From Bacillota bacterium (GTDB lineage: Bacteria > Bacillota > Desulfitobacteriia > Desulfitobacteriales > JAJXUE01), in contig JAJXUE010000001.1 in the NCBI GenBank assembly GCA_021783135.1, positions 41,926-105,925 on the forward strand: 64,000 nucleotides of DNA, given 5' to 3'. A model generated the notes under the pieces. The model made no database searches. It was given only the letters and a program-made list of their open reading frames with translations, and was not told the origin of the DNA. The translations under genes and the position numbers were made by a program. The first letter of the stretch is position 1. Each line of letters begins with the position of its first letter. This document shows positions 1-64,000 of the stretch, piece after piece.

Positions 1-582
1 AATACCGATACCCAAATAATGAGGATTTTGCGCCACCGCTGAAAGCAACCTGCCTATCCTACCCCTTTGGGCAAAATGCTGATCAATAACCACATCGCCA
101 ATCAAACCCATCCCTGGGGCCATGCTCAACGCATCCTTAGCAGGTGTTTCATCACTGGCGCCACCAACAATCATTGTACTACTCATTACTGACGCTCCAG
201 CACTGGTCCCGGCAATAATAGTTCCAGCGGCGTATCGACTGTGAAGGACAGTATCAGCCATCGTTCCCCCAAGTATACCTGTAATCTTCAGTTGATCTCC
301 TCCGGTAAAAAATATCCCCTGAGCTTGGTTTAGGGCTTCACATATTCTTGCTTGGTTGGCAATTTGGCGGTTAGGTATATCCAAAACTTCAACTTTAGCC
401 GCGCCAAGCCGCATGAAAATTTCAGCGTAATCTTTTCCCACTTGTTCAGGCTTTTCTGTAGCGGATGTCATTACAACTATATTGCCATGTTCTGCACATT
501 CAATAAATTGCTTCAGAATTTTACACTCACCAGCCTTGTCTTCCGCCCCGCCAATAACCATAAGATTTCCTTTATGATGCAT
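1..582 (-). CDS. cphE: cyanophycinase (S51 peptidase), 3' end lies beyond the window edge
   Basis: Absent from the ORF track because it runs off the window. Reverse translation from ATG 582 reads MHHKGNLMVIGGAEDKAGEC...IIAGTSAGASVM...VIDQHFAQRGRIGRL. This carries the GGAEDK and GTSAGA (Ser nucleophile) signatures of cyanophycinase. RBS GGGGGAGGTG at 587-596. Confidence 0.8.
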   Translation of the reverse strand, partial: MHHKGNLMVIGGAEDKAGECKILKQFIECAEHGNIVVMTSATEKPEQVGKDYAEIFMRLGAAKVEVLDIPNRQIANQARICEALNQAQGIFFTGGDQLKITGILGGTMADTVLHSRYAAGTIIAGTSAGASVMSSTMIVGGASDETPAKDALSMAPGMGLIGDVVIDQHFAQRGRIGRLLSAVAQNPHYLGIGI

Positions 583-709
583 ACAGCACCTCCCCCGTCA
601 AAACTATTGTGGAGAGACACCCATTTTTTTATGCATAAAGGAAACCCCCTTGCACAATAACAATAAGATGTATTGATGGAAAATAAATCCATAACGGAGG
701 GTGTTGCGC

Positions 710-1297
710 ATGATTTCAAATAAATCGGACGCTCTGCTAAAAGTCTATATAGATATAGCAAATCGCGATCTTTTACTGTACGAGGATGATCAACTAGTCA
801 GACGATATCCGATTCAGTCAATTAAGGCTGATTTGCCAAGCGGTAGATTTTCCATTTTGGAAAAAATTTACAACCCTGCTATAGAACTCGGCAGCAGATG
901 GATTGGCTTTAACAAACAACCCTTGGGTATCCATGGCATCGCGAGTTGCCCTGAGCACCAAGTCAATCTGGGCATCCGTATGGAAAATACTAACCTAATT
1001 GAACTCTACGCCATGGTTCCGAATGGGACTATTGTCGAGATTACCCGAACACCCCTTGATCTAAGCCCACCAGCCGTTCCCAATCAATTTGGGCGCTTTC
1101 CCGCTACCCCTTCCGCATTCCCCATAGTTGCCGGTCCACATTGTTATATCGTGCAACGAGGCGATACCATCTGGAAACTTTCTACTCGCTTCAAAATTCC
1201 GATGGAAAGCATTCTCGCTGCAAACTTACTTCCTAATCCAAATCGCCTACAGCAAGGGCAAGTTATCAATCTGCCCTTATTATGGCCACAAAAATAG
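710..1297 (+). CDS. YkuD (L,D-transpeptidase)-like domain protein with C-terminal LysM domain
   Basis: Track ORF 701..1297. ATG 710 is better spaced from GGAGG (696-700) than GTG 701. GIHG...GIRMENTNLIELYAMVPNGTIVEI resembles the YkuD catalytic region. YIVQRGDTIWKLSTRF...GQVINLP is a LysM repeat. Confidence 0.7.
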   Translation: MISNKSDALLKVYIDIANRDLLLYEDDQLVRRYPIQSIKADLPSGRFSILEKIYNPAIELGSRWIGFNKQPLGIHGIASCPEHQVNLGIRMENTNLIELYAMVPNGTIVEITRTPLDLSPPAVPNQFGRFPATPSAFPIVAGPHCYIVQRGDTIWKLSTRFKIPMESILAANLLPNPNRLQQGQVINLPLLWPQK

Positions 1298-1319
1298 GTC
1301 AACCTAATTTGGTTGACCT
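1288..1319 (-). terminator. Rho-independent terminator after yabG, possibly bidirectional
   Basis: Hairpin AGGTCAACC / GGTTGACCT (1296-1319) is followed on the minus strand by TATTTTTG. It sits between the convergent stops at 1297 and 1335. Confidence 0.6.
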
Positions 1320-1334
1320 CGACACCGACTATAT

Positions 1335-2192
1335 TTAGTATGGGGAACGCGGGTAACCCAGTCTGAGCTGACCACGAGTTTCGATCCCGCCCACACCATC
1401 CACACCTGTTACAGTACCCTCAATTACCTCTTTAAGCAATACAGGTTCATGTATTGGTGTAAATGCTACTCTCTCAACAATAAATACAGGATCAAATGCA
1501 TGGATAAACACCCGTTGAGGTGAACTGGCAAAGTTTGCCCCTGCTTGGATAATGGCCTCAAAATGCGATTGACATGCTCCGGCAAATATGACCAAACTGT
1601 CTTTATTGGGTTCAAAGGTTCTAGCCTTTGCTACTGACTCGACAAAATAGCGCGAACTCCTGTAACTATCTAGACGAGTAAAATCTTTGCAACCCTTTAA
1701 TAACCCATCATGCCCGGTAAGAACCAGAATATCTGTAGGGTTTTCCTGAAGAATTTGCAAAATATATTTTGGCTGCTCTTTTTCCGGGCGGCAAATGCCT
1801 TTAGCATTAATCTCCAACTGTCTGTAGGTCTTAATACATTCGTCAAGATATTCTTGGTCACCATCAAGATGCAAAACTCTGCCAGGTACCTTAAAGAACT
1901 CGTCCGCCACTTTTTCCTTATTACGACTGAAAGGCCCACGTTTTTGTGCCGTTAATTTACGCACTCGATCATAGGTAACTTTGGTATAGTGCTTAGTATA
2001 ATCATAAATTTCCCTAGGACCCATTACCTGCAAATCAACCAAAGGGGCATCCGCTTCCAGTCTAACATTTAGCCCTTTTAGTTCAGCCACTTCAGCCCCA
2101 ACCTGATTAACCGTCAGCATGGTCACTCGAAATAGTATGTCCATTTCATACGAATGGCGCGCAACAATATCTCCCGGCTTACAAACAGGCAT
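1335..2192 (-). CDS. yabG: sporulation-specific protease YabG (peptidase U57)
   Basis: Track ORF 1335..2318 trimmed to ATG 2192, which has a GGGGG RBS 8 nt upstream. The N-terminus MPVCKPGDIVARHSYEMDILFRV and the 285-aa length match YabG. It neighbours rsmA, as in B. subtilis. Confidence 0.85.
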   Translation of the reverse strand: MPVCKPGDIVARHSYEMDILFRVTMLTVNQVGAEVAELKGLNVRLEADAPLVDLQVMGPREIYDYTKHYTKVTYDRVRKLTAQKRGPFSRNKEKVADEFFKVPGRVLHLDGDQEYLDECIKTYRQLEINAKGICRPEKEQPKYILQILQENPTDILVLTGHDGLLKGCKDFTRLDSYRSSRYFVESVAKARTFEPNKDSLVIFAGACQSHFEAIIQAGANFASSPQRVFIHAFDPVFIVERVAFTPIHEPVLLKEVIEGTVTGVDGVGGIETRGQLRLGYPRSPY

Positions 2193-2246
2193 AGATAATT
2201 CCCCCTTTTGCCCATGCCTGTTATATTGTATGCTCCTTGACACCAG

Positions 2247-3134
2247 ATGGCATATAATATCATGAGCCTCACAAAAAGGGGGGTGATTAGAATTTATGCA
2301 GCAGTTGTTCCAACCCAAAATGAATCCGGCAGAATCGGCATCGTGTTAAACAACCTGCTAAAATTGCCCTTCACTTCAATAATCCCAGTACTCAACGGAT
2401 GTAATGACTCCTCCCTACAGGAGGTCCTCGCAATCGGAGATCCTCGCATTAACCCGATCTACTTTGTGGAGTCTTTAGGTATCGACATACCTCGCGCAAT
2501 CGGCTCTGTCTACGCCCTGCATAGAGGTGCAGAGGGTGTAATTTTCGTTGATGGAGACATGATAGGGGAATTTCAAAATCACTTGAGATGCTTAATTACG
2601 GCTCTCGATCAAGGCGTGGATTTAGCTTTAGTTAATTGCTACCCTTATATAACTAACCGCCAAAAATTAACTAGAACTGTACTATACTTTCGCGGCCAGT
2701 TAAATCGCGAATTAGGCTTATTTAAAGATTTAGGTTTGGCATCACCCACACATGGCCCACATGCTATTTCCAAGCGTTTATTAGAGGTGGCTAAAACAGA
2801 GGATATAGCTGTTCCTCCCATGATCTTAACCCGAGCAAAAAAAAACGACTTTAAAATAAAGGTAGTAACATCCATACCACACGCATTGCTTAATTCACCA
2901 CTAAGGCAGCGAGGCCACGCCCGTAAAGTGGCGCAAACAATCATCGGAGATTGTCTTGCGGCAATTGCCTTTGTCACTGACAAACCCACTTCTCGCACCT
3001 TCGGGAAGCACACCTTCGACGGCTATAACTCCATTCGCCGATTTGACTTGCTTGCCGAATGGGAGAACAGGTTAAATATTGACTCTACGCCATATCTTAC
3101 ACAGCATCTGGTCCGGTTATGGCCCGTAGTTTAA
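2247..3134 (+). CDS. uncharacterised GT-A fold (family 2 glycosyltransferase-like) protein
   Basis: AAVVPTQNE near the N-terminus and VIFVDGDM (DxD-like) suggest a nucleotide-sugar transferase fold. The start codon is uncertain (ATG 2247, ATG 2262 or GTG 2283; none has a well-spaced RBS). The 3' end overlaps the rsmA 3' end by 38 nt. Confidence 0.5.
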   Translation: MAYNIMSLTKRGVIRIYAAVVPTQNESGRIGIVLNNLLKLPFTSIIPVLNGCNDSSLQEVLAIGDPRINPIYFVESLGIDIPRAIGSVYALHRGAEGVIFVDGDMIGEFQNHLRCLITALDQGVDLALVNCYPYITNRQKLTRTVLYFRGQLNRELGLFKDLGLASPTHGPHAISKRLLEVAKTEDIAVPPMILTRAKKNDFKIKVVTSIPHALLNSPLRQRGHARKVAQTIIGDCLAAIAFVTDKPTSRTFGKHTFDGYNSIRRFDLLAEWENRLNIDSTPYLTQHLVRLWPVV

Positions 3135-3969
3135 GATTCCTCGCCAACGACTCAGCCAAATGCACAAAATCGGTTACAGATAAAGTTTCTGCGCGGCAAT
3201 TTGGGTCCAGGCCAATACTTTGCATAGTTTCACTCACTACTTGCTTGTCACACCCGAACCCTTTACTTAAAGCATTAAGCATAGTTTTACGCCGTTGCGC
3301 AAAAGCTGCCTTCACTGTGGCAAAGAATTCCTCCTCCCGTATAACACGAGGGTGCTCTAATACCTTAAGTTTTATCACGGCAGAATGAACTTTTGGCGCA
3401 GGTAAGAAAGCGGTGGGAGGGACTGTAAATAAATATTGGGCATCACAAAAAGCCTGTACAGCCACAGATAAAATGCCGAAGTCTTTCGTACCTGGAGCAG
3501 CAACAATTCTTTTAGCAACTTCGTGCTGTACCATAAGTGTTAGACTATCCAAATACTGGCGTTGTGCCAAGAAATGCTTGATTAAAGGAGAAGTAATGTA
3601 ATAGGGGAGGTTAGCAATTACCTTTACCTTTTCAACCGGTAAGTCTACCGTTTCAAGTGACAGTTTCAAAGCGTCCCCATGCATTATTGTAACCTTAGCA
3701 TTGGACTCAAATTGTTGCTGCAAAAATCTAAACAAGCTATCATCAAGCTCCACGGCCCACAGCTGGGTGTCCATACGTGCTAAGGCGCGAGTTAATACTC
3801 CAATACCTGGGCCAATCTCCAAAACTGCATCCCCTGGTCTTACACCACTGTCATCAATAATCCGTTGAATAATACCGTCATCGACCAAAAAATTTTGCCC
3901 TAGACTTTTTTTAGCCCTCAGCCCATTACTATTTAAGGCCCGTTTGGTATAGATAAGAGCCGATTCCAA
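3097..3969 (-). CDS. rsmA: 16S rRNA (adenine1518/1519-N6)-dimethyltransferase RsmA/KsgA
   Basis: GQNFLVD motif, LEIGPGIGVLT SAM-binding motif, NLPYYI motif; conserved position beside rnmV. Confidence 0.95.
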   Translation of the reverse strand: MESALIYTKRALNSNGLRAKKSLGQNFLVDDGIIQRIIDDSGVRPGDAVLEIGPGIGVLTRALARMDTQLWAVELDDSLFRFLQQQFESNAKVTIMHGDALKLSLETVDLPVEKVKVIANLPYYITSPLIKHFLAQRQYLDSLTLMVQHEVAKRIVAAPGTKDFGILSVAVQAFCDAQYLFTVPPTAFLPAPKVHSAVIKLKVLEHPRVIREEEFFATVKAAFAQRRKTMLNALSKGFGCDKQVVSETMQSIGLDPNCRAETLSVTDFVHLAESLARNLKLRAITGPDAV

Positions 3970-3972
3970 TAT

Positions 3973-4515
3973 TTAGTCCTCCCCTAACACTTCAAGTACA
4001 CATTCTAAATCCCTACGTACAATGCCTTGCTGATTCAAACGATTTAAAAATTGCTTGGTATTAGTCTCCCCTATCCCAAGCATTTTACCGGCACTTTTTC
4101 TTCTATACTCGGCACCATGCGTACCAGCTAACCCATAATTGATCAAGTCCTGCAATGTAAAATCGGACTGTATGGCAGCGCAGTTGGAAGCAGCTATTTG
4201 CAAAGCTCTGCGAATTGCCTCCGACGAAGCATTCTCTATACCTATATTACATCCCTTTTTCGCCTCTTGCTGTGTTAAATATGCATTTTTACATGCAGGG
4301 ATCTGACTATTTAATCGCCGACGTATGTGGTTACCCGCACTGTCAGGATCTACGAATATAATTACTCCTGTCCGTGTAACAGCCCGTTGAAGCAGCTTGA
4401 TTAAATCAATTCCAAAACCATAGCCACCGGTGGCAATAACCTCTCCCTCCACCGCGTTCTTCACAGCCGAAATATCATCTTTTCCTTCAACCACGATAAG
4501 TTCATTTATCCTCAT
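3973..4515 (-). CDS. rnmV: ribonuclease M5 (Toprim domain)
   Basis: LIVVEGKDDISAVK and IIFVDPDSAG Toprim motifs. 180 aa, immediately upstream of rsmA as in Bacillus. Confidence 0.9.
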   Translation of the reverse strand: MRINELIVVEGKDDISAVKNAVEGEVIATGGYGFGIDLIKLLQRAVTRTGVIIFVDPDSAGNHIRRRLNSQIPACKNAYLTQQEAKKGCNIGIENASSEAIRRALQIAASNCAAIQSDFTLQDLINYGLAGTHGAEYRRKSAGKMLGIGETNTKQFLNRLNQQGIVRRDLECVLEVLGED

Positions 4516-4574
4516 ATTGCAACCCCATAGCGCTTATTCGTTGTAAGTATACCAAAACTCACCCCATTTGTAAC

Positions 4575-4609
4575 GCAACCAAACAAGACCCGGGATATTT
4601 CCCGGGTCT
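4575..4609 (-). terminator. Rho-independent terminator after the GH18 gene
   Basis: Hairpin AGACCCGGGA / TCCCGGGTCT (4586-4609) followed on the minus strand by TGTTTGGTT. Confidence 0.6.
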
Positions 4610-4619
4610 TAACTTATTA

Positions 4620-5768
4620 TTACTTACCTCGATTAGTGCCATACACGGCTTTAATAGCGCTCCATGCAGACGGATCCTCCATACCCATCCGCCAGATAGC
4701 AATACCATGAATATTATATTTTTTGGCATAGGTAAGCTTTGCTTCGATACTTCGCCGGTTTTCAAAGTACACCACATGTCTTATACCGTTTTGCGTATAG
4801 GTGTAGTGAACTGATTCGGTTTCGGTATCATATATCGGTGTAACTCCCTTAAGCTGAGCTTGTTTCAATGCTTGAGCATAACTTAAATATGCAGGTACAG
4901 TTGGCTTATTCGATGCCCAGTCATAACCATATACCGGTATACCTTGAACAAGCTTTTCGCGCGGTATTTTTGTTATCGCAAAACTGATAACCTTATCAAC
5001 AAAATCATGAGAAGCGATAGGCCCTGCCGTGGTACCGAGACCGTGTTCATCATAGGTCATAAGCACTATCTGATCTGCACCTTGACCTATTTTGGCGTAG
5101 TCATAGGCACCAGCCCATAAATCAGCAGGATAATCGATAAACTTCGCCGGCACAGAAACGTTCAAGACCTTGTCTTTGGCCTTAAGAGCAGCGCCCAACT
5201 CCTTGATAAACGCACTAAAATTGTTGCGATCTCCAGGTGGAGTCCGTTCAATATCGATGGATATTCCATCCCAACCCTTAGTAGTTGTTAAATTCACTAA
5301 ATTACTGACAAATTTAGCCCTTGTCTTGGGGTTTGATACAACTTGATGCGCTAAATCAGGATTAAAACCTTGGCCACCTGGTACCAAGTTATTAACTATC
5401 GCATAAACCTTGGCATTATGATTTTTTGCTAAAGTCCTGGCACTTTGATCTTGTTTCACCATACCACGGATATTACCATTACTGTCGAAGGTATACCAAA
5501 AAAATGCCACTTCATCCAACAAAGCAGAGTTAGTACTCAAGCTTTGTTTCGAGCTAGGGATTAATCCCTCACCTTCTACATAAAAACCCATAACTACCTT
5601 TTTATCCTTGCCTAAAACGTCGGGCCTTGTCTGGTCTGCTTCTGCTTTATCCGGTCCCTTATCGCTTGTACGAGTATTGTCCATAGGTTGCGGCGCCTGC
5701 GGTGAACACCCTGGGGCTAGTGTTAAAATAAAAAACAAGGTTAACAATACCGCTAATCCCTTTTTCAT
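4620..5768 (-). CDS. glycoside hydrolase family 18 lipoprotein (YaaH/YdhD-like cortex or chitin hydrolase)
   Basis: Lipobox LTLAPGC after a signal peptide. GH18 catalytic motif DGISIDIE. Confidence 0.8.
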   Translation of the reverse strand: MKKGLAVLLTLFFILTLAPGCSPQAPQPMDNTRTSDKGPDKAEADQTRPDVLGKDKKVVMGFYVEGEGLIPSSKQSLSTNSALLDEVAFFWYTFDSNGNIRGMVKQDQSARTLAKNHNAKVYAIVNNLVPGGQGFNPDLAHQVVSNPKTRAKFVSNLVNLTTTKGWDGISIDIERTPPGDRNNFSAFIKELGAALKAKDKVLNVSVPAKFIDYPADLWAGAYDYAKIGQGADQIVLMTYDEHGLGTTAGPIASHDFVDKVISFAITKIPREKLVQGIPVYGYDWASNKPTVPAYLSYAQALKQAQLKGVTPIYDTETESVHYTYTQNGIRHVVYFENRRSIEAKLTYAKKYNIHGIAIWRMGMEDPSAWSAIKAVYGTNRGK

Positions 5769-5841
5769 TAAAAGTCAACTCCTCGGTATTTTATTGCTAA
5801 CCTTATTTTTTACCCAATATGGGCAAGCTTATGTATAGCCG

Positions 5842-6552
5842 TTAAGTTGACGCTAAATATCTCGCTATGCCACGTGCAATAGCTTTGGCAAGTTCGTCTT
5901 GATACCAAAATTGTTGTAGCTTCACCCTTTCTGATGGATTGCTTAGATAGCCCAATTCAACAATTACTGCTGGGGTTTTCGTTTTTCGCGTCAAATAGAA
6001 TTCGCCCGGTTTGGCAATTCTCTTGTTCATTGTCGGGACTTGACGCAGTTCGTTCTGAATATATTCAGCTAAAACTTTACCCTGCTCTGCACCCTTTTGA
6101 TAAAAGGTTTCGGCACCCGATTTGGTTCCGCTGGAAACGGCATTTACGTGAATGCTTACTAAAATTTTAGCGTTCGCCTGTTCGATCAGCCCTAGTCGGT
6201 AATCAAGATCCGTTTGCTTGCGTTTTTTTTTCCCCCTGGCCCCATCTGCAACGTAATCCCGATCATCTTCGCGGGTCAATATTACCTTTGCCCCTGTGTT
6301 TTCCAGCTGTGTTTTAACCTTCTGGGCAATAACTAAATTGATGTTTTTCTCATATAGTCCTTGTGATGTAATCGCTCCTGGATCGTACCCACCATGTCCA
6401 GGGTCGATGGCGATTACACTCCCACCTACTTGTGTGACTAAAATTGCATTTGATACACCACCACAAGCTGTTAGCAGCATAAACGCCATATAGGCCAGGA
6501 CTAATAGTGGCGCAAGGTTGCGGATTTTAGCCCCCCATAATGGTTCGTGCAT
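5842..6552 (-). CDS. cwlD: N-acetylmuramoyl-L-alanine amidase, CwlD-like (Amidase_3)
   Basis: IAIDPGHGGYDPGA and SIHVNA amidase_3 motifs. One N-terminal TM segment and a 236-aa length, typical of germination-specific CwlD. Confidence 0.75.
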   Translation of the reverse strand: MHEPLWGAKIRNLAPLLVLAYMAFMLLTACGGVSNAILVTQVGGSVIAIDPGHGGYDPGAITSQGLYEKNINLVIAQKVKTQLENTGAKVILTREDDRDYVADGARGKKKRKQTDLDYRLGLIEQANAKILVSIHVNAVSSGTKSGAETFYQKGAEQGKVLAEYIQNELRQVPTMNKRIAKPGEFYLTRKTKTPAVIVELGYLSNPSERVKLQQFWYQDELAKAIARGIARYLAST

Positions 6553-6613
6553 CCTTTATTCACTCCACATCATCATTTATATAATACAGATATTGAGATG
6601 GAGCCATAGCTAG

Positions 6614-6646
6614 AACAAAAAGAGAGACGCCTATCGGCATCTCTCT
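6614..6646 (-). terminator. Rho-independent terminator after the yabE-like gene
   Basis: Stem AGAGAGACGCC / GGCATCTCTCT (one mismatch) followed on the minus strand by TTTTTG. Confidence 0.65.
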
Positions 6647-6666
6647 ACTATAATTATACTTATTAC

Positions 6667-7851
6667 TTAACGTAAGTAAACCGTTACATACCTAACTCCC
6701 CAATTTCGTGCGTCTTCAGCATTATCAAAATAAAGGTCAATTGAACGCCCGCGAATTGCTCCACCTGTGTCTAAAGCAGAGCCCATACCGTAGCCGTCTA
6801 TCCACAAACTGCTGTAGTAAGGTATCACATTAGGATCAACCGCTACAACACCACGATGTACCGGTACCCCTAACGATGTAGACCCCCCCGGTTCACTATA
6901 GGCAGTTGCACGAACCGTAATGGCTCGCTTAAAATTGATTATATTGCCACCCCTGGAAATTGTAGTCTGAGCCCCCTGTGCAACTACCTCATCAACAGGC
7001 TTGCGCACTATGCGTTGCGACAAAATTTGCCGCTTAGCCACTACCCCGTCTGCAAGGGTAAGCTTAACAACTTGCCGGGATAGTCCTTCTTCTCCAGCCG
7101 CCAATACCTGATCCGGCATGCCAACCGGAAAATCACCCGGCTTTGCTACAACTTGGTAAGGAATATGTGACTCGACCGTCGTCGTTTTTTGCGTAACCCG
7201 AACCACTTTGATAGCTGTTTTAGTACTAACCATGGTATCAAGACTGGGTGTAATCAAATCATTTAAGCCAACTTTAATATTTTCTTTGGTCAGAACGTCT
7301 GCTACTGTTCTAGGGGCAATTTCAATATGTCTAGTCTTTCCATCTGCGGTAATTGTAATCGGTACAGCCGTTCTAATAACTATAGTCAGGTTAGGCCTTA
7401 GCGAACTGTCCCTACCCGGGACTACCTCATCGCTTTGTTTTAAACTAAAGCCAAATTTATGTTCTGCTCCGGTAATAGCTTGTCCTACCGTATTACCTAA
7501 AATCCGCAAAGCCATCTGGTGCCCATCAAGGCTAATATTAACGGGCACACTTCGTTGAACTGTAATGGTCATGCCTCTTTGGATTAGAGCTTGTCTGCCG
7601 GGAACAACTAAATCTTCTGGGAATATATTTAAGTTAGCGTGGTCGAGAAATTCACCGACATTTTGTCTAACAGTTAAGTACTCACTTTTCTTTCCACCCA
7701 CTATTACAGTTACCGGCTTGGCAATTGCCGCTACCGTAAAAAGAACAACTACAGCTAATGCTATCAATCCGATTAAAAGAGGCTTACGCTTTTGGGGTAC
7801 GCCAAGTGGCCTTATTTGCGGCACGGCCCACGGCTTATGACCCAAATCCAT
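6667..7851 (-). CDS. yabE: YabE-like cell-wall protein (DUF348 repeats, G5 domain, C-terminal 3D domain)
   Basis: N-terminal TM segment and repeated DUF348-like segments. The C-terminus ATAYS...VAVDPNVIPYYSSLWIDGYG...DTGGAIRG is the 3D (RlpA/MltA-like) domain. Position between rnmV and tatD matches B. subtilis. Confidence 0.8.
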   Translation of the reverse strand: MDLGHKPWAVPQIRPLGVPQKRKPLLIGLIALAVVVLFTVAAIAKPVTVIVGGKKSEYLTVRQNVGEFLDHANLNIFPEDLVVPGRQALIQRGMTITVQRSVPVNISLDGHQMALRILGNTVGQAITGAEHKFGFSLKQSDEVVPGRDSSLRPNLTIVIRTAVPITITADGKTRHIEIAPRTVADVLTKENIKVGLNDLITPSLDTMVSTKTAIKVVRVTQKTTTVESHIPYQVVAKPGDFPVGMPDQVLAAGEEGLSRQVVKLTLADGVVAKRQILSQRIVRKPVDEVVAQGAQTTISRGGNIINFKRAITVRATAYSEPGGSTSLGVPVHRGVVAVDPNVIPYYSSLWIDGYGMGSALDTGGAIRGRSIDLYFDNAEDARNWGVRYVTVYLR

Positions 7852-7927
7852 TGAATCCCTCCCGAATATAAATTCTTGGCTTATTTTACCTCATCGTAAA
7901 GCACATGTAAATACTTTATTACATATA

Positions 7928-8782
7928 TTACCAATCCCCCGCCAATATGTAAACTTTTACCTTTCTTCGACCCCAGGCAACGCACTCTTTAACCGTATTT
8001 AAAAATACATCTAGCCTATTGCCTTTTATCGCTCCGCCAGTGTCTGCCGCCATGGCTAACCCATAGCCCTCAATGTAAAGTTTGCTGCCTAATGGAATGA
8101 CCCTTGGATCTACCGCTACCAAACCGACTCGGGGTGAAACTCCGGTTGCAGTATTATTGCCGGTATACGTATAGGCAGTCGACTCAACACTTAATTCACT
8201 TTTTACACGATAATTGGCCGGCAAAGTCCTGCTGGCTACGGCTATATACTGGCGAGGTGTAGTAGCTCGTCTGGGGTTGGCAACAATAACCCTTTTAACA
8301 GGTTCTTTGATTATATCACTGACTACGACTTCCCTGCTAATTTCCCGATCTCCCAAGGTAGTAACTTTAACTATTTGTCGCAACATACCTGGTGAACCAG
8401 GGCTTACCCGCTGCGTTTGTGGCGGAAGACTATAATCAGTCTTATTTTCGGTCTTAAACGGTAGCTCACTCTCTGCCAAAACCACCTTTTCCTCAACCCT
8501 AAGCACCGAAAGTTCATTGCAATCGACTCTAAGGACATCTTTGGCGCCAACCGCAACCCTACACTCGGTCAGCAGCCAATATGGGTCAGTTTGGTTGGAC
8601 AATATGGTGCGAGTTTTATCCCCCAACTTAATTCTAATCTCCTTTTGGTGCTTTGGCGTAGACCCTTGCTGAGCCGTAGATTTTAACAAAAAACCTATCA
8701 ACACTGTTCCACTCGTCAATATAGTCCAGTTTCGACACGAACGCAGATAGTCAACATATGTCTTAACCGGTAATAGATACAT
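7928..8782 (-). CDS. second G5 plus 3D domain cell-wall protein (YabE paralogue)
   Basis: Track ORF trimmed to ATG 8782 (RBS AAAGGAGGG). The C-terminus STAYTYTG...VAVDPRVIPLGSKLYIEGYG...DTGGAIKG is a 3D domain. Confidence 0.75.
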   Translation of the reverse strand: MYLLPVKTYVDYLRSCRNWTILTSGTVLIGFLLKSTAQQGSTPKHQKEIRIKLGDKTRTILSNQTDPYWLLTECRVAVGAKDVLRVDCNELSVLRVEEKVVLAESELPFKTENKTDYSLPPQTQRVSPGSPGMLRQIVKVTTLGDREISREVVVSDIIKEPVKRVIVANPRRATTPRQYIAVASRTLPANYRVKSELSVESTAYTYTGNNTATGVSPRVGLVAVDPRVIPLGSKLYIEGYGLAMAADTGGAIKGNRLDVFLNTVKECVAWGRRKVKVYILAGDW

Positions 8783-8909
8783 CCCTTGCCCTCCTTTTCT
8801 TGCCAACTTATGCCCTGAATTTACACTTTAGAACACATGCAAAGAAGGTCATGCCAAAGATTGAGTTTAAAATAGACCCTATAATCTAGCCAGTTAAACG
8901 GCGAATTGC

Positions 8910-8947
8910 CGAAAAATAAAAACTGTGGACCCCGACGGATCCACAGT
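8910..8947 (-). terminator. Rho-independent terminator after tatD
   Basis: Stem ACTGTGGA / TCCACAGT (8922-8947) followed on the minus strand by TTTTTATTTTT. Confidence 0.8.
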
Positions 8948-8972
8948 TGCAGCGCTCGCTTTGGGCATGTGT

Positions 8973-9743
8973 TTAATTTAGGGTAATACCGAATAGGCGG
9001 CAGCTGTTTGCAGCCGTAATTGCACCCAATTGGCCAGGATCTATCTTTTTTATTGCAGCAAGTTTTTCCAACACAAGTTGAACATTTGCCGGTTCATTAC
9101 GCCTGCCCCTTAAAGGCTCAGGGGTTAAATACGGCGAATCGGTCTCAATCAACAACCTATCCAAGGGTATCTTAGCAGCCACTTCTTGTAACTTAACCGC
9201 GTTCTTAAAGGTAACTGGACCAGCAAAGGAAATGAATAGACCTAAGTCTAGTACGATTTTAGCGGTCTCCCAACTACCCGAAAAGCAATGCATCACCCCA
9301 CCGTTTTGCGGCGGTTCGTTGCGGATTAAATCAATCACATCTTGATGTGCATCTCTATTGTGCACAATTATGGGCAGCCCCAGGTCATTGGCAATATGCA
9401 GCTGAGCAGCAAACCCATCGCGTTGCGCAGCACGAGGCGACAAGTCACGATAATAATCTAACCCTATCTCCCCAATTGCAACTACCTTTGGTTGCCGGGC
9501 AAGACTAGCCAAAGCTTCCCATTCTTGTTCCGTAACGGCGCTTACATCATGCGGATGAATACCAACAGCTGCATATATCTCGGGATATTTGGCAGCTAAG
9601 GCCAGTGATTTACGGCTAGACGCAAGATCATATCCTACATTAATTACCGCACCGACTCCTCGTGCCCGTAACCGAGCAATAACTTCCTCACGGTCAACAT
9701 CAAAGCGCTGGTCATCGATATGGGCGTGACTTTCAACAATCAT
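8973..9743 (-). CDS. tatD: TatD-family metal-dependent hydrolase (YabD)
   Basis: SHAHID start motif, EIGLDY, HCFSG and ETDSPYL motifs. Overlaps the metG stop by 4 nt. Confidence 0.9.
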   Translation of the reverse strand: MIVESHAHIDDQRFDVDREEVIARLRARGVGAVINVGYDLASSRKSLALAAKYPEIYAAVGIHPHDVSAVTEQEWEALASLARQPKVVAIGEIGLDYYRDLSPRAAQRDGFAAQLHIANDLGLPIIVHNRDAHQDVIDLIRNEPPQNGGVMHCFSGSWETAKIVLDLGLFISFAGPVTFKNAVKLQEVAAKIPLDRLLIETDSPYLTPEPLRGRRNEPANVQLVLEKLAAIKKIDPGQLGAITAANSCRLFGITLN

Positions 9744-11686
9744 TTCACCTTAGCTCCACTCGGTAAATCTTGAACTACATTTAGCACTTCCAATTTATCA
9801 TCATGGCTAGCCGCTAATATCATCCCTTGTGATACAATTCCGCGCAATTTTACCGGCACTAAATTGGCAACCAAAATTACAGATTTCCCCACCAAGTCAC
9901 CCGGCTGATAGTACTGGGCAATACCCGAAACAACAGTGCGCCTCTCGCCACCCATCTCAACTTCTAATTTAAGCAGCTTATCAGTTTTAGCCACCTTTTC
10001 GACCCCAATAACCTTAGCCACGCGCAAGTCAATTGCGGCAAAGTCCTCTATTGTTATCTGCTTCACATCAGTTACCGGTTTACTTGCTTGAGGTTGCGTT
10101 GGTGGTTGCTCAATAATAGCTTCACTTGGTAGAGCGGGCCTAGCTTCCTCAATACGTGGGAATAGAGCAGCACCTCGATCAATCCTAGACCCTTGCGTCA
10201 AAACTCCCCATGTCGCTGAATCCCACGTATGCAACTCCGGATATTCAGTTAGCCCCAATTGTGTCCATACTTTCGCCGGTACTTTAGGCATAAAAGGAGT
10301 GCATAAAACTGTAATAATACGCAAAGACTCGGCAAAGGTGTAAAGAACTGTGTCCAAGCGAGCCGCTTGACTTGCTTCTTTTGCCAGGCCCCAAGGTGCT
10401 GTTTCATCCACATATTTATTAATGCGCCCTACAAGCAGCCAAATTGAAGTTAAGGCATTACTAAAATCAAATGATTCAAGATATTGCTCAACCATACGCT
10501 TGGTCTGTGCGGTCAAATCAATTATTTGCTGTTCCAGCGGAGTGTTTTCACCTGGCAGCGGTATGACGCCATTGCGATACTTTAGAATCATGGCAGTTGT
10601 CCTGGACAAAAGATTACCATAATCATTAGCCAAATCACTATTGATTCTCTCTACTAATGCATCCTCTGAATAATAGCCGTCACTGCCGACTTGTAACTCC
10701 CGTAAGAGAAAGTAGCGGATTGCGTCCGAACCGTACATTTCGATTAATTGAAAAGCGTCTTGCACGTTACCCCGTGATTTAGAAATTTTCCCGCCTTCCT
10801 TACCTAAAAACCACCCATGTCCATATACCATCTTTGGTGGCTCTATACCGAGTGCTAAGAGAATAATCGGCCAAATAACTGCATGAAACCGTACGATATC
10901 TTTACCCATAAGATGGACTCCAGGCCAATATTGGTCAAACAGGTGAGCATCATCCGTACCAAATCCCAAGGCGGATATATAGTTAATTAGCGCATCCAGC
11001 CAGACATAGACGACATGCTTCGGATCAAAAGGGACCGGAATTCCCCATTTAAATGTAGTACGGGAAACACATAAATCTTCCAAACCTCCTTTGATAAAAC
11101 TAATCATCTCATTGCGCCTAGCCACCGGTTGAATAAAATCGGGATTTGCTTCAATGTACGCTAGCAGCCGATCCTGATATTTAGAAAGCCGAAAGAAGTA
11201 ACTTTCTTCTTTAATCAATTCAACCGGACGCCCACAGTCAGGGTTAGGACATTTATTGTCCACAAGCTTATTTTCTGTCCAAAAGGTCTCACACGGAGTG
11301 CAATATAATCCCTCATACTCGGACTTATAAATGTCTCCTTGCTCGTGTAGCTTGGCAAAAATATGTTGTACGACAATTTTATGCCGTTCTTCCGTCGTTC
11401 GAATAAAATCATCGTTTGAAATGTCCAACAGTTGCCATAATTCTTGGAACTTAGCCACTATTCCATCCACATATTCCTTTGTAGGTACACCTTCAGCCTG
11501 AGCCGTGCGAGCAATCTTCTGTGCGTTTTCATCTGTCCCTGTGAGGAACCTTACATCAAATCCTCTTAGGCGCTTATAGCGGGCAATTGTATCCGCGGCT
11601 ATAGTGGTATATGCTGTACCTATGTGTGGGTTGGAGTTTGGATAATAAATCGGGGTAGTAATATAAAATACACCTTTGTTTTCCAT
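9740..11686 (-). CDS. metG: methionine--tRNA ligase with C-terminal tRNA-binding (Trbp111-like) domain
   Basis: Track ORF trimmed to ATG 11686 (RBS GGGAGGATGA). PIYYPNSNPHIGT (HIGH-type) and KISKSRGN (KMSKS) motifs. Preceded by a T-box leader. Confidence 0.95.
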   Translation of the reverse strand: MENKGVFYITTPIYYPNSNPHIGTAYTTIAADTIARYKRLRGFDVRFLTGTDENAQKIARTAQAEGVPTKEYVDGIVAKFQELWQLLDISNDDFIRTTEERHKIVVQHIFAKLHEQGDIYKSEYEGLYCTPCETFWTENKLVDNKCPNPDCGRPVELIKEESYFFRLSKYQDRLLAYIEANPDFIQPVARRNEMISFIKGGLEDLCVSRTTFKWGIPVPFDPKHVVYVWLDALINYISALGFGTDDAHLFDQYWPGVHLMGKDIVRFHAVIWPIILLALGIEPPKMVYGHGWFLGKEGGKISKSRGNVQDAFQLIEMYGSDAIRYFLLRELQVGSDGYYSEDALVERINSDLANDYGNLLSRTTAMILKYRNGVIPLPGENTPLEQQIIDLTAQTKRMVEQYLESFDFSNALTSIWLLVGRINKYVDETAPWGLAKEASQAARLDTVLYTFAESLRIITVLCTPFMPKVPAKVWTQLGLTEYPELHTWDSATWGVLTQGSRIDRGAALFPRIEEARPALPSEAIIEQPPTQPQASKPVTDVKQITIEDFAAIDLRVAKVIGVEKVAKTDKLLKLEVEMGGERRTVVSGIAQYYQPGDLVGKSVILVANLVPVKLRGIVSQGMILAASHDDKLEVLNVVQDLPSGAKVK

Positions 11687-11705
11687 AAAATCATCCTCCC
11701 AAAAC

Positions 11706-11971
11706 GCAAAAATAAAAACTCCCATCCCGGCAAGGGGCGAGAGTTTCGCGGTACCACCCTATTCACCCGGTATAAACCGAGTCTCAAACGAGCATTAGCT
11801 CTGCCTTGTAACGGAGGACTTCCGGTTGAGTCTACTGACAACATCAATTTCAACCCAACAGCTCTGGGGCCATTTTCTCCCTTGTTCCTATGCGGTCTTC
11901 CACCGTCTACCGCTCGCTAAAATAGGTTGAAAAAGGGGTACTCTCCCCATCATAGCCTCTTGCTTAATGTG
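11706..11971 (-). promoter_or_regulatory. T-box riboswitch leader of metG, probable Met (AUG) specifier
   Basis: The minus strand carries the conserved T-box sequence AGGGTGGTACCGCG (plus-strand cgcggtaccaccct at 11748-11761). A terminator stem plus TTTTTATTTTT follows (11707-11744). Stem I elements are a GGTGGAA distal loop and an AGAGTA GA-motif. AUG (11873-11871) plus a purine sits just 5' of the CCCC helix strand, as expected for a specifier codon. Confidence 0.85.
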
Positions 11972-11977
11972 TATTTG

Positions 11978-12007
11978 AGTATACCCGCTATAAGCCATTC
12001 TTGTCAA
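11978..12007 (-). promoter_or_regulatory. sigma-A type promoter for the metG T-box leader
   Basis: Minus strand TTGACA (12007-12002), 18-nt spacer, TATACT (11983-11978). Confidence 0.55.
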
Positions 12008-12056
12008 GTATAACCAAAATGATTGCTATTTATACAAAAATAGGCAAAAAAATTCG

Positions 12057-12117
12057 TTGACTTATAATGGAATCATTGGTATCATAAGGTTGTAATAAAT
12101 TGTCGAAACTTGTTGAA
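12057..12117 (+). promoter_or_regulatory. abrB promoter with two tandem Spo0A boxes in the leader
   Basis: TTGACT (12057-12062), 17 nt, TATCAT (12080-12085). TGTCGAA (12101-12107) and TGTTGAA (12111-12117) lie one helical turn apart downstream of the -10, resembling the 0A-box arrangement known at B. subtilis abrB. Confidence 0.55.
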
Positions 12118-12131
12118 GGGGGAAATCTAGT

Positions 12132-12380
12132 ATGAAATCTACTGGCATCGTACGTAAAGTTGACGAATTGGGTCGCGTTGTTCTGCCTATCGAGCTGCGC
12201 CGCACCTTGGGAATTGACGAAAAGGATGCACTGGAAATCTATGTAGACCAAGAGAAAATCATCCTCAAGAAATATGAACCTGCTTGTGTCTTCTGTGGTA
12301 ACGCTAGTCAGGTCCAAGTTTTCAAAGGAAAAAATGTGTGCCGTGAATGCGCGCAAGCCATGAGCTCTCAAGCCGTATAA
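12132..12380 (+). CDS. abrB: transition-state regulator AbrB
   Basis: MKSTGIVRKVDELGRVVLPIELRRTLGI is the SpoVT/AbrB swapped-hairpin N-domain. Adjacent to metG as in B. subtilis. Confidence 0.92.
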   Translation: MKSTGIVRKVDELGRVVLPIELRRTLGIDEKDALEIYVDQEKIILKKYEPACVFCGNASQVQVFKGKNVCRECAQAMSSQAV

Positions 12381-12394
12381 TTAGTACATGTCAC

Positions 12395-12426
12395 AACAAC
12401 CGGTTTAACAACCGGTTGTTTTTTTA
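12395..12426. terminator. bidirectional terminator shared by abrB and rsmI
   Basis: 11-bp stem AACAACCGGTT / AACCGGTTGTT with loop TAAC, then TTTTTTT on the plus strand. The last codons and the stop of rsmI lie inside the hairpin. Confidence 0.8.
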
Positions 12427-13250
12427 TCCTTTTCTTTTATAAATGCATTGTAAATTTCTCTTTTAGGCACTTGATACTTTTCTGCCAGCACCTTAAATGC
12501 AGCCTTTTGTTCCAAGCCAGCTTGAAGCAGACCTGTAATTTCCTCACCCCAACTACTGGGGACACTTGGAACCTCGGTCACAGGCGCAGATAAAAAGACT
12601 ACTAATTCTCCACGAGCCGGAACTTCAGCTAAACGCTGCAACACTGCGGAAACCCTTCCCCGGATTATTTCTTGGTGCAGCTTGGTTAGTTCCCGCGCAA
12701 TTACGAGTTCAATATCCCCGCGCGTGGCCAAAACGTCTTGTAAAAACTTTTGCAACCGGTGAGGTGCTTCATAAAATATTTGAGTTGCCACGACATCTTT
12801 AAGTTTGTTCAAGGCATCTTTTCTGGCCTTTTCTGAAGTTGGCATAAAACCGGCAAAGTAAAATGGCGTGCACGGTAAGCCTGAAAGCACCAACCCACTA
12901 GTAAAAGCACTGGGCCCAGGTATCACGTCAACCTCAATTCCCGCAAGGATAGCCTCACGCACTAGAACTTCGCCCGGATCTGAAATGCCCGGCATACCTG
13001 CGTCCGACACCAATGCCACATCATTATCGGCTTTTAAATATGCAATTAATTCCGCAGCTTTACTTTTTTCGTTATGTTGATGATAGCTGGTCAGAGGGGT
13101 TTTGATGGCAAAGTGATTTAATAATTTATGAGTGTGGCGCGTATCCTCTGCGGCGATTAAATTGACATTTTTCAGCGTCTCTAACGCTCGGAGCGTGATA
13201 TCTTGCAAATTACCAATCGGTGTTGCACACAAATAAAGTTTTCCTGCCAA
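12405..13250 (-). CDS. rsmI: 16S rRNA (cytidine1402-2'-O)-methyltransferase RsmI (YabC)
   Basis: GKLYLCATPIGNLQDITLRALETL...AAEDTRHT matches the tetrapyrrole-methylase-fold RsmI N-terminus. Confidence 0.9.
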   Translation of the reverse strand: MAGKLYLCATPIGNLQDITLRALETLKNVNLIAAEDTRHTHKLLNHFAIKTPLTSYHQHNEKSKAAELIAYLKADNDVALVSDAGMPGISDPGEVLVREAILAGIEVDVIPGPSAFTSGLVLSGLPCTPFYFAGFMPTSEKARKDALNKLKDVVATQIFYEAPHRLQKFLQDVLATRGDIELVIARELTKLHQEIIRGRVSAVLQRLAEVPARGELVVFLSAPVTEVPSVPSSWGEEITGLLQAGLEQKAAFKVLAEKYQVPKREIYNAFIKEKDKKTTGC

Positions 13251-13252
13251 GT

Positions 13253-13981
13253 TTAGCTCATCCCACTTTCTAAACCCTGCCCGGCAAAATATACATTGTT
13301 CATTTCTCGTGTATAATCTCCATTGGCTTCATAAACAATCAAAGGAGGTTCGACAACACCATCAACATTTCGTCCATACTGACATTCCAACAAAAAAGTA
13401 CTCGCCTTATGTTGCACGTCATGGTGCACAAAGCGTATCCTTACCGCACCCAAGCTATTATCATCGATACACTTGAGTACCTCTTTTAAACCGGACGCAC
13501 GATAAATCAAGGCCAACCTCCCTTTCTCCCGCAGTAATTGCGCGGCGGATTTAACCACGTCCGCAATTGTGAGCCCGGTCTGACTTCTAGCCGTTGCTCG
13601 AGCCTTGTGTGGCGCAACTGTTCCACCCCGGACTGAAAAAAAGGGGGGGTTGACAGTGATAAGATCAAAAATGTGCGGTTCGATACCATTGGTACAAATA
13701 TCACTTGTAATGATATCTATTTGTTCACCAAGATTATTTAAAATAACATTTCGTCTTGCTAAATTGCTAAGCTCAGGTTGAATTTCAATACCCGTAATTT
13801 TTATTTCCTTAGCCCGACTAGTTAACAATAAAGGTACGATTCCTGAACCGCAACAAAAGTCGCAAATGCGCATGCCTTTCTTAAGCATAGGAAAATTGGC
13901 CAGAAGTACTCCCTCCAGGCCAAACTTTGGCAACTCGTCACTTTGAATAATGCGCAATCTATTGCGAAAAAGATCATCCAT
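13253..13981 (-). CDS. SAM-dependent methyltransferase, YabB / tRNA (adenine37-N6) TrmN6-like
   Basis: Track ORF trimmed to ATG 13981 (RBS GAGAGG), which avoids overlap with yabA. DFCCGSGIV SAM motif and VNPPFF N6-adenine MTase motif. Confidence 0.8.
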   Translation of the reverse strand: MDDLFRNRLRIIQSDELPKFGLEGVLLANFPMLKKGMRICDFCCGSGIVPLLLTSRAKEIKITGIEIQPELSNLARRNVILNNLGEQIDIITSDICTNGIEPHIFDLITVNPPFFSVRGGTVAPHKARATARSQTGLTIADVVKSAAQLLREKGRLALIYRASGLKEVLKCIDDNSLGAVRIRFVHHDVQHKASTFLLECQYGRNVDGVVEPPLIVYEANGDYTREMNNVYFAGQGLESGMS

Positions 13982-13998
13982 CCTCTCGCCAGGATAAA

Positions 13999-14313
13999 TT
14001 ACAGGTCCTCCTTGCGCAGAAACCCTACACAAAATAAACAGTCTCCTTCGCGAATTTGACCAAAATGCAAATGACAAACATGAAAACCTTCACTGTACAG
14101 TCTACTTAAATTGCCATAGCCTTCGCCTTGTATTTTCGCCGCATTAGCCACAACCTTTGCATTCTCTGCTTCACCCAAAGAGCATAATTCACGTCTTAGA
14201 CGCACATTATCCTCTTCCAGAGCGTGTGAATAAATACGCAGCCTTTGTACTTCCTGCAAAAGAGATGTCAGTTTCTCCTCTACCTCTGTCAAAGCCTGAG
14301 TTAACTGTTTCAT
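13999..14313 (-). CDS. yabA: DNA replication initiation control protein YabA
   Basis: N-terminal coiled coil ([14 protein letters not shown]...) and a C-terminal Cys/His zinc motif (CHLHFG...CLFC). Conserved position after yaaT. Confidence 0.85.
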
Positions 14314-14987
14314 TCATTTTCCGCCCCTTTGTAGCCAATACCTTCAATATCGTAACTATTGTTTTCGTACTTAAGACAACACATTAGTCGTCCACATATG
14401 CCCGAAATTTTAGTCGGATTCAAAGAGAGGCGTTGATCCTTGGCCATACGGATGGATACAGGTTCAAAATCGCCCAGGAAGGTTGAGCAACAAAGGAGTC
14501 TGCCACACGACCCAACTCCGCCAAGCATTTTGGCCTCATCTCTCACACCGATTTGCCTTAACTCAATTCTCGTCCTAAAAATAGCAGCCAAATCTTTAAC
14601 AAGTTCGCGGAAATCTACCCGACCTTCAGCCGTGAAAGAGAAAATAATCTTATTGCCGTCAAAGGTATATTCAACGTCAACCAATTTCATAGGCAAATGA
14701 TGCTCCTGAATTTTGCGCAAGCAAATTTGAAAAGCGTCTTTTTCCTTGCCCTTATTCTCTTCAACTAACTTGCCGTCATCTGGCGTAGCTTTACGCATAA
14801 CTCTCTTTAAGGGCGGTACAACTTCTTCTTCAGAAACTAATTTCGGTACGACCACGACTTCACCGTATTCAATTCCTCGCGCGGTTTCTACTATAGCCTT
14901 GTCCTCTAAGGATAGCTCCAAATCGGCCGGGTCGAAGTAGTATATTTTACCCGCTCGTTTAAATCGAATACCCACCACCTTAATCAC
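14310..14987 (-). CDS. ricT: PSP1-domain protein YaaT/RicT (stage 0 sporulation, RNase Y specificity complex)
   Basis: [20 protein letters not shown] start and the C-terminal Cys cluster CGRLLCC...CGRLMCC are typical of YaaT. Confidence 0.85.
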
Positions 14988-15005
14988 ATCAAGTACCTCC
15001 CTATA

Positions 15006-15965
15006 TTACGCCAAATTTGCCAGGCGCAGACCTAATACATCCAAGATTAACTTATTATTTGCTTGCTTTCTCTTCCATTCGTCGGCTACCAACACAAATT
15101 GCAATGCTTGTTGCAGACTGGATTGTGACAAGTTTAGAGCTTGGGCCAATTCCGCTTCTTGTTCCAAGACACCTATATCGCGGCGAAAGGCGTCCCGCAA
15201 CAAGAATAAAAGCTGTTCAAGAAATTGACCCATATCTAGTTTGTCTTTCTCATAGGATTCAATTGCTTTGTAAATTCTAAAGTAGTCTTTGCTTAAAGCC
15301 CCTTGCAAGTATTGAAAGGCGTAGTTGCGCGCCTTAAACAGCTGTTCATCCTCAACTATTTCCAAAGCATGCCCTAAAGACCCAAAAGCCAAATTTGCTG
15401 CCAATGGAACCCTTTCACCTGAGTAACCATGGCGTTCCAACACAGTTTGGATAGTTGCAGAGGCAAGTGGTGCAAAATTTATCTTCTGACAACGGGAAAG
15501 CACTGTTGCCGGAATAGCCTGAGGGTTTTCTGTGATAAGGATGAACACAGCATTGCCTGGTGGCTCTTCAAGTATTTTTAACAGACTATTACTCGCCTGG
15601 AGAGTTGCTTTATGCATATCCTCAAGGATGAAGACCTTATATTCTCCCTCATAGACCTTAGTATGCGCCAATTTTTGTAGCTGTCGCACTTGCTCTATCC
15701 GGAAACTTTGTCCCATTGGCTTAAGCTTTACAACGTCCGGATGGTTATCGTGCAACGACTTCTGGCAGGACAGACACACTCCACAAGGCTTATTAAGCTT
15801 GTTTTCACAATTAAGCCCCTGGGCAAAAATTGCTGCGGTCAGTCTCTTGCCCACACCACTCGGTCCCGTAAACAGGTAAGCATGGGCGGCTTTTCCTGTA
15901 TTTAACACGTGCCTTAAAACCTTGACAGCTGCTGTTTGCCCAACCACCCTCGAAAAGTCAGACAT
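15006..15965 (-). CDS. holB: DNA polymerase III subunit delta'
   Basis: Track ORF trimmed to ATG 15965 (RBS GAGGG). HAYLFTGPSGVGK P-loop-like motif, CGVCLSC zinc module and SRC motif (LSRCQ). Confidence 0.88.
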   Translation of the reverse strand: MSDFSRVVGQTAAVKVLRHVLNTGKAAHAYLFTGPSGVGKRLTAAIFAQGLNCENKLNKPCGVCLSCQKSLHDNHPDVVKLKPMGQSFRIEQVRQLQKLAHTKVYEGEYKVFILEDMHKATLQASNSLLKILEEPPGNAVFILITENPQAIPATVLSRCQKINFAPLASATIQTVLERHGYSGERVPLAANLAFGSLGHALEIVEDEQLFKARNYAFQYLQGALSKDYFRIYKAIESYEKDKLDMGQFLEQLLFLLRDAFRRDIGVLEQEAELAQALNLSQSSLQQALQFVLVADEWKRKQANNKLILDVLGLRLANLA

Positions 15966-15999
15966 ATACACCCTCACAATTTTCTGTTAAATTTGGCAA

Positions 16000-16623
16000 T
16001 CAATCGTTGATCAGTTCCAGCACTTTTGCCTTGATAACTGCATTGATTTGTTCTGGCGATAGTAATGCATCGATTACCATAAATCTGTCCGGTTCTGCTG
16101 CGGCAGCCGTTAAATATGCCTGCCGTACCGTTGTATGAAAACTTATGCTTTCCCGCTCAATACGATCAGGTAGACTCTGGCGTGTACGAATCCTGTTTAG
16201 TCCATTTTTCGGTTCAATGTCCAGCAACACTGTTAGTTTAGGGCAAATTCCTGCAACTGCAAGATTGTTGGCCTGTCGAACCTGATTCGCTCCCAAACCC
16301 CTTCCCCCACCTTGGTAAGCAATACTTGCATCGAGAAAGCGATCGCACAAAAGTATTGTGCCATTCCTGAGACAGGGCTTTATCACTGTCTGAACCAGTT
16401 CTGCGCGGGCTGCAGCGTAGAGCATTACTTCCGCTTCAGGGCAAATTTTCTGGTCAGGATCCAACAATATTTCCCTAATCTTTTCACCCAGAATGGTTCC
16501 GCCCGGTTCACGAATAATTTCCACAGGCACTCCAAGCGGCTCCAACGATTTGGCTAGTAACTGAATTTGTGTCGTTTTTCCTGCCCCTTCCGGGCCTTCG
16601 AAGCTTATCAGTAAACCGTCCAT
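16000..16623 (-). CDS. tmk: thymidylate kinase
   Basis: ISFEGPEGAGKTTQ P-loop and DRF motif (CDRFLDAS). Confidence 0.95.
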   Translation of the reverse strand: MDGLLISFEGPEGAGKTTQIQLLAKSLEPLGVPVEIIREPGGTILGEKIREILLDPDQKICPEAEVMLYAAARAELVQTVIKPCLRNGTILLCDRFLDASIAYQGGGRGLGANQVRQANNLAVAGICPKLTVLLDIEPKNGLNRIRTRQSLPDRIERESISFHTTVRQAYLTAAAAEPDRFMVIDALLSPEQINAVIKAKVLELIND

Positions 16624-18053
16624 TATCTCGTCTCCTTAAGCACCATAACTTGCTGCAAAGTAGGGTCTGAGTTACCCTGCCAGTGGACATCGGCTTGTTT
16701 GGCTGCGGTAATATAATCAACAATTTCTGCATTAATTATCTCACCCGGTACAATTAAGGGTATGCCCGGTGGATAAGGTGCCAGTGTCTCCGCGCAAACT
16801 CTGCCTACTGACTCCTTCAGACGAACTGCTACCTTTTCCGTAAAATAAGCCTCGCGTGGCGTTAAGCATTGCCTTGGCAATTCGGGCAAAGTCTGGCAGG
16901 TTAGCGTAACATGCTCTGAAGTTACGGTATTCAGCAAAGCATTCTCCAAGTAGGCTATACTTTCTTCTGTATCACCCACACCTAATAGAAACAAAATATT
17001 ATTTTCATCCCATAATTCCGGTTGAATCCCATAGTTATCAATCAGTGCGGCCAAAATCGTCCTGCTGCTTGGCGTACTAACTAAAATCTTGGTGGAGTCA
17101 ACGTCAGCTATGCCATAGGTGTCGATATCATTACTATTTAGTACCCTGACGCCCCTTGCTAGCATTTTTTTCTTTAATAGGTCTGCTCTGGCTGCCAAGC
17201 CTGTCCAATGCTTTTGTCCTGTTCTATAGCCATCGTACGTGGCTCCTTCAAGTGAAGCCATAATTAAGTAAGACGGGCTGGTAGTCTGCAGCAAATCAAG
17301 CGCTTGCTTTACTCTTACATGATAGCAGAATGCCGCATCGCCTAAGTGAAGCATTGCGCCCTGCGTTAGCGACCCTAGTGTTTTATGGGTGCTATGTACA
17401 ACTATATCCGCTCCCAATTTCAGAGCGGATATAGGCATGCTGTCACTAAAAGGGAAATGGGCACCGTGCGCCTCATCTGCTATCAACAAACCGTGCCAAA
17501 CCTCGCGCACTTCTTGCAAACACCATGTAGTGCCATAATAGGTCGGATACAAGGCTACAAGCGCCTTTAAGCCGGGTGTCTTTACTATTTTATCGGCAAC
17601 TTGCAAACTATTAATCCCTAAAGGTAAGTTAAAATCCGGGTGGATTACCGGCATATAATAAATGGGTCTAGCCCCTGACAATATTAAACCGGCAGTAACT
17701 GATTTATGCGCGTTTCTGGGAATCATGACCGTGTCACCCGGACCCAAGCAAGCCAAAAAGGCAGCCTGAATGCCAACCGAAGCTCCATTCACGAGGAAAA
17801 ATGAGGCCTTGGCCCCGCACCAACTAGCACAATTTAGCTGCGCTTCAGCAATAATCCCTGTAGGCTGATGCAGATCATCAAGACCGGGTATTTCAGTAAG
17901 ATCAAGTGCGCCCAAAGACTGGTCTAGCAGCGATGAGGCAAGCCCTTTACCCCCCTTATGACCAGGAGTGTGAAATGCATGTCTGTTTTGTGCCACATAA
18001 TCTAACATGGCCGTAAGTAACGGTAAAGAATCGGGAATTTGCATAACCCCCAA
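16623..18053 (-). CDS. Orn/Lys/Arg decarboxylase family PLP enzyme (YaaO-like)
   Basis: FHTPGHKGG N-terminal motif and STHKTLGSLTQ (PLP lysine). Upstream of tmk as in B. subtilis. Confidence 0.85.
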   Translation of the reverse strand: MGVMQIPDSLPLLTAMLDYVAQNRHAFHTPGHKGGKGLASSLLDQSLGALDLTEIPGLDDLHQPTGIIAEAQLNCASWCGAKASFFLVNGASVGIQAAFLACLGPGDTVMIPRNAHKSVTAGLILSGARPIYYMPVIHPDFNLPLGINSLQVADKIVKTPGLKALVALYPTYYGTTWCLQEVREVWHGLLIADEAHGAHFPFSDSMPISALKLGADIVVHSTHKTLGSLTQGAMLHLGDAAFCYHVRVKQALDLLQTTSPSYLIMASLEGATYDGYRTGQKHWTGLAARADLLKKKMLARGVRVLNSNDIDTYGIADVDSTKILVSTPSSRTILAALIDNYGIQPELWDENNILFLLGVGDTEESIAYLENALLNTVTSEHVTLTCQTLPELPRQCLTPREAYFTEKVAVRLKESVGRVCAETLAPYPPGIPLIVPGEIINAEIVDYITAAKQADVHWQGNSDPTLQQVMVLKETR

Positions 18054-18138
18054 ATAAAGTTATTATTTAATTTTACCATATATGTTCGGGTAATTCCATC
18101 CGCCTGCCGGATTAGTAAAGGCCGGGATAATCCCGACC

Positions 18139-18336
18139 TCACATCTTAGAGACCCACAAAATCTTTAACTTTTCAATTATAGCGTCATAATCTATCGAAC
18201 AAGTATCTAAATCAAGGATTTTTTGTTCACAGCCATGACACAGGAATTTGCTCCGCAAAACTACTCCGTCCATTATTCCCATGGGGGGTGTCTCGCCACA
18301 GAGAATACACTTTGGCAAAAGATTGCTGTTGTACAC
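18139..18336 (-). CDS. csfB: sigma-G inhibitor Gin/CsfB
   Basis: Two CxxC pairs (CILCGE, CHGCEQ). Track ORF 18139..18402 trimmed to GTG 18336, which has AAGGAG 7 nt upstream, giving 65 aa, about the size of B. subtilis CsfB. Conserved neighbourhood. Confidence 0.7.
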   Translation of the reverse strand: MYNSNLLPKCILCGETPPMGIMDGVVLRSKFLCHGCEQKILDLDTCSIDYDAIIEKLKILWVSKM

Positions 18337-18503
18337 ACTACCGCTCCTTACTCTTTCTTTGGCTATATTGTTACCGACATATGTACACCTTAGTCTATAC
18401 AAAGTATGCGAAGCTAAGTTGACCGTGTGCCAAAGGAATGGTAAGTTACCCGATTATAATAATTGACCCTATACGCAATACTAAGTTCAAGGGGGGGTTG
18501 TGT

Positions 18504-18662
18504 ATGCAACAAGGTGATGAAAGTAAATATCAGCCAACTGAATCCCATGTAACCGCGGCTTGGGCCAATATCGAACGTTTAGCACCAGTGTCCCATATAC
18601 CTATTCCACACCCGTCCGAAGTAGAAAATGCCAAAGAATGGGTAGACAGCAATCAAAAATAA
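18504..18662 (+). CDS. small conserved hypothetical protein (52 aa)
   Basis: ATG 18504 lies 6 nt after a GGGGGGG RBS. TAAWANIE...NAKEWVDSNQK resembles a small clostridial protein family (possibly DUF3787; name from memory, unverified). Confidence 0.45.
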   Translation: MQQGDESKYQPTESHVTAAWANIERLAPVSHIPIPHPSEVENAKEWVDSNQK

Positions 18663-18666
18663 ACTT

Positions 18667-18697
18667 AAGGGGGGAAGTGCTTAGCACTTCCCCCCTT
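18667..18697. terminator. perfect 14-bp GC-rich hairpin between convergent genes (putative bidirectional terminator)
   Basis: AAGGGGGGAAGTGC tta GCACTTCCCCCCTT. There is no long U tract on either side. Confidence 0.55.
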
Positions 18698-18704
18698 AGG
18701 TACC

Positions 18705-21700
18705 CTATTTATCTTGGGCTAAACGTTTATACGATTCGTAACGGGCTTTAGAAGCCTTCTCAGCACTACCGAATAGTTCCTCTGCTGACTCGGGGAAAGT
18801 ATTCAGCAATGAAGTGTAGCGTACTTCGCCCATAATGAAATCCTTAAATGAAGCTGTTGGCTCTTTAGAATCAAGGATAAACGGATTCTTATCAGCGTCA
18901 CTTAGGTCCGGATTAAACCGGTACAGATGCCAGTAGCCGGATTCAACTGCTCTCTTGCTTTCAACTAAACTCTTAGTCATGCCGCCCTTAATTCCATGAT
19001 TAATACATGGTGCGTAAGCAATAATCAAGGAAGGTCCTTTATAACTTTCCGCTTCTTGAATAGCCTTGAGAGCATGCTGCATATTAGCACCGAGCGCTAT
19101 TTGAGCCACATACACATACCCATAGCTCATAGCCATCATACCGAGGTCTTTTTTGCGAATCTTTTTGCCAGCAGCCTGGAATTTAGCTACTGCAGCGGTA
19201 GGTGTTGCCTTTGAAGCTTGTCCGCCGGTATTGGAATATACCTCAGTGTCCATTACCAAGATATTTACATCGTCGCCAGAGGCCAGAACATGGTCCAAAC
19301 CACCATACCCAATATCATATCCCCAGCCATCGCCACCAATAATCCACTGTGACTTTTTAATGAGAAAGTCCTTTTTAGTAAGGATCTCGGCCAGAATTGG
19401 GTTGCCAGACTTGTCCTCTTGAAGTAAAGTAACTACTTTGGCCGAAGCTGCTACCGAAGCATCCGCATCATCAATCCCAGCCAACCATGCCTTAAACGCA
19501 GCTTTAAGATCGTCACTTATTGCTGTCGCAAGAGCTTCCGTCATCAAGTTGGCTATCTTTTCCCTGTTCTGCTTTACTCCCAAATACATACCATACCCGA
19601 ACTCGGCATTGTCCTCGAACAGAGAATTGGCCCAAGAAGGTCCTTTACCCTCAGCATTAGTTGTATACGGCACAGACGGAGCACTACCACCCCAGATTGA
19701 AGAACAACCGGTCGCATTGGCAATCATCATGCGCTCACCATAAAGCTGGGTGAGCAGTTTAACATAAGGTGTTTCGCCACATCCCGGACAAGCACCGTTA
19801 AACTCCAACAATGGGCGGGTAAACTGAGTATTTTTAACTGAATTTTTGTCAACAAGATGGCCTTTATCTGTTACGGTCATCGCATACTCCCAGTTAGCAG
19901 CTTGTTTCGCAACTTGACCTTCCGCATCCTGCATCACCAGCGCCTTGCCCGGAGCAGGACAATTTTCGGCACAGTTACCGCAACCTGTGCAATCGAGCGG
20001 GCTAATCTGAACCCTGTATTGTAAACCCTCGAAAGCTTTACCAATTGTTTTCTTACTTGCAAACGTGTCCGGAGCTTGTTGTACTTCTGCTTCATTCAAA
20101 AGGAAAGGTCTGATTGTGGCGTGAGGGCAGACATATGAGCATTGATTACACTGAATGCATTTTTCAATATCCCACTCAGGCACCATCACGGCAATGCCAC
20201 GTTTTTCATATGCAGCCGTGCCTAATGGTAAAGTGCCGTCTTCCGCGCCGGCAAACGCACTGACAGGCAGACTGTCTCCATCAAGTCGCGACATCGGCCG
20301 TAAAATATTTTTTATAAAATCAGGTTCTTGCTTCGACTCAGCTACCTCACTAGATGCTTCAGCCCAGGCAGCCGGAACGTTTACTTTAACCAGGCATTCT
20401 ATCCCTTTATCGATAGCTGCCTTATTCATATCGACAACTTTTTGACCTTTATTGCAGTAGGTTTTTTCAACAGATGCCTTTAAGTATTCAATGGCTTTGT
20501 CAACAGGGATTACATTAGCCAACTTAAAGAAAGCAGCCTGCATAATCATGTTAATCCGTCCGCCCAAGCCAACCTCGCGAGCAATCGCTACCGCATCAAT
20601 AATATAAAAATTGATATTATTCTTAGCAACGTATTTGCGAATCGAAGCAGGCAGTTTAGCAGCTAATTCGTCTTGTTGCCACGGACAATTTAAGACAAAA
20701 GTTCCGTTCTTTTTAATTCCTTTAACCAAGTCAAACTGATGCACATAGGCGGTGTTGTGACACGCAACGTAGTCGGCTTCTGACACTAGGTAAGGAGACT
20801 TAATTGGTTTAGTCCCGAATCTTAAGTGTGAAATCGTGGCGCCGCCCGACTTTTTGCTATCGTATTGGAAATATGCTTGCGCATATAAATCGGTGTTGTC
20901 ACCAATAATTTTGATTGCCGACTTATTAGCCCCTACAGTTCCGTCAGAACCTAAACCCCAAAACTTACAACTAATCGTTCCTTCCGGTGAAGTTTGAATA
21001 ACTTCTGTCTCAGGCAAGGAGGTAAACGTAACATCGTCGACAATGCCCAATGTGAAGGAATCCTTGACATCATTTTGTTTTAGGTTATTGAATACTGCTA
21101 AAATCTGAGACGGGGTAACATCTTTAGAGCCCAAACCATAGCGTCCACCAACAATTACGGGTTTTACCTCAGCCGAGCTGTAGAATAATTTACAAATATC
21201 AAGATACAGCGGTTCACCTATTGAACCGGGCTCTTTTGTGCGATCCAATACCGCAAGCTTTTTGACGGTTTTAGGTAGAACGTTAAGAAAATACTTAGCA
21301 GAGAACGGACGGTACAGATGAACCTTGATAACCCCTACTTTCGCGCCTTGTGCTACGAGATAGTCCACTGTTTCCTCAACCGTATCACATACCGAACCCA
21401 TAGCCACAATAACATGCTCAGCGTCAGCTGCACCGTAATACGTAAACGGATGGTATTCGCGCCCCGTCAATTTAGTTATTTCTTGCATGTAATTTTCAAC
21501 TATATCGGGAACTAGTTCATAAAAACTGTTAGCTGATTCTCTGCCTTGGAAATAAATATCCGGGTTTTGCGCACTGCCGCGCAAAACAGGATGTTCAGGA
21601 TTTAAAGCCCGGTCTCTGAAAGCTTGGACTGCATCATAATCCACTAGTTTGGCAACTTCAGCATAGTCAAGAACTTCAATTTTTTGAATTTCATGTGATG

Positions 21701-22223
21701 TACGGAAACCGTCAAAGAAGTGTACAAAAGGCACCCTGCCTTTAATTGCACTCAAGTGAGCAATATATCCTAAGTCCATAGCCTCCTGCACATTGGCCGA
21801 CGCTAACATCGCAAAACCAGTTTGGCGCACTGCCATGACATCCTGATGGTCACCGAAAATGGACAAGGCGTGTGCGGCCAAAGCCCTGGCGCTGACGTGG
21901 AACACGCATGGCAGGAGTTCTCCCGCAATCTTATACATATTAGGAATCATGAGCAACAATCCCTGGGAAGCAGTATAGGTAGTAGTTAGGGATCCTGCTT
22001 GTAACGACCCGTGCACTGCTCCCGCAGCGCCGGCTTCGGATTGCATTTCAGCCACTTTTACAGGCTGCCCAAATATATTTTTCTTTCCATGGGCAGACCA
22101 TGCGTCAACGAACTCAGCCATAGTTGACGAAGGGGTAATTGGGTAGATGGCCGTGACTTCCGTAAAAGCATAAGACGCGTGTGCCGCAGCCTCATTTCCA
22201 TCCATTGTTTTCATTTTTGCCAT
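18705..22223 (-). CDS. nifJ: pyruvate:ferredoxin (flavodoxin) oxidoreductase, single-polypeptide NifJ/PFOR type
   Basis: Track ORF trimmed to ATG 22223 (RBS GGAGGAGGA). 1172 aa. Two 4Fe-4S ferredoxin motifs (CIQCNQCSYVCP, CTGCGNCAENCP) and the TPP motif GGDGWGYDIG. Confidence 0.95.
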   Translation of the reverse strand: MAKMKTMDGNEAAAHASYAFTEVTAIYPITPSSTMAEFVDAWSAHGKKNIFGQPVKVAEMQSEAGAAGAVHGSLQAGSLTTTYTASQGLLLMIPNMYKIAGELLPCVFHVSARALAAHALSIFGDHQDVMAVRQTGFAMLASANVQEAMDLGYIAHLSAIKGRVPFVHFFDGFRTSHEIQKIEVLDYAEVAKLVDYDAVQAFRDRALNPEHPVLRGSAQNPDIYFQGRESANSFYELVPDIVENYMQEITKLTGREYHPFTYYGAADAEHVIVAMGSVCDTVEETVDYLVAQGAKVGVIKVHLYRPFSAKYFLNVLPKTVKKLAVLDRTKEPGSIGEPLYLDICKLFYSSAEVKPVIVGGRYGLGSKDVTPSQILAVFNNLKQNDVKDSFTLGIVDDVTFTSLPETEVIQTSPEGTISCKFWGLGSDGTVGANKSAIKIIGDNTDLYAQAYFQYDSKKSGGATISHLRFGTKPIKSPYLVSEADYVACHNTAYVHQFDLVKGIKKNGTFVLNCPWQQDELAAKLPASIRKYVAKNNINFYIIDAVAIAREVGLGGRINMIMQAAFFKLANVIPVDKAIEYLKASVEKTYCNKGQKVVDMNKAAIDKGIECLVKVNVPAAWAEASSEVAESKQEPDFIKNILRPMSRLDGDSLPVSAFAGAEDGTLPLGTAAYEKRGIAVMVPEWDIEKCIQCNQCSYVCPHATIRPFLLNEAEVQQAPDTFASKKTIGKAFEGLQYRVQISPLDCTGCGNCAENCPAPGKALVMQDAEGQVAKQAANWEYAMTVTDKGHLVDKNSVKNTQFTRPLLEFNGACPGCGETPYVKLLTQLYGERMMIANATGCSSIWGGSAPSVPYTTNAEGKGPSWANSLFEDNAEFGYGMYLGVKQNREKIANLMTEALATAISDDLKAAFKAWLAGIDDADASVAASAKVVTLLQEDKSGNPILAEILTKKDFLIKKSQWIIGGDGWGYDIGYGGLDHVLASGDDVNILVMDTEVYSNTGGQASKATPTAAVAKFQAAGKKIRKKDLGMMAMSYGYVYVAQIALGANMQHALKAIQEAESYKGPSLIIAYAPCINHGIKGGMTKSLVESKRAVESGYWHLYRFNPDLSDADKNPFILDSKEPTASFKDFIMGEVRYTSLLNTFPESAEELFGSAEKASKARYESYKRLAQDK

Positions 22224-22378
22224 TAAAACATCCTCCTCCAAAGAATTTTCAATCTAACCCTCACCTAGAGCACCATAAAAGTTTTGTTACATTTGCCAAT
22301 AATCTGAAATAACCGGCAATTGTACGCAATAATAACAAAAGGTGAAAACCTTGTATATAACAAAGCTTCACCTATTTA

Positions 22379-22408
22379 AGTATACTCCCAATATTTTTAT
22401 TTCGTCAA
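22379..22408 (-). promoter_or_regulatory. candidate sigma-A promoter for PFOR
   Basis: Minus strand TTGACG (22408-22403), 18 nt, TATACT (22384-22379). This implies a roughly 150-nt leader. Confidence 0.4.
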
Positions 22409-22441
22409 TAGATTATACATGTATACACAGATTTAGGAGTT

Positions 22442-22705
22442 TTAATTTACAATAAATTGTAAAACCCCTAACATTGCAATTCCCGGAACCCCAAGTATTC
22501 CCGTAACGATAACAGTAAACGCATTAAGTGGTATGTTAAAGTTAAAATATGCCCCTGCAAAGTTTAATCCCCACAGGATAACTAATCCTAATATCGTGTT
22601 CAAGCTAATCTTGGCCATCAGCTTAGCTGGTTGAAAAATAAGAGCGCCGATAAACAAAATGCTTAATCCAAGCGTTACTAAAAGAAAGATCAGGGTCGTG
22701 CCCAC
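22442..22705 (-). CDS. bofA: pro-sigma-K processing inhibitor BofA
   Basis: 87-aa two-TM protein ending in GILGVPGIAMLGVLQFIV. Follows yaaL and recR as in B. subtilis. Confidence 0.85.
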   Translation of the reverse strand: MGTTLIFLLVTLGLSILFIGALIFQPAKLMAKISLNTILGLVILWGLNFAGAYFNFNIPLNAFTVIVTGILGVPGIAMLGVLQFIVN

Positions 22706-22915
22706 TCAACATCCCTCTTTTCTATGGACCGCACGTAGGCGCTTAATCGCGTCACAACATGCATATTCAGCTTCCCTTAGTTTCTGTATAGCCCTGTCAA
22801 TAGAGTCTGCCTCAACTGCTTGATTAAAAAGCTCCCGGGCTGATATCAGGTCAGCAATTGCACTACGATAAGCTTGTACCAATTCTAACGGTTGATCGAC
22901 ACAATTTGGTTTCAT
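22706..22915 (-). CDS. yaaL: YaaL (DUF2508) family protein
   Basis: 69-aa helical protein between recR and bofA (synteny). AIADLISARELFNQA...AEYACC pattern. Confidence 0.65.
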   Translation of the reverse strand: MKPNCVDQPLELVQAYRSAIADLISARELFNQAVEADSIDRAIQKLREAEYACCDAIKRLRAVHRKEGC

Positions 22916-22963
22916 TTAACTCCCCCCATTATTATAGTTATGGGGAAAGTTTGTGAGATATTA

Positions 22964-23001
22964 CTAAAAACAGGATAAAGGTGTTGCTACCCTTATCCTG
23001 T
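22964..23001 (-). terminator. Rho-independent terminator after recR
   Basis: Stem CAGGATAAGGG / CCTTTATCCTG (one bulge) followed on the minus strand by TTTTTAG. Confidence 0.7.
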
Positions 23002-23023
23002 AAAAAAGTTTGCCTGATTATCA

Positions 23024-23617
23024 CTATAGTTCCCTGCGTCCCTCAAGCGCGCGCAGTAAAGTCACTTCATCCGCATATTCTAAGTCTCCGCCGACGGGTA
23101 GTCCATGCGCAATTCTCGTTACCTTAACTCCTAATGGTTTAAGTAGTTTCGCCAAATAAAGCGCAGTGGCTTCCCCTTCAATATTAGAATTTGTAGCCAC
23201 AATAACTTCTTTGAGCGTCGGAGTGCGGGCGAGCAATTCCTTGATTTTTAACTTTTCCGGGCCAATTCCGTCCATGGGTGATATGGCCCCATGCAAAACA
23301 TGATAGAGTCCTTTAAACTCCTTTGTCTTTTCAAAGGCAATCACGTCTTGTGGATGTTCAACGACACACAACATAGCTTGATCACGCGTTTGTTCTGTAC
23401 AGACATGACAAGGGCTAACATCGGTAAGATTGCTGCAAACCTCGCAATACTGAATTTGTTCCTTAGCGTTAATCACCGCGTTGGCCAGGCCCTTCGCTTC
23501 TTGCATAGGACTGTTGAGGATGTGAAAGGCAAGTCGTTGGGCAGTTTTCGGCCCAATACCCGGTAACTTAGCTAGTTCCTCAATTAACCTCGCCATTGGT
23601 TCAACATAGTAATACAT
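23024..23617 (-). CDS. recR: recombination protein RecR
   Basis: [15 protein letters not shown] helix-hairpin-helix, C4 zinc finger (CEVCSN...CHVC) and a Toprim domain. Confidence 0.95.
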
Positions 23618-23618
23618 A

Positions 23619-23942
23619 CTAAAATAGTCCGGGTATGTTCATCCCGCCCGTAAGTTTACCCATTTCTTGGTTGACCATTTCTTGCGATTTGCGCAAAGCT
23701 TCATTCACTGCCGCAGTTATCAAGTCTTCTAGCATTTCTGGATCTTCCGGGTCAATAACCTCCGCAGTAATCTTAATCTCAACAATTTCTTGCTTGCCGT
23801 TGGCAACTACTTTGATTGCTCCTCCGCCTGCAGTGGTCTCAACTAACTTCGTAGCCATTTCCTCCTGCATTTTGGCCATGTCCGCCTGCATCTTCTGGAC
23901 CTGTTTCATCATTTTCTGCATATTACCGCCACCGAATCCCAT
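23619..23942 (-). CDS. ybaB: nucleoid-associated protein YbaB/EbfC (YaaK)
   Basis: [22 protein letters not shown] start. 107 aa, between dnaX and recR. Confidence 0.9.
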
Positions 23943-23958
23943 TGTAAATACCCCTTTC

Positions 23959-25599
23959 TTATTCCCTGACTTCGACTAAAGCTTTGCCAAAAACTTTAAC
24001 CGTTTGACTTACTAAATCGTCTTGGTCTATATCATTGGCATTTTCACCGGCAATAACACATTTAATGCCCAACTGGTAGCCCATGACACTGAATAATGCT
24101 TCTTCGACCACCAGCTTATTATCCGGTTGACTAATTTTATCCCGATGAAAATTGTGAGATTCTTTAAATCCTACAATTAATATACCATCATTTAAGCCAA
24201 TTGGTAAACTTTCCACTAAAAATGCGTACGTTCCGATTTTAGTTTTTTTAACTGTTTCCAGTAGTCTCTTCCATTCTTGCTTAACTTGGGCCAGATTAAT
24301 CTCCGTCACTTTGTGCTTAGCAACAGCCCGCTGACTGTCGGCCTGACTGTCAGCCTGTATGACCGGTTGGATGTCCGCCTGTATCCTGACACCACTTGTG
24401 GGTTGCTTGATTTGCTCCGGAGTCGTCTGCACATCACTGGCTGGTGTAAATGGGCCTTGGGCAGCAGACACTGATTTGAGGGGTAACTGATCCTCCTTAG
24501 CCAATGCAGCAAGGTTATCGCCGCTGCAGGCTGTAATCAAAGCCACCTCTAATGTTATTCTGGGCTGAGTGGAAAAACGCAAATCGGATTCAGACTTTAT
24601 CAGCATAGTAATCAACTCAGTAAGCTTTCCGATATTTATTTTGCTACTTTGCTCAATTAATTTAGGTTTTTGTTCAGACGAAACATAAACAAGTTGATTT
24701 TCGACACCAGCGGCTTTGATTATTAATAAGTTACGTAAATTCTCAATAATTTCTTTTAGTATTTGCCCAGGGTCTTTACCTTCTAAAATGAGTTCATCTA
24801 AAAGTGATATTACCCTTACAATATCACCTTGAATGACAGCCTCACACAGAGTAAAAATTTCCTCTTCCTTAAGTGCACCAAGAACATCCAAAACCTTATT
24901 GCGGTCCAAATGATCCCCTATCCCATAGCATTGATCCAGTAAACTCAAGGCGTCCCGCATCCCGCCTTCTGCCTTGCGCGCAATCAACAGCAAGGCATCA
25001 TCATCAATTTCTCCGTCCAACTCACGCGCAACTTCTTTAAGCCGGTGTAATATATCCGGCACAGCAATACGTTTAAAGTCAAATCTTTGTACTCTGGAGA
25101 GTATAGTTCCCGGAATCTTGTGGGGCTCAGTCGTAGCCAGAATAAATACCACTTGGCTTGGCGGTTCCTCCAAAGTTTTTAGTAATGCATTGAAGGCTTC
25201 TGTTGTCAACATATGTACTTCATCAATTATATAAACTTTATACCTGCCTTCACTGGCAGCAAACTTTACTTTCTCACGTAAATCGCGAATTTCGTCAATA
25301 CCACGATTTGAAGCGGCGTCTATTTCCATAACATCTAAGGATATACCCTGCGTAATTTTTTCGCACATCTCACAACGATTACAGGGGGTCGCCGTGGGGC
25401 CGGATGCGCAGTTTAAAGCCTTGGCCAAGATTTTGGCGGAACTGGTTTTACCCGTACCACGGGGTCCACTAAACAAATAGGCATGAGCAACCCTGCCGCT
25501 GATTAATGCATTTTGCAACGTAATGCTGATGTGGTCTTGACCAATTACTTCCTGGAAATCCTTCGGCCGCCACTCACGGTAAAGTGCTTTATAAGCCAT
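23959..25599 (-). CDS. dnaX: DNA polymerase III subunit tau (DnaX)
   Basis: Track ORF trimmed to ATG 25599 (RBS GGGAGAG). [10 protein letters not shown]-loop, CNRCEMC zinc module, DEVHML Walker B and SRVQRF SRC motif. Confidence 0.95.
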
Positions 25600-25640
25600 C
25601 TTCGTAATCTCTCCCATTTGCCCTCGGCTAAGGTCTCACC

Positions 25641-25671
25641 TATAAAAAAAGATGGTTAAAACCATCTTTTT
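25641..25671 (-). terminator. Rho-independent terminator after SRP RNA
   Basis: Minus strand AAAAAGATGG ttttaa CCATCTTTTTTTAT. Confidence 0.8.
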
Positions 25672-25682
25672 ATAAAATAATT

Positions 25683-25960
25683 GACCGCACACCCAGCTTC
25701 GAATCAAGACTTCCAGACGATACCCAAGCAGTAAACTCAATCCAGGCCACCCTGCGGCACACGGAAGGCCTCCCTTAGTGCTGCTTCCGTCAGGATCTGA
25801 CACGGTTCAGAAGTTTCCGTTGCGCAGGACCCAGAAATCCTCATCACTTACTTGAGCCAGCTCCACAAGACAAGACCCTAAGACTGGGAGTTCAACCTCG
25901 CTATAGCGGATTGCGAGTTACAAGGAACCGCTACCTCCCCATCTAGTACGATCAAAAATC
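25683..25960 (-). ncRNA. ffs: signal recognition particle RNA, long Bacillus-type (scRNA/4.5S homologue with Alu domain); ends approximate
   Basis: The minus strand contains the domain IV core GTCAGATCCTGACGGAAGCAGCA...GTGCCGCAGGGTGGCCTGG and the Alu-domain GGGGAGGTAGCGGT...CAATCCGC. The 5' GATCGTAC (25954-25947) can pair with the 3' GTGCGGTC (25690-25683). Located upstream of dnaX as B. subtilis scr is. Confidence 0.85.
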
Positions 25961-25977
25961 AACTTAGGTAGTTACTA

Positions 25978-26006
25978 ATTATACCAGACATAGTGGGTAA
26001 AAGCAA
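25978..26006 (-). promoter_or_regulatory. candidate promoter for SRP RNA
   Basis: Minus strand TTGCTT (26006-26001), 17 nt, TATAAT (25983-25978). Confidence 0.45.
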
Positions 26007-26054
26007 TTTGAGCAAAAATAAAGACCAGGCAAAACCATGGTCCCAGTTTTATAG

Positions 26055-26147
26055 TGGCGGAGAGAGAGGGATTCGAACCCTCGACACGAGTTACCCCATG
26101 TACTCGCTTTCCAGGCGAGCGCCTTCGACCAACTCAGCCATCTCTCC
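26055..26147 (-). tRNA. trnS: tRNA-Ser (anticodon GGA)
   Basis: Minus strand GGAGAGATGGCTGAGTTGGTCGAAGGCGCTCGCCTGGAAAGCGAG...GAGGGTTCGAATCCCTCTCTCTCCGCCA. Anticodon loop CTGGAAA, long variable arm, encoded CCA. Confidence 0.9.
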
Positions 26148-26300
26148 TTGGTCGAACAACTTTGTCCATCATTCGCGACGAACTTTATTATAGTCAATCT
26201 TGGCTGCTTAGTCAACAGGAAACTATTAGAGCAAAAATTTCTCCAAAATTAATATGATTATCCGTTCAAAAATTAATGTCAATGCCCGTACAATTGTATT

Positions 26301-27293
26301 CTATTTTGGCTTGGACGGATTTAAAGCCAGAAGCTCTTCCCGATATTTTCTAAACTCGACAATCGGAGTATCCCCTGGAATTAAATTTTCACCCATTTTA
26401 AGACTTGTTTTCTTAGGTATTTGCGTTAAAACAACTCTTTTGTCCTGTGCTAATATAATCTTGCTGGTAATAAGCCCAATTAGATTAATGAAATGCTTAA
26501 TTATCGGTAAATTTGTTATTTTATGATAATATCTTATATAAATTACAGAATTTTCTTCATCCACTGGCACAAAACCGGCAAAAACCCTAACCTTATCCGA
26601 AATTACATTTTGCCATATATTTGGAAAGCGAAATTGCAGTTCGTTAAACCCTTGATGCTCATCAATTTGAATTTCACTTGGTTTTAAAGGTATTGTATGT
26701 CCATCATCCGTAGTATTATGTACAAAAATGCGGAGCTGATTTTTGGTACGCCTTACGCCAGGACCATGCACAAGTGTTCGATGACCAATACCGATAGTGG
26801 TTTTATGCACAAATGGTACATGCACTACATCAAGCTGATTTTCAATTGCCCGAGTATAATGCACATTCCAATGGTCGCTAAAAGTTGCGTAGGCAAAGCC
26901 TTGCTTTAGCTCCTCAAAGAACTTAAGCTCGGGTACCTCTATATGTTGGTCACCCCACCATAACCAAATAAAGCCGTATGCTTCTCGCACAATAAAGCTA
27001 TTGACTTTGTAATGCTCAGCAACGGGTGTATTTTTACCATTTGCCGGAATCACAGTGACCTTACCAGAACTATCATACTGCATACCGTGAAAGGGGCATT
27101 CAATGTGGTCGTCAACCACCTTCCCGAGCCCTAGCGAAGCTCCTCTGTGGCAACACTTATCATATATACAACACACTGTTCCATTCTGATCCCGCCAAAA
27201 AACCACTTTTTCTCCAAGACGAGTAACCACAATCGGTTTCTTTTTCGGTACCTCTCTAGCTTCCAACACCAAATACCAGTGATTATTAAGCAA
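26301..27293 (-). CDS. Rieske [2Fe-2S] non-heme iron oxygenase, alpha-subunit-like
   Basis: Rieske motif C48-H49-x16-C66-x2-H69 (CCHRGASLGLGKVVDDHIECPFHG). Mononuclear iron motif D155-x2-H158-x4-H163 (ENQLDVVHVPFVH). Confidence 0.85.
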   Translation of the reverse strand: MLNNHWYLVLEAREVPKKKPIVVTRLGEKVVFWRDQNGTVCCIYDKCCHRGASLGLGKVVDDHIECPFHGMQYDSSGKVTVIPANGKNTPVAEHYKVNSFIVREAYGFIWLWWGDQHIEVPELKFFEELKQGFAYATFSDHWNVHYTRAIENQLDVVHVPFVHKTTIGIGHRTLVHGPGVRRTKNQLRIFVHNTTDDGHTIPLKPSEIQIDEHQGFNELQFRFPNIWQNVISDKVRVFAGFVPVDEENSVIYIRYYHKITNLPIIKHFINLIGLITSKIILAQDKRVVLTQIPKKTSLKMGENLIPGDTPIVEFRKYREELLALNPSKPK

Positions 27294-27430
27294 GATTTCA
27301 TCACCTCATTTAAACGCAAATATCGTAACTATTATTGTCTTATATTAATAATAATTCATTAAGTATTATTCGCTATTGTATTGCCCATTCCTTGTATGCG
27401 AAATAATAACCTGAGAACAAAAACACCCTG

Positions 27431-27470
27431 TAACTAAAAACCAGTACTCCGACTTGACGTCAAAGTACTG
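27431..27470 (-). terminator. terminator after tRNA-Ser(CGA), ending the tRNA-tadA transcription unit
   Basis: Minus strand CAGTACT ttgacgtcaagtcgg AGTACTG followed by GTTTTTAG. Confidence 0.5.
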
Positions 27471-27493
27471 ACATTAAATGTTTTGAAATATTG

Positions 27494-27581
27494 TGGCGGA
27501 GAGACAGGGATTCGAACCCTGGGACCCTTTCAGGTCACTCGATTTCGAGTCGAGCGCTTTCGACCACTCAGCCATCTCTCC
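27494..27581 (-). tRNA. trnS: tRNA-Ser (anticodon CGA)
   Basis: Minus strand GGAGAGATGGCTGAGTGGTCGAAAGCGCTCGACTCGAAATCGAG...CAGGGTTCGAATCCCTGTCTCTCCGCCA. Anticodon loop CTCGAAA. Its 5' end is 1 nt after the tadA stop codon. Confidence 0.9.
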
Positions 27582-27582
27582 G

Positions 27583-28038
27583 TTATCGTAAGCGGCGAAA
27601 AAATGAGCGCATAATATCTGCGCATTCATCTTCAAGTATCCCGCCAATTACCTCTACGCTATGATTAAACAATGGAAATCCGAGAACATTAACCAGGCTT
27701 CCGGCAGCTCCGGCCTTGGGATCCCAAGCCCCAAAAACAACTCGCTGAACTCTTGCTTGCAAAATAGCCCCAGCACACATAGGACACGGTTCAAGCGTAA
27801 CGTATAAGGTAGTTTCGCTTAGCCGCCAATTATTGAGCTTTTGTGTTGCTTGCTTAATTGCCAAAATCTCGGCATGAGCTGTTGGATCTGACTGTGCTTC
27901 CTTGAGATTACACGTGCTTGCTAGCACTGCCCCGTCGCGAACCAAAACCGCTCCTACAGGCACCTCGCCCAATTGATAGGCTCTTTGAGCCTCAGTCAGC
28001 GCCAACCGCATATAATCCTGATGGTTCAGTTCGTTCAC
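27583..28038 (-). CDS. tadA: tRNA-specific adenosine(34) deaminase TadA
   Basis: HAEILAI and [11 protein letters not shown] zinc-deaminase motifs; 151 aa. The start may be GTG 28038 or ATG 28011 (AGGA 4 nt upstream). Confidence 0.92.
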
Positions 28039-28049
28039 CTCAAACTTGA

Positions 28050-28128
28050 TGGTGGCCCCGGGAGGACTCGAACCCCCGCAAGACAGGGTTTAGGAAACCC
28101 CCGCTCTATCCACCTGAGCTACGAGGCC
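28050..28128 (-). tRNA. trnR: tRNA-Arg (anticodon CCT), 79 nt with an atypically long variable region
   Basis: Minus strand GGCCTCGTAGCTCAGGTGGATAGAGCGGGGGTTTCCTAAACCCTGTCTTGCGGGGGTTCGAGTCCTCCCGGGGCCACCA. Anticodon loop TTCCTAA. My hand fold leaves 7 nt (GTCTTGC) between the anticodon and T stems. Confidence 0.75.
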
Positions 28129-28137
28129 ATTAAGTTG

Positions 28138-28214
<77 letters not shown>

Positions 28215-28253
28215 AAGATTAAAATTATTACTAAACAAGCATTTTGCGAAAAG

Positions 28254-28342
<89 letters not shown>

Positions 28343-28361
28343 GCATAACAGCGCAACAATT

Positions 28362-28390
28362 ATGTTAGCATAACTAACGAAGAATATCAA
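28362..28390 (-). promoter_or_regulatory. candidate promoter of the tRNA-tadA cluster
   Basis: Minus strand TTGATA (28390-28385), 17 nt, TAACAT (28367-28362), about 20 nt upstream of the tRNA-Ser(TGA) 5' end. Confidence 0.45.
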
Positions 28391-28467
28391 TAAAAACAGT
28401 ATTGCCAAATATAGCTGTGCTTTACTTTTTTGATTAAATCTATCTAAATCAGATATTTACACAACAT

Positions 28468-29736
28468 TTATTTAATATATTCTAAGCCAAGCATGTAAGG
28501 TTGTAGTACTTTAGGAATTAAGACAGACCCATCTGCTTGTTGATAATTTTCCAAAATGGCAGATACGGTGCGTCCAACGGCCAGCCCGGACCCATTTAAA
28601 GTATGCACGAATTCCGGCTTTGCCTTGGGTGCCGGCCGAAACTTAATGCTGGCCCGCCTTGCTTGGAAATCTTCAAAGTTGCTGCAAGATGAAATTTCCC
28701 GATAAGTATTAAAACTAGGTAACCATACTTCGAGGTCATATGTCTTGGCTGACGTAAAACCCATATCTCCCGTGCATAGAGCCATAACGCGATAGGGCAA
28801 CTCGAGGGCCTGTAATATGGCCTCGGCATCCGCCGTTAATCGTTCTAATTCTGCGTACGAATCTTCCGGTTTAACGAACTTTACCAATTCGACTTTGTTA
28901 AATTGATGTTGTCGGATTAAGCCTCTGGTATCTCTACCCGCTGCACCAGCTTCAGCCCGAAAACAAGCACTGTACGCACAATGATAAATTGGCAATTGTT
29001 CCGCCTCTAAAATCTCTTCCCGGTACATATTAGTTACCGGGACCTCAGCCGTTGGAATAAGAAAATAATCCGTTCCGGCTACTTTAAAAGCATCTTCTTC
29101 AAATTTAGGTAACTGACCAGTCCCTACCATACTGTGGCGATGAACCATAAACGGGGGGAAAATTTCGGTATATCCCTTACTGGTATGGGTATCAAGCATA
29201 AAGTTGATTAAAGCTCGCTCTAAACGCGCTCCTAATCCCTTATAAAAGGTAAACCTCGCCCCAGTTACTTTAGCCCCGCGCGCAAAATCCAAAATATCTA
29301 ATTTTTCACCAATTTCCCAGTGTGCTTTAGGTTCAAACCCATATTTTAACGGTTGCCCCCAAGTTCTCACAACTTGATTTTCGGTCTCATCCGCACCTAC
29401 CGGAACTGAAAAGTGTGGAATATTGGGAATATCATATAAGAAATCTGCCATACTTTGTTCAATCTCGGTCAGTTGCTGTTCTAATTCCTTTATCGACTGA
29501 TTAGCCTGACGCATTTCCAAAACGAGCTGTTCCGCGTCTTCACCTGACTTTTTGCGGCGTCCCACTTCTTCGGAAACTTTGTTACGATTGTTTTTCAAGC
29601 TTTCAACATTAACTAATATTTTACGCCTGTTCTCTTCCTGCTCTAAAAATTGGTCTAAATTAATTGCGGAACCGCGTACCTTGAGAGCCTGCTTAACTAT
29701 CTCAGGGTTGTTACGTACAAATTTCAAATCCAGCAC
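28468..29736 (-). CDS. serS: serine--tRNA ligase
   Basis: [12 protein letters not shown] start, N-terminal coiled-coil arm, and class II motifs ([30 protein letters not shown]). Confidence 0.96.
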
Positions 29737-29834
29737 TTACCACATCTCCTTTTCATTCGTTAAGCTGCTTAGATTTTATTTCCAATTATCATATCAAAAA
29801 CATGCTGCATGGTCAAATTAATAGATTCCTTTTG

Positions 29835-29875
29835 ATAAATAGCAAGACCTGTCCTGTGTATATCACGGACAGGTC
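29835..29875 (-). terminator. terminator after pdxT
   Basis: Stem GACCTGTCC / GGACAGGTC (29846-29875) followed on the minus strand by TTGCTATTTATC. Confidence 0.55.
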
Positions 29876-29880
29876 GGCTC

Positions 29881-30462
29881 TTATTTATTTATAGCTTCTT
29901 CAACCATTTGAATAAAATACTGATGAATTCTCTTATCGTTGGTGAGTTCGGGATGAAACGAACTTGCTAAAAAATTACCCTGACGTGCAAACACAATTTT
30001 ACTATCATATTGCGCCAATATCCCTACATTTGGTGCAACTCTCTCAATGAGCGGAGCACGAATAAACACCGCTGCAAAAGGTTTATAGCCTAAAACAGGA
30101 ATTGCCAGTTCACATTCGAAACTATCAATTTGTCTCCCAAAGGCATTGCGCTGTACTGAGATATCCATTAAATTTAGACTTGGCTGACTACTACCAATTA
30201 TATCCTTCGCTAATACGATCAGGCCGGCGCATGTGCCATAAATTGGCATGCCAACTTCGGCACGGCTAACTATTGCCTGCTCCAACTGAAATTCACGCAT
30301 CAGCTTTGTAATGGTAGTGCTTTCGCCGCCAGGGATAATTAACCCTTGAATCTGATCCAACTCTACCGGTTTGCGGACTTCAATTACCTCATGTCCACAT
30401 GCTTCCACCATATTGCGGTGTTCGCGAAATGCACCCTGAAGCGCTAGCACACCTATTTTCAT
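29881..30462 (-). CDS. pdxT: pyridoxal 5'-phosphate synthase glutaminase subunit PdxT
   Basis: Track ORF trimmed to ATG 30462 (RBS GAGGG). MKIGVLALQGAF start, GTCAG nucleophile elbow, FHPE. Confidence 0.92.
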   Translation of the reverse strand: MKIGVLALQGAFREHRNMVEACGHEVIEVRKPVELDQIQGLIIPGGESTTITKLMREFQLEQAIVSRAEVGMPIYGTCAGLIVLAKDIIGSSQPSLNLMDISVQRNAFGRQIDSFECELAIPVLGYKPFAAVFIRAPLIERVAPNVGILAQYDSKIVFARQGNFLASSFHPELTNDKRIHQYFIQMVEEAINK

Positions 30463-30477
30463 TTTGGCTACCCTCAT

Positions 30478-31362
30478 TTACCAACCACGTTCCTGCATTC
30501 TTTGTTCAGGCGCAAGCGAGGAAATTTCAATTCCTGGCATTGCTTCACCTAAATCACGTGAAACTTCAGCTAGGATTTTAGGATCATTATAATGAGTAGT
30601 TGCAGCTACAATAGCCTTCGCACGTGCGGCAGGATTATTTGATTTAAAAATTCCTGAGCCCACAAATACTCCGTCTACACCCAGTTGCATCATAAGCGCT
30701 GCATCGGCAGGTGTGGCAATGCCACCAGCTGCGAAATTTACTACCGGTAATTTACCATTTTCAGCAACGTAGAGCACCAAATCGTATGGTGCAGCCATAT
30801 TTTTTGCTGCGGTCATCAATTCTTCTTTGGGTAGGTTCTGAAGTCTGCGTATTTCACCCATCACTGTGCGCATATGGCGTACGGCTTCGACCACATTACC
30901 AGTTCCCGGTTCACCTTTAGTACGAATCATAGCTGCTCCTTCGCCAATTCGGCGCAAGGCTTCGCCTAAATTTTTTGCTCCACATACAAAGGGAACCTTA
31001 AAGTCATTTTTATTAATATGGTAAAGGTCATCCGCCGGTGTTAGGACCTCACTCTCATCAATATAATCAGCACCTAAGGCTTCTAAAATTTGGGCCTCGA
31101 CGAAATGGCCTATTCTCGCCTTTGCCATTACGGGAATAGTGACTACTTCCATAATGCGTTGAATTATCGTAGGATCAGCCATTCTAGCCACACCACCGGC
31201 CGCCCTAATATCTGAAGGTACCCTTTCAAGCGCCATAACTGCGCACGCACCGGCCTCTTCGGCAATTTTTGCCTGCTCCGGAGTAGTGACATCCATAATG
31301 ACGCCACCTTTAAGCATTTCTGCTAAGCCTTTTTTAACAGTCCATGAACCTTTTTCTACCAT
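30478..31362 (-). CDS. pdxS: pyridoxal 5'-phosphate synthase lyase subunit PdxS
   Basis: [20 protein letters not shown] and FVCGA motifs; 294 aa. Confidence 0.96.
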
Positions 31363-31451
31363 TACGCCTGCCCCCTGTTTATATCTACAAAATTTCAGAT
31401 AATGATTTACATTGTACAGTATTTATTATTTTTAAACAAGTAAACGCTGCT

Positions 31452-33965
31452 TTAGCTTTCACTGTCTTGTATAGACTCGCCTGGAGAATCATCCTGGATT
31501 AATTCTTCTTCAGTATCCTCTTCGCTTTCCTTACCCTGAACACGAGCTAGTGAAACGACCTTACTGTTACCGGTTTTCATAATAGTTACACCTTGGGAGG
31601 CACGACTAAGCCTCGAAACATCATTAATGTTGATGCGAATGATAATACCTTCTGCGGTAATGACCAACAATTCTTCATCTTCGGTTACTACTTTAATTCC
31701 GGCCAACTCGCCGGTCTTCTCATTCAACCGACAGGCCATAATTCCCTTCCCACCCCTAGTCTGTGAACGATATTCATTAAGATACGTTCTTTTACCAAAA
31801 CCGTTTTCCGTGACCGTAAACAAATCAACTTCAGGAATAACTGAATCCATAGCCACAACCTGATCTGTATCTGCTAATGTTATCCCTTTGACCCCACGGG
31901 CAGTGCGTCCTAAATGTCGGACTTGTTCTTCCTCAAAACGGATAGCCATGCCTTTTTTAGTACATAAAATAATTTCTTCTTGACCCGCAGTTAATTTTAC
32001 CCCAATTAACTCGTCACCTTCATCCAAATTTATGGCGATAATACCATCTTTGCGTGGAGAATTATATTCTTTTAAATTCGTTTTCTTAACGACACCACGC
32101 CTGGTGGCCATAAATAAAAACAAGTTATCATTGTATTCTTTGAGCGGGATTACTGTATTTACCTGCTCATCGCCACTAACATATAACAAGTTTACAATAG
32201 CCGTACCTTTTGCCGTACGCCCTGCTTCGGGGATCTCATAAACCTTAAGTCTATAAACCTTACCCTTATTTGTAAAAAATAACATGTAATGATGAGTTGT
32301 GGTAGTAAATATGTGCTCTACAAAATCTTCCTCTTTTGTAGCCATAGCGGTAACTCCGCGGCCCCCGCGGCGTTGTGCCTTATAGGTGTTAGCAGGCAAT
32401 CGCTTTATATAGCCATTATGTGTAATAGTTATAACGACATCTTCTTCTTCAATCAAGTCCTCTATATTCATCTTAGTATCTTCAAGTGAAATATCCGTTC
32501 TTCGCTCATCAGCGAATTTAGTTTGAATATCACTCATTTCTTTTTTAATAATGTCTAAAATAAGTTGTTCATTTGCCAAAATATCTTTTAAATTATTGAT
32601 TAGCTTTACAAGCTCCTGATATTCTCCCTCAAGTTTTTCTCTTTCCAACCCAGTCAAACGATTTAAGCGCATTTCAAGAATGGCCTGTGCCTGTTTTTCG
32701 GATAGACCATATTTAGCAATTAACGAATTTCTCGCTATTTCTGTCGTGCGCGACTCGCGAATTGTGGAGATAACTTCATCAATATAATCTAAAGCTATGC
32801 GTAGTCCCTCTAAAATGTGACACTCAGCCTCAGCCTTGGCTAGATCAAATGCGGTACGGCGAACAATAACGTCTTTTTGGTGCTCGATAAAATAATGCAG
32901 GACTTCCTTGAGATTTAAAACCTTGGGTTGCCCGTCTACTAAGGCCAACATAATAACCCCAAAAGTTTCTTGTAATTGGGTGTGTTTGTATAATTGATTG
33001 AGGATAATTTGAGGATTTACATCACGCCTCAGCTCAATTACCACATGCATACCATTGCGATCAGATTCATCTCTTAGATCAGTGATTCCCTCTATTTTTT
33101 TATCACGTACCAACTCGGCAATTTTTTCTACTAAATGAGCTTTGTTAACTTGGTAAGGCAACTCAGATACTACAATGCGGTTTTTCCCTGATTTTTCCAT
33201 TTGTTCAATTTGCGTTTTAGCCCTTATTCGAATACTCCCGCGACCGGAACGATAGGCATCATAAATACCATCTACGCCCAATATAGTCCCACCGGTTGGA
33301 AAGTCAGGACCTTTAATGACGCTCATTAAATCCTTCAAGTCCGCATCAGGGTTATCAATTAATAATTTTACCCCTTCTACAACCTCACCGAGATTGTGAG
33401 GGGGAATATTTGTGGCCATACCGACAGCAATTCCGGAAGAACCATTAACAAGCAAGTTCGGAAACCTTGCCGGCATAACTATTGGTTCTTCTAATTTCTC
33501 GTCGTAGTTTGGTTTGAAATTAACAGTATTCTTATCAATGTCGGCTAACATATAGGGCGTGATCTTTGCCATTCTGGCTTCGGTATAACGCATTGCTGCC
33601 GCAGAATCTCCATCAACAGAGCCAAAATTGCCATGACCGTCAATCAAAGGATAGCGAGATGAAAAATTTTGGGCGAGTCTTACCAAAGCATCGTAGATTG
33701 CACTGTCACCATGGGGGTGATATTTACCCATACAGTCCCCTACAAGCCTGGCAGATTTGCTGTGAGGCTTGTTAGGTGTCATACCTAACTCGTGTAAAGT
33801 GAACAATATCCGCCGATGCACAGGCTTAAGACCATCTCTAACGTCCGGCAATGCGCGACTAACAATAACACTCATGGAGTAACTCATAAATGATTTTTTC
33901 ATCTCATCGCTAATTTCAATTGGCACTATTTTTCCATCAAAGGCTTCAGTGGCCACTTTATTCAC
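31452..33965 (-). CDS. gyrA: DNA gyrase subunit A
   Basis: DGLKPVHRR, the AAMRYTE active-site Tyr region and a QRRGGRG-type GyrA box (AQRRGGRG). Confidence 0.97.
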
Positions 33966-33968
33966 CCC

Positions 33969-35903
<1,935 letters not shown>

Positions 35904-35974
35904 CTATATTACCTCCAATACTGGCCTTCAATCCTTAATTTTACTCTTATTTTCCAACTAATTCAAGTTTGTAG

Positions 35975-36017
35975 CATTAAAACAAGATAGTCTCACACTA
36001 AAGTGAGACTACCTTGT
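35975..36017 (-). terminator. terminator after remB
   Basis: Minus strand ACAAGGTAGTCTCAC tttagt GTGAGACTATCTTGT followed by TTTAATG. Confidence 0.6.
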
Positions 36018-36033
36018 TGATTAACTCTGAGAT

Positions 36034-36297
36034 TTAATCGGCATCATTTTCAAAATTATTATTTTGTGACCTTTTTAATAACGTATAAGATGATATTGGT
36101 GATATATACATTGCCTTATCAGTAATTACCAAAGTTTTTTCTTTACCATCTTCACTTATTTTAATTATTTCATGATCGTTTAAAACATTAGTTAAGAAGT
36201 CAGAGGATAATGAGCTATTTTTTGTAGAATATAAATCAAGAATAGCTATTATATGTGAATAACTAACGATTACATCACCACCAAGGTGCAAAAACAT
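36034..36297 (-). CDS. remB: DUF370 protein (RemB/YaaB-like)
   Basis: MFLHLGGDVIVSYSHIIAILDL matches the DUF370 N-terminus. Sits between recF and gyrB as in B. subtilis. Confidence 0.75.
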   Translation of the reverse strand: MFLHLGGDVIVSYSHIIAILDLYSTKNSSLSSDFLTNVLNDHEIIKISEDGKEKTLVITDKAMYISPISSYTLLKRSQNNNFENDAD

Positions 36298-36353
36298 AAA
36301 ATTATACAGTCCTTTCTTAAAATAGACTTTAAGGTTTTATATAAACCATTTAT

Positions 36354-37466
36354 TCAAAAAAACAGTTTACCATCATCAACTCTAATTGTTTTAAATGCGG
36401 AGAATAAGGAACTATCAATAAATTCTAAATTAGTAGTAGTTATGAAAGTTTGTAATTTTTTTTGCACCGCTGTGATTAAATAGTGACGTCTTAGATTATC
36501 AAGCTCAGATAATACATCGTCTAAAAGTAAAACCGGATATTCTCCTGTTTCGCCTTTAATTATTTCCAACTCAGCTAGTTTCAATGCTAAGGCAATTGTT
36601 CGTTGTTGCCCTTGCGAACCATAAAGTCTGGCCTCAGCTCCATCGATATAAAATATTAAATCATCTCGATGTGGACCAACTAATGTCATCCCTCTGCTAA
36701 ATTCAGCTTGCTTACTTTCAAGTAGTTGTTTTATAAACCAGTTTTCTATTTCATTAACAGTCATATCAGGCTTAGCGCTAATTGAACATAAATATTTAAT
36801 CTCTAACTTTTCTTTTCCGGCCGCTATTTGATAGTAATTTTGCTTAGCTAATAAGGCCATTTTCCGAATAATTTCAAATCGCTTATGTAAAATTTTGCTA
36901 CCATAGCTAACTAGTTGAGCATCCCAAATTTCCAAAGTATCTTCATTTTTATTTGATTCGCGTCTTCCCTTTAAAAAAAAATTCCTTTGTTCAACAACCT
37001 TACTATATTTTATAAGCAGGTAAGTATAACTCTTACTTACTTGTGTTATTGCCAAATCCAGAAATTTTCTCCTCTCTTTAGGCCCTCCCTTAACGATAAC
37101 TAATTCCTCTGGCGAAAATAATACAACGGACAAAGCACCAATATAATCAGGTAATTTTGTTTGTTTAATTCCTGCTATTTTCAATAATTTTTGACCATTT
37201 TCTTGGTAATCTATTTCTAAATCAACTGAATTAATTTTCCGCTGGACTGTTCCTTTAATGTGATAATAAGAACTATCCCAACTTATTAACTCGCGATCTT
37301 TATTATTACGTGAAGATCGAGTTGTTGCTAAACAATATATTGCTTCTAATAGATTCGTTTTTCCCTGCGCATTAAAACCAAATAAAATATTTACATTAGG
37401 ATCAGGATGTAGATTTAGTTGTTTATAATTACGAAAATTAATCAATTGTAACTCAGTTATTATCAT
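36354..37466 (-). CDS. recF: DNA replication and repair protein RecF
   Basis: GFNAQGKTNLLEAI Walker A, SQGQQRT signature motif, LLLDDVLSELD Walker B. Confidence 0.95.
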   Translation of the reverse strand: MIITELQLINFRNYKQLNLHPDPNVNILFGFNAQGKTNLLEAIYCLATTRSSRNNKDRELISWDSSYYHIKGTVQRKINSVDLEIDYQENGQKLLKIAGIKQTKLPDYIGALSVVLFSPEELVIVKGGPKERRKFLDLAITQVSKSYTYLLIKYSKVVEQRNFFLKGRRESNKNEDTLEIWDAQLVSYGSKILHKRFEIIRKMALLAKQNYYQIAAGKEKLEIKYLCSISAKPDMTVNEIENWFIKQLLESKQAEFSRGMTLVGPHRDDLIFYIDGAEARLYGSQGQQRTIALALKLAELEIIKGETGEYPVLLLDDVLSELDNLRRHYLITAVQKKLQTFITTTNLEFIDSSLFSAFKTIRVDDGKLFF

Positions 37467-37475
37467 TTCAAATCT

Positions 37476-38582
37476 CTAGTTAGTTCTTATAGGCAAAATA
37501 AGATATAAATAATTATTCGCATCAACTGGCCTAATAATACCGGGACTTAACGAACCAGTAAGTTCAATAACTATTTCTTCACAATCAATAACCTTTAATA
37601 CATCAACCAAATATCGTGAATTGAAAGATATCTGAGCTTCTTCGCCTTGTAACTCGACCTGAACTTCTTCGTATACTTTACCTAAGTCTGCAGAATCTGA
37701 GGTAATAATTAAGGCATTTTCCTGAACTTTTAATTTAATTACGTTACTACCTTCTCGTGCCACCAATGACGCCCGTTCTGTAGCATCAAGTAATGCTTTT
37801 GTCAGAACACGTATTTTTGTTTTACAGCTTGTCGGAATTACTTGTTTATAATTAGGAAATTGACCTTCTATAAGACGTGAAAGTAAAGATATATTGCCAA
37901 ATTTAAAATTAATTTGATTTTCAGCAAATATTATGTCGATCATTTCATCATCATCCTGGATTAAACGGCTTACCTCTACTAGAGCTTTGGCTGGAACTAC
38001 TGCTTGCCAATTCATATTTGTATCAGCTTCAAGTGTGGTATTACGATATGCAAGTCTATGAGTATCTGTGGCAACAGTTTTAAAAATATCGTTTTCAATG
38101 ATTACGAGAACTCCTGTAAATATCGGTCTATTTTCGTCAGTGGCAGCTGAAAAAGCAACTTGTTTAACCATACTTTTAAAAATAGATGATTTTATAGAAA
38201 TATTATGATTTTCCTCCAAAGCGGGTATGACAGGAAATTCTTCAGAATCCATACAATTAATAGTAGTCTGAGAAGGACTATAATTAACAGTTAAAATATT
38301 ATTCTGGTTATTTGTATTAAGCTCGATTTTAGTATCTGGTAATTTTTTTACAATTTCAGAAAATATTCTGGCCGGAACAACTAACGAACCATGTTCGATA
38401 ACTTGAACAGGTATCGAACAATCTATCCCTAATTCAAGATCGGTCGCCGTTAAATATAGACGGTCTACTTCGGTTTTAATAAGTATACCTGATAGAATTG
38501 GCAAAGTTGTCTTTGCTGAAACTGCTCTTAGAACAACCTGAACACCTTGGATTAAATTTTCTCGATTACAGAGGATTTTCAT
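37476..38582 (-). CDS. dnaN: DNA polymerase III beta sliding clamp
   Basis: Track ORF 37476..38702 trimmed to ATG 38582 (RBS AAAGGAGGAAG), giving 368 aa starting MKILCNRENL. The longer form would read through the origin unwinding region. Confidence 0.95.
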   Translation of the reverse strand: MKILCNRENLIQGVQVVLRAVSAKTTLPILSGILIKTEVDRLYLTATDLELGIDCSIPVQVIEHGSLVVPARIFSEIVKKLPDTKIELNTNNQNNILTVNYSPSQTTINCMDSEEFPVIPALEENHNISIKSSIFKSMVKQVAFSAATDENRPIFTGVLVIIENDIFKTVATDTHRLAYRNTTLEADTNMNWQAVVPAKALVEVSRLIQDDDEMIDIIFAENQINFKFGNISLLSRLIEGQFPNYKQVIPTSCKTKIRVLTKALLDATERASLVAREGSNVIKLKVQENALIITSDSADLGKVYEEVQVELQGEEAQISFNSRYLVDVLKVIDCEEIVIELTGSLSPGIIRPVDANNYLYLILPIRTN

Positions 38583-38797
38583 ATTTCTTCCTCCTTTAAT
38601 TTTTTGGTTTTTAATAATATAAATATTTAACTTTGATAGTAGTAATAGTAGTAGGGGGTGTGGATTTGTTGATATCAATGCTGAGACACTGGTGAAGGCC
38701 AAACTCAGCAGTGGAAAAAGTGTGCAGAAACTTGTTTACTATTTTGGCTTATTAACAGGTGTAAAATTGTGCACATTTAATTAACATACTTATCCAC
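38583..38797 (-). other. oriC part II (dnaA-dnaN spacer): DnaA boxes, GC cluster, DnaA-trios and AT-rich unwinding element
   Basis: Reading dnaA to dnaN: TTATCCACT (38790-38798), degenerate boxes (38749-38757, 38721-38729), and a box TGTGGATTT on the plus strand (38659-38667). Then GGGG (38655-38658), TAG TAG TAA TAG TAG TAG (38637-38654) and an AT-rich run (38590-38636). Confidence 0.75.
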
Positions 38798-40147
38798 TTA
38801 AGGTGTTTGTAACTTGTTAACTAACTCACTTAGAGTATGTTCAAATGTCGGATCATTTTTAATTTCATTGAGAATCTTTTCATGTGCATGGATTACTGTG
38901 GTGTGATCTCTACCACCAAATTCTTCGCCTATTTTTGGCAATGAGCAGTCAGTCAGTTGGCGAGATAAATACATAGCTATTTGGCGAGGGAATGCCACCG
39001 CTTTAGTTCGTTTTTTAGCTTTAAAGTCGGATATTGGTAAACTGAAATAATCTGCTACAATTTGTTGAATTAATTTTATGGTAATTTGTTTAGGACGACT
39101 TGAAGGAAGGATATCTTTAAGAGCCTCAATAGCTAATTCAATACTAAAATCGTTTGATGTTAAAGATGAATATGCAACAACGCGAATTAAAGCACCTTCC
39201 AGTTCTCTAATATTAGATTGAATTTTGTCGGCAATATAAACCATTACTTCATTTGGGACTTGTAAGTTCTCTAATTTAGCTTTTTTGCGTAATATAGCAA
39301 TTCTAGTTTCCAAGTCTGGCGGTTGAATATCGGTAATGAGGCCCCATTCAAACCGAGATCTAAGGCGATCCTCTAAAGTCGGTATTTCTTTAGGTGGACG
39401 GTCAGATGATATGATAAGTTGCTTGTTTGCTTCATGTAGGGCATTAAAAGTATGAAAAAATTCTTCTTGGGTACGTTCTTTGCCAGCTAGAAATTGAATA
39501 TCGTCGACTAATAAAACATCAATGTTACGGTATCGATTGCGAAAATCTACTGTCTTATCATCACGAATAGAATTGATTAATTCGTTAGTAAATTTCTCAG
39601 AAGAAACATACAGGACTCGAGCATGTGGTTTTTGTTCAAGGACATAATGACCAATTGCATGCATAAGGTGAGTTTTTCCAAGACCAACACCTCCATATAT
39701 AAATAGAGGATTGTAGGCTTTGGCTGGAGCCTCGGCTACAGCCAAAGAAGCTGCATGGGCAAAGCGATTACCGTTCCCAATGACAAATGTGTCAAATGTA
39801 TATTTAGGATTTAATTGAGTCGGATTAATATCATCTAAAATCTTTTCTGAAATTTTAACCATTTGAGGTACAGATCCGGAATAGTTATCCACATATTCTG
39901 GAGTAATAAACTTAATTTGAATGTCACTTTTTATTACGTTGCTAAAAGTTGCTTTAATGGAATTAAGGTATCTACTTTCAAGCCAATCCTTAGCAAACTC
40001 ATTAGCAACACAAATAATTGCAAAGTTGTCGTTTAAATCAATTAATTGAGTAGCTTTTAGCCAGGTTTCAAAGCTTGGTTTAGTGAGTTGTGTCTCCAGT
40101 ACGTCAAGTATTTTTTGCCAAATTGTAGATAAATCAGACCTGGACAT
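38798..40147 (-). CDS. dnaA: chromosomal replication initiator protein DnaA
   Basis: [10 protein letters not shown] Walker A, LLVDDIQF Walker B, and the C-terminal DNA-binding helix [11 protein letters not shown]. Confidence 0.97.
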
Positions 40148-40309
40148 TTGGAATATTCCTCCTCAGAAAAAGTCTAAAGAAAACTAAAATGAATGAAATT
40201 TGACCGAATTTGACGTATATAGTAGGAGATAAAGAAAAAAGTGTAAATTCGCAAGTACACTTTACAAACAAATGATAAATATAAAAAATAACTTATAATA
40301 AATAACAAA

Positions 40310-40470
40310 TTATACACAGTGTTATCCACAAACTGTGGATAACATATACTAAGACTAAAGTATAAAAAAGCCCAAAAACGCTGGGTTTTTAGGGCATCGG
40401 CAATGTTATGATAACAGGATTTTAGAAAGTTATCAACAGGTTTTTCCGAGCATAAATGACTTTATCAACA
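40310..40470. promoter_or_regulatory. oriC part I: DnaA-box cluster upstream of dnaA
   Basis: TTATACACA 40310-40318; perfect TTATCCACA 40322-40330; perfect inverted TGTGGATAA 40334-40342; TTATCAACA 40430-40438 and 40462-40470. AT-rich context between the divergent dnaA and rpmH genes. Confidence 0.85.
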
Positions 40471-40540
40471 TTTTGTAAACAGGTTAATCCCAAAAATAAT
40501 TCAGATTAATAGACAACTTAATTTATATTTCTAAACGTCC

Positions 40541-40570
40541 TTGACATCGAAAAAGCAAATAAGTTATAAT
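40541..40570 (+). promoter_or_regulatory. sigma-A promoter of the rpmH-rnpA operon
   Basis: TTGACA (40541-40546), 18 nt, TATAAT (40565-40570). Confidence 0.6.
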
Positions 40571-40631
40571 TTCAAGTGATTCTGTGTATGAGCGTTGAAA
40601 TTTACCCACTCACATAAAGGGGGTGTAAAAT

Positions 40632-40766
40632 ATGAAAAGAACATATCAGCCTAAAAATAGAAAACATAAAAGGGTTCATGGTTTTTTGAGTCGGATGAGT
40701 TCTCCTACCGGACGCAATGTTATTAAGCGTAGACGGTTAAAAGGTAGAAAAAAACTTTCAGCGTAA
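40632..40766 (+). CDS. rpmH: 50S ribosomal protein L34
   Basis: Below the ORF-track size cutoff. ATG 40632 translates to [44 protein letters not shown] (44 aa). RBS AAAGGGGGTG upstream. Confidence 0.95.
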
Positions 40767-40895
40767 GGGCCGCATTAAGTGGCCTTTATCTTTCTGTTGG
40801 CAGTACACATCTAAAATTATTTTGAATAATTTTTTGTAAATTATAGTAGATTAGTTAGTAATAAATTCTCAGCTTTACTGATTTTAGGTGTGTTT

Positions 40896-41237
40896 ATGTT
40901 AAAGTCAATTTACCGCATAAAAAAGAATCGTGAGTTCCGCTATATATTTCAGCATAGTAGAGGTATTCCTAGCAGATATTTAGTGGTATATTATAGGCGT
41001 CATGAACGCCCAGAGCCGCGTTTTGGATTTGTAGTATCCAAAAAAGTAGGCGGTGCCGTAATTCGGAATCGTGTCCGGAGAGTGCTGCGTGAGATGGTAC
41101 GCAAAAATGTAATCAGAATCCGACCGGGAGTGGACATTATTTTCATAGCAAGGCCCGCGATTAAAGGAATTAAGGGTACTGAAGTAGAACAGGTTTTATT
41201 GAAGCTGTTGAATAAAATTGGCTTGTTAAGTGATTGA
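40896..41237 (+). CDS. rnpA: ribonuclease P protein component
   Basis: ATG 40896 lies 5 nt after AGGTG. RNR-motif region GGAVIRNRVRRVLRE. Confidence 0.9.
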   Translation: MLKSIYRIKKNREFRYIFQHSRGIPSRYLVVYYRRHERPEPRFGFVVSKKVGGAVIRNRVRRVLREMVRKNVIRIRPGVDIIFIARPAIKGIKGTEVEQVLLKLLNKIGLLSD

Positions 41238-41243
41238 TGGGTA

Positions 41244-41456
41244 ATGAGAATGAAAACTATATTTATCATAGCTATAAAGGCTTATCAAAGGTTGATATCT
41301 CCCTTATTACCTCCTAGTTGTCGGTTTTATCCGACTTGTTCTCAATACGCCATTCTGGCGTTGCAAAAGTATGGTTTGTTTAAGGGGGGCTTTTTAGCAG
41401 TTAAGAGGATCGCAAAGTGCCATCCGTTTCATCCTGGAGGGTATGATCCTATTTGA
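41244..41456 (+). CDS. yidD: membrane protein insertion efficiency factor YidD
   Basis: [23 protein letters not shown]...[12 protein letters not shown] is the YidD signature. Confidence 0.88.
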
Positions 41457-41471
41457 GGGAGGTAAGTTTGT

Positions 41472-42116
41472 TTGGCTGCTTTGGTTGGTTTTTTTTCGTA
41501 TTTGCTTAATATATTTTATAACTTTACAAGCTCTATCGGATTTCCAAACTATGGTTTGGCGATTATTTTACTTACAATTATTATTAAGACAATATTGTTT
41601 CCTTTAACATATAAGCAAATGGCTTCTATGCGGAAGATGGCTGATTTAAACCCAAAAATCAAGGAACTTCAGACTAAGTATAAGGCTCAGCCGGAAAAGG
41701 CTAACGCTGAAGTTATGAAGTTATATCAAGAACATAAAGTTAATCCATTGAGTGGCTGCTTACCGTTGGTTATCCAAATGCCTGTGTTTATTGGCTTATA
41801 TAGGACGCTGGCAACACCAGGTATTTTCAGACATAATCCGATGTTTCTAGGTGTTAATTTAACTATCACGCACAACATAATCTTTGCTGTGCTTGCTGCT
41901 ATCACCACATTTTTACAATCTAAATTTTCCGGTACTAATCCGAATGATCCAACGTTTAAGACCATGTTATACGTAATGCCGGTGTTCCTTGCTTATATTA
42001 GCTATACTGTACCGGCGGGTTTAGCGTTGTACTGGGTAGTAATGAACACAATGAGTATTCTCCAGCAACTCTGGATAAATAAAAGAATAGGCAAATTGGC
42101 GGTACAAAAAGCCTAG
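41472..42116 (+). CDS. yidC: YidC/SpoIIIJ-family membrane insertase (short Gram-positive form)
   Basis: GLAIILLTIIIKTILFPLT...MKLYQEHKVNPLSGCLP...LYWVVMN motifs. Confidence 0.9.
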   Translation: MAALVGFFSYLLNIFYNFTSSIGFPNYGLAIILLTIIIKTILFPLTYKQMASMRKMADLNPKIKELQTKYKAQPEKANAEVMKLYQEHKVNPLSGCLPLVIQMPVFIGLYRTLATPGIFRHNPMFLGVNLTITHNIIFAVLAAITTFLQSKFSGTNPNDPTFKTMLYVMPVFLAYISYTVPAGLALYWVVMNTMSILQQLWINKRIGKLAVQKA

Positions 42117-42136
42117 GTTTCTGTAAGGGGGAGCCC

Positions 42137-42769
42137 TTGTTGAAGACTGTAATTAAAACTGGTAAAAGCATTGAAGAGGCCATTGAATTTGCTTTATTGG
42201 AGCTTGGCGTTAAGCAGGATCAAGTAGAAGTGGAAGTTTTAGAAGAACCTGGCAAGCGTTCTATATTTGGACTTTTTGCCGGTAAACCGGCTAAGGTGAG
42301 CGTTAAGTATCAAGATGATCCAACGGAGATGGCGTCAACCTTTCTTGAAAAAGTTTGCGGCGCCATGGGAGTTGTGGCTAAGTTTGAAAAGTCCCAAACA
42401 CCTAGTGGGTTTATGATTAATATTACTGGTCCGGATCTAGGCATATTAATTGGGCGACGTGGGGACACTCTTGATGCCTTACAGTATCTAATTAACTTAG
42501 CTGTTCAAAGGCATTTTTCCGAACGAACAAGAATTATTATTGATGTTGAGGGTTATCGCTTAAGGAGAGAAGAAACTTTGGTTCGTTTGGCAAAACGACT
42601 ATCAGACCGTGTTATAAAAACCGGTTACAAAGTAGTTTTAGAGCCGATGAATCCACAGGAGAGAAGAATCATCCATACAGCTCTGCAGGATGATTCAAGA
42701 GTTTCTACGTTTAGCGAAGGAGAAGAGCCGTTTCGTAAGGTTGTTATTTCTCTTAAAGGTAAACTTTAA
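42137..42769 (+). CDS. jag: RNA-binding protein Jag/KhpB (Jag_N, KH and R3H domains)
   Basis: GKSIEEAIEFALLELGV N-domain, LIGRRGDTLDALQYL KH motif, and the PQERRIIH R3H motif. Confidence 0.88.
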   Translation: MLKTVIKTGKSIEEAIEFALLELGVKQDQVEVEVLEEPGKRSIFGLFAGKPAKVSVKYQDDPTEMASTFLEKVCGAMGVVAKFEKSQTPSGFMINITGPDLGILIGRRGDTLDALQYLINLAVQRHFSERTRIIIDVEGYRLRREETLVRLAKRLSDRVIKTGYKVVLEPMNPQERRIIHTALQDDSRVSTFSEGEEPFRKVVISLKGKL

Positions 42770-42791
42770 GCGCCTAATGGCGCTTTTTTGT
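42768..42791 (+). terminator. Rho-independent terminator after jag
   Basis: AAGCGCC taat GGCGCTT followed by TTTTG. Confidence 0.85.
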
Positions 42792-42843
42792 TATATGGAT
42801 ATTGGCATAATTTTGGGGAATATTGTTATTCGAGGTGACTTGT

Positions 42844-44202
42844 ATGCTGGGTGAAACTATTGCTGCTATTGGCACGGCTTTGGGTGAGGCCGGCATTGGT
42901 ATAGTTCGTCTGAGCGGAGATAACGCTCTTGAAATTATAAAGAGAGTTTTTGTGCCCTTGGACAGGGCAAGATTTGAGCATGGTATTGGGTATCATCTTT
43001 ATTATGGGCACATTCTCGAGCCTGATGTGCAGACTATAGTTGATGAAGTCTTAGTGAGCATAATGCGGAGCCCACACTCCTACACCGGTGAGGATGTTGT
43101 CGAAATCAATTGTCACGGTGGAGTTGTAGCTCAACAGATAATCTTAAATTTAGTACTCAGTAGCGGTGCCAGGTTAGCTTTGCCTGGCGAATTTACCAAA
43201 CGTGCTTTTATTAATGGTAGATTAGACTTAGCTCAGGCCGAAGCCATTATTGATTTAATTCGTGCAAAGACAAGTTTGAGTGCGGCGTCAGCTGTTGAGC
43301 AACTTCGTGGTCGATTGTCGACCGCTATCCAGGAGTGCCGTAATATTTTATTAGGCGTTTTAGCTCACATTGAGGCAGGGATAGACTTTCCGGAAGATGA
43401 CATTGTTCTTAACGAAGATACTGTTTTTATGGCTGAATTGGAGAACGTTCGGGTGCAACTCCAAGGGATACTTAGTACAGCAGAGCGTGGCAAAATATTG
43501 CGAGATGGTTTAAATACTGCCATTGTAGGGCAGCCCAACGTTGGCAAATCAAGCTTGCTTAATGCCTTGTTGCGGGAAGAAAAGGCCATAGTTACTGATA
43601 TCCCTGGTACGACACGTGATGTTTTGGCAGAGTATATCAGTGTGCGAGGGATTCCGTTAAAACTAATGGATACCGCAGGAATACGTGACACGGTTGATTC
43701 AATTGAGAAAATTGGGATTGAGCGTGCCTTGGGTGCATTGCGGAGTGCGGATTTGGTTCTCTTTGTGATTGAGGCTGGTAGGAATTTATCTGCCCGTGAG
43801 AGAGAACTTCTTCTCGCGATTCCTCAAGATAGTTTGATTATAGTAATTAATAAGATCGATGTTGCAGAACCGATGGAACTTGATTTCGATGTCCCTGTTT
43901 ATTTTATTTCGGCCTTGAAGAATGAAGGTATTGCTCAGTTGGAAGATGGTATAGTAAATCTAGCCACCGGTCGCAGCTGGGGTGAAAGTCCAATAGTCAG
44001 TAATACGAGGCATATTTCAACAATAGAGAAAGCTGCAGGGCGTGTCAATGAAGCTATTTATTTGATTTCAAGCGGAGTGCCACTTGATTTAGTTTCCATC
44101 GATATTAGAGCAGCCCATCAGTTTTTGGGCGAAATTTCGGGTGAAACTGTGAGCGAGGATTTGTTAGATGAAATATTCTCGCGTTTTTGTATAGGAAAGT
44201 AG
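42844..44202 (+). CDS. mnmE: tRNA modification GTPase MnmE (TrmE)
   Basis: ATG 42844 lies 5 nt after [20 protein letters not shown]1 motif, DTAGIR G3 motif, C-terminal FCIGK. Confidence 0.95.
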
Positions 44203-46112
44203 TGAGTATTTTGGAATATTTAGCTGGAGTATATGACGTTATTGTAATTGGAGCGGGTCATGCAGGTTGTGAAGCTGCGTTAGCAGCTGCACGAATGGGC
44301 TGTCGTACACTACTTCTAACACTTAATTTGGATAACATTGCTTTAATGCCGTGCAATCCATCCGTAGGAGGGCCTGCAAAAGGACATTTGGTTAAGGAGT
44401 TAGACGCTTTAGGTGGCGAAATGGGCATCAATACAGATAAAACGCTCATTCAAATTCGCACCTTAAATAGTGGCAAAGGTCCTGCAGTGCATGCCTTGCG
44501 AGCTCAATCTGACAAAAAGGCCTATATGGTCTCGATGCGTCTCGTTCTGGAAAACACACCTAATTTGGCAGTCAAGCAGGCTACAGTTGATAGAATTTTG
44601 GTGAGCGGTAATTCTGTAGCAGGCGTAGTTACTACCACAGGTGCCAAATTTACTGCTAATAGTGTAGTTGTAACTACAGGTACTTATTTAAAAGGAAGAG
44701 TAATTATTGGGTCAACTGTTGGAACGGCTGGGCCAAATGGGCAGCTTGCTGCCATGGGATTGTCTTCAGCCTTAACTGAGTGCGGCATCGAATTAGGAAG
44801 ATTTAAAACAGGCACTCCCCCTCGCCTTTTCCGAGACTCTATCGACTTCAACAAGTTAGTTATTCAACCCGGTGATGAGGAACTTAAGGGCTTTTCATTT
44901 TTGCAGGTTGATAATCCATTTTTGTGTGGCCAGGCATCAGCCCAATTGCCCTGTTGGTTAGGATATACTACGCCTGAGACTCACCAGATAATTCGCGAAA
45001 ATCTCCATCGGTCCCCGTTGTATAGCGGAATAATTGAAGGTACAGGCCCACGCTATTGTCCATCCATAGAGGATAAAATAGTTAGATTTGCAGCAAAAGA
45101 AGCACATCAGGTTTTTCTAGAACCCGAAGGTTGGAACACCCAGGAAATGTATATTGCTGGCTTGTCCACAAGTTTACCGGAGGACGTCCAGTTCAGACTG
45201 TTACGAAGTATTCCAGGCTTGGAGCGTGTTGAGATGCTTCGAGCCGGTTATGCCATTGAGTACGACTATATTAAGCCTTATCAACTTTCTTTGTCATTGG
45301 AGGTAAAGTCCCTACCCGGGTTATTTTCTGCCGGACAAATAAACGGTACCTCCGGATATGAAGAAGCCGCAGCACAGGGCATCATTGCTGGGATCAACGC
45401 TGCACTTAAAAGTAAGGGCCAAGAACCTTTTGTACTGACGCGTTCGGAGGCTTATATCGGGGTTTTAATTGATGATCTTGTAACTAAGGGAATTACTGAG
45501 CCCTATCGTATGCTAACCTCTCGCGCGGAATATCGCTTACTATTAAGGCAGGACAATGCGGACTTGCGCTTGACAGCCAAGGGACGGGACATTGGCTTAG
45601 TGAGTGATGCAAGGTATGCAATTTTTGAGGCTAAGCAGGTTGCAATTGAGTCCGAAAAGCAGCGTTTAGGGACTACTCATATTTCAGGCTCAAATAATTC
45701 ATTAGCCAGCCTTCTTACTGCTAGAGATAGTGCAGATATAAGGGGATCCATTAGCCTGCTTGACTTACTTAAGAGACCTGAAATTAGCTATACTGATGTG
45801 GCAAGTGTAGGCCCTGCTGAGCAGACGGTGGCGCAGGATGTGGCCGAGCAGATTGAAATTCAGGTTAAATATCAAGGATATATTGACAAGCAAAATGCCC
45901 AGGTTCTCCGTTTTGAAAAAATGGAAAAACGCCAGATCCCCGAGGATTTGGACTATGCTGTGGTATCAGGTCTTTCGACTGAAGGAAGGCAACGACTCCA
46001 TTCAATTCGTCCTTTTAATTTGGGACAGGCTTCACGTATTAGTGGTGTAACTCCCGCTGATTTGTCTGTCTTGATGGTTTATTTGGAACAGAAGCGCAGA
46101 AGGGAGAAATAG
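44202..46112 (+). CDS. mnmG: tRNA uridine 5-carboxymethylaminomethyl modification enzyme MnmG (GidA)
   Basis: [19 protein letters not shown] motif. GTG 44202 overlaps the mnmE stop (TAGTG); the track start TTG 44187 is an alternative. Confidence 0.95.
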
Positions 46113-46115
46113 AGC

Positions 46116-46820
46116 TTGGACAATACTTTGCGTCGGGGAGCTGAAAGTCTGGGTCTTAGTCTGTCAAATTCTCAAGTTGCAAGTTTTCTCAAGTATCTTG
46201 AACTTATTGTAGAGTGGAACAAAAAATTTAATCTCACAGCTATTACGGACCCTAATGAGATTATAGTCAAACACTTCTTAGATTCGTTGTTGATGGCTCC
46301 TTACATTCAGCCTGATGCATTACTAGCAGATGTTGGGACGGGGGCCGGGTTTCCTGGCATTCCGCTTAAAATATTATTTCCCTCTGTCAAATTAACTTTG
46401 GTTGACTCGCTAGCCAAAAGAGTTGTATTTCTGCAAGAGGTGTGTCGTGAGCTTAACCTCACTGAGGTGTCTGCGCTTCACGGGCGCGTTGAGGATATCG
46501 GCAGGTTGAGTTCACATCGGGCACGCTATGACATAGTCGTAACGCGAGCTGTCGCTAAAATGAGTGTTATATGTGAATACTGTTTGCCTTTACTTAGGAT
46601 TTCCGGCAAATTTATTGCGGCTAAGGGCCCCAGCGTTAATCCTGAGATCGAAGCTGCACAAAATGCAATTAAGTTACTTGGGGGAAGACTTATAGAGGTA
46701 AAAACTACGTCTTTACCTGCTAGGGATGATCTAAGAACAATCGTAATCATTGACAAGGTTAATTTGACTCCTATGGAGTATCCGCGCAAAGCCGGAATTC
46801 CCGGCAAAAGTCCCTTATAG
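46116..46820 (+). CDS. rsmG: 16S rRNA (guanine527-N7)-methyltransferase RsmG (GidB)
   Basis: WNKKFNLTAI, DVGTGAGFPGIPLKI SAM motif, ARAVA. Confidence 0.92.
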   Translation: MDNTLRRGAESLGLSLSNSQVASFLKYLELIVEWNKKFNLTAITDPNEIIVKHFLDSLLMAPYIQPDALLADVGTGAGFPGIPLKILFPSVKLTLVDSLAKRVVFLQEVCRELNLTEVSALHGRVEDIGRLSSHRARYDIVVTRAVAKMSVICEYCLPLLRISGKFIAAKGPSVNPEIEAAQNAIKLLGGRLIEVKTTSLPARDDLRTIVIIDKVNLTPMEYPRKAGIPGKSPL

Positions 46821-46856
46821 CATTGGATTTCGATCAGGGTCTTTTCAATTTGGTTT

Positions 46857-46893
46857 AAAACTCCCACTTTAATAAGTGGGAGTTTTAATTTTG
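46857..46893 (+). terminator. Rho-independent terminator after rsmG (hairpin copy 1)
   Basis: 13-bp stem AAAACTCCCACTT / AAGTGGGAGTTTT with loop taat, then AATTTTG. Confidence 0.8.
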
Positions 46894-47101
46894 TTAAAGG
46901 GTGTAAAGTCATTTCACTGAAATTGAGGCACTGTTAAATGGCGCACGATACCTCTTGGCGATTAATGAGCATAAATAATACCTTTAATCCCAGCTAATGT
47001 TATTCCAACTCACATATTTGTGGCAATGCCGATTGTTATGGAAGGAAGAATATGTTGATGCGTGGAATATAGATGGTATAGTTGGAAAGGGACGATAAAT
47101 T

Positions 47102-47863
47102 GTGTCATTAGTTGTAGCAATTGCTAACCAAAAAGGTGGGGTAGCGAAAACCACTACTGCTGTAAACTTGGGAGCGTGCTTGGCGGAGTTGGGTAAAAAG
47201 GTACTGATAGTTGACAGTGACCCGCAAGGCAATGCCAGCAGTGGTCTCGGTACGGACCGGGAAAACCTCGGGCTGTGTCTCTATAGTGTCATTATTGATA
47301 ATGAACCCATTGAAGAAATCATTATCACCACTGGTACAGAGGGTCTTTTTCTTGCTCCTGCATCGATTCAGTTAGCAGGGGCCGAAATTGAGCTTGTTTC
47401 GGCAATAGCACGCGAGCACAAATTACGCAAAGCAATTGAGAGTATTCGCAATGATTATGACTACATAATTATTGATTGCCCTCCTTCGTTAGGGCTCTTG
47501 ACGGTCAATGCTTTGACTGCAGCTGATCGTGTGCTTGTGCCAATTCAATGTGAGTACTATGCACTTGAAGGCTTATCGCTTTTGATGAACACTATCGCAT
47601 TAGTCCAAAAGCATTTAAATCGCGAACTTGATGTTCTTGGCGTTCTGTTAACTATGTTTGACGCGAGGACTAATTTAGCTATTCAGGTTGTAGACGAAGT
47701 TAAGGCTTACTATCCAGGCAAAGTATTTAGATGTATTGTGCCGCGCAATGTTCGCCTCAGCGAAGCGCCGAGCCATGGACTGCCGATTATTTCCTATGAT
47801 CCAAAATCTAAGGGTGCTGAAGTCTATCGGGAACTGGCAAAGGAGGTAATTGAACTTGAGTAA
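47102..47863 (+). CDS. soj: chromosome partitioning ATPase ParA/Soj
   Basis: ANQKGGVAKTTT deviant Walker A, IIDCPPSLG Walker B region; 253 aa. Confidence 0.95.
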   Translation: MSLVVAIANQKGGVAKTTTAVNLGACLAELGKKVLIVDSDPQGNASSGLGTDRENLGLCLYSVIIDNEPIEEIIITTGTEGLFLAPASIQLAGAEIELVSAIAREHKLRKAIESIRNDYDYIIIDCPPSLGLLTVNALTAADRVLVPIQCEYYALEGLSLLMNTIALVQKHLNRELDVLGVLLTMFDARTNLAIQVVDEVKAYYPGKVFRCIVPRNVRLSEAPSHGLPIISYDPKSKGAEVYRELAKEVIELE

Positions 47864-48734
47864 GAAAGGTCTAGGCAAAGGACTACAAGCTTTGCTTCCC
47901 AGTGCCGATGCTAAGGATGAGATTATCAATGAAATTGCATTGGATCAGATTGTTACTAACCCGAACCAGCCAAGGAAGAATTTTGACCTTGTTAAATTAG
48001 AGGAGCTTGCAGAATCTATTAAATTGCATGGAGTTGTTCAACCTATCATTGTTAGAGCCCGCTCGCGCCATAAGTATGAAGTTGTTGCCGGTGAAAGACG
48101 ATTTAGGGCTTGTTTGCTAGCGGGTTTGTCAACCATTCCGGTTGTTATTAAGGATTATTCCGATGCTCAAGTTGCCGAGATTGCTTTAATTGAGAATATT
48201 CAACGCCAAGATCTAGATCCTATTGAAGAGGCTGCAGCATATAGAACGTTAATTGATGAATTTAAGTTTACGCAGGAAACCTTGGCGAAGCAACTTGGCA
48301 AGAGTAGACCTTTTATAGCTAATTCACTGCGGCTTCTTAGTTTACCGTCACAGGTGCAGCGTTATTTGACCGAAGGCAGCCTTACGGTAGGACATGCTAA
48401 GGTTATTTTGGCTTTAAACGAACCTTCTTTAATCATGTTAGTTGCACAAAAGGTTGCTCGTTCTGGCTTATCTGTCAGGGAGACGGAAACGCTTGTCAAG
48501 GGGATTTTAGACAAAACCGATCATCCCGACTTATCGACAGCTGACCTTACTCCTGAGAAGGAAAAGTCTACGGTCGACCCCATTGTTGGGCAAATTGAGG
48601 ATAGGCTGAGAAGCTTACTGCGCACGCAAGTAAAAATTAAGACAAACGGAGACCGTGGCCGGATTGTCATTGATTATTATGGCCAAGAAGAATTAAGTCA
48701 AATTGTTGAGGTTCTTTTGGGAGAACTTTCTTAG
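47850..48734 (+). CDS. spo0J: chromosome partitioning protein ParB/Spo0J
   Basis: GLGKGLQAL start region, NPNQPRK, GERRFRA arginine patch (CTPase), HTH region. The start is TTG 47850 or 47856. Confidence 0.95.
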   Translation: MNLSKKGLGKGLQALLPSADAKDEIINEIALDQIVTNPNQPRKNFDLVKLEELAESIKLHGVVQPIIVRARSRHKYEVVAGERRFRACLLAGLSTIPVVIKDYSDAQVAEIALIENIQRQDLDPIEEAAAYRTLIDEFKFTQETLAKQLGKSRPFIANSLRLLSLPSQVQRYLTEGSLTVGHAKVILALNEPSLIMLVAQKVARSGLSVRETETLVKGILDKTDHPDLSTADLTPEKEKSTVDPIVGQIEDRLRSLLRTQVKIKTNGDRGRIVIDYYGQEELSQIVEVLLGELS

Positions 48735-48820
48735 CGGGTTACGCTTGGCCTTGGAAAGTGGTCCACAGATACGTGGAATCATGGGGAATGTTGTGTTCTA
48801 TTTTTTTCATCCTATTTTGT

Positions 48821-48846
48821 GACTCCCACTTTTATTAGTGGGAGTC
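48821..48846 (+). terminator. hairpin after parB (copy 2 of the rsmG terminator stem); weak U tract
   Basis: GACTCCCACT tttatt AGTGGGAGTC. Its 24-nt core is 22/24 identical to the core at 46859-46882. Confidence 0.5.
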
Positions 48847-49094
48847 CAACTTTGTGGCCAACATGATCGTCATCGCTGTCCTGACAGAAGGCCAGATTAG
48901 TCAGCCTCACGGAACAGCAGCCTGAAATTCGTATCAGTTATGAAGCCAAGTTACGAGCCGAATTGTGATACCATACCTACTGGCGTTAGAGGGCGTCAGT
49001 GAGACTATTACTTTTGTTATTTTTTTAGAAAGACGAGTCCTTTATGATTCGTGGTGACGCGTTTAGTAGGTACAGGTGGCTAGTACTGGATTTA

Positions 49095-49110
49095 TGTTCT
49101 ACGTGGAACA
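49095..49110. other. near-consensus parS site
   Basis: TGTTCTACGTGGAACA differs at one position from the perfect palindrome TGTTCCACGTGGAACA. It lies 360 bp downstream of parB. Confidence 0.6.
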
Positions 49111-49306
49111 TTCTGTACTTTTCCTACGGCTGTGAACGTTCAGATCACGCGCCCGGATAGTTGCGACAATTTTCGTGTTTGGCTCAGAACGGCTAATGGG
49201 CGTAGCAAAAGACAATACTAGCTTTAAGTCTGGCAACAAATTGATAATTATAATTTATACTTTAACTTTCCCTAAAGTGTGCAAGGTGCTTTCGACTGAG
49301 TGGATA

Positions 49307-49356
49307 GTCTCCCTTCCATTAAATGTTCCATATGGAACATTTAATGGAAGGGAGAC
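49307..49356. repeat. 50-bp perfect palindrome (25+25, no spacer) with a parS-like core
   Basis: GTCTCCCTTCCATTAAATGTTCCAT|ATGGAACATTTAATGGAAGGGAGAC. I checked every base of the left arm against the reverse complement of the right arm. The core is TGTTCCATATGGAACA (49324-49339). Confidence 0.9.
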
Positions 49357-49393
49357 TTAGTAAGGGGTAAGGCAAAAAACAAAGGGGAATGGC

Positions 49394-50542
49394 ATGATAT
49401 ATTTGGACAATGCTGCAACAACGTGGCCCAAACCCAAAGAGGTTAAAGAAGCAATGTGCTTGGCAATGGATGACTATGCCTTTAACCCAGGGCGAGGAAG
49501 GTACCGCGGAGCGTTAAGCACCTCGGGGAAAGTGCAACATACGAGAGATCTGCTAGCCCAATTATTCGGAATCGCGGACTCGCACAGAATAGTCTTTACA
49601 GTAAATGCCACAATGGCAATAAATATGGCCTTGCAAGGGATGCTCAACCCGGGTGACCATGTTATAACAACTTCAATTGAACATAACGCTGTATGGCGTC
49701 CGCTTAAGTATTTACAACGTCGCGGGGTAGAACTTACTGTAATCAACTGTGAATTGGACGGTACAATAGATGCTGAACAAATTCGCCTCGCGCTACGAAC
49801 TAATACAAAGTTAATAGTTTCAACCCATGCATCCAATGTTTTAGGTACTATTGAGCCAATTGCAGCGATAGGAAAGATAGCAAGAGAACACAATGTAGCA
49901 TATTTGGTCGACGCAGCCCAGACTGCAGGTGTAATTCCGATCAACGTAGAGGAGATGTGCATAGACCTGTTAGCCTTTCCCGGACATAAAGGATTGCTGG
50001 GGCCACAGGGCACAGGAGGACTATATGTTGGACCAAGAGTAAATCCGCAGCCGTTGCTACAAGGTGGAACCGGCAACAATTCGGAACAAGACTATCAACC
50101 CGAAGCATTCCCGGAAAAACTGGAAAGCGGCACGTTAAACACTGTTGGTATAGTGGGTTTAGGAGCAGGAATAGAACACTTACTAGCCACTGGAATAGAT
50201 AACATATATACGTACGAACTAAACTTGTGTAAATTATTGGTCAAAGGATTGCGCCAAATAGAAAATGTCCAAATTTACGGTGTGGACGATTGGCAAGCAA
50301 GAGTGCCCCTGGTTTCATTAAACCTTGGTAAGCACAATTCGAATGAAGTTGGCTATATTTTAGACCGAATTTATCAAATCTGGGTAAGAACTGGTTTGCA
50401 TTGCGCACCCCAAGCCCATAGAACAATGCATACACTTGAACAAGGTTGTATCAGAGTTAGCCCATCGAACTTTACCACTCAAAGTGAGATTGAAAGCTTT
50501 GTCCAGGCTATAGAAGAAATTAACGAGGAGTTACGAGGGTAG
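49394..50542 (+). CDS. class V aminotransferase, cysteine desulfurase family (NifS/CsdA-like)
   Basis: MIYLDNAATTWPKP start, STHASNVLGT, and FPGHKGLLGPQGTGGLY (PLP lysine in HK). RBS AAAGGGGAA. Confidence 0.85.
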   Translation: MIYLDNAATTWPKPKEVKEAMCLAMDDYAFNPGRGRYRGALSTSGKVQHTRDLLAQLFGIADSHRIVFTVNATMAINMALQGMLNPGDHVITTSIEHNAVWRPLKYLQRRGVELTVINCELDGTIDAEQIRLALRTNTKLIVSTHASNVLGTIEPIAAIGKIAREHNVAYLVDAAQTAGVIPINVEEMCIDLLAFPGHKGLLGPQGTGGLYVGPRVNPQPLLQGGTGNNSEQDYQPEAFPEKLESGTLNTVGIVGLGAGIEHLLATGIDNIYTYELNLCKLLVKGLRQIENVQIYGVDDWQARVPLVSLNLGKHNSNEVGYILDRIYQIWVRTGLHCAPQAHRTMHTLEQGCIRVSPSNFTTQSEIESFVQAIEEINEELRG

Positions 50543-50551
50543 GGTGATGGT

Positions 50552-51250
50552 TTGATTGGAGTAACAGTAAATACTTTGGCAATAATTGTAGGAACAATTA
50601 TCGGTCTGCTGTTTCGTCGGGGGATATCGGAGAAGGTAAAAGTCACAGTTATACAAGGCATAGGATTAGCGGTACTTTTAATTGGGGCAAAAATGGCGAC
50701 CGGATCGGCAAACTCTTTGGTTTTAATCTTAAGTTTGGTTGCAGGTGGACTGATTGGGGAGATTGTGGACATTGAGAAGCGGTTAATCAACTTTGGAACT
50801 GCACTTGAGACAAAGCTGCAGCGAAACGGTAAGCAAGGAGACTTCACGAATGCATTTGTAACCACGAGTTTAATCTACTGCGTAGGCGCGATGGCCATTA
50901 TGGGGGCGCTGCAAAGTGGGCTACAAGGAAACAATCAAATTTTATTTGCGAAGTCGATGCTTGATGGAATATCAGCGATTGTATTTGCTTCATCCATGGG
51001 AATTGGCGTTGCCGCTTCAGCTATACCGGTATTTGTATACGAAGGAATTTTGGCGGTTTCAGCGACTTACTTACAGGGAATTCTGTCCCAATCTGTTATA
51101 GCGGAAATGAGTGCAACAGGTGGGTTGCTTATTGTTGGAATAGCGTTAAGTGTTTTGCAGATTAAGCAAATTAAAGTTGGCAATTTGCTGCCATCAATTC
51201 TTTGTGCGGTGGGTTTTACGATTCTATTTCAGCACTTTGGGATATACTAA
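50552..51250 (+). CDS. DUF554 family membrane protein (YdfK/YqgA-like)
   Basis: MIGVTVNTLAIIVGTIIGLLFRRG start and a polytopic glycine-rich profile typical of DUF554. Family name from memory. Confidence 0.65.
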   Translation: MIGVTVNTLAIIVGTIIGLLFRRGISEKVKVTVIQGIGLAVLLIGAKMATGSANSLVLILSLVAGGLIGEIVDIEKRLINFGTALETKLQRNGKQGDFTNAFVTTSLIYCVGAMAIMGALQSGLQGNNQILFAKSMLDGISAIVFASSMGIGVAASAIPVFVYEGILAVSATYLQGILSQSVIAEMSATGGLLIVGIALSVLQIKQIKVGNLLPSILCAVGFTILFQHFGIY

Positions 51251-51363
51251 CCTGCTAACTTCGCAATGCAGTGCTCCAATAGTAGTCCAAATCTTTTTGT
51301 TAGGATAGGAAAATTTATAAGCTGTAGTATAATTAAACGTAAGCTATAAGTGGGGGTGCCATA

Positions 51364-51867
51364 ATGTTAAATACTTTGACCATATGGTTAGCCGCTAATG
51401 TTGTATCATTAACAGCAGCATTAGTTTGCGCGGTGATTATTTTATTAGGTCTAATCATTAGTTTGTTCGTTCAGCTAAATAGGCTAACGCAAAAGCATAA
51501 ATCCCTAATGTCAGGGATGGAAGGCAAAGATCTCGAGGAAATGCTGTCTATGTATTTAAATAAGGCAATTAACGCAGAACAAAAAGTGGCGCAATTAAAT
51601 TCAGTGTGTGAAATGCTTGAGGAATATACGCGTAAGTCACTGCAAAAAGTTGGATTGGTACGCTTCAATGCATTTGAGGATATGGGCGGTGATATGAGCT
51701 TTGCCGCAGCATTACTTGACCAGCAAGGCGATGGTTTGGTAATAAGCTCAATCAATAGCCGGGAAGAGTCGCGCGTGTATGCTAAGCCAATAACACAAAG
51801 GACATCAACTTACAATTTGTCGAGGGAGGAAAAAGAAGCACTTAGCTTGACAAATAAAAGTAAATAA
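51364..51867 (+). CDS. DUF4446 family protein
   Basis: An N-terminal TM helix, a coiled segment, then VGLVRFNAFEDMGGDMSFAAALLD...SREESRVYAKPI, characteristic of DUF4446, which is often found near parB in Firmicutes. Confidence 0.7.
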   Translation: MLNTLTIWLAANVVSLTAALVCAVIILLGLIISLFVQLNRLTQKHKSLMSGMEGKDLEEMLSMYLNKAINAEQKVAQLNSVCEMLEEYTRKSLQKVGLVRFNAFEDMGGDMSFAAALLDQQGDGLVISSINSREESRVYAKPITQRTSTYNLSREEKEALSLTNKSK

Positions 51868-51886
51868 ATGGAAAATTAAAATTAAT

Positions 51887-51938
51887 ACAACCTAAAAGAT
51901 CAGCTCCGCTACTTAGAGGGGCTGATCTTTTAGGTTGT
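51887..51938. terminator. bidirectional terminator between the DUF4446 gene and yyaC
   Basis: 18-bp perfect stem ACAACCTAAAAGATCAGC / GCTGATCTTTTAGGTTGT with a 16-nt loop. The yyaC stop lies in the right arm. Confidence 0.8.
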
Positions 51939-52535
51939 AGTGTAGATTTTTTCGACTTTATTGGAATTAAGATATGCAAGACTAATAATCTCGGCAATGC
52001 ATTCTGCCATTTTCATTACAACACTAAGGCGAGTGTTCTGCAAGACTAAATACTCCATAAAGCCACCGACATTGACAATGCCGGTTAAATACGCTTCCCC
52101 GACAGCAGGCAAGCTTTTGTGAACGCCTGCGCCGGGCTTCAATGCCCCTTTGGCTAGGTTGATGCAACCAACGCTATCTAAATGTCCTAAGCAAGCATCT
52201 ACGGCAATTATAAAAGCATTCGGGTTAGCTTTATTTACTTGGGTTAACGTAAGTTGCAAATTTGTCGCATGTACAGGGTGATCTAAGGTGCCATATACCT
52301 TTATTGTATTGTCGGTTAGACGAACAAGCTGGGAACCCGCCAATGGGCCTAAGCAATCACCAGTGGATCGATCTGTGCCTATGCACACTACTACAGGCTC
52401 TCGATCCGAACCAGCTTTTTGAATATAAGATGCAAGTAGATCCGTAATATGCTTAATACCGTTCACATCATTAAGATGAGCCTTGTGGCTGAGCTCTCCT
52501 TTTTTCCCCGTGCCATTGAGGTAAGGAATTAACAT
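51930..52535 (-). CDS. yyaC: sporulation protein YyaC (GPR-like putative protease)
   Basis: VVCIGTDRSTGDCLGPLAG motif; about 200 aa. Conserved position after spo0J. Confidence 0.8.
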   Translation of the reverse strand: MLIPYLNGTGKKGELSHKAHLNDVNGIKHITDLLASYIQKAGSDREPVVVCIGTDRSTGDCLGPLAGSQLVRLTDNTIKVYGTLDHPVHATNLQLTLTQVNKANPNAFIIAVDACLGHLDSVGCINLAKGALKPGAGVHKSLPAVGEAYLTGIVNVGGFMEYLVLQNTRLSVVMKMAECIAEIISLAYLNSNKVEKIYTTT

Positions 52536-52659
52536 AATTGCCCTCCTAGAATCGTCTAGTTCAATATACCCAAAAATGAAAATTTTATGCGTGAGCTAGG
52601 AAAGCTGTTCAGTTAGACTTTGCTGAAGCATAAAAGTTATAGACAAGGAGGGGTAATTA

Positions 52660-53691
52660 GTGAGAAGTTCTACTTTAAAGGTCGCGGCGACGTATATCGG
52701 AGCAGTTATGGGAGCTGGCTTTGCATCCGGTCAAGAAATTTTTCAATTCTTTATTGTGTACCAAAATAAGGGCTTGTGGGGCACTGCCCTTGCGGGAATT
52801 CTGTTTGCCATGTTCGGAGTGATGGTTTTGAAGGTTATCCGAGCGCATGGGATTCAGTCATATCAAGAACTATTTATCCTTCTCCTTGGCCGTAGGCTAG
52901 GAAAAATATGCGAGGCTTTTGTTACGCTGTTCCTCTTTGCGGGCCTGATCGTGATGCTAGCGGGAAGCGGCGCCGTATTTAGTGAGTATTTTAATCTGGG
53001 CGCAACCTATGGAATACTACTCACCGCAAGCGCGGTGTTATTAGCTTTAGCTAGCAAAGGAGAAGGCGTAATTTGGATAAACTCTATTCTAATTCCTCTA
53101 AAATTAGTGATATGTATAATGGTGTGTTTCGCAGCTTTGCGGGTAGTACCAGAGCTTAATGGAGATATAATTCCGGTAATCCATCGGCCCTGGTATGTCT
53201 CGGCTCTTCTTTACGTGTCATTTAATATGACCTTCGCCATAGTTGTATTGGCCTCGCTCGGTAAAGAAATAAAGGGCAATATACTCGGCGGCCTACTTGG
53301 TGGTTTGGGTCTGGGATTTTTTGCTTTAACCATAGGCTCGGCTCTCCTTCACTTTTATCCAGGCATAGGTAAATATCAAGTGCCAATGGTTACCATATCT
53401 TTCCAAATAGGTACCCAGATGGGCGTGTTTTATTTGCTGCTGTTATGGTTTGCGATGATAACGGCTGCTGTTGGTAATGCGTTTAGCTTGGTTAAGCGAA
53501 TTACGCCAATATTCCGTCTGGATTATTGGTTACTATGCCTAATTACGGTTGGGCTGGCAGTTCCTATGGCGCATTTTAAATTCTCAACTTTGGTAGGAAT
53601 TGTTTACCCAGTTTTCGGCTATATAGGACTACTAGTATTAGGTCCAATCATTTACCTTGCTTTAGGAGGGAAGGAAGGTAAGTCTAGGTAA
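52660..53691 (+). CDS. YkvI/YyaD-family membrane protein
   Basis: YIGAVMGAGFASGQEIFQFF motif, about 10 TM segments. Divergent from yyaC as yyaD is in B. subtilis. Confidence 0.75.
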   Translation: MRSSTLKVAATYIGAVMGAGFASGQEIFQFFIVYQNKGLWGTALAGILFAMFGVMVLKVIRAHGIQSYQELFILLLGRRLGKICEAFVTLFLFAGLIVMLAGSGAVFSEYFNLGATYGILLTASAVLLALASKGEGVIWINSILIPLKLVICIMVCFAALRVVPELNGDIIPVIHRPWYVSALLYVSFNMTFAIVVLASLGKEIKGNILGGLLGGLGLGFFALTIGSALLHFYPGIGKYQVPMVTISFQIGTQMGVFYLLLLWFAMITAAVGNAFSLVKRITPIFRLDYWLLCLITVGLAVPMAHFKFSTLVGIVYPVFGYIGLLVLGPIIYLALGGKEGKSR

Positions 53692-53791
53692 AATGATAAG
53701 TATATTCCTTCCGTGCTTGACATAACAAGAATCTTCTGGTAAACAGTTATATGTATACCTGGTTGTCGATACTAGTTGGAGGTAAAAATTA

Positions 53792-54133
53792 ATGCATGAA
53801 ATGTCTCTGATGGCAGGAGTTTTTGATGCGGTTAATGCCGCATTACTTGACTATCAGGTTACAAAAGTGACCAAGGTTAAACTTCAAGTGGGTAAATTCA
53901 CCAATGCTGAACCCGCTTCGCTTGAGTTTGCGTTTCAAGCATTTGCCCAAGGTACATTTGTGGAAGGGGCTGAGTTGGAAATAGAGGAAGTACCGGTAGT
54001 TGCAAAATGTAACTGCTGTGGTAATGAATTTAACGCTAACCAACTGGTCTTTTTTTGCCCCAAATGTGAGAATTACGACATCGAGATTATAAGCGGACGG
54101 GAGCTAATCCTGGAGAGCTTGGAGGTTGAATAA
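53792..54133 (+). CDS. hypA: hydrogenase nickel incorporation protein HypA
   Basis: MHEMSL N-terminal nickel-binding motif and a CxxC...CxxC zinc site (CNCCGN, CPKCEN); 113 aa. Confidence 0.9.
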   Translation: MHEMSLMAGVFDAVNAALLDYQVTKVTKVKLQVGKFTNAEPASLEFAFQAFAQGTFVEGAELEIEEVPVVAKCNCCGNEFNANQLVFFCPKCENYDIEIISGRELILESLEVE

Positions 54134-54792
54134 TGGCAGAAAAGCAACATGTTAAAGTCATGTCTAATCTTAGAGCTGCGAATGAGGCTCAAGCGGAAGT
54201 TAATAGTATAACGCTACATAAGCATAATGTTTTTTCGTTTAATTTGATGGGTTCACCCGGGGCTGGGAAGACAACCCTGCTGGAGAAAACCATAAATATG
54301 GTCAAAAATAATGCGAAAATGGCCGTAATTGAAGGTGACATATATACCAGCAAAGATGCCGACAGGATAGCACAGCATGGCGTACCAGTTGTTCAAATTA
54401 ATACCGGTGGTGGTTGCCATTTAGATGCAGTAATGGTCGGGAAAGTTTTACCACAATTTGACCTGGCGACATTAAATATTTTGGTAATAGAGAATGTGGG
54501 TAATTTGGTGTGCCCGGCTGACTTTAATTTAGGTGAGGATTGCAAAGTCACGGTACTTAGTATTACTGAAGGTGATGATAAGCCCGCAAAGTATCCGCTT
54601 ATCTTCCGTAATTCTCAGGCTGTAGTTATAAATAAAATTGACTTGGCAGATTATACAGATGTAAACATTGACAATATGAAGCGTGATATTTTGTCGATCA
54701 ACCCCGAGATTAAAATATTTGAAGTTTCGTGCCGCACTAATCAGGGATTGGAGCAATGGTGTAACTGGTTGTTAGATAACCTCAGAAAATAG
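54133..54792 (+). CDS. hypB: hydrogenase nickel incorporation GTPase HypB
   Basis: GSPGAGKTTLLE P-loop, ENVGNLVCPA and INKIDL G-motifs. The start overlaps the hypA stop (TAATG). Confidence 0.9.
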   Translation: MAEKQHVKVMSNLRAANEAQAEVNSITLHKHNVFSFNLMGSPGAGKTTLLEKTINMVKNNAKMAVIEGDIYTSKDADRIAQHGVPVVQINTGGGCHLDAVMVGKVLPQFDLATLNILVIENVGNLVCPADFNLGEDCKVTVLSITEGDDKPAKYPLIFRNSQAVVINKIDLADYTDVNIDNMKRDILSINPEIKIFEVSCRTNQGLEQWCNWLLDNLRK

Positions 54793-55269
54793 GTGAACGC
54801 TGTGTCCGATCTATATGAGAAGGCTTTAGACTGCATGGCGAGAGGCTGCTGGAATGAAGCGGGAGATTTTTTAAAGCAGGAATTAGATCTAAACCCGGAT
54901 TGCTTAAAAACTAAAAATAAACTGGGCGTAGTTTTGGTAAATCTAGGTGACACTGACGGCGCGGGTAAGCTTTTTCGCGAAGTCTTGGACAACGACTCCT
55001 TGTTTGCACCGGCTTATAACAATTTAGGCAATTTGGCAAGAGAAGAGGGACGAATTGGGGAAGCCATTCGTTTCTATCACAAGTCAATTGCCTGTGACCC
55101 GAAATACAGCACTCCGCATAATAACCTGGCTGTTGTTTATAAAGAACAGGGCCATTACGATTTGTTTGTTAAAGAGATGCGCACTGCCCGCCGCTTGGTA
55201 GGACAAGGCAAAGGCAGGAGTGTCTTTGGCAGGATTTTTTGGTTTATTGGCGGAGGACCGCTCGAATAA
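54793..55269 (+). CDS. tetratricopeptide (TPR) repeat protein
   Basis: Repeated A-x3-Y/F-x2-A-L-x2-P pattern (PAYNNLGNLAREEGRIGEAIRFYHKSIACDP, HNNLAVVYKEQG). GTG 54793 abuts the hypB stop. Confidence 0.7.
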   Translation: MNAVSDLYEKALDCMARGCWNEAGDFLKQELDLNPDCLKTKNKLGVVLVNLGDTDGAGKLFREVLDNDSLFAPAYNNLGNLAREEGRIGEAIRFYHKSIACDPKYSTPHNNLAVVYKEQGHYDLFVKEMRTARRLVGQGKGRSVFGRIFWFIGGGPLE

Positions 55270-55323
55270 GATTAAGGATCCGATCTTTCGCTCCGTTAGC
55301 TAAACTGTGACGGTGTAGATTGT

Positions 55324-55356
55324 CAAGTTGCCGCAAATGCTGCAACTTGTTTCATT
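55324..55356 (+). terminator. hairpin between the hyp-TPR operon and selB (weak terminator or attenuator)
   Basis: CAAGTTGC cgcaaatgct GCAACTTG followed by TTTCATT. Confidence 0.4.
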
Positions 55357-55365
55357 ACAGGGGGC

Positions 55366-57273
55366 TTGAATGTGAGTTATTATATTATCGGTACGGCGGG
55401 CCACGTTGATCATGGTAAGACCGAATTAATTCGAGCCTTAACAGGAGAGTCTACGGATAGATTAAAAGAGGAACAGGCAAGAGGCATTTCGATTGAACTA
55501 GGGTTTGCGTCACTTATGTTACCTAACGGTTCTTTAGCCGGGATAGTTGATGTACCCGGGCATGAAAGATTTGTTCGCCAGATGCTCGCCGGAATTGGTG
55601 GCATAGATCTAGTGCTGTTGGTAATTGCGGCGGATGAAGGTGTTATGCCTCAAACTAAAGAGCATTTGGAAATAATAGATCTACTACAGGTTCGTAAGGG
55701 AATAATAGTTTTAAACAAAACTGACTTGGTTGACGCCGATTGGCTTGAACTGGTTATGTTAGAGGTTAAAGAGTCGTTGTCCGGAACAGTGCTGCAGGAT
55801 GCGCCAATTGTTGCAGTTTCAGCCTTAAAAGGAGTCGGAATACATAATTTAGTGACTGCAATTGAGCAGGAATTGGACGGTTTACCGCCACGTGAATACT
55901 ACGGTCCGTGTCGAATACCCATCGACCGCACTTTTAGCATTTCTGGGTTCGGCACAATTGTAACCGGGACGATGTACCAAGGTAGCGTGCAGGTTGGGGA
56001 CAATGTTGTTATCGAACCGGGTCATCAAGAGTCACGTGTTCGTTCCTTACAAGTACACGGGGAGAAAGTAGAAAAAGCTTATGCCGGCCAACGGGTGGCC
56101 GTTAACCTACCTAATTTAGAAGTAAATACAGTTATACGAGGTTCGACATTGTTAACCCCAGGCTTCTTGACACCAGTTCAAACCCTTGATGTTTCACTTA
56201 AGTATTTGGCAAGCGCCGCTAAACCATTGGCACATCGTCAAAGGGTAAGAGTCCATATTGGTACACAAGAAACAATGGGGAGAGTGCATTTACTAGATCG
56301 GGAAGAGGCGGAGCCTGGCCAAATGCTTTATGCACAAATTCTTATGGAAGAACTTGTTATAGCGGATCGTGGTGACCGGTTTGTCATTAGGCAGTATTCA
56401 CCTGCACGTACCATTGGGGGCGGAACTGTAATTGACGGAGGCAAGCGAAAATACAAAAGGCATGCGAGCCAAGTTTTGGAAATGCTTGCGATTAAAGCAA
56501 AAGGGTCACCCCGGGATATATTAGATGCATTTTTGCAAAATGTAGATATTCCCTTATCGACCAATGAGTTGCTAAAGAGTGTAGGTTTGAGTTCGGACGA
56601 GCTTGAGGCAGCACTTAAAGACTTAACTGGCAGCCTAGACGTGGTCCAAGTTGAACAGCAAAATTATTGGTTTAAAAAGTTAAGTTCGGAAAGCTGGACG
56701 GCTCGAATTGAAACATTTTTGCAAGACTATCACCGTAAATACTATCTTAGACCGGGAGTTCCCAAGGAAGAGTTGAAGTCACGCTTTTTCCTTAAGTGGA
56801 ACAACAAATTATTTACAGCCTTTCTCGAGTATATGGAAAGCATAGGTAGGGTTGTTAATAAGGGCAGTTTCGTTGCTGCGCCGGATTTTGTTGCCGGCCC
56901 TAAAGGTGATTTGGCAACTGTCGTGCCATTGATCTTACAGGAGTACCGCGTGGCTGAATTATCTCCACCGGAGTGGACAAGAGTTATGAACAGCTATAAT
57001 ATTGATGGACCGGTCGGCATTGAATTGTTGCAATTTTTTCTGCGCGAGGCACAACTTACCAAGGTTTCTGAGATTTTATATTTTTCATCGGATGCTTTAC
57101 GTTCTGCCATGGAACAACTTCAGCACTTACTCAGTGAGAAAAGTGAATTTACAGCGATGGATGCGAAAGAAAAACTAGGCATTAGTCGTAAATACCTGAT
57201 CCCAATACTGGAATATATGGATAGCCAGAAGATAACTAGGAGGATTGGCGATAAAAGAACCAGATTTAAATAA
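55366..57273 (+). CDS. selB: selenocysteine-specific translation elongation factor SelB
   Basis: IIGTAGHVDHGKT G1 motif, DVPGHERF G3 motif, NKTDL G4 motif. A long C-terminal winged-helix extension ends in SRKYLIPILEYMD. tRNA-Sec lies immediately downstream. Confidence 0.92.
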   Translation: MNVSYYIIGTAGHVDHGKTELIRALTGESTDRLKEEQARGISIELGFASLMLPNGSLAGIVDVPGHERFVRQMLAGIGGIDLVLLVIAADEGVMPQTKEHLEIIDLLQVRKGIIVLNKTDLVDADWLELVMLEVKESLSGTVLQDAPIVAVSALKGVGIHNLVTAIEQELDGLPPREYYGPCRIPIDRTFSISGFGTIVTGTMYQGSVQVGDNVVIEPGHQESRVRSLQVHGEKVEKAYAGQRVAVNLPNLEVNTVIRGSTLLTPGFLTPVQTLDVSLKYLASAAKPLAHRQRVRVHIGTQETMGRVHLLDREEAEPGQMLYAQILMEELVIADRGDRFVIRQYSPARTIGGGTVIDGGKRKYKRHASQVLEMLAIKAKGSPRDILDAFLQNVDIPLSTNELLKSVGLSSDELEAALKDLTGSLDVVQVEQQNYWFKKLSSESWTARIETFLQDYHRKYYLRPGVPKEELKSRFFLKWNNKLFTAFLEYMESIGRVVNKGSFVAAPDFVAGPKGDLATVVPLILQEYRVAELSPPEWTRVMNSYNIDGPVGIELLQFFLREAQLTKVSEILYFSSDALRSAMEQLQHLLSEKSEFTAMDAKEKLGISRKYLIPILEYMDSQKITRRIGDKRTRFK

Positions 57274-57290
57274 TTGCTTAATTGGACCAT

Positions 57291-57319
57291 TTGATAAGCA
57301 TTAGATCACATGCTATAAT
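57291..57319 (+). promoter_or_regulatory. sigma-A promoter for selC
   Basis: TTGATA (57291-57296), 17 nt, TATAAT (57314-57319), about 35 nt upstream of tRNA-Sec. Confidence 0.55.
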
Positions 57320-57353
57320 TAAAAAGCTATGAGTTAAGATGCTAGCTTAAAAC

Positions 57354-57451
57354 GGGGATGAATCTGGCCTGGTGGCCGGCCTGGACTTCAAATCCACGTG
57401 TTGGGCAGTGATCCTGTCCAAGGTGGGTTCGATTCCCACACTTCCCCGCCA
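57354..57451 (+). tRNA. selC: tRNA-Sec (anticodon TCA)
   Basis: 98 nt. 6-bp D stem with a 4-nt loop (CTGGCC tggt GGCCGG), anticodon loop CTTCAAA, long variable arm (TTGGGCAG...CTGTCCAA), T arm GTGGG TTCGATT CCCAC, encoded CCA. The acceptor stem has a U-U mismatch in my fold. Confidence 0.85.
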
Positions 57452-57521
57452 ATAAATACCATATAACATAAATAAATATAATTATAAAAGTTCTGTATAT
57501 GTTTATAAAAAACTTGTTAAA

Positions 57522-57551
57522 TTAGCCTATATCGCGGTCGGTATAGGCTAA
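57522..57551 (+). terminator. hairpin after tRNA-Sec (possible terminator, no U tract)
   Basis: TTAGCCTATA tcgcggtcgg TATAGGCTAA. Confidence 0.4.
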
Positions 57552-57623
57552 TTCACTGTTAGATATAGGTTGATAATTTACTAGGCGAAAAAATTATCGA
57601 GTGGGTCACAAAGGAGGATATTT

Positions 57624-58442
57624 GTGCATCAATATTGGTTTTGGATTGGTAATTTTCCATTAAGGGCCTATGGAACGTTATTTGCTGCTGCTTTTTTATT
57701 TGGTTTAGGCGCAACGCTTTACTTTGCTCGGGCAGATAATAAAACAGAATACATACAACATATGTGGAACTTGGCACCACTTCTTCTTATATGTGGATTA
57801 GTGGGTGCGCGTTTTTGGCAGGTATTCTTTTTTGACTGGGGATACTACGCGCAACACCCGTTGGAGATTGTCGCCATATGGCATGGCGGCTTGTCAATCC
57901 AGGGCGGAGTTGTAGGGGCGTTCCTTGTGGCGGCATGGTACATATGGCGGCATAAGTTAGACTTTTGGTCAATGGCCGACCTTGTTGCGCCCGGTCTATT
58001 GCTGGGCCAAAGCATCGGACGCGATGCTAACCTTCTTAATGGCGACGCATTTGGCGACCCAACACATATGGGCTTTGGTTTGCTGTACCCTCACTCAACC
58101 ATTGCCTATCAGACTTACGGCAACCAGCCCTTGTGGCCGGCTGAAGTATGGGAAGGCCAGGGAGACATTATCTTACTGGCTATTCTTTTGGTCATGAAAA
58201 CTCGTCGCTGGCCCAAAGGATTTTTATTTATGTATTACGTTACAGCGTACAGTTTGGAAAGATTTCTGTTGGAGATGTTACGTGGCGACTCCCCGCGGTT
58301 TTTGTTTAACTGGGACGCAGCCCAATGGACCTCAGCTCCCTTAATTATATTTGGAGCAATCGTTATGATCATCCTCTGGGTTCAAGATCGCAAATACCAT
58401 AAAGAAAACGGCCCCGATGAAGGAGCCGTTACTGAGAGTTAA
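57624..58442 (+). CDS. lgt: prolipoprotein diacylglyceryl transferase
   Basis: IRAYG-like start region, WHGGLSIQGG (HGG motif), and the GRDANLLNGDAFG region. RBS AAGGAGG. Confidence 0.9.
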   Translation: MHQYWFWIGNFPLRAYGTLFAAAFLFGLGATLYFARADNKTEYIQHMWNLAPLLLICGLVGARFWQVFFFDWGYYAQHPLEIVAIWHGGLSIQGGVVGAFLVAAWYIWRHKLDFWSMADLVAPGLLLGQSIGRDANLLNGDAFGDPTHMGFGLLYPHSTIAYQTYGNQPLWPAEVWEGQGDIILLAILLVMKTRRWPKGFLFMYYVTAYSLERFLLEMLRGDSPRFLFNWDAAQWTSAPLIIFGAIVMIILWVQDRKYHKENGPDEGAVTES

Positions 58443-58478
58443 AACAATTTAATGTGTGCCTAAAGTAGTATTTAGTTG

Positions 58479-59162
58479 CTATAATACCCTGCGGCCGCCT
58501 ACAAAATAAGTCTGCCAGTAGGGTCCTAATTGGTAAATGGTTACGCCTTTAGAGCTGGACGCATTGATAAACTCGTCATTTCCAAGGTAGATTCCTACGT
58601 GGTCAACCACTCCATTACCGGAAAAAGAGAAAAATACTAAGTCGCCTGGTTGTAAGTTTGCGAAACTAACCGGGGTGCCGACACTATATTGATCGCGTGA
58701 AATACGTGGTAGGCTTATGCCGTTTTGGGCAAACACATAACTGGTGTACCCGGAGCAATCAAAACCGGTAGCAGGACTACTCCCACCCCACCTATAGGGA
58801 GTCCCCAAATATTCTTTTGCAGTTGTTAGGATGGCGGTTACTTTGGTATCACCCTGTTTAGAAGCATATACCTTTTCTAATGCAGTATTAGTTAAGGGTC
58901 CAACCAATCCATCTGTGCTTAAATTAACTGAGGCCTGAAATTCTTTAACGCCGTTTAGGGTCATCGATCCCAAAATGCCGTCCGTTTTGCCAACGGAAAA
59001 GCCAATGCTGTTTAGTTCTGTCTGCAGTTGAATGACAGCAGGCCCGGTGGAACCATACCGTAAAATCGTAGTGCTTGTCGATGCCTTGGCTAGAGGCGCT
59101 ACACCTACCACCAATAGCAAAGTAAGGCCGAAAATAGAAATCATTGCTCGAAATCTCTGCAT
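58479..59162 (-). CDS. secreted NlpC/P60 peptidoglycan endopeptidase with two PG_binding_1 repeats
   Basis: Signal peptide. Two repeats (GSTGPAVIQLQTELNSIGF, DGLVGPLT). C-terminal YRWGGSSPATGFDCSGY (catalytic Cys) and DHVGIY (His). Confidence 0.85.
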   Translation of the reverse strand: MQRFRAMISIFGLTLLLVVGVAPLAKASTSTTILRYGSTGPAVIQLQTELNSIGFSVGKTDGILGSMTLNGVKEFQASVNLSTDGLVGPLTNTALEKVYASKQGDTKVTAILTTAKEYLGTPYRWGGSSPATGFDCSGYTSYVFAQNGISLPRISRDQYSVGTPVSFANLQPGDLVFFSFSGNGVVDHVGIYLGNDEFINASSSKGVTIYQLGPYWQTYFVGGRRVL

Positions 59163-59233
59163 AATTCATACTCCTCTCTTGTCTGATAACTTCACTGTGC
59201 AAACTTGAAGTTCCCATTTGTGAAGTTATGGAC

Positions 59234-59271
59234 ATTATAAGGGGAGTTTTTTGTTGTGTCCACGCACAACA
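59234..59271 (-). promoter_or_regulatory. candidate promoter of the NlpC/P60 gene, with an inverted repeat over the -35
   Basis: Minus strand TGGACA (59262-59257), 17 nt, TATAAT (59239-59234). The inverted repeat TGTTGTG n6 CACAACA (59252-59271) overlaps the -35. Confidence 0.4.
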
Positions 59272-59394
59272 TTTCCCATGGCAAAATAGGCCAATTAAAC
59301 GTAGAAACTCAACGTATTTAGCTATTTGCAGGATATTTAATAGAAAAATAGAATATTTATGCTAAATCATGCAATTGAGGAGACGATTATATAT

Positions 59395-60105
59395 ATGAAT
59401 TTTTTAGACTTGGTAATTGTTGGTTTGCTGCTACTGGGCGGACTTAATGGTTACCGGAAAGGCCTGATTAAATCTGTTGTAGGCATAGTAAGTTCTTTTG
59501 TCTCCATCCTAGTCGCCTTAGCCACGTATAAAATAATAACTCCTATGCTACACAGTAAATTAGGTATTAGTAAGTTGGTGCAAAAGATTGTTAATCACAA
59601 CTCGGCCTTGCCGGTTACCGGGGTACAACCATTACAAGGGAACGGTTTAAGTCAGGTTGCTGGGAATACAAGCTATTTACCACAAAACCTACTGAGTGGT
59701 TTTAATAGTTTGTTTGTAAACTTTATGAATAGCGCTCTTGGCAAAACAGTTCACAGCACCCAAGATGCTATGGTTCAGTACATTAGTATTGTGGTAGTAA
59801 GTATTATTGCCTTTCTGATTATTTTCGTGTTGGTCAATTGGGCCTTAAGGGCACTTGGGACGCTCATTACTAAGGCTTTCGACCACACTTTTTTAGGAAG
59901 CCTAAATCACTCGGGCGGGTTTATTATCGGTGTGGCTGGCTCTGTACTCATACTTTCAATTACTTTTGCCTTTTTCTTGCCTTTAGTTGCGCTATATGTG
60001 AACAGTAGTAGTGTAACAGGTCTTATTAAACACTCCATATTGCTCCCGCAACTCAACCAAATTTATGCATTTTTGACCAGCACTCTTAGTCGGATTTTCG
60101 GTTGA
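59395..60105 (+). CDS. cvpA: CvpA family membrane protein
   Basis: Starts MNFLDLVIVGLLLLGGLNGYRKGL, as CvpA proteins do. The track start 59359 lacks an RBS. Confidence 0.7.
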   Translation: MNFLDLVIVGLLLLGGLNGYRKGLIKSVVGIVSSFVSILVALATYKIITPMLHSKLGISKLVQKIVNHNSALPVTGVQPLQGNGLSQVAGNTSYLPQNLLSGFNSLFVNFMNSALGKTVHSTQDAMVQYISIVVVSIIAFLIIFVLVNWALRALGTLITKAFDHTFLGSLNHSGGFIIGVAGSVLILSITFAFFLPLVALYVNSSSVTGLIKHSILLPQLNQIYAFLTSTLSRIFG

Positions 60106-60197
60106 TGAATTTGATAAACTATTAATGCAAGTAGAATATTTTTATGTCAAATACTACATATAGATAAAGATTATTTAAATTATAGGAGGCAATCTGC

Positions 60198-61574
60198 TTG
60201 GAAGTGGAAAAACTAAATGCATGGGATAAATTAACCCCGGCGCAACAGCAGCAGGCGCATCAATTTGCAACAGGATACCGAAATTTTTTAACTCAGGCTA
60301 AAACCGAGCGGCAGGCGGTTAAACTTGTGATTGAAGCAGTACGTGAGCATGGCTTTCAACCACTTGAAGCTTTTTCTCGCTTGCAACAAGGCGATAAAGT
60401 TTATCAAAGTATTTATGGCAAAGCACTTTGTCTGGCAGTTGTTGGTGAACATCCGATAGAACAAGGGTTTCGTATTGTTGGCTCCCATATGGACGCCCCT
60501 CGCCTTGATTTGAAACCTAACCCCATTTACGAAGAGTCAGGCTTGGTTTTCGCTAAAACACACTATTATGGTGGTGTCAAAAAATATCAGTGGGCAGCAG
60601 TGCCACTAGCTTTGCATGGTATTGTGATTACGGCCGAAGGCAAGACTGTCAATATATCACTTGGCGAAGGTGCGGATGAACCTGTGTTTACTATTACAGA
60701 CTTATTACCGCACCTGGCGAAGGATCAACTTGATAAAAAAATACGCGAAGCCCTTAAAGGTGAAGACCTTAATATTTTAGTTGCCAGTGTGCCGGTGGGC
60801 GCACAAAATGTTAAGGCTAGGGTTAAAGCCAATCTACTCGAAATCCTGCATAAGCAATATGGTATTACAGAAGAGGACTTTGTGAGTGCAGAGCTCGAGG
60901 CAGTGCCGGCAGGTGCTGCCCGCCAAGTAGGTTTTGACAAAGGCTTAATTGGTGGTTACGGTCAGGATGATAGAGCTTGCGTCTATACTTCCCTGCAAGC
61001 CTTATTTGATATAAATCATCCTAAAATGACATCTATTGCACTTTTTGCGGATAAAGAAGAGACTGGCAGTGCCGGATCTACAGGGATGAAGTCAAACTTA
61101 CTGGAAGACTTTGTGTCTGAATTAAATGCCTTAATGGGAAATAAGTTTGAACAGCTATCAGTGCGTCGAGCGCTGCGTCGGTCTAAGGCTTTGTCGGCTG
61201 ATGGTACTGTAGGATTTGATCCTAATTTTCCTGATGTGGTTGATAAGTATAACACTGCAAGCCTAGGGGGCGGGGTAGTAATCAGTAAATATTCAGGTGT
61301 CGGTGGCAAGAATGATACTAGTGACGCCAGTGCGGAATTTGTGGGCGAGGTGCGGCGAATATTTAATCAGGCTAATATAGCGTGGCAATCAGGCGAATTG
61401 GGTAAGGTAGATCAAGGTGGCGGCGGAACTATTGCACAATATATGGCCAGATACGGCATGGAAGTTGTAGACTGTGGTCCGGCGATGCTATCACTACATT
61501 CTCCATTTGAACTTACAAGTGTAGTCGACATCTACTCGTGTTATCGGGCTTATCGGGAATTTTTTAACTACTAG
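60198..61574 (+). CDS. M18 family aminopeptidase
   Basis: VGSHMDAPRLDLKP, GYGQDDRAC, FADKEETGS and LSLHSPFE metal-ligand regions. TTG start 8 nt after AGGAGG. Confidence 0.8.
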   Translation: MEVEKLNAWDKLTPAQQQQAHQFATGYRNFLTQAKTERQAVKLVIEAVREHGFQPLEAFSRLQQGDKVYQSIYGKALCLAVVGEHPIEQGFRIVGSHMDAPRLDLKPNPIYEESGLVFAKTHYYGGVKKYQWAAVPLALHGIVITAEGKTVNISLGEGADEPVFTITDLLPHLAKDQLDKKIREALKGEDLNILVASVPVGAQNVKARVKANLLEILHKQYGITEEDFVSAELEAVPAGAARQVGFDKGLIGGYGQDDRACVYTSLQALFDINHPKMTSIALFADKEETGSAGSTGMKSNLLEDFVSELNALMGNKFEQLSVRRALRRSKALSADGTVGFDPNFPDVVDKYNTASLGGGVVISKYSGVGGKNDTSDASAEFVGEVRRIFNQANIAWQSGELGKVDQGGGGTIAQYMARYGMEVVDCGPAMLSLHSPFELTSVVDIYSCYRAYREFFNY

Positions 61575-61592
61575 AATATTGCTGGAGGTAAC

Positions 61593-62468
61593 ATGCCTGA
61601 GTGGGTTGACTTATTAAAGCACTTGCCGCAGCAGGCGGAAGAGTTGGCGTCATATATAACAGCAGATAAGGATCTAGCTGATTACCTTACGGGAGAATAC
61701 CGAAAATTGCCGGAGGAGCTAAGACGGGGCTTAGAACGTAACCTCGCCACACGTAAAGGAACCCGGTTTTTTGATTTATTGCAAAAAAATAACAACCCTA
61801 CGGTTCGTGGCTGGGCCTTGCTTTTGGCGGGCTTTTTACCTGCTGAACTACAAATTCCCAGGTTGTTTAATGGGTTGGGCGACAAAAGTGAAGAAAATAA
61901 ATTGGTAGCTGCGTGTAAATTAGGTAAATTGCAAAGCAAAGAGGTAGTCGAACTATTGATTGATGGACTTGTTACCGGTAGGTGGCTGCCCGCTAGGATT
62001 GCCCAAGCATTGTCAGCCATGGATGCTTCGGCGCTACCACAACTTATTAAATTAACAACCAATAGTGATGAAAACATACGGATATATGCCATTGAGATTT
62101 TAGCATCCTTTGTCGCACCAGAAGTAGGGCCGGTAATAATGCAATTGTTATCTGATCCTGCGGCCAAAGTTAGAAAGAAGGCGGCTGAAGTTGTGCCTGC
62201 ATTCGCCGATTTAATTTGTCCGGAACAGATTGGTCAAATATTGCGCAGTGAAATGGACATGGCGGTTAGACTTCAACTTGTCAGAGCAATCGGGCAAGTA
62301 AATCTTCCCGGAATTACGGCTATTTTACAAGACGAGGCAAATGGGGATAACCAGAAAATTGCCCGTGCTGCCAGAATTGCGCTAGAGTCCAACAATCCGG
62401 ATGGGAGAGTGGCTAATAATGTGGCAGACAGTTCAGCAGTTGTTTTTAAGGATTGTAGCAAGTTTTGA
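61593..62468 (+). CDS. HEAT-repeat protein
   Basis: Repeated helical units (VRGWALLLAGF, IRIYAIEILASF, KVRKKAAEVV, AVRLQLVRAIG) typical of PBS-lyase/HEAT repeats. Good RBS GGAGG. Confidence 0.6.
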   Translation: MPEWVDLLKHLPQQAEELASYITADKDLADYLTGEYRKLPEELRRGLERNLATRKGTRFFDLLQKNNNPTVRGWALLLAGFLPAELQIPRLFNGLGDKSEENKLVAACKLGKLQSKEVVELLIDGLVTGRWLPARIAQALSAMDASALPQLIKLTTNSDENIRIYAIEILASFVAPEVGPVIMQLLSDPAAKVRKKAAEVVPAFADLICPEQIGQILRSEMDMAVRLQLVRAIGQVNLPGITAILQDEANGDNQKIARAARIALESNNPDGRVANNVADSSAVVFKDCSKF

Positions 62469-63276
62469 TGTCGTTGCGTTGGTTAAAAACATCATATATA
62501 TAATTATTACACTTATCTTAGCTAAGGTTATCTACGCTGGGTTGAATATAGCCTTAAAAAAAGTTTTGTTACGTGAAAAAGGGTCATCCTTCCTTCTAAA
62601 GGAAAGGCGAGCTAAGACCTTGTACCCATTGCTGCGCAGCATAATGTTCTACACCATTGCATTTTTGGCGGTCATCAACATTTTGCCTTTAATAGGAGTC
62701 AAAACGGCAACTATTTTGGCCAGTGTCAGCGCGGTAGGACTTGCTGTCGGCTTTGGCGCCCAGAGCCTGGTGAAAGACGTTATATCAGGTTTTTTTATTA
62801 TCTTTGAGGACCAATTTGCGGTGGGGGAATATATCAGTGTAGATAAATTTGACGGTATAGTTGAAGAAATAGGTATCAGGTCAACTCGAATCCGGGCTTG
62901 GGGTGGTGAGCTGCACGTTATCCCCAACGGCAGCATAACGGCTGTGACTAATTTTAATCAGGGAAAAATGCGAGCTTTGGTAGATATTAATCTTGCCTAT
63001 GACCAAGACGTTGAAAAGGCGATGCAAATTATTGAGCAAGTCGGGCAGGAGTTGGCCAAGGAATTCACGGACAAGTTGGTTGAGGGACCTAGTGTTCAAG
63101 GTATAATAACCTTGGGTGACGTATTTCTTGTCGTGCGCACAGTTGCTTACACTAAAGCTATGGAACAGTGGGAAATTGAACGCGAGATGCGTAAGCGAAT
63201 TGTTGATGCATTACACAAGGCAGGTATTCGAATCCCCAGTCCCAAGCAGGTGTTCGTTGAATCTAAGAGCCAATGA
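62419..63276 (+). CDS. mscS: small-conductance mechanosensitive channel (MscS family)
   Basis: LAVGFGAQSLVKDVISGFFIIFEDQFAVGEYI is the MscS TM3/beta-domain signature. Start is ATG 62419 or 62401; either overlaps the HEAT gene's 3' end. Confidence 0.85.
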   Translation: MWQTVQQLFLRIVASFDVVALVKNIIYIIITLILAKVIYAGLNIALKKVLLREKGSSFLLKERRAKTLYPLLRSIMFYTIAFLAVINILPLIGVKTATILASVSAVGLAVGFGAQSLVKDVISGFFIIFEDQFAVGEYISVDKFDGIVEEIGIRSTRIRAWGGELHVIPNGSITAVTNFNQGKMRALVDINLAYDQDVEKAMQIIEQVGQELAKEFTDKLVEGPSVQGIITLGDVFLVVRTVAYTKAMEQWEIEREMRKRIVDALHKAGIRIPSPKQVFVESKSQ

Positions 63277-63302
63277 AACCAATCAGAAAGAGGTAGGAGC
63301 AT

Positions 63303-63503
63303 TTGCCGAAGTTAAGTATTGGTGACGTAGTAAGATTGAAAAAGCAGCATCCGTGCGGTAGCTTTGAATGGGAAGTGACTCGAGTGGGGATGGATGTTAG
63401 GATCAAATGCCTTGGATGTGCGCATCAAGTTTTGCTTCCTCGAGCAAAATTTGAAAAGAGTATTAAGTTTTTTGTGCACCAAGCTGAGCCAAATCAGGAA
63501 TAG
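63303..63503 (+). CDS. DUF951 family protein
   Basis: IGDVVRLKKQHPCGSFEWEVTRVGMDVRIKCLGCAHQVLLPR. A small CxxG...CxxC protein upstream of ychF, as in Bacillus. Confidence 0.7.
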   Translation: MPKLSIGDVVRLKKQHPCGSFEWEVTRVGMDVRIKCLGCAHQVLLPRAKFEKSIKFFVHQAEPNQE

Positions 63504-63589
63504 TCGTTGCTCAAACACGAGGTATCATCTATAATCAGTGTGAAGTTAAGGGACTAAAATAATGAGAATAATGTCCGGAGGAATCGAAG

Positions 63590-64000
63590 TTGGCACTAAC
63601 ATGTGGTATAGTCGGATTGCCTAATGTAGGTAAATCTACTTTATTTAATGCAATTACCCAGGCTGGGGCGGAAGCGGCAAACTATCCTTTTTGTACTATT
63701 GACCCTAATGTAGGGATTGTCAATGTGCCTGATGCGAGATTGGCCAAGTTGGCAGAGTTAGTTAACCCGCAAAAAATTGTACCGGCCAGTGTGCAGTTTA
63801 CTGACATTGCCGGCTTGGTGCGAGGGGCGAGCAAAGGGGAAGGTTTGGGCAATAAATTCCTCGCACACATTCGCGAGGTAGACACAATTGTACATGTTGT
63901 GCGCTGTTTTGAAGATGACAACGTGGTTCATGTTGAGGGAAATGTTGACCCTATTCGTGACATTGAGACGATTGAGTTGGAACTGATTCTGTCTGATCTG
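63590..64000 (+). CDS. ychF: redox-regulated ATPase YchF, 3' end beyond the window
   Basis: Not in the track (runs off the window). TTG 63590 follows GGAGGAA. Translates to [41 protein letters not shown]...[17 protein letters not shown]. Confidence 0.9.

Follow-up and report, generated by a model that had tools for sequence, protein, structure and literature searches.

Introduction

The described systems closest to the palindrome reported here are the chromosomal parS sites, with the consensus tGTTNCACGTGAAACa (here TGTTCCACGTGGAACA). Recognition of such sites was mapped by ChIP-seq in Pseudomonas aeruginosa, where the ParB motif is GtTcCAc and C-to-T is allowed at position 7 (PMC5961200). 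Peaks enriched more than 3-fold carried GTTCCAC in 94% and GTTTCAC in 5% of cases. GTTCCAT belongs to the six half-site variants enriched at least 4-fold at the peak summits, with an occupancy weaker than that of GTTCCAC (PMC5961200). The parS sites of one cluster are redundant in that species, a single high-affinity site being enough (PMC5961200). The Noc-binding site (NBS, TATTTCCCGGGAAATA) is likewise an inverted repeat of 16 bp, and its reader belongs to the ParB family. The residues equivalent to R173 and to G/S201 are the parS-specific ones according to Jalal et al. 2020 (PMC7383237).

Two further bodies of work concern palindromes as such. Template switching is an established way for imperfect inverted repeats to become more perfect (PMC7202029). 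In the quasipalindrome products explained by the Ripley model, as followed with the E. coli thyA and lacZ QP reporters, a short inverted repeat is made longer and perfect, and one arm looks as if it had been copied, in reverse complement, from the native sequence flanking the other. In the SbcCD paper (PMC4245961) the E. coli palindromes are far longer than 52 bp, among them a perfect palindrome of 460 bp. A literature search for the exact variant sequences described below, or for parS together with cruciform, gave nothing relevant. What is new here is an unusually long, probably young palindromic extension on a parS variant that lies in the expected place.

Genomic setting

The window, i.e. 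the whole stretch of 64 kb that was analysed, spans the replication-origin region of an uncultured Peptococcaceae bacterium. The gap between dnaA and rnpA (40148-40889) is the probable oriC, and the GC skew changes its sign there (at about 40 kb). Strands are given for genes; the oriC gap, the palindrome with its parts and the second parS site carry none. The genes recF, dnaN and dnaA are encoded on the minus strand, and the plus strand has in succession rnpA, yidC, jag, mnmE, mnmG, rsmG, parA, parB, a gap of 659 bp, and then the genes for a desulfurase, a DUF554 protein, a DUF4446 protein and yyaC. The parA gene (soj; 47102-47863, plus strand) has Pfam matches to AAA_31, CbiA and ParA, and parB (spo0J; 47850-48734, plus strand) has matches to ParB_N, HTH_ParB and ParB_C and encodes canonical parS-type recognition residues. 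The gene beyond the gap (49394-50542, plus strand) encodes a class-V aminotransferase-fold protein of the cysteine desulfurase family (TIGR01977). It is followed in the same orientation by the gene for a DUF554 membrane protein (50552-51250, plus strand).

The palindrome is situated in the gap; 571 bp separate it from the upstream parB, and oriC is about 9 kb away. Its distance from the ATG at 49394 was measured as 36-37 nt, in agreement with the 37 nt given in a preliminary description of this DNA. An open reading frame for 61 aa (49175-49360), which has no Pfam match, covers the palindrome.

Extent and authenticity of the palindrome

The palindrome occupies positions 49306-49357 and is 52 bp long, perfect and spacerless, with 0 nt between the arms and no mismatch. 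Its two arms of 26 nt each (49306-49331 and 49332-49357) are 100% complementary. The preliminary description had reported a perfect palindrome of 50 bp; the letters at 49307-49356 and the lack of mismatch and spacer were as stated there, but the length was too short, as the symmetry runs one base further on each side. No match to the 25-nt arm was obtained in 100 dinucleotide-preserving shuffles. A search of the 64-kb window that allowed up to 3 mismatches found this arm in a single copy, and no other perfect spacerless palindrome of at least 16 bp occurs within the window. As single-stranded DNA the region is predicted to fold with -26.4 kcal/mol (z = -11.0), and as RNA in its context with -61.9 kcal/mol (z = -6.4).

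That an assembler has made a hairpin chimera is a reading which can practically be dismissed. Chimeric reads can yield palindromes, and a sixth contig (Logan, k-mer-based) starts 4 nt left of the palindrome centre and thus breaks within the palindrome. Such a break is explained by the method, because de Bruijn assemblers split at true palindromes. Artefactual palindromes normally stand at contig ends. Five independent assemblies, namely three NCBI MAGs and two ENA assemblies that differ by name in project and record type, agree letter for letter here, and in them unique collinear flanks enclose the palindrome on either side. The palindrome is real. The available copies all stem from a single near-clonal population, in which 4.6 kb contain 0-3 SNPs and the gap between parB and the desulfurase gene none.

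The parS-type core

The centre of the palindrome is a parS-type core, TGTTCCATATGGAACA (49324-49339), made of two inverted GTTCCAT half-sites with TA instead of CG at the centre. It agrees with the parS consensus at 14 of 16 positions. Both mismatches fall on the central CpG, each of whose cytosines, on either strand, has become thymine. The preliminary description had named the core a parS variant that departs from TGTTCCACGTGGAACA at the two innermost positions only, and the comparison of the two sequences upholds this.

A second, near-canonical parS site, TGTTCTACGTGGAACA, with one mismatch, lies at 49095-49110, 213 bp upstream of the core. It went unmentioned in the earlier account. The same variant is found at L010:3724 and in several GTDB blocks. 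No further parS-type site with up to 2 mismatches occurs in the 64-kb window beyond this one and the core, so that the DNA from 40 kb left to 24 kb right of oriC holds two parS-type sites, both of them imperfect.

With chromosomal parS the core shares the spacing of the inverted half-sites and the 14 matching positions. It also shares the place, close to parB and to oriC, in a cluster that consists largely of canonical sites in relatives. The differences are the TA centre in place of CG and 18 further symmetric nucleotides on each arm; at 52 bp, this is the longest palindrome among the roughly 180 parS-type sites examined. The degenerate or low-affinity parS and half-parS sites of P. aeruginosa (parS5-10; heptamers of the GTTCCAC type) are likewise natural sites, and the core resembles them as a two-substitution site at which recognition is still expected, with lower affinity. 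It differs from them in that both half-sites have the same tolerated substitution and the symmetry is intact, and in that it belongs to the primary origin-proximal cluster, whereas the sites in P. aeruginosa are scattered round the genome.

ParB and the Noc-binding site

The ParB encoded in the window aligns to the ParB structures of Bacillus subtilis, Caulobacter and Thermus, with GKSR and GHA conserved. Its recognition elements are the ordinary GKSR...VGHAK, and the positions that determine ParB or Noc specificity are occupied by R and G. The window encodes no second ParB and no Noc. The ParB proteins of L169 and L208, two lineages described below whose clusters lack CG centres altogether, have kept the residues equivalent to R173 and to G/S201. 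A specialised ParB or Noc-like protein with altered central-base specificity, as once suggested for this palindrome, finds no support in these results: the residues are ordinary, this ParB is the sole one in the window, and the lineages that have TA centres alone also possess a ParB of the canonical type.

The palindrome was also compared with the NBS, and this identity was rejected. Core and NBS disagree at 8 of 16 positions, and the core keeps the parS-specific G (position 2) and A (position 7). Noc has Q and R at the specificity positions where the protein from the window has R and G, and no noc gene is present in the window.

Homologous loci in relatives

The nearest relatives outside the species share 55-62% identity in the desulfurase protein, and a protein search found none between 62% and 100%. 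A metagenome scan gave relatives at 44-51% identity only; among its 80 loci, parB was nearby in two and a parS-like match was found in one. Four contigs (L007, L010, L011 and L094) reach the upstream genes and have the same gene order as the window. Those of L092, with about 640 bp upstream of the desulfurase gene, and of L295, with 176 bp only, begin within the gap or shortly before it and show just the downstream genes. A 91-aa ORF upstream of the desulfurase gene in L010 has no counterpart in the window.

Wherever the homologous gap was read, in whole or in part, it contained 2-4 parS sites (five of five species: L007, L010, L011, L092 and L094), and the 176 bp of L295 contain two more. The sites in the relatives are mostly exact TGTTCCACGTGGAACA. 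As these species carry 2-4 sites in the same gap, the core is a member of a conserved parS cluster, and the palindrome is shown to be one of the two parS-type sites that the cluster between parB and the desulfurase gene has in this organism. Apart from the parS cores, the alignment of the intergenic regions shows one shared 11-mer only. This 11-mer is common to the window and L092, and it suggests that a site in the precisely corresponding position is missing from L092. Strict one-to-one orthology of the core site with sites of the relatives is uncertain.

The inner 28 bp of the palindrome, ATTAAATGTTCCATATGGAACATTTAAT (49318-49345), consist of the parS core and A/T-rich symmetric flanks, and the same layout is present in relatives. 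In L011 the sequence TTAAAATGTTCCACGTGGAACATTTTAA (L011:1566-1593) is a perfect palindrome of 28 bp, in L295 the parS-type sequence ATTATAATGTTCTACATGGAACATTATAAT (L295:128-158) has the same A/T-rich symmetric inner flanks, and so does a palindrome of 22 bp in L007 (L007:3669-3690). This suggests that the inner ~28 bp are the ordinary state in the group, and that species-specific sequence is confined to the outer 12 nt of each arm.

Three sites in the clade have a mutated centre, and they are also its three longest symmetries: TA with 26 nt in the window, TG with 19 nt in L094, and CA with ~15 nt in L295, the last counted across a further internal mismatch in addition to the changed centre. 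All four central changes in the clade are C-to-T at CpG. The pattern may go back to deamination in an extruded loop, or it may be a coincidence.

The TA centre in other lineages

The exact 16-mer of the core was searched for in one genome per GTDB species, and was present in at least 120 blocks of 8 kb. Among the matches listed, 21 of 120 TA-core blocks contain further parS-type sites. An exact parS with a CG centre is present in 11 of these 21, where chance would give 0.003, and the centres one step away, TG and CA, occur often in these clusters (again among the matches listed). ParA and/or ParB are encoded in at least seven TA-core blocks.

Several clusters deserve mention for their composition. 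In a Gemmataceae MAG (L208, Planctomycetota) three TA sites lie beside parB, and the block has no CG centre. Two TA sites are located directly upstream of parA in a Tissierellia MAG (L169, Bacillota), likewise with no CG centre, and a parAB-linked cluster in a Clostridia MAG (L205, Bacillota) has the centres TG, TA, TA, CA and CA. A cluster in an Akkermansia block (L104) is made of non-CG centres throughout (CA, CA, TA, TA); parAB was not found within that block by tblastn. The change of the centre from CG to TA is a recurrent natural variant of parS. Avoidance of restriction was considered as a driver of the change and rejected, since the relevant words occur in the window about as often as expected: CACGTG 9 times (8.4 expected), ACGT 125 times (122.8) and CATATG 15 times (14.5).

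Function of the core

The preliminary description had derived the core from parS and had named ParB among its possible partners. A parS-derived core with ParB as its likeliest partner has gained support from the conserved parAB-adjacent cluster, from the recurrence of the TA core in other phyla and from the published ChIP-seq results for GTTCCAT. The core is probably a natural parS variant that is read by the ordinary ParB, likely at reduced affinity. The account of the whole palindrome regarded as the probable one is that of a parS variant which is loaded by ParB, with outer arms that would go unread and would be a young by-product of template switching. Through the helix-turn-helix, ParB dimers would still recognise the inverted pair of GTTCCAT half-sites, with an affinity probably below that for a parS with a CG centre. 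Loaded as CTP-dependent clamps, the dimers would next slide onto the flanking DNA. The core and the site at 49095 together would feed an origin-proximal partition complex, and the outer 12 nt of each arm would not be read by ParB.

Given the weaker occupancy of GTTCCAT in P. aeruginosa, the core could also be a poor or dead loader of ParB. It would then be a decayed relic of parS, in which the change from CG to TA has abolished useful binding, and ParB would load at 49095 or elsewhere in the genome only; the palindrome itself would be DNA without function, young and perfect by chance. The weakness of GTTCCAT sites and the redundancy of the sites within a cluster, where one high-affinity site suffices (PMC5961200), agree with such a decay, as does the retention of at least one exact consensus site by the relatives. 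The relic is nevertheless doubtful. In other lineages clusters made of non-CG centres only adjoin parAB and are accompanied by a ParB of canonical type, which is hard to explain if such sites are dead. The window, with 40 kb left and 24 kb right of oriC, has two parS-type sites only, and both are imperfect. Finally, a full pair of correctly spaced inverted half-sites should hold a dimer better than the single half-sites scored in the ChIP-seq study.

With ParB loading at the core as the preferred reading, the 52-bp palindrome is probably a chromosomal centromere site, and not an operator, a mobile element or an artefact. The central CpG of parS would be naturally replaceable by TG, CA or TA, which is a testable statement on the tolerance of ParB at the dyad. 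An organism with two imperfect origin-proximal parS-type sites is a natural case for the degeneracy that ParB loading tolerates.

Transcription and regulation

The palindrome may alternatively act as RNA, an option that the preliminary description had raised too. It would then be part of a transcribed leader of the desulfurase gene and form a perfect hairpin of 24-26 bp, which as an RNase III site, a stabiliser or a roadblock would set the expression of the desulfurase and DUF554 genes. The 36 nt to the ATG leave no room for a promoter plus a leader, so that any promoter would have to overlap the palindrome or precede it. The hairpin predicted for the RNA has a very high stability, its predicted 24-bp duplex is long enough for RNase III, and the pyrimidine-rich left arm resembles an anti-Shine-Dalgarno sequence while the right arm resembles a Shine-Dalgarno sequence. 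Against these points, no sigma-70-like promoter was found on the plus strand between parB and the desulfurase gene, no run of T follows the hairpin, hence it is no intrinsic terminator, and no Rfam family was detected in the gap at the gathering threshold. The relatives have no long hairpin at the equivalent position of the leader, and the core is already accounted for by parS. A function as an RNA element is thus unlikely.

With permissive thresholds, the Rfam search returned plant miRNA precursor models only, at 19-25 bits against cut-offs of 144-200 bits. A search for intrinsic terminators in 48500-49600 gave no terminator-like site on either strand, the hairpin being followed by TAGTAAGGGG, and this candidate was rejected. 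With intrinsic terminators and REP-like repeats the palindrome has in common a stable hairpin in an intergenic region. It differs from them by the missing T-tract, by its single copy in the 64-kb window and by a stem far longer than that of typical terminators. REP, MITE and other dispersed palindromic repeats, by comparison, occur in numerous copies per genome.

ParB bound at parS has been reported to affect the expression of neighbouring genes in some bacteria. An operator for the desulfurase and DUF554 genes, to which either a dedicated dimeric regulator or ParB as a repressor would bind, is accordingly conceivable from the closeness of the palindrome to the start codon, from this influence of ParB on adjacent genes and from L295, where a parS-like site with flanking TATAAT hexamers is located 25 nt upstream of the ATG. 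A regulator that reads sequence should have conserved the outer arms, but these are wholly different between relatives, and no regulator gene is adjacent. The parS site nearest to the ATG lies ~130-220 bp upstream of it in L007, L011 and L094, and ~240 bp upstream in L092. A transcriptional operator is therefore very unlikely, and the earlier proposal that the additional 17-18 nt of each arm serve as one does not fit arms that are unrelated in sequence from one relative to the next.

Origin of the outer arms

The left outer arm, AGTCTCCCTTCC (49306-49317), is pyrimidine-rich and species-specific and is the candidate copied segment. The right outer arm, GGAAGGGAGACT (49346-49357), is purine-rich and continuous with the downstream leader, and is the candidate template. 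The 17-nt left outer arm (49306-49322) has a purine fraction of 0.29, lower than the 0.46 of the flank adjoining it on the left. In the 17-nt right outer arm (49341-49357) the fraction is 0.71, and it is 0.81 in the next 36 nt up to the ATG. The composition is a weak hint that the left arm is the copy. No counterparts of the outer arms were found in the relatives compared, and because the arm sequences are not shared with them, it is unlikely that ParB or another protein reads these arms.

By analogy with the quasipalindrome products, template switching during replication is the likeliest, though unproven, origin of the long arms. The nascent strand would fold back at a pre-existing parS palindrome of ~28 bp and copy its own flank, so that the purine-rich leader of the downstream gene would give rise to a left arm that is its mirror image. 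The extreme length would then mark a young and probably neutral by-product, with RNA hairpin or cruciform as side effects. In known events of this kind a few bases are corrected; in the present case the copied length would be at least 12 nt per arm. This origin is read from composition and by analogy. Neither an ancestral nor an intermediate allele was found, since the population is near-clonal and the nearest relative has 62% identity in the flanking protein. The long arms may show, in a natural sequence, how a palindrome grows through template switching where an inverted repeat is bound by protein.

Extension of this kind was quantified in the fetched prokaryotic loci. Cores with TA were extended by at least 5 nt per arm at 13 sites, compared with a mean of 0.84 after permutation of the flanks, and cores with CG at 4 sites, compared with 0.31. 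As fractions these are 13/122 and 4/34, next to 4/58 (~7%) of the generic non-parS perfect palindromes of at least 16 bp. Extended palindromy as a feature specific to parS was rejected for this reason, generic palindromes in the same loci being extended as often. Long extension is a general property of genomic palindromes and no centromere feature. Among parS-type palindromes elsewhere, lengths of 34 bp (Akkermansia MAG), 32-34 bp (Schnuerera) and 42 bp (Pyramidobacter) were found. It had been argued in the preliminary description that retention of such a palindrome implies function. The argument loses its force where the retention concerns one near-clonal population, relatives at 55-62% identity lack the long arms, the palindromes of the SbcCD paper (PMC4245961) are far longer, and ordinary palindromes are extended likewise in the proportion just given.

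A different role for the arms is that of a structure-dependent centromere, where they would be selected since extrusion of a hairpin or cruciform, favoured by the AT-rich centre, alters the loading of ParB or SMC or the behaviour of the replication fork. The three centre-mutated sites of the clade are its longest-armed ones and have unrelated arm sequences, which resembles symmetry conserved without sequence, and the four central C-to-T changes at CpG would fit deamination in a single-stranded loop. The reading is highly improbable. Outside the clade, CG-centred parS is also found in perfect palindromes of 32-34 bp (L095, L211 and L174), the tail of long arms is shared by the generic palindromes, and the three sites of the clade are at differing distances from the gene and perhaps not orthologous. 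The arms of 16-17 nt around CG centres in L095, L211 and L174 were also the reason for which a general rule that centre-mutated sites are long-armed was rejected.

More broadly, it is quite unlikely that the long arms matter, be it that an extruding parS gates the loading of ParB or SMC, or that forks stalled by ParB lengthen palindromes whose CpG is subsequently lost by deamination in the loop. The coincidence of mutated centres, longest symmetry and unrelated arms in the clade is the sole hint in this direction. The link between mutated centre and longest symmetry is not predicted by a purely neutral account.

Viral contigs gave 78 matches to the 16-mer of the core, with arm lengths distributed near chance. 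Exceptions are L046, a phage-like contig with its own family of repeated sites, and L089.

Desulfurase upstream region and downstream genes

The genes downstream of the main palindrome (window 49394-57451) encode, in order, a TIGR01977 cysteine desulfurase, a DUF554 protein, HypA, HypB, a TPR protein, SelB and tRNA-Sec. The TIGR01977 protein is similar to the selenocysteine lyase SclA, with a score under the SclA cut-off. Involvement in selenium or sulfur handling seems plausible. Upstream of the desulfurase gene, the 11-mer GCAACAAATTG is common to the window (49233-49243) and the closest relative (L092:519-529). It lies downstream of a parS at a like distance in both, 138 nt in the window and 132 nt in L092, and no parS is present between the 11-mer and the ATG in L092. 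The 11-mer may have been conserved as a promoter or as a regulatory element for the desulfurase gene.

Long palindromes near parS-type sites in other lineages

Perfect palindromes of 42 bp (L107:1966-2007, a gammaproteobacterial MAG) and 40 bp (L141:2444-2483, an Oscillospiraceae MAG) were found with parS-type sites within about 1 kb. The two are unrelated in sequence; that of L107 contains the parS-like centre CCACGTGG. Schnuerera sp. xch1 (L174:4701-7400) carries noc, parA and parB in one locus, and the specificity residues of its Noc are Q/R. The gap between noc and parA holds a 34-bp perfect palindrome around a TA-centred site and a 32-bp perfect palindrome around a CG-centred parS, both with an A-tract/T-tract layout.

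parS clusters with non-CG centres

Clusters in which every parS-type site has a non-CG centre adjoin parA/parB in Gemmataceae (L208:6267-6492), Tissierellia (L169:3947-4035) and Clostridia (L205:6487-7485). The ParB proteins of L169 and L208 keep the canonical-type specificity residues. A further cluster of this kind is present in Akkermansia (L104:805-2674), where a search for parAB within the block detected none. Separately, the viral contig IMGVR_UViG_3300028026_000019 contains ten copies of the 20-bp site GGTGTTCCAYRTGGAACACC in 13.9 kb (positions 801-13658), with a variable central dinucleotide (TA, TG or CA). The array looks like a parS-like array of a phage or plasmid, with a reader that tolerates any YR centre.

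Other inverted repeats and hairpins of the window

The convergent genes DUF4446 and yyaC are separated by a second long inverted repeat (window 51886-51939; arms of 26 nt, 92% complementary, spacer of 2 nt), which probably serves as a bidirectional terminator. A similar repeat was identified at window 18663-18701 (arms of 19 nt, spacer of 1 nt). The hairpins after parB (window 48819-48846) and after rsmG (window 46855-46888) have the same stem, ACTCCCAC/GTGGGAGT, which may represent a shared terminator motif. Just ahead of the repeat at 51886-51939, at the DUF4446 stop codon, identity between the window and an ENA contig of the same strain (L005) ends, with unrelated sequence beyond (L005:3062-3252, compared with window 51868 onward). 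A structural variant, or else a chimeric join, accounts for this divergence.
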